Shown here: one piece after another, positions 1-43,233 of the stretch
Layout of the letters: every line of letters begins with the position of its first letter
How positions within the stretch are numbered: the stretch's first letter is position 1
IMG/VR virus record: IMGVR_UViG_3300027769_000048
Location: 1 to 43,233 of that record
From: a virus
Lineage: Duplodnaviria; Caudoviricetes
DNA: 43,233 nt
Reading direction: 5' to 3' (one strand)
Notes under the pieces: generated by a model
Told to the model about the DNA's origin: nothing
Database searches by the model: none
Seen by the model: the letters and a program-made list of their open reading frames with translations, nothing else
Program-made: the position numbers and the translations under genes

Positions 1-159
1 GCTGGGATCTCAATGAACAACCAGCTGGGTGGTTTAAGAAGACCCTCGAGCTCAACAGGTCCTGGCACGGGAGGTAACTGATGGCTGAGCGTCTTCCATT
101 TGGTGAGATCCGTCCTGGTGCGCGGCCGATCGGTGCGTTCATCCAGCCCGGTCAGCAGA
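1..159. repeat. Terminal overlap (circular assembly), copy 1
   Basis: Identical to 43075-43233 except one silent change (T33 vs C43107, Gly codon). It spans the gp14/gp15 gene junction, so it reflects circularity rather than a physical DTR. Confidence 0.95.
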
Positions 160-3100
160 ACGTTGCTGGTGCGGCCAGGCCACAGATGCTGGACAACCCG
201 TCTGGCATCAGCACGATTCAGCGTGCCAGCGGCGGCAATGTTCAAGGCTTCAACCAGGCTGCCCAGCTTGCTGAAGCGCTGGCGCCATTCAGCCGTGGGT
301 TGATGGATCTGGCAGAGAAGGGAATGCTCTCCTATGCCAAGGGGAAGATTGAGGAGGGGTATTACGCCGAGCTGAAAAACCAGTCCGCCAGGGCGCAGAT
401 GGGGATTCAGCTGCAGCAGGAGCAGGGTGCAGCCAATGCAGCCGGCACGATCGGTCAGCTGCAGAAGGTGGATCCACCGGCGGCTGAGATGCTGCGGGAG
501 GCCAACCCATGGAAGGCGATTGGTCGTCGTCGTGCGCTGGCGCAGCTGGCTGGTGGTGACATCGACAATGAGCTGTCAGCTGATCTGCAGCTCAACCAGG
601 GGCAGCTGTCAACGGTGCAGCCTGGCAGTGCCGCACTGGTCAAGCGCAAGGCTGACCTGACGCAGGGTGTATTGAGACGTTACGGGCTGACGGGTGATGA
701 GCCTGAGGCTGCGTACTACGTGGTGCCGAAGCTCAACCAAGCGTGGGACAAGTACACCGAGAAGCATCAGAAGCTGTACACCGAAACCCTGAGGGTCAAC
801 GGCAGGGAGCAGACCACGGCAGCGATGGGCAATGTGCTGCAGCAGCTGGCGCAGAACGGGATCACGTTGCCCACTGGTGAAGTGGTGCCGATGGGTGATC
901 CGCGGTTTGCGCAGTTGGCTGGCCAGGTGCTGACGGGTGAGCTGGATCGTTCGCTGTCGTTTGTTGGTGGGCAGGATCGTGCGGATGATCTCAAGGAGAT
1001 CCGCACGCAGCTGCTTGGCACCTACGGCCAGGTGCCGGTGCTGGGTGATGCGCTGGGATTCATCCAGGGCGGGAACCCTGGTGACGCAGTGCGTCCAACG
1101 TGGGGTGCCAGCTACGGGCTGGAGATCCTCGAGACCCGCAACCGCGGCAATGCAGCCAGGCAACAGCAGTACGAGCTGGGGCAGAAGTCTGTTGAGCAGC
1201 AGCTGGATGGGTTGTGGTGGGCCGAGGGTTCACCGGGTTCGATGCTGCCCACGGATCCGAACTACGCCAGTGCGCTGATCAACTTCAGGAACAAGGCAGC
1301 AGCTGCTGGTTACCGGGACATCGACAGCTACATGAAGGGCCGGATGGATTCGCAAGAATCCGTGGTGGGTCGTGCCTATGCACCGGACCCGCTGGCGTCT
1401 GAGGACTTCATGGCCAGCATCCGGGACTTGCCGCGGTCAGCGCTGAACACGCCTGAAGCGGTGCAGGCATTGCGTGAGCAGGCCAGGAAGGCAGCGAGGA
1501 GCGAGCCAACCGAGGCATTGCAGCGTGCCAGGTACAAGGAGTACATGGATGCAATCGAGGCGAAGCAGAAGCAGGCCGCCGACACCACGCCAGGGTTGCA
1601 GCAGGCCATCGACAAGGCGTTGCTGCAGGACCTGGGCCTGCCGCAGGTGAAGCCGATCGTGGATGCAGCCAAGGCGAAGCAGGGCGGTGGTGATGCCTTC
1701 ACTGCTGCGCTGCAGGGTGGCGCTGGTGCGATGGCTGCTGCCAGTGGTCTTGGCAATGACAAGATCTCTGCCTTCACTCAGCGGTTGAACAACCTCTTCC
1801 TGCGTAACGCTGAGGCGAAGATCGACGCATGGATGGCTGAGCGTCCTGGCGTGCCGTTGAGCAGCAGCGCCCGGAACGTGCTGATCAGTGAGTCGATCGC
1901 TGAGACCAGGAAGAGTGAGGAGTACAAGCAGGCGTTCCAGACCCTGACGGGCAAGGCACCGGGGGAGATGGGTGCGAAGAAGGTGGGCACCGGTCCTGCG
2001 CAGGGCGGTGCACCTGGCCCGGATGTCAGAGGTGTGGCACGCACTGCATCAGGTGCGCTGCCGGACACCACGGTGAAGGGCTTTGCTGTTCGCCCTGTGA
2101 TGAATGGCGACTGGTTGTACTCAGAGCTGTCTCGCGTCAGCAATGGCAAGCCGGTGAGCGCTGAGCTGTACCGCTTGGCCAACAGGGCTGGCACCACCAC
2201 CAACCGGTATCTGCTCGAGCAGCTGCGGTTCTATCCCCAGCTGGACCCCAACGGTGAGGCACGGAAGTACATCGAGCAGAAGGTGCGTCAGCAGCGGCAG
2301 GGCCAGACGGTGAGCGGTGCCAACTGGCAGAGCATGAGCAGGGGAACCGGGATGGGGATGGTGCCGACTGGGTACAACCCGCTGGCACCTGGCAGCTGGC
2401 TGATGAACATGCTGATGCCGCCTGCTGCAGCGGCCACCATGCCGACTGGGTTCCCTGCGTCATTCGGTGGTGGTGGTGGTGGCAACTATGTGGCGACCAC
2501 TGGGTTCGGCTATTCAGCAGACCGCAGGACGCAGACGCTGCATGGCATCAAGGGGAAGCCGGGGTATGACGCCAACCATGGTGTGGGCAATGACCACGTT
2601 CATCACGGTGCTGACGATCCTCAGACGGCTCTGGCGCTGGCCAAGTACCTGAAGAGCAAAGGCTGGCCGATCACGGAGTTCAAGCCGTGGGGCCGGGTTG
2701 GCAAGCATCAGGATCCTGGCCATTACGACGGCCGGACGTTTGACATCCCGGTGGCCACCAAGGATCACGGCAGGGTGTTGGCTGACATCAACGCCTTCTA
2801 TTCAGGACGCAGCGGCGGTGGTGGCCGCGGCTCGGTGGATGGCTACCTGAAGCGGTTGGCGTACCTGGAGACGCGGATCAGGAACATCCCGAACGCTGAG
2901 GGCTCACCAGGTCGCGGGTACTTCCAGGCCTTCCCTGCGTTCAGCTCTGAGGCCATCGCTGCATCAGGTGGCATTGATCCTCGAGACGCCAACTACAACC
3001 GTTCAGCCAAGGCCACATGGGCATGGATCCAGAAGCATCGGCCTGCAGCTGCTGAGGCAATTCGCCGCGGTGACTACGGCACAGCCGATCGGATCCTGAC

Positions 3101-3185
3101 GCCGACCTGGCCATCACTACCGGGTGGCAGCCAAGCCCAACCGGATCACGTTCAACGCGAAGCACGCCGCTACCTCGGAGGTTGA
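81..3185 (+). CDS. Internal virion (ejection) protein, gp15-like, with C-terminal putative peptidoglycan hydrolase domains
   Basis: 1034 aa, Ala/Gln-rich and helical, directly after the gp14-like gene (TGATG overlap across the circle). The C-terminus has DHVHH and GHYDGRTFD motifs, then a lysozyme-like LAYLET...GRGYFQ...WPSLPG segment. Confidence 0.75.
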   Translation: MAERLPFGEIRPGARPIGAFIQPGQQNVAGAARPQMLDNPSGISTIQRASGGNVQGFNQAAQLAEALAPFSRGLMDLAEKGMLSYAKGKIEEGYYAELKNQSARAQMGIQLQQEQGAANAAGTIGQLQKVDPPAAEMLREANPWKAIGRRRALAQLAGGDIDNELSADLQLNQGQLSTVQPGSAALVKRKADLTQGVLRRYGLTGDEPEAAYYVVPKLNQAWDKYTEKHQKLYTETLRVNGREQTTAAMGNVLQQLAQNGITLPTGEVVPMGDPRFAQLAGQVLTGELDRSLSFVGGQDRADDLKEIRTQLLGTYGQVPVLGDALGFIQGGNPGDAVRPTWGASYGLEILETRNRGNAARQQQYELGQKSVEQQLDGLWWAEGSPGSMLPTDPNYASALINFRNKAAAAGYRDIDSYMKGRMDSQESVVGRAYAPDPLASEDFMASIRDLPRSALNTPEAVQALREQARKAARSEPTEALQRARYKEYMDAIEAKQKQAADTTPGLQQAIDKALLQDLGLPQVKPIVDAAKAKQGGGDAFTAALQGGAGAMAAASGLGNDKISAFTQRLNNLFLRNAEAKIDAWMAERPGVPLSSSARNVLISESIAETRKSEEYKQAFQTLTGKAPGEMGAKKVGTGPAQGGAPGPDVRGVARTASGALPDTTVKGFAVRPVMNGDWLYSELSRVSNGKPVSAELYRLANRAGTTTNRYLLEQLRFYPQLDPNGEARKYIEQKVRQQRQGQTVSGANWQSMSRGTGMGMVPTGYNPLAPGSWLMNMLMPPAAAATMPTGFPASFGGGGGGNYVATTGFGYSADRRTQTLHGIKGKPGYDANHGVGNDHVHHGADDPQTALALAKYLKSKGWPITEFKPWGRVGKHQDPGHYDGRTFDIPVATKDHGRVLADINAFYSGRSGGGGRGSVDGYLKRLAYLETRIRNIPNAEGSPGRGYFQAFPAFSSEAIAASGGIDPRDANYNRSAKATWAWIQKHRPAAAEAIRRGDYGTADRILTPTWPSLPGGSQAQPDHVQREARRYLGG

Positions 3186-3188
3186 CCC

Positions 3189-5963
3189 ATGCCTGCTTTC
3201 AACCTTGCACCGAAACCCGAGGACCTTGACCCGCAGTGGGATAACAAGGCACCGCAATCGATGGGTGATGGCACTCAGCGGATGAGCGTTGGTCAGGCCA
3301 GGGCCACCTACGCCAAGCGATCGGAGGCAGCGGTTGGTCCGCTGAAGCCGTTGGCGCAGTTCGCCAATGCAGTGGCCAGCCCTGACACCAAGATCGGAAT
3401 CTTCACCGGGCCGATCAACGGGATTTCGAAGCTGGGCAATGCACTGGGTGACCTGGTGCAGGGCAAGCCGATTGACGTGAAGGATGCCTGGACGATCAGC
3501 GACAAGCAGGCACGGCAGATCAACCCATGGCGGCTTGGCATTGGCCAGGAGGTGACGCCTTCTGATGAGGCGGGTCTTGCGATCGGTGAAGGGGTCGGCG
3601 CTGAGCTGGCTGGTGCTGCAACTGGCGCAACGTTGCTGCAGCAGGCAACGAAGATCCGCAGGGTGCAGCAGGCAGCGCAGGCATTCCAGCAGCAGGCGGC
3701 AGTGCGTCGTGCTGCGGTGGCGATCACTGCCAGCCCGAAGCTGAAGGCTGGCACCAATGTGATCACCAATGTCGGGCAGGCGGTGGGCAGCACTGCACTG
3801 GCTGCAGCGTTCCTAGACCAGTCGGACGGGAACCTGGCGAATTTGGGTGATGCGGTTGGGTTGAAGCTGCCTGGCCGTGTGGAGCCGAACGAGAACTACC
3901 TGCAGTCACTGGCCAAGTCAGTGGCGGTGGAGGGTATCGCTGCACCGCTGGCGTTGCTGGGGATGGGTGCACTGATCAAGCCCATCCGCAAGGGGATGAC
4001 CCAGGGCGGGCCTGGGTGGATTGATGAGCTGGCGAAGGCAGAGCTCGAGCCGTACCTGCCGCGGCAGATGGCGGGCCCTGCTCTGCCACCTGCTGGTCAG
4101 ACCGGATTGCCCCAGCTGCCTGGTTACCAGCAGCAGGGTGGTGCGTTGGTGCCGTACGACTCGGCCATCACCCGGTCACTGCAAGAGCAGACGCAGATCC
4201 GGCAGGTGACGCAGCAGCGGCAGCGGCTGCAGGACATGGGCCTGGTGCAGCAGGGGGAAGGTGGCCAGCTGGATCTGGCGCTGGGTGGTGCGGTTGATCC
4301 TGAGATCAGGCTGCAGGTGCGGCAGCTGCAGACGCAGCGCGGCCAGCTGATCAAGCAGGGGATGGAGTCTGGCCAGGACATGAGCCAGGACCTGGCGAAG
4401 ATCGACCAGGAGATTGGCGATCTGATCCAGAGCGGCAACAGCGCTGACTTCATGCCAGCTGAGCGTCCTGTTCAGCCGGAGCTTGATCTGCCTGACGGTC
4501 GGCCAGAGCTGGACAGCTACCTGGCCCACCTGGACGAGATGGGTGACGCCGATCTGCGGTTGATCCACAGCCGTGCCTATGCCGAGATCAATGCTGAACG
4601 CAATGCACAGGAGCTCACTGCTGTGCAGCAGCGGGTGGATGGTCTGCAGGGCAAGCTGCAGGAGATCGAAGCGCGAGCAGCGGCTGGTGAGGTGACACCG
4701 ACCGGTGCCAAGCGGATGGCCAGCAAGGTGCAGAAGGAGCTGGCTACGGCACAGCAGCAGCTCGAGGTGATTCAAGGCCGCGGCAGGGTGACTGAATCGC
4801 TGGTCGGTGATCAGCTGCAGCTGCGCATTGAGCAGCAGGGGGTGCTTGAGCTGGCACCTGAGGTGAAGTTGCCACCGTTTGAGACGGTGACACGTACTGC
4901 CAGTGAGTACGGGTACAAGACACCGGATGACTACCGCGGTGCACTGGAGGGTTGGAACCGCGACCAGCTGCGCAGGTTGGCGATGCCTGATTCCAGTCCT
5001 GAGGTGGCAGCACTGGTGAAGGCACGGACTGGCCGGCGGGTATGGCAGGCCAAGAAGTCCGACATCATTGATGCGCTGGTTGAGTTGGCTGAGAAGCGTG
5101 GGCGGTTCCTGCCGCCTGAGGCTGAGCAGCTGGCGATGCAGTTGAAGGCGAACCAGTTCGGTGATGCTGCACCGTTGTTTGATCGCCCGGCTGACCTGTC
5201 TGCACCTGGCATGACCAAGGTGCTGGACGCTGATGGTGTTGAGCAGCTGGTGCCGGCAACGGACTACAGCGGCCGCGGCATGGATGCTCAAACCCGTGAG
5301 CGGTTGAAGGCTGAGATCCTGCAGCGTGCAATCGACAACGGTGAGGTGCAGCCACCAATCACCCCGTTGCCGCAGCGGCCGGTCACAGCGTTTGAGCAGA
5401 GCTCACTGGTGGATGACCTGTTTGCTGACCCCACCGGTCAGCTGCCGCTGGCGTTCTCCACCGATGCACTGCCCACGTACAAGGCGGGCGGGAAGAACGC
5501 TGATGCGTTGATTGAGGAGATGCGTCTGCGGTTTGAGTACAACCTGCTGGATGAGCAGGCGCAGCGTGCGCAGCAGCAGGCGCTGATGGCAGCGCATGGT
5601 TGGGACACGTTGCCGTGGGAGGAGAAGAAGAAGCTGGGGATCCTGGGTGAAGGGTTCTACAGCTTGCAGCCGTACAGCGAACGGTTCCAGGCACCAACAC
5701 CACAGTTCAACCCCGAGCTGGATGCGGTGCCACCACGCAAGCCGAAGCAGTACGGCATGGAAGGTGGTGAGCTGGTGGAGAAGACACCAGCAGCGAAGCC
5801 CACACCAGCAGAGGCCGCGGCTGCCAAGAAGCAGCAGGCTGCTACCGCGAGGATGACCAAGGCTGATGCCAAGCAAGGCATGACCGTGGTTGACAAGCAA
5901 GTCCAGGCGATTGAGAAACGGCTGGAAGAACTGACCCGCCAATCCCAAGGAGCGAAGTGCTGA
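3189..5963 (+). CDS. Large internal virion protein (coiled-coil), function uncertain
   Basis: 924 aa inside the internal virion block. It has a hydrophobic Gly/Ala N-terminal third, Q/E-rich coiled coils and strong coding bias. Confidence 0.65.
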   Translation: MPAFNLAPKPEDLDPQWDNKAPQSMGDGTQRMSVGQARATYAKRSEAAVGPLKPLAQFANAVASPDTKIGIFTGPINGISKLGNALGDLVQGKPIDVKDAWTISDKQARQINPWRLGIGQEVTPSDEAGLAIGEGVGAELAGAATGATLLQQATKIRRVQQAAQAFQQQAAVRRAAVAITASPKLKAGTNVITNVGQAVGSTALAAAFLDQSDGNLANLGDAVGLKLPGRVEPNENYLQSLAKSVAVEGIAAPLALLGMGALIKPIRKGMTQGGPGWIDELAKAELEPYLPRQMAGPALPPAGQTGLPQLPGYQQQGGALVPYDSAITRSLQEQTQIRQVTQQRQRLQDMGLVQQGEGGQLDLALGGAVDPEIRLQVRQLQTQRGQLIKQGMESGQDMSQDLAKIDQEIGDLIQSGNSADFMPAERPVQPELDLPDGRPELDSYLAHLDEMGDADLRLIHSRAYAEINAERNAQELTAVQQRVDGLQGKLQEIEARAAAGEVTPTGAKRMASKVQKELATAQQQLEVIQGRGRVTESLVGDQLQLRIEQQGVLELAPEVKLPPFETVTRTASEYGYKTPDDYRGALEGWNRDQLRRLAMPDSSPEVAALVKARTGRRVWQAKKSDIIDALVELAEKRGRFLPPEAEQLAMQLKANQFGDAAPLFDRPADLSAPGMTKVLDADGVEQLVPATDYSGRGMDAQTRERLKAEILQRAIDNGEVQPPITPLPQRPVTAFEQSSLVDDLFADPTGQLPLAFSTDALPTYKAGGKNADALIEEMRLRFEYNLLDEQAQRAQQQALMAAHGWDTLPWEEKKKLGILGEGFYSLQPYSERFQAPTPQFNPELDAVPPRKPKQYGMEGGELVEKTPAAKPTPAEAAAAKKQQAATARMTKADAKQGMTVVDKQVQAIEKRLEELTRQSQGAKC

Positions 5964-8900
5964 TGGCTAGCTGCAATGACCTGGGCCAGGAGATCAAGGA
6001 ACTGCAGGACCAGCTGGAAGCACTGAAGTCCACGCGTCGTGGGCTGGAGGCGCAGGCAGCACTGGCTGATGGCCAGCCTCAAGCCAAGCCAAAGGTGCTC
6101 AAGACCTACACCGGTGATGAGGTGACTCTCGATCCCGGCAAGTGGGTGACGGAGGCAGAGATGGATGCCATGCAGATGGGCGATGAAACCGTCCGTCAGA
6201 TGGTGGCAGCTGGGTTCCAGGGCAACCGGACACCGAACGGTCGCACTGGCCGGATGATCAACTACAGCCAGATCGATCCCAGCCAGGAGAACATCGCTGC
6301 CCTGCTGGAGGTGATGGGTCTGAAGCGTGCCGGCACTGACAAGGGTGTGGAGCTGCGCCGGCCATTCACCAACCAGGCCGCGGCGAAGGCGTTGATGGGC
6401 ATGGCGCAGCAGGCAGGCGCCGATCCTCGAGCAGTGGCTGAGGCGCTGCAGAAGCGGGTGAAGGGAATCGACAACCTGCCCAGTGCTGTCTATGCCGCTG
6501 CCAAGGCGAGGTGGGATGCAGCCAGCCAGTACACCGATGTGCTCGAGGAGCTGGCCGATGCGATGGATGGTGGCTACCTGACTGATGGCTTGAAGCATCA
6601 GGCTGGCAACGCTGCCAAGTGGGCGCACTTCTACGAGCAGCTGGATGCGCAGGTGCGGCGACGTGTTGGCCAAGCGCTGAAGTCCATGCAGTTCAAGCAG
6701 GACGCAGAGATCAGCTTGATCGACGTGAGCAAGGACGTTCAGGACCTGACGCTGGATCAGATCACCGGCAACAGCCTGGTCGGTGACATGTTGAAGGTGG
6801 TGGCCGAGGGCAACGCCAAGGCACTGCGTCAGATGGCAGCGGCCAAGCGTGCTGATCAGGCGCTGGGTCTGAATCAGCCTGGGTTTTACCGGGACCTGAA
6901 CCTGCTCAACAGTTTGCGCAGGGCCAACCTGCTGTCGTCCTTCTCCACCTGGGCGATCAGGAACCCACTGTCCGGTGCGCTGGTGCAGGGCATCTACATG
7001 GCTGAGGACATGGCGTCTGGCGGGATGCGTCTTGCTGCGAAGAACGGGATCAAGGCTGGTGTGGCCGATGAGCTGAAGGCTGCTGGCTATGCAGGCCGTG
7101 CCTTCGTGGATGCGTTCAGCATGAGCTGGGGCAACTTCAAGGAAGCGCTGTCCACCGGCAAGACAACGGTGGCGCGTGACTCGCTGAAGTACGTGGAGTC
7201 AGCTGATGAGCTGCGCAGTTCCAAGGCCATCGTCAACGCTGCCTTCGACTCCGCGTGGGAGGACATCACCAGCTGGAAGGGTCTTGCCAATCCAGTGAGC
7301 GTGTTGAACTTCATCAACGGTGGCTTCTGGAAAGTCTTCGGCGGTGGCGTTGAGCGGCTGACTGGATCGGACGCTGGGTACATGGCACCGTTCCGCATCC
7401 TGAACGCAACGGACGACTTCATGCAGACGCAGGCGTTTGCGTGGAAGAGCAGCCATGAAGCATTCGTGCGTGCTGCTGAGGAGGGCAGAGCAGCGGGACA
7501 GGGGGTGGGATGGATTGAGCGTCGTGCTGACGAGCTGGCCGGTCAGGCCATGTTCAGCGGCAACTTCAGCGATGACGACCTGGTGCAGTACCGCAAGGCA
7601 CGGAACGCGGAGTACGGCATCCCGGTTGGTGATGAGATCGGTGACGACGAGCTGCGGGCCATGCTCTACAACCAGATGAAGGGTGTGCCCAACACCGAGT
7701 CAGAGCTGGGCCGGCTGTCGCTCGAGCGTGCCAAGAACAGCACCTTCACTGGTGATGTGACTGGGATGGCTGCACCGTTTGTGAACGGTGTGCAGCAGAT
7801 GCGATCCAACCCGTTCATGGGATGGGCGCTGCCGTTCTGGAAGGTGCCGATCAATGGCATCGGCTGGGTGCTGAACCGTGATGTGATCGTTGCTCTGCCG
7901 AAGCAGATCCTGATGGAGGGTCAGCAGCTGGTGAGCAAGGGTGCGAAGTTCACGGTGGAGGAGATGTCCGATGCCAGGGCCCGCACTGCAGTGGCAGTGG
8001 CCATTGCTGGCATGACCCACGTGATGTGGGAGAACGGGTTCTTCACGGATGGTGGATCGTTCGATGTCCGCCAGCGGGAACGTGAGCGGAGGAACTGGAA
8101 GCCGTACAGCTTCAGCTTGGCCGGCACGCTGGCTGAGGCGACCAAGTTCCAGGGCAGCTCGATTGATGTGATCGACCTGATGGGCCTGCACGCTGACATC
8201 CTTCGTGCGTATCACGATGGTGTGATGACGTGGAAGGAAGGCGAGGTGAACATGGTTCCGATCCTGATGGCCTACGCCAACCTCATCAAGAACAAGGCAG
8301 CGCTGAAGAACATCACCAGCATCATGAACTGGGCGCAGGACCCGCAGCGCTACGACTTTGGCCGGGTGCTGGGTGATCAGATGGGCGGCCTGCTGCCACT
8401 CAGTGGATTCGGTGGCACGGTGTCCCGGTCCTTCTCCGATGCGGAGGAGATGCTGGCCAAGCGGCGGATGCTGTCAGCCAACGAGGTGGCAGCGCTGAAG
8501 AAGGACCCGAACTACAAGCTGATTCAGCCGGTGATCAATGCTCTGCAGACGGCGGGCGATGCGTTCGTGAAGGGCAACGCTGGCATCCTCGGCGGGCTGC
8601 TGCCACGGGAGAAGGACTGGCTGGGCAACAGCATCCAGCGACCACTTGGTCTGCCGGTGGATCTGACCGTCCCGTTCATGCCGGTGATCAAGCCGCAGGA
8701 TCAGCTGTACCAGTGGCTGGAGAAGCATGGCTTCGGAGACAAGCCACGTCCTGATGGCACCTTCGAGATGGGTGGCGCCAAGGTCCAGATGAGCAATGAC
8801 GAGGAAGACTTCTACCGGGAGACGATGCGGACGGTGAGGGGTGAGATCCCACCGGAGGGGATCGGTCAGTCAGCTGGTCGGCTCATGCCGATCTGGCAGT

Positions 8901-9235
8901 ACGTGCAGGGCCAGGACATGGCAGGTGCACTGCGCAGCCTGATGCGTGATCCGAAGTACAACCAGCTGCTCAACGACCCGGCAGGTGGTGTCAGCCCGAG
9001 CTTGGCGGTGCAGCAGGGTAAGAGCCTGGCTGAGCGGAAGCAGTCAGGAGGTGGGAAGCTCTACGCCCCTGTTGACGACATCATCAACTACTACGACCGG
9101 CTGGCGTTGATGAAGCTGCTGAGCAACCAGCAGTTTGATTTCCGTCAGCGGTACCAGGCCGTTCTCAGGCAGAAGCAGGTTGGGTTGCAGCAGTACGCAG
9201 AGAGCATCAACGGCATGGGGGTGGGCCGCCAATAG
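5963..9235 (+). CDS. Internal virion protein, gp16-like
   Basis: About 1090 aa. The ATG at 5963 overlaps the upstream TGA. It is the last large gene before the gp17-like gene and has gp16-like segments (LPFWKVPINGIGW; WKPYSF; RDWLG-like EKDWLGN). Confidence 0.7.
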   Translation: MASCNDLGQEIKELQDQLEALKSTRRGLEAQAALADGQPQAKPKVLKTYTGDEVTLDPGKWVTEAEMDAMQMGDETVRQMVAAGFQGNRTPNGRTGRMINYSQIDPSQENIAALLEVMGLKRAGTDKGVELRRPFTNQAAAKALMGMAQQAGADPRAVAEALQKRVKGIDNLPSAVYAAAKARWDAASQYTDVLEELADAMDGGYLTDGLKHQAGNAAKWAHFYEQLDAQVRRRVGQALKSMQFKQDAEISLIDVSKDVQDLTLDQITGNSLVGDMLKVVAEGNAKALRQMAAAKRADQALGLNQPGFYRDLNLLNSLRRANLLSSFSTWAIRNPLSGALVQGIYMAEDMASGGMRLAAKNGIKAGVADELKAAGYAGRAFVDAFSMSWGNFKEALSTGKTTVARDSLKYVESADELRSSKAIVNAAFDSAWEDITSWKGLANPVSVLNFINGGFWKVFGGGVERLTGSDAGYMAPFRILNATDDFMQTQAFAWKSSHEAFVRAAEEGRAAGQGVGWIERRADELAGQAMFSGNFSDDDLVQYRKARNAEYGIPVGDEIGDDELRAMLYNQMKGVPNTESELGRLSLERAKNSTFTGDVTGMAAPFVNGVQQMRSNPFMGWALPFWKVPINGIGWVLNRDVIVALPKQILMEGQQLVSKGAKFTVEEMSDARARTAVAVAIAGMTHVMWENGFFTDGGSFDVRQRERERRNWKPYSFSLAGTLAEATKFQGSSIDVIDLMGLHADILRAYHDGVMTWKEGEVNMVPILMAYANLIKNKAALKNITSIMNWAQDPQRYDFGRVLGDQMGGLLPLSGFGGTVSRSFSDAEEMLAKRRMLSANEVAALKKDPNYKLIQPVINALQTAGDAFVKGNAGILGGLLPREKDWLGNSIQRPLGLPVDLTVPFMPVIKPQDQLYQWLEKHGFGDKPRPDGTFEMGGAKVQMSNDEEDFYRETMRTVRGEIPPEGIGQSAGRLMPIWQYVQGQDMAGALRSLMRDPKYNQLLNDPAGGVSPSLAVQQGKSLAERKQSGGGKLYAPVDDIINYYDRLALMKLLSNQQFDFRQRYQAVLRQKQVGLQQYAESINGMGVGRQ

Positions 9236-9244
9236 GGAGGCCGG

Positions 9245-9268
9245 TAGCCTAAGGACTGCACAGGTGCA
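9245..9268 (+). promoter_or_regulatory. -10-like TAGCCT followed by palindromic operator TGCACAGGTGCA
   Basis: CCGGTAGCCT also occurs before 33257. The 12-bp palindrome is at 9257-9268. Confidence 0.55.
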
Positions 9269-9280
9269 AGCCTTTCGGCA

Positions 9281-10252
9281 ATGGCAATCCCCACCCCCTA
9301 CAGCTACCGCCAGTACCAGGGGGATGGGGCTGCCAAGGATTTCAGCGTCCCGTTCCCGTATCTGGATCGCGCTCACGTCCACCTGTTCCTTGACAGCAGG
9401 GAGCTGGTGGATGGGACGGACTACAGCTGGACCAGTGGGACGCAGCTGAAGCTGAACGTGGCACCGCAGGCAGCAGTGGCAGGGACACCGCCAGTTCCTG
9501 CCCAGGTGCTGACGGTGCGGCGGATCACGCCAGAGGACGATCAGATCGTCCAGTGGAAGGACGGCAGCTACATCATTGCGGATGATCTGAACGAGTCAGA
9601 CAAGCAGTGGCTGTACCTGATCCAGGAACACCACGATGCGGTGCTGCTGCTGCTGTATGGGAAGGGGTCGATCCCTGGTGGTGGGAACCCTGCTGCCAGC
9701 CTGTCCTTCTGGAACAACCTGCCCAGGAGCAAGGACCCCAATAAGGGGACAGCAACTGAGATTGCTCAGACCATCACCAAGCTGGACCAGCTGCTGGGTG
9801 ATTGGCCCAAGGATGGCAAGGACAAGTACATCGCCACCACTGATGCGATCAGTGCTCGACTGGATCCCTATGTGCAGGACGGTGTTCCCACTGCCCTGGG
9901 TCTGCCGCAGAAGGAACAGCAAGGCAAGCAGTGGTTTGACACCGATGAGCTGGTCCAGCGGTTCTGGGATGCAGATGCTGGCGCCTGGGTGACGCTGGCC
10001 AACACTGGCCCGCAGGGTCCGCCTGGTCCGAACGTGTTCTTTGGCGTTGCCTTCCCACCTGAACCAACAACCTACGGGCTGTGGTACGACACCAATCGGA
10101 GGGAGATGCGTCTGAGATACGACGACGGAACAGGTGTGCAGTGGGTGCTGGCTGGTGGGGTCGCCCCGCCAACCGGTCAACTTGTTGCTGGTAATGGCGT
10201 TGCTGCCAACTCTGTCCATGAAATCCAAACCATTGATCAAGGAGTGATCTGA
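9281..10252 (+). CDS. Tail fibre adaptor with T7 gp17-type N-terminal domain
   Basis: YQGDG..KDFSVPFPYLDRAHVHL...VRRITP...ADDLN is the T7 tail-fibre anchor signature. It also has a short collagen stretch (GPQGPPGP) and a cyanophage-type LWYD...QWV motif. Confidence 0.85.
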   Translation: MAIPTPYSYRQYQGDGAAKDFSVPFPYLDRAHVHLFLDSRELVDGTDYSWTSGTQLKLNVAPQAAVAGTPPVPAQVLTVRRITPEDDQIVQWKDGSYIIADDLNESDKQWLYLIQEHHDAVLLLLYGKGSIPGGGNPAASLSFWNNLPRSKDPNKGTATEIAQTITKLDQLLGDWPKDGKDKYIATTDAISARLDPYVQDGVPTALGLPQKEQQGKQWFDTDELVQRFWDADAGAWVTLANTGPQGPPGPNVFFGVAFPPEPTTYGLWYDTNRREMRLRYDDGTGVQWVLAGGVAPPTGQLVAGNGVAANSVHEIQTIDQGVI

Positions 10253-11385
10253 TGACTGTTGTTGTTCAGCAGCTGCGTACCACCAGCGCAACTGCTCTCC
10301 CCGCTTCACTTGAGCCCGGACAGATTGCACTGAATCTGGCCAACGGCTGGATCTTGATGGGTGATGGCTCCAACGGTGTCTCTGCCGCTGGTGCCCCACT
10401 GACTGCTGGTACTGCCACCGTCTTCGGCGTGGCTGGCGTGGTGGTTCCTGCCACCCCACCTGCTGGCAAGGGCTATGAGATCTATGAACTGAAGAACCCA
10501 CCGGCCTCGGTGCGGATCTTCTCTGGCACCGGTGCTGCACTTGATGCAGCCAACGGTGGTACGGGCACCATGACGGTGCGGACCACTGCCTACTTGGTGG
10601 CCAGCACCACGCCACCTGCCAATCAGATCAACTCTGCAGCTGACCTGCGCTCGGGTGACACCATCGTGGTCAGCGGTGGCACCGCTGGTTCCCCTGGTGG
10701 TTCCTATGTGTGGGATGGCTCCAGCTGGCTGCTGACTGGTGGTGCGCTGCCTGATGCAACCGCCCGCATTGGCACCGGCGCTTCCGGCACTGGTGGCACC
10801 AAGGGTGTTGTTTACCTGGCCCGCGACACTGATGTGCAGCCCACGGCCCAGGCAGGGGCCACCGCACCTGATGGTCTGGCGGTTGCCACTGCTGGCCAGG
10901 TGAAAGCCCTGGCTGAACTGGTGGCTGGTCTGGCTACGGGCTCCACCCTGCTGGGCACCTACGACGCTGGCGCTGCAGGTGGTGGCTCGATTGCCACCGT
11001 GACCACTGCTGCCTCTGGTGGTGGCCGCACTGGCTTTGCTGCTGCAGCCAAGATCGCTGCTGGCCGCGGCATGAAGGAGGGCGATTACCTCCTGGTGGTC
11101 AAGCCTGGCACCGTCACTGGTGAGACCCCAGCCACCTTGAACGTGGCGATGAACGCCAACGATCACGTCGTCTACGACGGTGCGACTTGGCACCTGGTGT
11201 TCTCTGGTGTGGTGGCAGCAACGGGCTTCTCCGTTCACTCCGCATCTGACGTGAGTGACACCACCGTGGCCAGCGTCACCTCTGCCAACCAGAAGGGTGT
11301 GCTGGTGCGGGATAACGCCATCACCGATGGCACAGCTGCTGCATACAAGCTCGTGAACACACTTGATCTGGGGACTTTCAGCTGA
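10252..11385 (+). CDS. Tail fibre protein
   Basis: 377 aa, Gly/Ala/Thr-rich. N-terminal QLR...LEPGQIALN module, YVWDGSSW/YDGATW repeats and C-terminal LDLGTF. Confidence 0.7.
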   Translation: MTVVVQQLRTTSATALPASLEPGQIALNLANGWILMGDGSNGVSAAGAPLTAGTATVFGVAGVVVPATPPAGKGYEIYELKNPPASVRIFSGTGAALDAANGGTGTMTVRTTAYLVASTTPPANQINSAADLRSGDTIVVSGGTAGSPGGSYVWDGSSWLLTGGALPDATARIGTGASGTGGTKGVVYLARDTDVQPTAQAGATAPDGLAVATAGQVKALAELVAGLATGSTLLGTYDAGAAGGGSIATVTTAASGGGRTGFAAAAKIAAGRGMKEGDYLLVVKPGTVTGETPATLNVAMNANDHVVYDGATWHLVFSGVVAATGFSVHSASDVSDTTVASVTSANQKGVLVRDNAITDGTAAAYKLVNTLDLGTFS

Positions 11386-13238
11386 TGTTGCAACTACTTC
11401 TTCGCCGTTGTGGAATCAAGGGCACCAAGCCCACGGTCTCTAAACCTGCTGCGGCGGGGGAGTTGGCCCAGGGGGAACTGTGGTTGAACAACAACCATGA
11501 AACCCCTGGGCTTTTTGCCAGAGCAGATGATGACTCACTGATTGAGTTCACGCCAGAGAAGCCGTTCCTGCAGGACGGCACTAACGCCAAGCCCAGGACA
11601 GTCCTCAGCAAGCTGAAGGATGCAGTCAGCGTTAAGGACTTTGGCGCCAAGGGCGATGGATCAGTGGATGACACCGCCGCTATCCAGGCAGCGATTGACG
11701 CCCACGATCATGTCGTCATTCCGCCTGGTCGCTACCGCTGCGATGGCGGCATTTTGATCAACAGCACCTACACCCACCGGAAGCTGGTGTCAATGAGCGC
11801 CGGCACCACGCTGGTACGGGTGGCGGCGTCTTCAACATCAACCGATCCAGTGGTTGAACTGCTTGGTCTTTATGGACACTTTGACGGGGGCTTTGGCGAG
11901 ATTCTGTCGGAGAACGATTCTCCTCGCGGTGTTGTTGCGTTGGGCCATCGAGATACCGGCACCCTTCAGACAGGCAATGGCCTGTGCTGGTCATTTGTGA
12001 ATTGCGATGTGCGCTGCAAGGCGTACACGACAGAGCCTATTGAGGCCGCCACTGTTGGCGTCTACATTCCCTCGGCGCAACCGACCAAGGGGACAAGTAG
12101 CGCCAACTACTTCGGCACGGTGTCAAATGTGCGGGTCTTCGATGCGTCAGTGGCGTACTGGCTGACTGACGTCAGCAATTCGCACACCTTTGTTAATTGC
12201 GCGATTGATCACTTCTGGCACTACGGCTGGAGATTGAACGGCGCCTACGCTAACTCAATCTATGGCGGCTTCATCAACGGCTGCAACAAGAATGGTGGCT
12301 ACGCGATCTACCTTGGCAATAAGCTGACTCCAGCGGCAGCTCATGCAGCCAATCACCAGTCAAGCAACAACAACATTTTTGGCGTTGCGATGGAGTTGTA
12401 TAGCACCGGGAACCACGGTGTCTACATTCCTGCTGGGGTTGCCGGCGCTGATAGTGCCCATAACTTTGTCCAGTTCAGCTGGAACAGCACCGGCACTCCG
12501 GTGGAAGACCTGACGGATAGCGCTCTCAACACAATCATTGATGGCGTGACTACTTTCAGGCTGGGCGAAAACCTGAAGATGCCGAATAGCACCATTACCG
12601 GCAAGCATCTTCTGCAAATTGGATCTGCGGCCAACTTGTCTGCCCATACCATTGCAAGAACATGCCCGCCTGGTGCGGCTGTGCTTGTCGTTGAGAACCT
12701 TGGCACGGCTGTTGGAGCCCCATCCGTTTTGGAGCTTCAGTGGAATCAGGCCGTTACTGGCTACAACGGTCCCATCATCAATGCGTATCACGTACCAACA
12801 GCCAAGAGCGTCTTCAGGGTTCTTGATGATGGCAACTGCCAGAACGTCAACAACGTTTATGGCGCCATTTCAGACCGAAAGTTGAAGAACCTGTTGGGCG
12901 CGGCCAGCAGTCAATGGGATGATGTGAAGTTTCTGGCTGATCACCTTCAGCGGTACACTCTTAAGTCGGACCCGCTCAATGTTCCCCAGATTGGCTGGGT
13001 TGCCCAAGAGATCGAAGGGCAGTGCCCAGGTTTGGTGTTTGACACTCCCGACATGAAGCGCACGGAAGGAGTAGACGCGGACGGGAATAAAACCGTTGCT
13101 AATGAGCCGACTGGCACTACGACCAAAGGGGTCCGCTATTCCGTCGCCATGCTCAAGGGCTTCAAGGCTTTGGGCGAGGCGATGGCGCGGATTGAGCAGC
13201 TGGAGCACCAGATCGCTGCCTTGTCTGTTGGCAAATAA
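11385..13238 (+). CDS. Tailspike: pectate-lyase-like beta-helix with C-terminal S74 intramolecular chaperone
   Basis: VSVKDFGAKGDGSVDDTAAIQAAID beta-helix start, and ISDRKLK...IGWVAQE...VRYS...coiled coil as the S74 autocleaving chaperone. Confidence 0.85.
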   Translation: MLQLLLRRCGIKGTKPTVSKPAAAGELAQGELWLNNNHETPGLFARADDDSLIEFTPEKPFLQDGTNAKPRTVLSKLKDAVSVKDFGAKGDGSVDDTAAIQAAIDAHDHVVIPPGRYRCDGGILINSTYTHRKLVSMSAGTTLVRVAASSTSTDPVVELLGLYGHFDGGFGEILSENDSPRGVVALGHRDTGTLQTGNGLCWSFVNCDVRCKAYTTEPIEAATVGVYIPSAQPTKGTSSANYFGTVSNVRVFDASVAYWLTDVSNSHTFVNCAIDHFWHYGWRLNGAYANSIYGGFINGCNKNGGYAIYLGNKLTPAAAHAANHQSSNNNIFGVAMELYSTGNHGVYIPAGVAGADSAHNFVQFSWNSTGTPVEDLTDSALNTIIDGVTTFRLGENLKMPNSTITGKHLLQIGSAANLSAHTIARTCPPGAAVLVVENLGTAVGAPSVLELQWNQAVTGYNGPIINAYHVPTAKSVFRVLDDGNCQNVNNVYGAISDRKLKNLLGAASSQWDDVKFLADHLQRYTLKSDPLNVPQIGWVAQEIEGQCPGLVFDTPDMKRTEGVDADGNKTVANEPTGTTTKGVRYSVAMLKGFKALGEAMARIEQLEHQIAALSVGK

Positions 13239-13265
13239 CACTCCACATCACCACCCACCTGAGCC

Positions 13266-16211
13266 ATGTCCTTCCCCTTTCCCAAGAACCCGACTGATGG
13301 ACAGGTGGTGTCAGCCACTGCTCCTGATGGGTCGATCCTGACGGCCACCTACAAGGCGGTCAAGAATGAATGGGAGCTGACCCGTACTCCAGCTCCTGGC
13401 AGTGCGATCAGCAGCGGTGCCCCACCGTCTCCAGTGGTGGTGACAGCCACGGCTGATGGACAGGTCATTACCTGGGACCAGGTGGCTGGCAGGTGGGTGG
13501 CGAAGGCACCGTCTGCTGCGACCAGTGGCACCACCAAGAGCTTCGTCAAAGGAACGCAGGCTGCCCCTGATCAAGCCAATGGTGTTGGTCCTGCTCAGCT
13601 GCGGCCTGGAGACATCCAGTTCACCGCTGAGAATCTGCACCACGAGATTAAGTTCTGGAATGGTGCGAACTGGCTTGAGAGCCTGAGCGAGGACACGATC
13701 AAGCAGTGGATCAGCGCTGGCTCCCTGTTCCGTGGTGTGGTGAAGGAGTCCACGCTGGCTGCCTTGCCTGCTGTGGCATTGGCCAACAGGGGCTTCTACT
13801 ACAGCTGGACTGGGGCGCCGGGTCATGTGGTCACAGCAGCTGACCCAGGCATTGGCACCGACCTGGCTGGGGAAGTGCTGCAGGTGGGTGACTGGATTCA
13901 ATCAGATGGAACCAAATGGGTGCATGTCCCTGGTGACCTGCTGAGCAAGCAACGCTGGGATTCTCTGGGCAGCTTCACCTCATGGTCTGACACCAGCTGG
14001 GAGAAGGGGTCAGTCGTCAGCTACCAGAAGGCGTTCTTCCGTGCCAATGCGCTGATCTCTCCCGGTGACCTGCCTCCTGGTGACCCTGGCTCCAAGTGGA
14101 CAGACATCACTCCACTGCCTCACATGAAGCTGGAGGAGCTGGAGGACTGCCACAACCTGGCAGCCGCCAATGACAGGGAAGTTCCTGCCTGGGATGCAGT
14201 CAACAACGAATGGGTGCCCACGCAGCTAGCCCTGAATGATCTGAGTGATGTAAATGCTAACGTCCTCAATCCCACTGATGGTGCTGTCCTCCAATGGGAT
14301 GACATGACCCAGCAATGGGACGCTGCCACCACCTTGGCCCTACGCCTTGAAGACCTTGGAGACACTGGTCAACTTGGTGGAGCCACTGCAGGTCAAGTCC
14401 CGTCCTGGGACGCAGCAGCCAGTGAGTGGAAGCCTCTATCCGTTATCAACCCTATCCCCTACTTCACTGGTAAGTATGGGCCTGGAACTCTCAGTGGAGG
14501 CACGACCTGGGTCCAGTGGCCCAACGCCAAAGAGGGGGACATTTGGGTCAATAAGAACACCACTCCTCCTCACTTTGAGGTGTATGAGAACGGTGCTTGG
14601 AAGGTCTGGAACTTTGCTACTGAAACCAGAGCCCTTGGACTGCTTGGCGACCTTGCCAACGTGGACCTTGGCAGCAAGGCACCGGGCAATGGTGATGCCC
14701 TGATTTGGAACGTCAAAAAAGAGCAGTGGGTTTCTGGTAACACCCCTGCTCACATTGCTCAGTACACGGCAAGCAGTGTCTACAGTGATGGAACAACCGT
14801 CTACTACAAAGGCGGTATCTTCAAAGCCACTAGAGCCATTGCGGCTAACGAGTCTCCCGAGTTCCTGACTGGAGACGTGTTCCTGTTCTATCGGGCACAA
14901 GCCGATGGATCTGGTGACTTCGGTGGACCCTTCCGGGTATTCCGCGTTGAGAAGGTTGCAGATGCCACTCTGCCTCCTGCCTTCACTCCTTCTTCCAACG
15001 GCAGGACCAACTGTGTCTGCTACAAGGATGATCGGAATTGGAGCGTGTGGGAATGGGTGATGGTGGATTTTGTCAACCTCACCTATGGTTGGGTGCGTAA
15101 AGATGGTGCTTATTCCAAGCGGACCTTATGGCGTAGTCACTTCCTCCCAACTAAAAACAAGGGCACCTTTGTTCTTTGGGTTGTAGATGACGCCAAGGGG
15201 ACAACGGTTCCAAAGGCTAGAGAGTATCCGTGGGAGATGCTTCCCATTCGTGGGGATCTAGCCGCTCTACATGACTGTCATGTTGACGACCCCCATGATG
15301 GTGATGCCCTTGTCTTTAACGGCACAACCAACCTGTGGGAAGCTGTTCCGTCTTCAGCGTCTGCTTTATCTGAATGGTCTGGCACTAAGTCGTACAAGTC
15401 TGGCGCAACGGTTCTACGTAACAACAACCTCTGGTTCGCCACGGCTGATGTGGCTCCTGGCATAGAGCCTGGCACTCTGATCAACCCGACCAGTATTGCC
15501 AAGGGTACGCAAAGGAGCTTTGCCACGTTTGGTCCAGTTGTGCCTGGCAGTACCCACCTGGAAACATTTGACGGCACCATCCCTGGTGCATGGAATGTTG
15601 GTGACTACTACGCTTGGTCTTGTGGAGCCCCAATCCCTTACACAGTCCCAGCTGGTCCTTTTGCTGGCACCGTAATAAACAGTGCTACTGGCTTCCTTGT
15701 GGTTGTCGACAAGGATGGCACCAACGGTTGGCTGGGAACCCTTGGCTGGGAGCTGCTTCAGGTTCCGACTATTCCCGCAACAATTGCTGCCAGCGTCGCC
15801 AACCCTTGGAGAAAGGAGCTTATTGACTCCTACAGCAAGGCCGATGTTGACAACAAGGTGAACGCACTAGCTGGTGGCATGAGCCACGGTGGAGCTGTTG
15901 TTGACTTCCTGGCTGCACCACCCGCTTCCCCGGTTGCAGGGGAGGCATACATCGTGTCTCCCAATGCAACGGGTGCATGGGCTGGCAAGGACAATCAGAT
16001 CGCTCAGTGGCTAAGCGGTGCCTGGGTATTCACCCAACCATCTGCTGATGACACTCACCTGGTCGAGAAGCTGTCTCAGATGTGGCACTACAACGGAACC
16101 ATCTGGGTGAAGGTTGCTGACCTGAGCCTGAAGATGGTTGCCTTGACGCAGGCTGCTTATGACGCAATAGCTACGAAGGATCCCTTGACCCTTTACATCA
16201 TCTCAGCATGA
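13266..16211 (+). CDS. Modular tail fibre (LxDLxDV repeats, three CBM5/12-like repeats, DUF2793-like domain)
   Basis: Starts FPKNPTDGQ. Repeated L.DL.DV...DG..L.WD...W units and three W/Y...Y..G..V.Y....F.A modules. PPASP..GEAYIV...ATGAWAGKDNQIA is DUF2793-like, and the protein ends LTQAAYDAI..KDP.TLYII. Confidence 0.8.
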   Translation: MSFPFPKNPTDGQVVSATAPDGSILTATYKAVKNEWELTRTPAPGSAISSGAPPSPVVVTATADGQVITWDQVAGRWVAKAPSAATSGTTKSFVKGTQAAPDQANGVGPAQLRPGDIQFTAENLHHEIKFWNGANWLESLSEDTIKQWISAGSLFRGVVKESTLAALPAVALANRGFYYSWTGAPGHVVTAADPGIGTDLAGEVLQVGDWIQSDGTKWVHVPGDLLSKQRWDSLGSFTSWSDTSWEKGSVVSYQKAFFRANALISPGDLPPGDPGSKWTDITPLPHMKLEELEDCHNLAAANDREVPAWDAVNNEWVPTQLALNDLSDVNANVLNPTDGAVLQWDDMTQQWDAATTLALRLEDLGDTGQLGGATAGQVPSWDAAASEWKPLSVINPIPYFTGKYGPGTLSGGTTWVQWPNAKEGDIWVNKNTTPPHFEVYENGAWKVWNFATETRALGLLGDLANVDLGSKAPGNGDALIWNVKKEQWVSGNTPAHIAQYTASSVYSDGTTVYYKGGIFKATRAIAANESPEFLTGDVFLFYRAQADGSGDFGGPFRVFRVEKVADATLPPAFTPSSNGRTNCVCYKDDRNWSVWEWVMVDFVNLTYGWVRKDGAYSKRTLWRSHFLPTKNKGTFVLWVVDDAKGTTVPKAREYPWEMLPIRGDLAALHDCHVDDPHDGDALVFNGTTNLWEAVPSSASALSEWSGTKSYKSGATVLRNNNLWFATADVAPGIEPGTLINPTSIAKGTQRSFATFGPVVPGSTHLETFDGTIPGAWNVGDYYAWSCGAPIPYTVPAGPFAGTVINSATGFLVVVDKDGTNGWLGTLGWELLQVPTIPATIAASVANPWRKELIDSYSKADVDNKVNALAGGMSHGGAVVDFLAAPPASPVAGEAYIVSPNATGAWAGKDNQIAQWLSGAWVFTQPSADDTHLVEKLSQMWHYNGTIWVKVADLSLKMVALTQAAYDAIATKDPLTLYIISA

Positions 16212-16720
16212 GCACCTTCAACTTCGCCACAGCTACTGCTGTGAAATACGGAACTACTGTTCCTAAGAAGATAATGGTGGGTGCTACCCAGGTGTGGCCT
16301 AAGGCTTCTGTTGGTTACACAACTCAGTGGGTTACACCACCTGCTAATTGGAACGGGCGTGACCGATGCAAGTTTACGAATGACACAATGTGGGATGGAA
16401 CTCCATTCCCAAGCACGATGCCCCTGCAGACTATTCAGTTGAAAGTGTCTGATAGGTATGGTCTCCCCGCTGTTAATGGCGGGGGTATTGACAACCTAAA
16501 CCAACAGTCTGAGTTCCTCTGCCTTGCTGAGGATGGAGTCACTGTGTATGGCACAAGCAGTGGTGCAGCCGCTGCTAACTACAACGCTTATCAAACCAGA
16601 TACGGCGGCACAGTGCAACTGCCCACGGCAACAAAACCTGGGGATGTGCTGTATTGGATTATCGGTATGGACCCAGCCTACTGGACTACTTCTGTCCTGA
16701 AGATCGAGATCATTGCATGA
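16208..16720 (+). CDS. Putative tail-tip/receptor-binding protein
   Basis: ATGA overlap with the fibre gene. The N-terminal VKYG...KKIMVGATQVW motif is typical of small proteins following fibres that end YDA..KD..TLY. Confidence 0.55.
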   Translation: MSTFNFATATAVKYGTTVPKKIMVGATQVWPKASVGYTTQWVTPPANWNGRDRCKFTNDTMWDGTPFPSTMPLQTIQLKVSDRYGLPAVNGGGIDNLNQQSEFLCLAEDGVTVYGTSSGAAAANYNAYQTRYGGTVQLPTATKPGDVLYWIIGMDPAYWTTSVLKIEIIA

Positions 16721-16844
16721 AACACGCCATCCCATCAGCGGTGGTGACATCGAGACAGCACCTGTTCACTATGGACTCAATACTTTCATAAAAATAAATT
16801 AGTAGGTCTTAGTGCTATGTTTAGAGCAGTCACAAGCACCATTC

Positions 16845-17402
16845 ATGCACGAGACCTGGAAGCCAGTCCCCGGCTACGAGGGGCTGTACGAGGTCAGCGA
16901 CATGGGGCGGGTCAAATCACTGGGCCGTCCCTACAAGATGCGGAACTCCCGCCAGCCGGAGGTGGTCATGGACTGTAAAAAGCCAGAGCGGATCCTGAAG
17001 ACCACCAAGCCGAAGTATCCGCAGGTCGCCTTGTATGCAACAGACGGGACCAAGACCCAGCCACTGGTTCATCACCTGGTGCTGCGGGCTTTCGTTGGTG
17101 AAGCTCCTGCTGGCATGGAGGGAAACCACAAGAACGGCGACTCAGCCGATAACAGGCTGGAAAACCTGGAATGGGTAACTCACCAAGAGAACATCGTTCA
17201 TTCCAGGCATACCCTTGACAAGTGTGTACGAGAAAAGAACGGCAACGCCAAGCTCACCGAGCAACAGGTGATCCAGCTGCGGCAGGCCAGGGTCAGCGGT
17301 CAGTCTGTCTCTGCGCTGGCCCGTGAGTTTGGGGTGAGCGTCACTGCTGCCTGCAATGCGGCTACCGGCAGAACCTGGAAGACGCTGGAGATGGCTGCCT
17401 AA
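16845..17402 (+). CDS. NUMOD4-HNH homing endonuclease
   Basis: ETWKPVPGYEGLYEVSDMGRVKS (NUMOD4), VHHLVLRAF...NHKNGDSADNRLENLEWVTHQEN (HNH) and a C-terminal AKLTEQQV HTH. Likely start is the ATG at 16845. Confidence 0.9.
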   Translation: MHETWKPVPGYEGLYEVSDMGRVKSLGRPYKMRNSRQPEVVMDCKKPERILKTTKPKYPQVALYATDGTKTQPLVHHLVLRAFVGEAPAGMEGNHKNGDSADNRLENLEWVTHQENIVHSRHTLDKCVREKNGNAKLTEQQVIQLRQARVSGQSVSALAREFGVSVTAACNAATGRTWKTLEMAA

Positions 17403-17647
17403 TGCAACCCTGGCTACGCAACTCAATCATTGCTGTCGTAGCCAGTATCTGCTTCCTGTCGATTGGTTGGTGGGGTGCTTGCACTTTCTACATCGGACCA
17501 CAGCTATTCCAGGCAGCGATGGCAGGCAGGCTGAAGGATGGCGAACCCACCGTCTGTCAGGACGTGGACAGCAGGGCCGTTCAAACATTGACAGCATTGC
17601 TGGCCACTCTCATCGGCCTGGGCAGCACACCGAACAATCAACCCTGA
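17402..17647 (+). CDS. Small two-TM membrane protein, holin candidate
   Basis: 81 aa with two hydrophobic segments, at the end of the late operon. Confidence 0.5.
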   Translation: MQPWLRNSIIAVVASICFLSIGWWGACTFYIGPQLFQAAMAGRLKDGEPTVCQDVDSRAVQTLTALLATLIGLGSTPNNQP

Positions 17648-17865
17648 GGTTTCGCTGCATCCTTCTCCTGCAGATCAGCCAGCCATTCATCGAGCCTCTC
17701 CCGCATGGGCAGACCCTTGCTGATCTTGAGGAACCGCCGCAGCTCGGCCACGTCCCTAATAAACACGCTGGCACCGCTGGAGTAGGCCACGTATGCCCTG
17801 CCGTTGTGATCGCGGTAGGTCTCGATGGTGGTGTGCTGGGAGAGGGTGAGCTTGTCGTATTTCAT
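17638..17865 (-). CDS. Hypothetical protein
   Basis: Starts MKYDKLTL at 17865, with ATGA overlap to the upstream gene. Confidence 0.6.
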   Translation of the reverse strand: MKYDKLTLSQHTTIETYRDHNGRAYVAYSSGASVFIRDVAELRRFLKISKGLPMRERLDEWLADLQEKDAAKPQG

Positions 17866-18110
17866 TCGCCCCCCAGCTCGGCGGCGATGGCGAGGAGCTT
17901 CTTGCGGCAAGCCTGGCGGGCATCGCGCTCCCACATCCAACGCTGATCACCCCCATAGAGCGGCTCTTCCGGCACCACCTGATCAGCAGCAGCGCGGAGG
18001 GCGGCGGCAGCAATCCAGCGTGACTCATTTAGGCAGTCATCTGGACCGTAGGAGCTGCGACCGTTGGCGGCATCCAGCACCGCCTGCGCGGCAGGGGAGA
18101 GGTTGGTCAT
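17862..18110 (-). CDS. Hypothetical protein (LSP.AQAV...ALRA.ADQVVP...LLAIAAEL family), paralog 1
   Basis: 82 aa, translationally coupled to its neighbours and paralogous to 18315-18566. Confidence 0.75.
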   Translation of the reverse strand: MTNLSPAAQAVLDAANGRSSYGPDDCLNESRWIAAAALRAAADQVVPEEPLYGGDQRWMWERDARQACRKKLLAIAAELGGE

Positions 18111-18322
18111 TGGTCCAGCTCCTTGATAAGTTTCTTCAGGGCCTTGAACTCACCCCACGAAAACCTGATGGTCTGTTCAGCATGGCTGCTCAGGTGAGCA
18201 TCGAAGCCTTCACCGTTGTGCCATAACGACACTTCGATGAAGTCATCAGGCTTGGCAAGATGATCGAACTTGCTCAGCGGCGCAAAGGCAGCGTCAAGCT
18301 TGTAGAGGGTGATCTCAGTCAT
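18107..18322 (-). CDS. Hypothetical protein
   Basis: Starts MTEITLYKL at 18322 after a GGAGG RBS, coupled to neighbours. Confidence 0.65.
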   Translation of the reverse strand: MTEITLYKLDAAFAPLSKFDHLAKPDDFIEVSLWHNGEGFDAHLSSHAEQTIRFSWGEFKALKKLIKELDQ

Positions 18323-18566
18323 TGCCACCCTCCAGCTCGGCGGCGATGGCGAGGAGTTGGCGACGAATGTCGCCATGGACGGTGGCGGTCCATGCTTCCT
18401 CATAAGTGCGACCACCTTCAACGATCATCGGAGGCACCGGCACTACCTGATCAGCAACAGCTCGCAGGGCTGCGACTAGGCCACTGCGCTCGTAGTAGTA
18501 GGGGTTGTCAGCTTCTTTGCAGTAGGCGTCATACACCGCCTGCGCTTGTGGTGATAGTTCAATCAT
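18315..18566 (-). CDS. Hypothetical protein, paralog 2
   Basis: Starts MIELSPQAQAV at 18566 and shares motifs with 17862-18110. Confidence 0.75.
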   Translation of the reverse strand: MIELSPQAQAVYDAYCKEADNPYYYERSGLVAALRAVADQVVPVPPMIVEGGRTYEEAWTATVHGDIRRQLLAIAAELEGGND

Positions 18567-19273
18567 TGCTCCACCCACAGGCAATAGCCATCACCACCAG
18601 CGACCTCCCACCTGGGCAGCCAGTTCTTCCAGCTGTAGTGGACGTGATCACCACCGCTGCCCTGCTGGGCCCAGGTGCCGTTGACCACGTTGAGTTCACC
18701 GTAAGGATCCAGGGCGATCACACCGGTGTCGTCGTGGCCCACGATCAGCATCCAGTGGCCACCACCTGAGGGGCTGCTGGCTTGGCCGTGGTGGAGGATC
18801 CCAGTGCCAACGGGGATGCCACGGTCCAGCAGCTCGATCAGCTCAGCCTTGGTGCCATTGGTGGCGTAGGTGGCCTTCAGACCCAGCTCATGCAGTGCTG
18901 CGATCTGCGCTGCGGCCACCGTGCTGTCGCCGTGCTTCTGGCGAATGTGGTTGTACTGGTTCTCGCCAGTCACCTTGCCCTTCCAGGCGGCGATCATGGC
19001 GCAGGTAGCTGAGAAGCAGTCACGCCAGCCCTGGCCATCGTCCATCTGCAGCTGGTTGAAGTACGGCACAGCGATGGTCGTCTGCTGAGGCCGCGGCTGC
19101 TCCTTATGGAAGTTGGCCAACCAGCTGGCGGATTCGGTGAGCAGTCCAGGGTCTGCCTGGCAGATGGCCTGGCGTAGCTCCTCGATGCCAGCGAGCTGTT
19201 GGGGTTCACCCTTGAAGGCAGCGAACACCTGCTGCCAGCGTTCGGGCGTGAACTGGAGGTCGTTGATGGTCAT
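18563..19273 (-). CDS. C39-like cysteine peptidase, endolysin candidate
   Basis: VPYFNQ...DCFSATCAM (catalytic Cys)...GHWMLIVG (His)...ALDPYG (Asp), a papain-like C39 triad. Confidence 0.8.
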   Translation of the reverse strand: MTINDLQFTPERWQQVFAAFKGEPQQLAGIEELRQAICQADPGLLTESASWLANFHKEQPRPQQTTIAVPYFNQLQMDDGQGWRDCFSATCAMIAAWKGKVTGENQYNHIRQKHGDSTVAAAQIAALHELGLKATYATNGTKAELIELLDRGIPVGTGILHHGQASSPSGGGHWMLIVGHDDTGVIALDPYGELNVVNGTWAQQGSGGDHVHYSWKNWLPRWEVAGGDGYCLWVEQ

Positions 19274-19322
19274 GCGGGGTCAGTGGTGTCGGGCTGATGT
19301 TTGCAGTAGTGCAAGGCAAGTG

Positions 19323-26942: not shown

Positions 26943-29300
26943 TTGCACAGGTGGGGTGGAATTGGTGCTGAAAGCATCCAACTCTGCGCCTTGAACACCG
27001 AAAACGCCGCGTCCACACCGGTGGAAGAACTGCAGCGGCATAGGGAACGGCGCGAGATCAGGCGTGCCCAGGAGGCCGCGGCCAACCAGCACAAGACCCT
27101 GATGGCTCGTGGGTTGACCGGCAGGACCAAGCCCGGTGTTCGGCTGATGAAGGACTACGCCGAGCTGCTGTCGGTGAGCCTTGATGCGTTGCTCAGTGAG
27201 CTGGTGGTGGACCCGGAGAAGCCGGGGCTGTATTTCGCTCACTGGCCGCTGCTGCTGCACTTCTGTGACCGGGGCCCCAGGTCCATTTCATTGATTGCGC
27301 TGGGTGTGGTGGTGGACAAGATCACCACCAGGCCGAAGCGATTGGCGTTGGCGCGGTTGATTGGTCGTGCGCTGCAGCAGGAGCTCGAGGCCACACGCAT
27401 CACCAAGGATCACGGCGACGCACTATTCCGTCACCTGCGGAAGGAGTTCGGCCGCCGTGCGGTGTCGTTCAAGGTGATGCGTCAGCTGCGGATGGAGCCA
27501 TCGGGGTGGACGACAGCAGAGCGTGCCGGTGTGGGCAACCTGCTGCTGGAGGTGATTGCAACGCAGACGGGACTGATCAGCTTTGCGACCAACCGTGATC
27601 AGACCGTGCAGCCGTCTGAGACGGTGCTGGAGTTGATCAAGGCAGAGCTGCCATGGCCGCTGCCGATACGTGATCTGCCGTCCTTAATTCCACCGGAGCC
27701 GTGGAGTGGTTTGCAGCGTGGCAGCAAGGCGCTGATCACCAGCCGTCAACCGATGGCGATGGATCACCTGACGCCAGAGGGTGTGAAGACTGCTCTGAGC
27801 GTGGTGAACACGGTTGAGCAGCAGGAGCTGCGCGTGGATCCATGGATGGTGCGTCTGCAGCGCGAGGCATGGGACAGCAACATGCAGGGCCTGTTCCCGG
27901 TGCGCCGTGACCCTGAGAAGTGGGGGTCGCTGCCGGAGGAGGCAGCACTGCGCTGCCGGATTGAAGAAGCCATCCGCCAGGGGGAGGAGGTCGCTGGCCG
28001 GCCGATCTGGTTGCGGCATGACTTCGATTTCCGCGGACGGCTGTATGCCGGCAGCAGGGTGCTGGGGCACCAGGGCCCGGATCACCAGAAGGCGCTGCTG
28101 TCGTTTGCCCATGGCGAGCGGATGAATGACGATGCGTTTGAACAGCTGCTGGCGGCCGCGGCAGGGCACTACGGGCTGGGCCACAGCAGCTGGGCTGAGC
28201 GGGTGCAGTGGGGTCGTGCCCACCTGGATCAGATCGAAGCGATCGTCAGTGCGCCGCTGGATCGCTCTGACCTGTGGCGAGCAGCGTCTGACCCGTGGCA
28301 GTACCTGCAGTGCTGCAAGGCCATTGCTGACTTCCTGGCGGATGACAGCACGCCGTGTGGGTGCCCGGTGCGGTTTGACCAGACCTGCAGCGGGATGGGA
28401 ATTATCGCGGCGCTGACCCGTGACCAGGCCCTGGCGCGTCACACGAACATGATCGGCAGCACCCGCCGCGACCTGTACGCCCACATGGCGGAGGCGCTGA
28501 CCAACCAGCTGCGGATGGACCTGGATTCATTCGACTTCCATGCCCAGCGGCAGGCTGAGTTCTGGCTGAAGAAACGGATCGACCGATCGCTCACCAAGGT
28601 GCCCACCCTGACGGTGGTGTATGGGGCGAAGTACTTCTCCTTGGTGGACTACCTGCAGAGCTGGCTGCAGGAGGAGAGCCCGGATGTGCCGGTGTCGCAG
28701 TGGCAGTGGGAGTACACCCGACCGGCCAGCTACATGGCCAAGAAGCTGGGTGAGGTGATCAAGGCTGAGCTGATCAGCTGCGTGGCGCTGGAGACCTGGC
28801 TGCGCAAGGTCAGCATGATCTGCATCAAGAAGCAGCAGACGGTGCGGTGGACCAGCCCGATGGGGTTCCCGCTGGCCTTTGGGAACCGGCTCGAGGAGCA
28901 GGAGAAGACGAGCACCGCCATCCACGGTGCACGCCGCTGGAAGCGCCATGACACCGATGTGGCACCGGGTGAGCTCAGCGCGAGGAACACCAACCGCGGG
29001 ATCACGGCCAACACCATCCATGTGTTCGATGCGGCGCTGGTTCACGCAGTGGTTGTCGCATGTGGGAAGGTCCGAACGCCGGTGCTGACCAACCACGACT
29101 GCTTTGCCACGGTGCCGTCCAGGGCGACATGGCTCCACCAGACGTTGCTGAGTGAACTGCGATCGCTGTACCTGGGCAACTGGCTGCCGGAGATGCGGCA
29201 AGAAGTCAGTCGTAATGCCCGTGTTCAACTGCCGCACCCACCGCTGGTTGGTGATCTGTGCGAGGGGCAGATCGGGCAAAACCCTTACGTGTTCTGCTGA
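26943..29300 (+). CDS. T7-type single-subunit RNA polymerase (divergent)
   Basis: DFRGRLY, motif A DQTCSG, motif B RSLTK...T..YG, N.IH..D and motif C NHDCF. The true start may be the TTG at 26991 or the GTG at 27021. Confidence 0.92.
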   Translation: MHRWGGIGAESIQLCALNTENAASTPVEELQRHRERREIRRAQEAAANQHKTLMARGLTGRTKPGVRLMKDYAELLSVSLDALLSELVVDPEKPGLYFAHWPLLLHFCDRGPRSISLIALGVVVDKITTRPKRLALARLIGRALQQELEATRITKDHGDALFRHLRKEFGRRAVSFKVMRQLRMEPSGWTTAERAGVGNLLLEVIATQTGLISFATNRDQTVQPSETVLELIKAELPWPLPIRDLPSLIPPEPWSGLQRGSKALITSRQPMAMDHLTPEGVKTALSVVNTVEQQELRVDPWMVRLQREAWDSNMQGLFPVRRDPEKWGSLPEEAALRCRIEEAIRQGEEVAGRPIWLRHDFDFRGRLYAGSRVLGHQGPDHQKALLSFAHGERMNDDAFEQLLAAAAGHYGLGHSSWAERVQWGRAHLDQIEAIVSAPLDRSDLWRAASDPWQYLQCCKAIADFLADDSTPCGCPVRFDQTCSGMGIIAALTRDQALARHTNMIGSTRRDLYAHMAEALTNQLRMDLDSFDFHAQRQAEFWLKKRIDRSLTKVPTLTVVYGAKYFSLVDYLQSWLQEESPDVPVSQWQWEYTRPASYMAKKLGEVIKAELISCVALETWLRKVSMICIKKQQTVRWTSPMGFPLAFGNRLEEQEKTSTAIHGARRWKRHDTDVAPGELSARNTNRGITANTIHVFDAALVHAVVVACGKVRTPVLTNHDCFATVPSRATWLHQTLLSELRSLYLGNWLPEMRQEVSRNARVQLPHPPLVGDLCEGQIGQNPYVFC

Positions 29301-29336
29301 TCTAGCCCCGCGTCTCAAGCGGACTCCTAGGAGCCC

Positions 29337-29388
29337 TTGCCCGCAGCACCTAGGGGCAGGTATGGTCCCGGTGTTCTGCACATGTGCA
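29337..29388 (+). promoter_or_regulatory. Sigma70-like promoter and operators for the ssb/replication operon
   Basis: TTGCCC-18 bp-TATGGT with CACCTAGGGG in the spacer. The perfect palindrome TGCACATGTGCA is at 29377-29388, and CTCCTAGGAG is at 29324. Confidence 0.6.
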
Positions 29389-29392
29389 TCAC

Positions 29393-30070
29393 ATGCCACG
29401 CGAGTTGATCGTCTCCCCGAGGGGGGAGGCGCTCTGGGCCAAGGTCCTTGGTGAAGCCGCTGACGGCTACGAGGAAGGCGACCCTCGTGCCTGGTCGATC
29501 TCTCTGCTGCTGGACCCCAACGACCCGGAGACCCTGGCCTTCATTGAGCGACTGGAAGCTCAGTTCGAGGCCATGCACGGCAAGGGGGTGAAGGTGGCAG
29601 CCAACGGCTGGCCGTTTGCTGATGAGACCACCAAGGACGAGAAGGGTCGGCCGGTGCCCACCGGCAAGGTGAAGTTCAACTTCAAGCGCAAGGAGTTCAC
29701 CGCCAAGGGCAATGCCAAGCCGGCGCCGGTGGTGGTGGACGCCAAGAAGAAGGCATGGCCTCAGGACATGCTGATCGGCAACGGCAGCAAGGTGAAGATC
29801 GCCTTCTCGCCCTGGTCCTGGTCTGGTGCCAGCGGCAAGGGGATGAGCCTCGAGCTCGAATCGCTGCAGGTGCTGGACCTGGTGCCGTTTGACAAGCCGG
29901 CCGCCACCGATGCCTTTGATGAGGAGGAGGGCTTTGAGGTGATCACTCCTGAGAGTGAGACCCCGTTCGCTGCTGAGCCGGAGCCGCAGGGCTTCTCTGC
30001 CCAGCTGCGTGCCCGCGCCGCTCAGGTGATGGCTGAAGCCAACGACCTGACGGGAGAAGTTCCCTTCTGA
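29393..30070 (+). CDS. ssb: ssDNA-binding protein (T7 gp2.5-like)
   Basis: SPRG.A.WA; FKRK; P.VVDA; IGNGSKVK; GMSLELESLQVLDLV; acidic tail ending PF. Confidence 0.9.
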   Translation: MPRELIVSPRGEALWAKVLGEAADGYEEGDPRAWSISLLLDPNDPETLAFIERLEAQFEAMHGKGVKVAANGWPFADETTKDEKGRPVPTGKVKFNFKRKEFTAKGNAKPAPVVVDAKKKAWPQDMLIGNGSKVKIAFSPWSWSGASGKGMSLELESLQVLDLVPFDKPAATDAFDEEEGFEVITPESETPFAAEPEPQGFSAQLRARAAQVMAEANDLTGEVPF

Positions 30071-30435
30071 TGGAAAGCGCGGAGTTTCTGTTCCGTGTTC
30101 CCCTGATGTCCAAGGCGCGGCCGCGCTCATCACCCAGAGGCGGCCGGCCGTACATGCCAGCCACCTACGTGAACTGGAAGGCCAGCCTGCGTGGGCTGAT
30201 GGGTGAGTGGTGGACCATGCCACCACGGCCGCATGTCCCTGTTCTGGTGTTGGTCTTCAGCGGTCCTGCCCGCGGCGATCTGGACAACCTGGCCGGCGCT
30301 GTTCTGGACGCTGGCAACGGGTTGATCTGGACCGATGACCGGGTGTCGGTTGTCAATTCCATGGTCCTGAAGTTCGCCAAGGCGAAGCCGAAGGACTCGT
30401 CCATCTACATGAAAGTCTTTTGGGAGAAGAGCTGA
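30070..30435 (+). CDS. rusA: RusA-family Holliday junction resolvase
   Basis: SKARPR...GDLDNLAGAVLDAGNGLIWTDDR..V, the RusA D.DN....D......DD signature. Confidence 0.88.
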   Translation: MESAEFLFRVPLMSKARPRSSPRGGRPYMPATYVNWKASLRGLMGEWWTMPPRPHVPVLVLVFSGPARGDLDNLAGAVLDAGNGLIWTDDRVSVVNSMVLKFAKAKPKDSSIYMKVFWEKS

Positions 30436-31007
30436 TGCTGTGTCCACATTGCGGTCATCCCGAGTCGCGGATCACCGAGACCCGATCCACTGACAACTAC
30501 GACCGTCGTATCCGGTTGTGCCGTGGTTGTGCCAAGACCTTCCAGACGCTTGAGCGTGTGGCGGTGCACGCCGGCAGAGCGGTTGGCTACATCGAGGTGG
30601 ATTCCTCAGCCGGTCAGCTTGCGGACCCACCTGAGGATCCAGAGCCAGTCGCCGCGGCCAAGCGTGCAGCGGCTGACTACCACCCGGTAGTTGTTGGCCG
30701 TGAGCTCAACGATGTCACTGCCATTGCTCGGCCATTGCTGGTGGAGTGGTGGAACGAGAGCAGGCGCAGTAAGCACCGGCGGCAAGCCACCTGGACCCGT
30801 GCCGCGTGGCTGATGACGGTGAAGCGTGTGGCAGGCCTGCCGGAATGGCAGCAGCTGGCACTGGCCAAGGCTGGTGTTGAGCATGGCTGGCAGACCCTCA
30901 AGCCTGACTACATCAAGGACATGCAGCCACCGGTTGAGGCCGGCCTGGTGCCCAAGAACCAAGCAATGCAGGAGGCAATCTCGCGGTGGAACCTGCAGGG
31001 TGCGTGA
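30435..31007 (+). CDS. NrdR-type Zn-ribbon fused to a replication-initiator-like C-terminal domain
   Basis: MLCPHCGHPESRITETR...RRIRLCRGCAKTFQTLE matches the NrdR N-terminus with no ATP cone. The C-terminal W...RR.K....T.......GVEHGWQTL resembles phage initiator C-termini. Confidence 0.55.
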   Translation: MLCPHCGHPESRITETRSTDNYDRRIRLCRGCAKTFQTLERVAVHAGRAVGYIEVDSSAGQLADPPEDPEPVAAAKRAAADYHPVVVGRELNDVTAIARPLLVEWWNESRRSKHRRQATWTRAAWLMTVKRVAGLPEWQQLALAKAGVEHGWQTLKPDYIKDMQPPVEAGLVPKNQAMQEAISRWNLQGA

Positions 31008-31519
31008 CGATCGAAACGTTCCTGGCCGTGGCCGAGATGATCGCAGCACAGCTGCGCATCAAGGACGCTGACCGGTGGACGCCAACGATCTGTCAGCTGA
31101 AGTACGTGAGCTTCACCGCGGAGTTCCCCGAGGTGAGCGATCCGCAGTTGGTGTGGGCTGCTGAGCAGTGGTTGCAGACCACTGGTGGGAAGGATTTCCT
31201 GAGGTATCCGACCTGGAAGGAGCTGATGGTTCCGCTGTATCGCAGCGAGAACGGGCTGGCGAATCGCAGCTGGGGGTTCCGCGACACCCTGCCAGCGATG
31301 TGTCAGCCCACTGCAGCACAGCTGCAGCTGTTGCCGCAGCGTGCGGTGACGATCACGACCAGCCCTGATCCGCACAACGCCGCGGCCTATCTGCCGTTCA
31401 CCAGCAGCGAGCACCCTGCTCTGCCTCCTGCGCAGGATGAGGGCCCTGGTCTGACACCTGCGAAGTGGGCTGACTACCTCAACTTCTTGGCTGAGGAGGA
31501 GGTGCGATGCAGCCCCTGA
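31004..31519 (+). CDS. Putative helicase loader (lambda P / SPP1 G39P-like)
   Basis: GTGA overlap with the upstream gene. The pattern VSDPQLVWAAEQWL...FLRYPTWKEL resembles loader motifs ending F.PT..E. Confidence 0.4.
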   Translation: MTIETFLAVAEMIAAQLRIKDADRWTPTICQLKYVSFTAEFPEVSDPQLVWAAEQWLQTTGGKDFLRYPTWKELMVPLYRSENGLANRSWGFRDTLPAMCQPTAAQLQLLPQRAVTITTSPDPHNAAAYLPFTSSEHPALPPAQDEGPGLTPAKWADYLNFLAEEEVRCSP

Positions 31520-31716
31520 TCACCAACCTCGAGCTCAGGGACATCCTTGAGCGTGGGCTGGCGAGTGGGTTGTGGTCCATCAATCAGTTCAACAGGACCG
31601 CGAGGGAACCAACGCTGCCCAGCAAGGAGTTCCTGGAAGAGCATCCACAGTTCTTGGATCCTGGATTCCGGGACATGGATGCTTACCGAAGGTCTGGCCA
31701 CCGGGCTTTGCTGTGA
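31507..31716 (+). CDS. Hypothetical protein
   Basis: GGAGG RBS, 69 aa, coupled in the operon. Confidence 0.6.
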   Translation: MQPLITNLELRDILERGLASGLWSINQFNRTAREPTLPSKEFLEEHPQFLDPGFRDMDAYRRSGHRALL

Positions 31717-31886
31717 GCTGGTCAGCGTTTCGCGAGGGACAGCCCGTCAGGTTTTACACGACTGACGGGTGGAAGAAGGGGGTTGTCGCAACCGTGTATC
31801 CGAACAGCTGCAGCATCCTCTGGAGTGCCGGCAGCAATCAGAAGATCACCCGAGTATTCGATGAACGCAATGTCAAGCCTCAGTGA
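31713..31886 (+). CDS. Small SH3/Tudor-like hypothetical protein
   Basis: GTG start. FREGQPVRF....WKKGVV pattern. Confidence 0.5.
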   Translation: MSWSAFREGQPVRFYTTDGWKKGVVATVYPNSCSILWSAGSNQKITRVFDERNVKPQ

Positions 31887-32067
31887 AGACCAACTGCTTG
31901 AGGAGGACCATCAGCTTGATGTCACCGTTGGCACGATCAAGCGCCTAATCCTGTTCGGCATGGAGCGCTACAACGAGTCCGTCAAGTCTGGCTACAAGTA
32001 CGGCGAGGCCTACAACGACGGCTACATCCGTGCGCTGAAGCATGTCTTGGAAGCGGGGCAGCAGTGA
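31870..32067 (+). CDS. Hypothetical protein
   Basis: MSSLSEDQ...YNDGYIRALKHVLE. The start could be 31861. Confidence 0.55.
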   Translation: MSSLSEDQLLEEDHQLDVTVGTIKRLILFGMERYNESVKSGYKYGEAYNDGYIRALKHVLEAGQQ

Positions 32068-32303
32068 TGGGACGCATCCAACCCAGCTATGCCATCCCAC
32101 CCACCATGGATGGCCCGCAGCCGATCCTTGGTGATGGTGTCAGCAGGCCGTTGCCTGGTGAGAGAACCAAGCTGTTCAACCTGCTGGTGACCTTGAAGGG
32201 ATCCAACCCCATGAAGGTCAGCATCCTTGCTGCCACTGCCGCTAAGGCCAAGCGCTACGCCAAGAACCGCTGGCCCGATTCCAACGCGATCATCGTCAAA
32301 TGA
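32064..32303 (+). CDS. Hypothetical protein
   Basis: Coupled by GTGA and ATGA overlaps, with an AKRYAKNRWP motif. Confidence 0.6.
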   Translation: MMGRIQPSYAIPPTMDGPQPILGDGVSRPLPGERTKLFNLLVTLKGSNPMKVSILAATAAKAKRYAKNRWPDSNAIIVK

Positions 32304-32515
32304 CTCTGCTGAAGGACCTTTCCACGCTGTACTGGGCGCTGGGTGAGTACGGCATTGATGACCCCCGCCGGATGAAGGCAGTGGTCTTTGAGCTCAGCAA
32401 GCGCATCCGCAGCTGGGCGCCTGATCCTGGCCAAGCCAAGATCTGCCACCTTGCCATCAACGAGGTGGCTGACCGTCTCATTCGTGATTGTCAGGACGAT
32501 GAAAGCGCTGATTGA
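32300..32515 (+). CDS. Hypothetical protein
   Basis: 71 aa with ATGA overlap. Confidence 0.6.
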   Translation: MTLLKDLSTLYWALGEYGIDDPRRMKAVVFELSKRIRSWAPDPGQAKICHLAINEVADRLIRDCQDDESAD

Positions 32516-33239
32516 TGCTGAGCTGTTCCTGTACCGCTGCGCGGCAGGGGCTGAGTTTGAAGCTGAGTGGGCACCGAACGACTGGACTTACTTTTGCCGG
32601 CACGGGGAAGCGCAGGCCAGCTTCCAAGACCAGGTGGCTGAGTTCATGGACCAGCTGCCCAACTTTGATGCGGTGCTGGTCTTCAGTGAGGGGCCAAGCT
32701 TCCGGCACTCTCTCTGGCCGGCGTACAAGGCGACCAGGAAGAAGTACCGCAAGCCAGCTGGTTACGGCCGGCTGATCGAGTGGGTGAAGACTGTGGCACC
32801 TGGCCGCGGCTGGTCCATCGCAACGCTGCCTGAGGTTGAAGGCGATGACGTGCTGGGGATCCTCTGCGATCCCGGTGATGTGATCGTCAGCCAGGACAAG
32901 GACATGCTCACCCTCCCAGGCCTTCACCTGCGGGAGGAGGGCTTGATTGAAGTGACCCGCCGTGATGCGGACATGGCCTTCTACTCACAGGCTCTCACCG
33001 GTGATGCAGCGGACAACTACCCCGGCTGTCCGAAGTACGGGCCGGTGACAGCACGCAAGCTGTTGGCGGACTGTGACGACGAGTCCGACATGTGGTTTGC
33101 GGTGCGACGGGCCTACGAGAAGGCCGGCTTCGATGAGCGCTATGCGGTCACTCAGGCCCGCTGTGCTCGTATCCTCCGACCAGGGGAGTACGACCACGAG
33201 CGGGGCATACCGCTGCTGTGGAAGCCACCGGTAGCCTGA
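32499..33239 (+). CDS. 5'-3' exonuclease (T7 gp6-like)
   Basis: ALIDAE; FR....YKATR; EGDDVLGI; SQDKDM; LTGDAADNYPGCP..GPVTA; QARCARILR. Confidence 0.92.
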   Translation: MKALIDAELFLYRCAAGAEFEAEWAPNDWTYFCRHGEAQASFQDQVAEFMDQLPNFDAVLVFSEGPSFRHSLWPAYKATRKKYRKPAGYGRLIEWVKTVAPGRGWSIATLPEVEGDDVLGILCDPGDVIVSQDKDMLTLPGLHLREEGLIEVTRRDADMAFYSQALTGDAADNYPGCPKYGPVTARKLLADCDDESDMWFAVRRAYEKAGFDERYAVTQARCARILRPGEYDHERGIPLLWKPPVA

Positions 33240-33256
33240 TGGTGTGATGCACCTGT

Positions 33257-33451
33257 GTGGTGGTTCCTCTCCCGCGTCTATCCGAACAGCTGGTTGCGGC
33301 TCTGGCGGCTCAGTTCCCAGAGCGCTCTGCTGAGCTGAATTGGAATGAGAAGGAGGTCTGGTTTTACGCCGGACAGGTGTCAGTTGTTCGCTGGCTTGCC
33401 TTGAAGCTGGAGGAACAGGAGGAAGGCTTGTTCAACTTGGAGGACGGCTGA
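33257..33451 (+). CDS. Small conserved T7-like pre-portal protein (gp6.5-like)
   Basis: LSEQLV.AL...FP...EVWFYAGQVSVVRWL pattern and its position. Confidence 0.6.
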   Translation: MVVPLPRLSEQLVAALAAQFPERSAELNWNEKEVWFYAGQVSVVRWLALKLEEQEEGLFNLEDG

Positions 33452-33840
33452 TGTGCATGGGAGGCGGCCAGGCAGCCACGATCACCATGCCTGACACCGG
33501 TGCTTACGACCGGCTGGGGCAGGGTCAGATCGACGCGATGAAGTCGGTCATGGAAAGCGGCACCCAGATGAAGCAGCAGCAGCTGAACGCAGCGACGCTG
33601 GCGCAGCAGAAGGTGATGACCGACCTGCGTGATCTGCGGACGCAGCAGGCCAATGACACGTCAGCTCAAGCGGCACGGCTGGCCGCGTTGATCGGTGTGC
33701 CGCCACCGGAGAAGGCGTCAGAGGCTCCTGTGGTGGGCCGGAACCGGGGCACGCTCACATCAAAGGGCAAGGGCGCTCTGCGTATTGAGCGAGCTGTTGC
33801 ATCGTCCTCTGGTCAGGGTGCTGGCCTCAACATCACCTAG
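33451..33840 (+). CDS. Virion assembly protein (gp6.7/7.3-like), MC- paralog 1
   Basis: MCMGGG start, ending LRI...GAGLNIT. Confidence 0.65.
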   Translation: MCMGGGQAATITMPDTGAYDRLGQGQIDAMKSVMESGTQMKQQQLNAATLAQQKVMTDLRDLRTQQANDTSAQAARLAALIGVPPPEKASEAPVVGRNRGTLTSKGKGALRIERAVASSSGQGAGLNIT

Positions 33841-33851
33841 GAGAACCAGCC

Positions 33852-34244
33852 ATGTGCTTCGCGCAACCCCAGGCACCAAACATCGTCTACCAGGGCCCCA
33901 GTGACGCTGAGATCGAGGCGAACCGTGCCTCGTTGGATCAGTACCGCTCGCAGATGGGACAGCAGCAGGCGGACTTCCAGAAGCAACTGCAGGCTCAGAT
34001 CGACGCAGCGAATTCCGAGACCGACAGGATCAAGCAGCAGTACGAGGCGGATGCTGCTGCAGCTGCTGCCGCGGCCGCTGCCCAGCAGACCGGCAGCTAT
34101 GCGGTGACTGCATCGCAGACCGCACCGGTCAATGCTCAGACCACTGCGGCCACAACCAAGAAGGAGAAGCCCAAGAGCACGCTCAAGATCAGCACTGGCG
34201 GCGTGGCTGCATCGGCTGGCTCTGGTCTCAACATCGGGGTCTGA
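33852..34244 (+). CDS. Virion assembly protein (gp6.7/7.3-like), MC- paralog 2
   Basis: MCFAQPQAP start, ending LKI...GSGLNIGV. Confidence 0.65.
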   Translation: MCFAQPQAPNIVYQGPSDAEIEANRASLDQYRSQMGQQQADFQKQLQAQIDAANSETDRIKQQYEADAAAAAAAAAAQQTGSYAVTASQTAPVNAQTTAATTKKEKPKSTLKISTGGVAASAGSGLNIGV

Positions 34245-34247
34245 GCC

Positions 34248-34679
34248 ATGTGTGCAGGTAACGCCCAACGCAACGCCGAACATGAAGCCGCCAAGCGGCA
34301 GCGCGAAGCTGATGCTGTCGCCGCTCAGCGGCAGGCTGAGATGAACCGCCTTGCGGCTGAACGGCAAGCCACGGCTGTAGCGCAGCAGGCACAGCTCTTG
34401 GAGATGCAGCAGCAGGCTGCAGCGGAGAAGGGACTGCAGCAGGCGGAAGTGGATCGACTTCAGGCGCAGCAGCAGGAGCGACTGGGTGGTCTTCGATCCA
34501 TGGGCACTGCGGTGTCGCAGTCACTGCGGATCCTTGGCAGTGCTGGCAGCCAGCAGGCACCGACTGCAGCGGTGGCACCACGTCAGAAGGCGCAAGCCGG
34601 TGCCCGATCAACTACTGCATCCCTGCGAATGGGTGCAACCAGTCAGGGCAGGGGCTCTGGCGCCAACGTCGCGGTGTAA
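34248..34679 (+). CDS. Virion assembly protein (gp6.7/7.3-like), MC- paralog 3
   Basis: MCAG start, ending LRM...GSGANVAV. Confidence 0.65.
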   Translation: MCAGNAQRNAEHEAAKRQREADAVAAQRQAEMNRLAAERQATAVAQQAQLLEMQQQAAAEKGLQQAEVDRLQAQQQERLGGLRSMGTAVSQSLRILGSAGSQQAPTAAVAPRQKAQAGARSTTASLRMGATSQGRGSGANVAV

Positions 34680-34682
34680 CTC

Positions 34683-36326
34683 ATGGCCACAGCAGAAGCT
34701 CGCTACCGCGCTCTCCAGCCAGACCGCGACAACTATCTCAGCCGAGCGCGGTCATCGTCGCGGTTGACGGTGCCGTATCTGATCCCCTCCAGCAATGAGC
34801 CGGTGCGGGAGAACAACGAAACCTTTGTGCTGCCATGGAATGGCATTGGCGCCAGGGGTGTTCACAACCTGGCCAGCCGTCTGCTGCTTGCCCTGCTGCC
34901 GCCCACTGAATCCTTCTTTCGCTTCACGGTGGATGAGGTGGCGATGCAGAAGCAAGAGATGCAGATGGCGCAGCAGGGGATGCCTGAGGACCAGATCGCT
35001 CAGATGAAGTCTGAGATTGAGCTGGCCCTGAACCGTCTCGAGCTGTCAGTGCTGCGCAGCATCGAGACCAGCAATGACCGGGTGGCCGTTCATGAAGCCC
35101 TGGTGCACCTGATCGTTGCTGGCAACTGCCTGCTCTATGTCAGCGAGGAAGGCCTGAAGTGCTTCCACCTGAACCGCTACACCCTGCTGCGGGACCCGAT
35201 GGGCAACCCAGTTGAGGCGGTGGTGTGCGAGGAGATCAGCTATGAGGCACTGCCTGATTCCATCCGCAAGGTGATGGAGGAGGAGGACCAGGAGCTCAAG
35301 GGCATCATTGACAGTGAGGTGCCGATCCCCAAGTACGACAAGGCTGTCCGCATCTACACCCACATCGTCTGGGAAGGGAAGAGGGTCCGCTGGCACCAGG
35401 AGATCAAGGGCAAGGAGATTGACGGCACACAAGGCAGTGCATCAGCTGAGGCATCGCCCTGGCTGCCGCTGCGCATGATCCGCGTGGATGGCAGCAGCTA
35501 TGGCCCTGGCTATGTGGAGTCGGCGTGCATCGCTGATCTGCAGACCGCTGAAGCACTCAGTCAGGCCATGGCTGAGGGTGCGCTGGTGTCGGCCCAGGTG
35601 AAGCACTTGGTCAAGCCGAGTGGTGTCACCAATGCCAAGCAGCTGGCTGAAGCACCGAACGGTGCCTACCTGCCTGGCAACCCGGATGATGTCTTCACCA
35701 TCCAGACCCAGAAGGGTGGTGATCTGAACGTGGCGATGTCCGCTCTGCAGCGGATTGAGGCACGTCTGGCCCAGGCCTTCATGCTCGCTGACATGCGTGA
35801 CGCAGAGCGTGTCACGGCCGAGGAAGTCAGGCTTCAGGCCCTGCAGCTGGAGAACAGCCTGGGATCGATCTACGCCGTGTTGACGGTTGAGTTCCAGAGC
35901 AAGTACATCGCCCGCAAGCTCGAGCTGTTCACCCGCAGCGGTGGGATGACACAGCTGCCGGAGGGTCTGGTGAAGCCAATGGTCAGCGTTGGCCTGGCTG
36001 CTGTTGGCCGCGGCAACGACCTGGAGAAGACCGCTCGCTTCATGCAGATCCTGCAGCAGACGATCGGCCCTGAAGGGATTGCCCAGTACGTGATCCCAAC
36101 AGAGCTGATCCGCCGTCTGGCCAGCTCGATGGGCATCAGCCCGTTGGGTCTGGTGAAGACCGACCAGCAGCTTGCTGCAGAAGCGCAGCAGGCCCAGCAG
36201 CAAGCGATGGCCCAGCAAGCCATGGCCGCTGGGATGGCCGACCCTCAGAAGTTGGCCAATGCTGCCGCCACGTCTCAGGAGATGGCGATGGCACAACAAC
36301 AACCCCCTGAAGAACCAACCGCATGA
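34683..36326 (+). CDS. Portal (head-tail connector, gp8)
   Basis: GARGVHNLASRLLLALLPP; HLIVAGN; RDAERVTAEEVR; LENSLGSIY; GRGNDL. Confidence 0.96.
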   Translation: MATAEARYRALQPDRDNYLSRARSSSRLTVPYLIPSSNEPVRENNETFVLPWNGIGARGVHNLASRLLLALLPPTESFFRFTVDEVAMQKQEMQMAQQGMPEDQIAQMKSEIELALNRLELSVLRSIETSNDRVAVHEALVHLIVAGNCLLYVSEEGLKCFHLNRYTLLRDPMGNPVEAVVCEEISYEALPDSIRKVMEEEDQELKGIIDSEVPIPKYDKAVRIYTHIVWEGKRVRWHQEIKGKEIDGTQGSASAEASPWLPLRMIRVDGSSYGPGYVESACIADLQTAEALSQAMAEGALVSAQVKHLVKPSGVTNAKQLAEAPNGAYLPGNPDDVFTIQTQKGGDLNVAMSALQRIEARLAQAFMLADMRDAERVTAEEVRLQALQLENSLGSIYAVLTVEFQSKYIARKLELFTRSGGMTQLPEGLVKPMVSVGLAAVGRGNDLEKTARFMQILQQTIGPEGIAQYVIPTELIRRLASSMGISPLGLVKTDQQLAAEAQQAQQQAMAQQAMAAGMADPQKLANAAATSQEMAMAQQQPPEEPTA

Positions 36327-37165
36327 CCAATTCCAATCTCGTCCTCAGCCAGCCCGAAGCCGAAGCAACGGGGATGGTGGCCCCTGGTCAGGAGGCGCTG
36401 CTTGATGAGTTCGTTGCCGAGCAGGAACAGGAAGAACAGCAGCGGATCCTTGGCAAGTTCAACTCACTCGAGGAGCTCGCCAAGGCCTACCAGGAGCTGG
36501 AGAAGAAGCTGGGTCAGCCGAAGCAAACCGACCCAGCCGAAGCACCCTCACCTGTCCAGGGTTACACAGCTGAGCAGGCCGTCCAGACCTACGGGCAGGA
36601 AGCAGTTGAAGCCCTGGCCGGAAAGGGTCTGAACCTGGCTGAAGTGATGTGGCAGGCCGATCAAGGCCAAGACATCAGCAGCCACTACGACTCTCTTGCT
36701 GAGGCGTTCAATGTCCCGCGGCAGCTGGTGGAGGCCTATGTCACCAAGACTCAAGCTCCTCCTGCTGCAGCAGCTGACAGCCCGGTTCTGTCTGAGCAGG
36801 ATGCTGCCCAGCTCAAGGCGATGGTGGGCGGTGACGACGGGTTCCAACAGCTGAGTGCCTGGGCGCAGCAGAACCTTGATCCAGCTGAGCTGGCTGATTA
36901 CAACGCCGTGGTGGACAGCGGCAACAAGCAGGCGATCAGCTGGGCGCTCAAGGCCATCCAGGCCAAGGCATCAGGGCCTGCTGCACCGAGCGAGCCGAAG
37001 CTGATCAGCGGTGGCCGGCCGCCTGCGGTGGAGAAGTTCGAGTCCAAGCAGCAGGTGCTCGATGCGATGTCCAAGCGCAACGAGAAAGGCCAGAAGCTGT
37101 ACGAGGTGGATGACGCCTACCGCCAGAAGGTCCGTGAACTGCTCGCCAGGAGTGATGTGTTCTAG
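36323..37165 (+). CDS. Capsid scaffolding protein (gp9)
   Basis: GKFNSLEELAKAYQELEKKLG; VGGDDGF..L..WA..NL; Y..D.AYR..V...L.RS. Confidence 0.92.
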   Translation: MTNSNLVLSQPEAEATGMVAPGQEALLDEFVAEQEQEEQQRILGKFNSLEELAKAYQELEKKLGQPKQTDPAEAPSPVQGYTAEQAVQTYGQEAVEALAGKGLNLAEVMWQADQGQDISSHYDSLAEAFNVPRQLVEAYVTKTQAPPAAAADSPVLSEQDAAQLKAMVGGDDGFQQLSAWAQQNLDPAELADYNAVVDSGNKQAISWALKAIQAKASGPAAPSEPKLISGGRPPAVEKFESKQQVLDAMSKRNEKGQKLYEVDDAYRQKVRELLARSDVF

Positions 37166-37205
37166 TACCTTCAGGGCAGGGATTACTCCTCACCCCTGCA
37201 ACTGA

Positions 37206-37228
37206 CGGGCCCCTGCGGGGATAACCCG
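37206..37228 (+). promoter_or_regulatory. Hairpin in the capsid leader
   Basis: CGGG-C-CCC-TGCG-GGG-ATAA-CCCG. Confidence 0.4.
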
Positions 37229-37276
37229 AGCTGGTGAAGGTGGAAGTGAGAACCGATCACTTCTCTTTACAGACTC

Positions 37277-38350
37277 ATGGCTACTCCTCCCGATGCCGCG
37301 CTGCAGCGGATTGGTCAGATCAAAGGCGATGCCGCCACGTGGGGCCCTGGTGCCGCCGGTCTTGACAAGGACCGTGCACTCTTCCTGAAGCTGGGTGCTG
37401 CTGAAGTGCTCACTGCTTTTGAAGAGGCTTGCATCTTCAAGGGCAAGACCCGCGAGCGCAACATCCGCGGTGGCAAGAGCGTTGCCTTCCCCATCACGGG
37501 CAAGATGGCAGCTCGCTACCACAAGCCGGGCACCCCGATTCTGGGCGAGGGCAATGATCCCTCGGACCTGAACGAGCGGGTGATCAACCTCGATGCTCTG
37601 ATGATCGCTGATGCGGCCATCCCTGAGCTTGATGAGCTGATGGCGTACTACGACGTACGTTCCATCTACACCACTGAGCTTGGCCGTGCTCTGGCCTATG
37701 AGTACGACAAGCGTGTTGCCCGCATGATCTTTGCGGCTGCCAACACTGCCACCGAGCCCCTGGCCAAGACCGGTGCCGCCAAGCCCGCCGGCCCCGCGGA
37801 CAACCGCGGTCGCGTGGGTAAGACCATCACCCTCGGCACCGGCTATACCGGCGCTGGTGCCACCCGTCAGGCCAAAGGTGACGCCCTGGTGGAAGCCATC
37901 TTCGATGCGCGTATTGCGCTTGAGAAGAAGGACGTGGGCATTGATGGTGTTGTGGCTGTCTTCACCCCTGAGGACTACTACGCCATCACGATGAGTTCGA
38001 GGGCGATCAACGCCGACTTCGCGGGTGGCGCATCCAATGGCACTATTGCCGATGGCCGCACCATGCGCGTGGCTGGCATCCCTGTGTATGCCAGCAATCA
38101 TCTGCAGCAGCCTGCTTACGCCCTGGTGGCCGGCGACTACAACGCCGACTACGCCCAGGACCTGAGCAAGTGCCACGGCCTCATCTTCAACAAGGATGCG
38201 GTTGGCGTGCTGACCCTGATGAGCCCCTCCCTGCAGGTGACTTCTGGCGACTGGAACATCCAGTACCAAGCCTCGCTTCTTGTCGCAAGGCAGGCGCTCG
38301 GCATGGGCATCCTGCGAGCTGAATCGGCTGTGGCTCTTGTCACTGCCTGA
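37277..38350 (+). CDS. Major capsid protein (gp10)
   Basis: ALFLK...EVLTAF; R.IRGGKS..FP..G; YDVRSIY..ELG.ALA..YD; GMGILRAE.A. Confidence 0.97.
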   Translation: MATPPDAALQRIGQIKGDAATWGPGAAGLDKDRALFLKLGAAEVLTAFEEACIFKGKTRERNIRGGKSVAFPITGKMAARYHKPGTPILGEGNDPSDLNERVINLDALMIADAAIPELDELMAYYDVRSIYTTELGRALAYEYDKRVARMIFAAANTATEPLAKTGAAKPAGPADNRGRVGKTITLGTGYTGAGATRQAKGDALVEAIFDARIALEKKDVGIDGVVAVFTPEDYYAITMSSRAINADFAGGASNGTIADGRTMRVAGIPVYASNHLQQPAYALVAGDYNADYAQDLSKCHGLIFNKDAVGVLTLMSPSLQVTSGDWNIQYQASLLVARQALGMGILRAESAVALVTA

Positions 38351-38374
38351 GCCAGACTGCTTCTGGAATGTTCG

Positions 38375-38402
38375 GGGGTCAGCTACGGCTGGCCCCTTTT
38401 TT
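38375..38402 (+). terminator. Rho-independent terminator after capsid (Tphi-equivalent)
   Basis: GGGGTCAGC-TACG-GCTGGCCCC-TTTTTT. Confidence 0.88.
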
Positions 38403-38443
38403 CGTGCCATCTACCATGAGGCTTGCACCTGTGCACTGGTCTG

Positions 38444-39106
38444 ATGGGCCTGTCGAACCAAGGCAAGACGCCTGGCAGGACCACCCTGCTCGAGGCTGTG
38501 AACACCTTGCTCACGAATGTGGGCGAGCAGCCGGTGGACAGCTTGGACAACCAGCAGATCCAAGACGCACGGATTGCTGAGAGCACGATCCTCGAGTTCC
38601 ACCGTGAGGGCCAGGTCCGCGGCTGGAGCTGGAACCGTGAGGACGCTTACCCGTTTGAGCGGGACACGGCCAGCGGTGAAGTGGTGGTGCCGGCCAACGT
38701 GGTGAACTTCACGGTGAACCCGTACCAGTGGGATGGGCGGTTCATCGTCAGGGGGCAGCGGGTCTATGACCTGTCGGAACGCACCTACAAGATCGACCCT
38801 GCGGTCTGCCCCATCCAGGCTGATGTGGTCTGGCTTCTGGACTGGGACGAGAGTCCTGAAGCGTTCAACCGCTGGGTGACGATTCGCTCAGCACGGGTGT
38901 TCGCAGCACGGGTGCTGGGCGATCGCGGCACTGTGCAGTACACGGCACTGGATGAGCAGGCCGCGTTGACCGAGCTGATGCGTGTTGAGCTGGACCAGGC
39001 CAAGCCGAACAGCTTGACCGGTGGTCCCAGCTTGCGGCCGTTCCCCACCTACGAGGCTGGCCGCGGCCTGCTGCGTGGCACGTTTGGAGGCAGGGTCATT
39101 GGCTGA
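38444..39106 (+). CDS. Tail tubular protein A (gp11)
   Basis: TLLEAVNTLL..VGEQPVDSL; Q.RGWSWN; RG.R.YD; P.AF..W.T.R.AR.F. Confidence 0.92.
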   Translation: MGLSNQGKTPGRTTLLEAVNTLLTNVGEQPVDSLDNQQIQDARIAESTILEFHREGQVRGWSWNREDAYPFERDTASGEVVVPANVVNFTVNPYQWDGRFIVRGQRVYDLSERTYKIDPAVCPIQADVVWLLDWDESPEAFNRWVTIRSARVFAARVLGDRGTVQYTALDEQAALTELMRVELDQAKPNSLTGGPSLRPFPTYEAGRGLLRGTFGGRVIG

Positions 39107-41879
39107 TCTGGTCTCCTACACGATCCCCTCGCTGATCCAGGGGGTCTCTCAGCAGCCTGATGCGCAGCGTGATCCAACCCAGGCTGAGATCCAGGTCAAT
39201 GCGGTGTCCTCGATTGCTGAGGGTCTGAGGAAGCGGGACAGCACGCACACGCTGGCCAGGGTGAGCACCACACCGTTTGGTGATGCGTTCATTCATACGA
39301 TCCTGCGGGACAACACTGAGGAGTACCTGGCGGTGATCACCAAGACGGTGATCCGGGTGTTTGATCTGCAGGGCGGGGAGAAGACGGTTAACGCCCCTGG
39401 GGGGTATGGGTATCTGGCCAGCGTGACGGATGCGCGGCAGCAGATCAGATCGCAGTCGATTGCGGACTACACCTTCATCCTCAACACCAACACAGCAGTG
39501 GCGATGAACCCTGCTTTGGCACCGGCAACGCCTAGGCCGAAGGTGCATGAAGCCCTGGTGTGGGTGCGTGCTGCGAACTACGGCCAGGAATACAAGGTCA
39601 ACGTCAACGGCACTGAGGCCAAGGTGACGACCGCCGTGGCACCGGTGGTGAGCAGCGGCACCACGGTGACCGAGAACCGGATCAGCAGCGCCAACATCGC
39701 TGAATCATTGCGGCTGACCTTGACGGCTGGGCCGGTTGCGACGTTCACGCAGGCGCTGTTCCCCACCAAGCTGAGCGGGACCAAGACAGCACTGCCGACC
39801 ACCAGCAACGGGTTAGGCAGCGGCATCAAGGTGGACATCGTTGGTGATGGCACCAATGCCACGGCCGTCACGATGTCAACCGCAGGGACGGCCTATGTGG
39901 TTGGCGACAAGGTGTTCGTTGCCAAGTACCTGCTGGAGGGTGGCTCTGACAGCACACCGGTTGAGGTTGGTCAGGTTGGGGCCTTGGGCCCAGCACCGCT
40001 GAGCGGTGTGACCATCACCCGCTCAGGCTCAGTGCTGTGGGTGCAATCTGACAACCCGATCACGCTGGCTGCCAGCGATGCCAGGGCCAATGCCGACATC
40101 ACGGCGATTCTGAGCCAGGTGCAGGCGTTCACCGAGCTGCCCACCATTGCCCCGAAGGGTTATCAGGTGGAGATCACGGGGGATCCGGGCAACAACTTCG
40201 ACGGGTACTACGTGAGCTTCACGCCGAAGTCTGGTGACTTTGGTGAGGGCACATGGTCTGAGACGGTGAGCCCCGGTGTGGAGTACAAGCTGGATGTGGC
40301 GACGATGCCCCATCTACTGATCCGGCTGCCGGATGGGACGTTCTATTTCGGTCCAGCCAATGGCAGCACCCAGGGCACGGTGACGATCCCTGCCTGGGGG
40401 CAGCGCACGACAGGTGATTACCACACGGCACCTGACCCGAGTTTCATCGGGCATCCCATCAACGATGTCTTCATCTACAAGAACCGTCTGGGGTTCCTGG
40501 CTGATGAGAACGTGATCCTCAGCCGGGTGCGGGAGTTCTTTGAGTTCTTCCCGGAGACCGTCACCACGGTGTTGGACACGGATCCCATCGACGTGGTGGC
40601 CAGCAACAACCGAGTGTCAGTGCTGCGCTATGCGGTCCCGTACCAGGACGAGCTGATCCTGTTCAGCGCTCAGTATCAGTTCCGCTTCAATGCGGCTGAG
40701 ACAGTGCTGACGCCGAAGACAGCGCAGATCACGGTGCTCACTCAGTTCGAGGTGGACACCACCGTCAGACCCCAGCAGGCGGGTGGCGGGATCATCTTCT
40801 GCCAGGTCAACGCGCAGTGGAGCCAGTTCCGTGAGTTCAGTGTCCGCGGTGCGGGAACTGCGCTGACGGCTGATGCGTCTGACCTGACGGGGTATGTCTC
40901 GGCTTACATCCCGTCTGGGATCTTCAAGATGACGGTGAACGACACGGGTAACTCCCTGTTCGCCATCAGCGGGAAGGCTGGCTACGAGAAGCGGATCTAC
41001 ACCTACAAGTGGTACTTCCGCAACACCGGCCAGGGTGCTGAGCGTGCCCAGTCCAGCTGGAGCCACTGGGAGTTCAGCGGTGTGGATGAGGTGCTGCAGG
41101 TGATCTGCATTCGCGAGACCCTGTACTGCCTGATGCGGTACGGCCAGGAGGTGTACCTGGAGATGGTGCCGGTGATGGACCGGATGGCATCAACCAGCGG
41201 GGTTGGTTATCCGCTGCTGTTGGACCGGCGGGTGAGCACCACCACGGCGACACCGGTTGCGATGCGGATGGCCAAGGGTGTCTACGACGCTGTGACCAAC
41301 AAGACCACGTTCACCCTGCCGTATGAGGTGAAGGGCAAGACCGAGCTGTGGAGTGGCACCGCTGGCCCGGTTGGGCTGTATGGCTTGTTCAGTGCTGGCG
41401 TTCGCCTGGGCGAAGCAACCAGCGGGAACACCATTGTGGCTCGAGGGAACTGGTCAGCGGCTGAGGTGTACGCCGGTGAGCCGTATGAGTTCAGGTACCG
41501 CTTCACGCGTTTCAAGATGATGCGCGAGATCGGTGGCGGCAAGGCAGCGGTCAATGCGATGAGGACGCAGGTTCGCAGCGCCAAGCTCCGCTTCCACGAG
41601 ACCGGTTACTTCCAGGTGCATGTGCTGCCAGAGCATCGCAGCGAGGGTGTGTACCGGTTTGATGGAGCCACCAGTGCTGTGCGTGGCGCGAAGATTGGCG
41701 CCCCTGCCCTGCTGGATTCAAGCGAGCCGCAGTACAGCGAGGGTGTGTTCAACATCCCGATCCTCAGCCGTGGTGAGCAGTGTGCGGTGGAGATCCGCAA
41801 CAGCACCCCGCACCCTTGCAAGTTCAGCACGTGCGAGTGGGTTGCACTGGTGACTGGCAGGGCGAGGTCACTGCAATGA
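39099..41879 (+). CDS. Tail tubular protein B (gp12)
   Basis: TTG start after GGAGG. IPSLIQGVSQQPD..R; GL.KR; TMPH.L; PSFIG; NRLGFL; DPIDV; QSSWSHW. Confidence 0.93.
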   Translation: MADLVSYTIPSLIQGVSQQPDAQRDPTQAEIQVNAVSSIAEGLRKRDSTHTLARVSTTPFGDAFIHTILRDNTEEYLAVITKTVIRVFDLQGGEKTVNAPGGYGYLASVTDARQQIRSQSIADYTFILNTNTAVAMNPALAPATPRPKVHEALVWVRAANYGQEYKVNVNGTEAKVTTAVAPVVSSGTTVTENRISSANIAESLRLTLTAGPVATFTQALFPTKLSGTKTALPTTSNGLGSGIKVDIVGDGTNATAVTMSTAGTAYVVGDKVFVAKYLLEGGSDSTPVEVGQVGALGPAPLSGVTITRSGSVLWVQSDNPITLAASDARANADITAILSQVQAFTELPTIAPKGYQVEITGDPGNNFDGYYVSFTPKSGDFGEGTWSETVSPGVEYKLDVATMPHLLIRLPDGTFYFGPANGSTQGTVTIPAWGQRTTGDYHTAPDPSFIGHPINDVFIYKNRLGFLADENVILSRVREFFEFFPETVTTVLDTDPIDVVASNNRVSVLRYAVPYQDELILFSAQYQFRFNAAETVLTPKTAQITVLTQFEVDTTVRPQQAGGGIIFCQVNAQWSQFREFSVRGAGTALTADASDLTGYVSAYIPSGIFKMTVNDTGNSLFAISGKAGYEKRIYTYKWYFRNTGQGAERAQSSWSHWEFSGVDEVLQVICIRETLYCLMRYGQEVYLEMVPVMDRMASTSGVGYPLLLDRRVSTTTATPVAMRMAKGVYDAVTNKTTFTLPYEVKGKTELWSGTAGPVGLYGLFSAGVRLGEATSGNTIVARGNWSAAEVYAGEPYEFRYRFTRFKMMREIGGGKAAVNAMRTQVRSAKLRFHETGYFQVHVLPEHRSEGVYRFDGATSAVRGAKIGAPALLDSSEPQYSEGVFNIPILSRGEQCAVEIRNSTPHPCKFSTCEWVALVTGRARSLQ

Positions 41880-42322
41880 GGTGGACGGACCCGACTGCTG
41901 AGAGGGCGTACTACGTGGCTGCGAACGTCCGAGCTGAGGACCGTGACGAGGTGTGGCTGAGCCACCGGCTGCCGGGTGCTGAAGCGGTGGTGCAGAGCTG
42001 GAAGGGGAGTGAGCTGTGCCGCTGCATCGAGACCAGCGATGGCGAGCCGGTTGGTCTGACGGGTGTGTGCGGTGATCGGATCTGGCTGCTTGGCACGGAG
42101 GGTTTGACAGCTACGCGGTCAAGAAGATTGCAGTTGTGCATTGAGGGGCGAGGATGGGTAGAGCATTGCTTGAAGCATGTGGGCGGGCCGATTGGCAACG
42201 ATGTCTACGCGAAGAACCGGATGTCGACCCGCTGGCTACGGCACCTGGGGTTTGAGGTTGAGGAACCGCGGCCGATTGGTTTGAGCGGTGCGCTGTTCTG
42301 CCGTTTCTGGAGGGAAGCCTGA
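41876..42322 (+). CDS. Internal virion protein A-like (gp13, acetyltransferase-like fold)
   Basis: NVRAEDRDEV; IWLLGT; N.V...N..S.RWLRHLGF; located after gp12. Confidence 0.8.
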   Translation: MRWTDPTAERAYYVAANVRAEDRDEVWLSHRLPGAEAVVQSWKGSELCRCIETSDGEPVGLTGVCGDRIWLLGTEGLTATRSRRLQLCIEGRGWVEHCLKHVGGPIGNDVYAKNRMSTRWLRHLGFEVEEPRPIGLSGALFCRFWREA

Positions 42323-43155
42323 TGGTGCTGCCATTTATCTTCGGTGCTGCCAACGCTGGCCTTGGGATTCTTCAGGGGATTGCTGGCAACCAGGCTGCCA
42401 AGCAGGACTACATGAATCAGGTGGCGTTTCAGAACGCCAACAACCAATTTGCCAGATGGCAGGCGGGCTTTAATGCTCGCGTTAATGATGCGAACAATCA
42501 ATACAAGTATTGGGCCGATACGGTCAACTACAACCAGAACCTTGCGTACACCAACAGCCTGCGTAATGTTGAGCTGCTGAAGTCAATCCGTCAGGCAGAG
42601 ACGGTTGCTCAGGTTCGCTCAGCTGCTGGTGCTGCATTTCTCCAGGACAGTGACGCTATTGGTCAGGCTTACACCGAAGCATCCATGCAGGAAGCTGTTG
42701 CACTGCAGCAGTATCAGTGGCGGGCATTGCAGGGTCAGTCATCGGTGCAAGCGATGGCGATGGAAGGCAACAGCGTTGACCGGTTGGTGAATGACTATGC
42801 CCGTCAGCTGGGTGACTACGAGACGCTGCAGGCAATCAACGAGGGCATCAGGAAGCGGCAGTACGGCAGAGAGCAAGCGGGCCAGCTGGCGCAGTATCTC
42901 AGCCGCTGGCAGTCGCAGCAGTTCTACGACGAGCAGACCTATCTGGATCCTGTTGCACCGTTTGCACCGCTGCCCACGTTGATTCAGCCAGCAGGGCCAT
43001 CAATGACTGGCAGCGGACCAAGCAGTGCTGCTGGTTGGATCAATGTTGGCACTGGCATCCTTGGTGGTATCAGCGCTGGGATCTCAATGAACAACCAGCT
43101 GGGTGGCTTAAGAAGACCCTCGAGCTCAACAGGTCCTGGCACGGGAGGTAACTGA
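42322..43155 (+). CDS. Internal virion protein (gp14-like)
   Basis: Hydrophobic Gly/Ala termini, a Q-rich coil and a GNSVDRL motif; located between gp13 and gp15. Confidence 0.78.
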   Translation: MVLPFIFGAANAGLGILQGIAGNQAAKQDYMNQVAFQNANNQFARWQAGFNARVNDANNQYKYWADTVNYNQNLAYTNSLRNVELLKSIRQAETVAQVRSAAGAAFLQDSDAIGQAYTEASMQEAVALQQYQWRALQGQSSVQAMAMEGNSVDRLVNDYARQLGDYETLQAINEGIRKRQYGREQAGQLAQYLSRWQSQQFYDEQTYLDPVAPFAPLPTLIQPAGPSMTGSGPSSAAGWINVGTGILGGISAGISMNNQLGGLRRPSSSTGPGTGGN

Positions 43156-43233
43156 TGGCTGAGCGTCTTCCATTTGGTGAGATCCGTCCTGGTGCGCGGC
43201 CGATCGGTGCGTTCATCCAGCCCGGTCAGCAGA
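43075..43233. repeat. Terminal overlap (circular assembly), copy 2
   Basis: Matches 1-159 with one mismatch. Confidence 0.95.

Follow-up and report, generated by a model that had tools for sequence, protein, structure and literature searches.

A predicted host-helicase loading cassette in the primase-helicase slot of a temperate T7-like cyanophage

In the accessible part of PMC9860041, the MPP-C cyanopodoviruses are T7-like and without gp5, as here, with a primase/helicase among their core genes and no initiator-loader cassette described. Recruitment of host Pol III is proposed there, citing SPP1, and the mode of DNA replication in polymerase-less cyanopodoviruses is posed as an open question. 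For clade S, the absence of gp5, plus that of the primase-helicase in S-SRP02, is already published (PMC12695635, accessible part); these losses are therefore not new, as the original prediction had said of gp5. The accessible part of PMC8790148 lists the replacement genes as 'NrdR regulator' or without function and the exonuclease as 'DNA polymerase I', and neither there nor in that of PMC12695635 are these genes assigned an initiator/loader role. No such role was found in the literature searched, a body that stops short of the supplements of PMC12695635, PMC12361551 and PMC8790148 and of most subscription journals.

Lambda O and P load E. coli DnaB (bioRxiv 2022.12.30.522210, accessible part). 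In lambda O/P, SPP1 G38P/G39P and Vibrio VdhL, an initiator-domain gene neighbours a loader-fold gene whose N-domain has the G39P fold, as appears to be the case here, and lambda, like the phage described below, has no helicase gene of its own. SPP1 loads its own G40P, unlike the host-DnaB loading proposed here. Compared with all three systems, the initiator here appears to be divided between two genes that lie 7 kb from each other, and its C-half carries an NrdR-type Zn ribbon. The loader, too, is spread over two genes, orfB and orfC, and the initiator gene contains no evident origin. The lambda likeness comes without a shown sequence match to lambda O or P.

The window is the whole 43,233-nucleotide stretch of record IMGVR_UViG_3300027769_000048. 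Features that place it are as follows.

1..159 (copy at 43075-43233), unstranded: terminal overlap, a 99% identical direct repeat
19323..20360, minus strand: tyrosine integrase, context for a temperate lifestyle (PF00589, E 3e-20; phrog_1)
26943..29300, plus strand: T7-type RNA polymerase (RNAP), ORF from its first possible start (PF00940, E 1e-48)

The terminal repeat sits at the gp14/gp15-position junction and is therefore an assembly overlap that closes the genome, as first supposed; the source record has the class 'linear' and a completeness score of 100%. The phage belongs with the clade S (S-SRP02-like) T7-like cyanophages, its RNAP and virion genes clustering with S-SRP02. The best RNAP matches are Stopalavirus S38C3 (49%) and S-SRP02 (46%), and the tree places the window with both. 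S-SRP02 infects Synechococcus, and of seven genome-bin matches four are cyanobacterial and three proteobacterial. Compared with S-SRP02, the window has its terS-to-int segment in the opposite orientation.

Searches of the whole window in six frames with DNA_pol_A, DnaB_C, Toprim_2, AAA_25, Prim-Pol, Phage_endo_I and DNA_ligase_A_M gave 0 matches each, in agreement with the earlier claim that family-A polymerase, TOPRIM/SF4 helicase, endonuclease I and ligase are absent. As positive controls, Toprim_2 and AAA_25 match 3/3 gp4-bearing phage records, and P-SSP7 matches the polymerase A and endonuclease I families; the absence of ligase is nothing special because P-SSP7 also lacks it. Pfam and PHROG scans of the 41 ORFs found no replication enzymes beyond ssb, RusA and the gp6 exonuclease. 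Both parts of the canonical T7 replisome, the gp4 primase-helicase and the gp5 polymerase, are missing from the window. The replication region reads as follows.

29393..30070, plus strand: T7 gp2.5-like ssDNA-binding protein (ssb), a retained T7 gene (phrog_112, E 4e-25)
30070..30435, plus strand: RusA resolvase in the gp3 slot, outside the cassette (PF05866)
30435..31007, plus strand: orfA, NrdR-type Zn ribbon (PF22811, E 2e-8) and O-like C-domain, with a structure model
31004..31519, plus strand: orfB, candidate helicase loader, G39P-fold N-terminal domain at aa 1-76
31507..31716, plus strand: orfC, the C-terminal part of the orfB protein as a gene of its own, fused in frame in distant homologues
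31713-31886, 31870-32067, 32064-32303 and 32300-32515, plus strand: small ORFs D-G, resident and outside the swap, with homologues after gp4 in sister phages
32499..33239, plus strand: T7 gp6-like 5'-3' exonuclease (phrog_107, E 7e-50)

The coordinates match the earlier description of ssb, RusA, orfA, orfB, five small ORFs and exonuclease, mostly coupled by overlaps. The order RNAP-ssb-RusA-orfA-orfB-orfC-exonuclease is the same in S38C3 and the cultured S-SRP02, which likewise carry the winged-helix gene described below and lack gp4 and gp5 (clade S, PMC12695635). Their orfA and orfB are 46-49% and 60-75% identical to those of the window; in S-SRP02, p013 corresponds to the winged-helix gene, p028 to orfA and p029 to orfB. 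The beta-clamp label of S-SRP02 p014 is weak (E 0.007, below the cut-off) and was set aside; the gene is missing from the window. The gp6-like exonuclease homologues in S-SRP02 and S37C6 carry the wrong label 'DNA polymerase I'. All 80 IMG/VR loci retrieved with orfB show this gene order over the stretch that each covers, and gp3, gp4 and gp5 have matches in 0/80. The layout is no assembly artefact, recurring in these 80 loci, S-SRP02 and S38C3.

The borders of the swap, for which a survey of relatives had been suggested, are marked by sisters that keep gp4. These are Nohivirus S31C1, Oinezvirus S37C6 and a set of 58 loci that the S37C6 gp4 retrieved; they have int, MarR, RNAP, ssb, RusA, the NrdR-type Zn ORF, small ORFs and exonuclease in common with the window, and likewise no gp5. 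They differ in keeping gp4, with the Zn ORF unfused, and have neither the CCTAGG array nor the winged-helix gene, the orfA C-domain, orfB or orfC. The segment exchanged with gp4 spans about 1.1 kb (about 30610-31716), exactly the gp4 slot, and consists of an O-like initiator C-terminal domain, set on the resident Zn ribbon, plus orfB and orfC. Across the loci compared, cassette and gp4 are strictly mutually exclusive. The replacement module, originally drawn from RusA to the small ORFs, thus narrows to the orfA C-domain, orfB and orfC; four of the five small ORFs, like RusA and the Zn ribbon, are resident in the gp4-keeping sisters. RusA is present in 89/89 cassette and 40/40 gp4-only spanning loci, and it is ruled out as a marker of a lambdoid module coming in, since gp4-retaining sisters have it too.

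In orfA, the Zn ribbon (aa 1 to about 58) is followed by a variable linker and a C-terminal helical domain (about aa 83-187). The ribbon is a stand-alone ORF in the gp4 sisters and fused in 98/100 cassette loci. The helical domain falls with the O-like initiators of the phrog_678 group, which is matched by 5/31 orfA members (best E 0.005). HHalign against O-like initiators gives P 85 and E 6e-6 over 65 columns, with an O-like set seeded from a match of the same profile. No N-terminal winged helix lies inside orfA, where the Zn ribbon stands instead, and no ATP cone follows the ribbon, so orfA does not qualify as an NrdR repressor; a PDB sequence search with orfA returned only NrdR. When longer proteins were sought with the C-domain, the best 120 of 151 matches were orfA-sized, almost all with a Zn ribbon. 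Iterons and an AT-rich tract are not evident within orfA, and a synonymous-site scan of the cassette for an origin showed nothing beyond a mild rise over orfA codons 101-119, not above one in ssb.

The N-terminal three-helix fold of orfB is that of the PF11417 group (G39P). At the sequence level, PF11417 matches 0/114 orfB members at E<=1, and HHalign of orfB against shallow G39P alignments stays at shuffle level; the alignment was compared without three junk ORFs from locus L238, and PF11417 searches of 301 and 401 sampled genomes yielded two matches and one, which does not suffice to build a deep profile. Foldseek of the orfB model against PDB found no match at E<=0.001, a PDB sequence search with orfB found 0, and Pfam and PHROG gave nothing significant for orfB and orfC members. 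The likeness to initiator/loader folds that the original prediction called for is supported for the orfA C-domain by remote homology in HHalign and for orfB by the G39P fold, and for orfB finds no echo in Foldseek against PDB or the PF11417 profile. An orfB profile run against 1.84 billion representatives returned 44 matches at E<=0.001, and the 22 examined are all of the same family, with no outside family. In 8/22 of these distant homologues orfC is fused in frame to orfB; a further fusion, in locus L071, was discarded as its junction is out of frame, likely a sequence error. orfC follows orfB in cassette loci and has matches in 0/58 gp4 loci. A complex prediction of orfB, orfC and DnaB from a Cyanobium bin scored 0.70-0.72, against 0.56 for an orfB-replaced control, and carries no weight either way.

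Three further features lie 5' of the cassette.

21064..21381, minus strand: MarR-like winged-helix regulator, candidate rival CCTAGG binder (Pfam HTH_27/MarR)
23011..23541, plus strand: stand-alone winged-helix protein, candidate N-terminal DNA-binding half of a split O-like initiator (HHalign)
29301..29392, unstranded: spacer between RNAP and ssb, whose two CCTAGG palindromes are candidates for origin iterons or an operator

The winged-helix gene, 7 kb from the cassette, is present in 16/16 cassette records and 0/12 gp4-retaining records, a co-occurrence drawn from a single evolutionary branch; the MarR-like regulator is also annotated in gp4-retaining relatives. Against N-domains of O-like initiators, the winged-helix protein gives P 93 and E 3e-7 in HHalign (MarR control P 6), with a weak phrog_270 match (E 0.007). 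Remote homology thus likens the orfA C-domain to the C-half of O-like initiators and the 23011 protein to their N-half, and supports orfB as a putative G39P-fold protein. The spacer palindromes (29326-29331 and 29349-29354) are 23 bp apart, and the window holds 14 CCTAGG copies against 5.35 expected. A CCTAGG array after the RNAP gene occurs in 56/63 non-redundant cassette loci and 0/28 gp4 loci, again a single evolutionary branch, with 43/48 intervals of 11, 22 or 23 bp, that is, helically phased. The array lies 1.1 kb upstream of orfA in surroundings that are not AT-rich, and no sigma-70 consensus promoter or terminator was found at 29200-29500.

The preferred reading, at a probability of roughly 65%, is that this temperate T7-like phage without gp3, gp4 and gp5 uses the cassette and the winged-helix gene as a lambda O/P-style initiator/loader predicted to recruit host DnaB. 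The phased CCTAGG sites that follow the RNAP gene would be bound by the winged-helix protein, to which the Zn ribbon may add; orfA would bridge to orfB/orfC, which would load host DnaB on phage DNA. Host primase and polymerase III would then copy the genome, while phage ssb, gp6 and RusA may provide fork support, primer removal and branch resolution. Historically, gp5 loss and the exchange of gp3 for RusA would have preceded gp4 replacement, in which the initiator C-domain that came in would have been joined to the Zn-ribbon gene already there. The original prediction of a whole T7 replisome replaced by host-replisome recruitment stands for the absence of gp3/gp4/gp5 and the cassette in the gp4 slot; ssb and gp6 are kept, and recruitment is predicted.

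An alternative, possible although doubtful, confines the orfA C-domain, orfB and orfC to loading: they would recruit DnaB to RNAP R-loop forks or ssb/gp6/RusA recombination intermediates, with the winged helix a regulator and CCTAGG an operator. In T7, RNAP primes replication. CCTAGG also lies upstream of int, marR, the 23727 gene, ssb and the 33852 gene, and of the winged-helix gene in relatives; the spacer has no AT-rich unwinding tract, and orfA, unlike lambda O, has no clear synonymous-site origin peak. Against this, the match of the winged helix to O-like N-domains (44.6) is far above that of the resident MarR (20.8), and the winged helix is found exactly where orfA lacks such a domain; helical-phase spacing suits iterons, yet cooperative repressors too. 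It is unlikely that orfB/orfC inhibit or modulate the host helicase or the protein that loads it, or that the cassette is regulatory, with the host's own loading used and no loader from the phage. G39P is both loader and inhibitor, the G39P membership of orfB is weak by sequence, and the only Pfam domain of orfA stems from a transcription repressor; however, an essential helicase gene is exactly replaced, under strict mutual exclusion, by an O-like C-domain and then a loader fold, in that order.

A divergent helicase, primase or polymerase hidden in an unannotated ORF is very improbable. Three proteins of 924-1092 aa at 81-9235, for instance, have no significant Pfam or PHROG match, but their genes lie where internal virion proteins are encoded, with gp14 on one side and the tail fibre on the other, three like-sized ORFs stand there in the gp4-retaining S31C1 and S37C6, and all seven family searches were empty. 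That the contig is a mis-circularised fragment without its replication genes, as the 'linear' class might suggest, is refuted for practical purposes by the 159-nt overlap and by the isolate S-SRP02, which shares the layout, as do 15 records of at least 90% completeness.

A wider and more tentative extension of the initiator/loader reading is that a whole branch of temperate T7-like cyanophages exchanged its primase-helicase for a three-piece host-helicase hijack: a free winged helix with a Zn-ribbon-grafted O-like C-domain, a G39P-fold loader in two genes, and a new phased CCTAGG iteron array after the RNAP gene. The gp4-keeping sisters may then preserve a stage midway between a self-contained T7 replisome and complete reliance on the host. 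S-SRP02 offers testable genes (p013, p028, p029 and the unannotated ORF after p029) together with a candidate cis site in a cultured phage-host pair. Gene gp4, a core marker for these phages, is replaceable at sharp boundaries. If the reading is true, an initiator in two pieces, its C-half capped by a Zn ribbon, would add a new architecture to the known phage origin-loader systems.

The window comprises the whole genome of a temperate T7-like phage. The 159 bases at its start (1-159) are found again at 43075-43233 as a terminal overlap, and a T7-type RNA polymerase (RNAP), terminase, portal, capsid, tail tube, nozzle, integrase and MarR-like regulator are all encoded. Six-frame family searches of the window gave no match to DNA_pol_A, DnaB_C, Toprim_2, AAA_25, Prim-Pol, endonuclease I or ATP ligase, with gp4-bearing phages, as positive controls, scoring as expected. 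The missing ligase is ordinary, since the control P-SSP7 likewise has no ligase match. The overlap and the empty searches agree with the original prediction of a closed genome without polymerase or helicase-primase, and the gene order it gave from ssb to the gp6 exonuclease is borne out by the ORF layout. Features referred to here are as follows.

16812-17402, homing endonuclease of NUMOD4-HNH type, following the tail-fibre block
18563-19273 (-), C39-like peptidase, probable endolysin
21531-21953 (-), 140-aa ORF adjoining marR, by eye a second winged-helix protein, no Pfam match
23011-23541, winged-helix ORF, weak match to phrog_270
30435-31007, orfA
31004-31519, orfB
31507-31716, orfC
31713-32515, four small ORFs, D-G

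Two records stand nearest, Stopalavirus S38C3 and S-SRP02, a Synechococcus phage in culture, both with orfA and orfB as in the window; the host of the window's phage is probably a picocyanobacterium. The terS-to-integrase segment (19323-26483) is inverted relative to S-SRP02 (locus L001, 7186-14987); S38C3 is oriented like the window and many IMG/VR relatives like S-SRP02, in which a C39-like peptidase is also present beside terS. Some cassette phages (L001 10903-11607, L015, L042, L047, L069) have a gene annotated as DNA polymerase III beta subunit; its Pfam match is weak (E 0.007) and it was not found in the window. Cassette phage contigs of 23-42 kb (L088, L089, L093) lie within Klebsiella, Sphingomonadaceae and Lysobacterales bins; they are probably mis-binned, and such bins would mislead host calls.

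Loci were fetched by orfB (80), by exonuclease (best 80 of 128) and by the gp4 of S37C6 (58). The 166 redundant loci spanning the gp4 slot fall into three types: 89 with the cassette, 40 with gp4 only and 37 with gp3, gp4 and gp5; none of the 166 has cassette and gp4 together. In whole-record searches gp4 and gp5 were found in 0/24 cassette records and orfB in 0/12 gp4-only records. In the gp4-only type, as in S31C1 and S37C6, gp4 comes after int, MarR, RNAP, ssb, RusA and a small NrdR-type Zn ORF, in that order, and gp5 is absent. The cassette replaces gp4 at sharp borders. Because the cassette and gp4-only types share their flanks (RusA-Zn on the left, ORF D onwards on the right) and the stand-alone Zn ORF corresponds by homology to residues 1 to about 58 of orfA, the exchanged piece, by locus comparison, is about 30610-31716, comprising the orfA C-domain, orfB and orfC. 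The Zn ribbon is joined to the C-domain in 98/100 cassette loci. The replacement module of the original prediction therefore stands in part, RusA, the Zn ribbon and ORFs D-G being instead resident genes shared with the gp4 type.

In quick trees with long branches, 44 cassette rows and 16 gp4-only rows are parted by one change for RNAP (supports 81 and 99), and gp4-bearing S31C1 branches first for the exonuclease (21 outgroup rows). The gp4 of the gp4-only relatives forms one clade, beside that of P-SSP7. Gp4 as the ancestral state is favoured, without proof.

In the orfA model a disordered linker joins a Zn ribbon to a helical domain. For the helical domain, phrog_678 ('replication initiation O-like') ranks first among PHROGs (5/31 members, best E 0.005). 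Against an 18-row C-domain alignment, drawn from 30 phrog_678 loci and seeded by a top match of the orfA profile, HHalign gave P 85, E 6e-6 and score 34.9, with shuffles at most 13.6. At the N-terminus these phrog_678 initiators carry a winged helix, absent from orfA. The family of the 23011-23541 gene, whose S-SRP02 counterpart weakly matches HTH_36 and RepL, aligned with a 6-row cluster of initiator N-domains (HHalign P 93, E 3e-7, score 44.6; shuffles up to 12.4, resident MarR family 20.8). The gene is present in 16/16 cassette records, three of them members of the 7-row profile used, versus 0/12 gp4-only records (7 of 12 complete), where a diverged copy could escape the profile. Remote homology supports N- and C-halves of an O-like initiator, together with a G39P-fold loader. 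A PF11417 match in L238 (G234:C4) is false, arising from a CRISPR-like array of short repeats whose translation gives repeating peptides.

The window contains 14 copies of the palindrome CCTAGG, most of them between genes, where 5.35 copies are expected in all. The RNAP-ssb spacer, roughly 100 bp, carries it in 56/63 non-redundant cassette loci versus 0/28 gp4 loci, at 1-3 copies per locus, with 43/48 intervals of 11, 22 or 23 bp. In 5/6 relatives, copies also lie a short way upstream of the winged-helix gene. The T7 primary origin lies just after gene 1, and phased palindromes directly after gene 1 fit candidate iterons. An operator role fits at least as well: further copies lie upstream of int, marR and the 23727 and 33852 ORFs (20374-23685, 33836, 39531), and the spacer is not AT-rich. 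In plasmid initiators one site serves as both iteron and operator. A perfect 14-bp version of the palindrome precedes marR in S-SRP02.

The replication enzymes are absent, the cassette stands in gp4's place, and the winged helix and CCTAGG accompany it; all three co-occurrences lie on one branch and therefore represent one event, not three. The winged-helix protein would bind the CCTAGG array and orfA would link it to orfB/orfC, which would load DnaB of the host in the manner of lambda O and P (bioRxiv 2022.12.30.522210). Host DnaG and Pol III would act next, assisted by phage ssb, gp6 and RusA. That the cassette loads the host helicase is given a probability of about 0.65; the full reading, a split initiator with iterons, is judged less likely than not. 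Several picocyanobacterial genomes have a second DnaB-like gene (G388, G860, G845, G416, G430, G412; G001:C99), five of these being shorter and 61-64% identical.

Loss of replication genes is already known from published accounts. MPP-C phages lack gp5 and retain gp4, and how they then copy their DNA is left open by the authors (PMC9860041); about half of marine Autographiviridae are without at least one T7 replication gene (PMC12361551). The exonuclease is named 'DNA polymerase I' in PMC8790148, whose main text, as far as consulted, mentions primase and helicase nowhere. The gp6 exonuclease carries the same label in S-SRP02 (L001 22389-23129) and S37C6 (L004 20750-21481), and the 'DNA polymerase' of the S-SRP02 paper's tree appears to be this exonuclease. 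A literature search of main texts found no paper identifying what replaced gp4. The feature is real; the gene loss is known, while the replacement architecture is likely unreported, and a phage in culture makes it open to testing.
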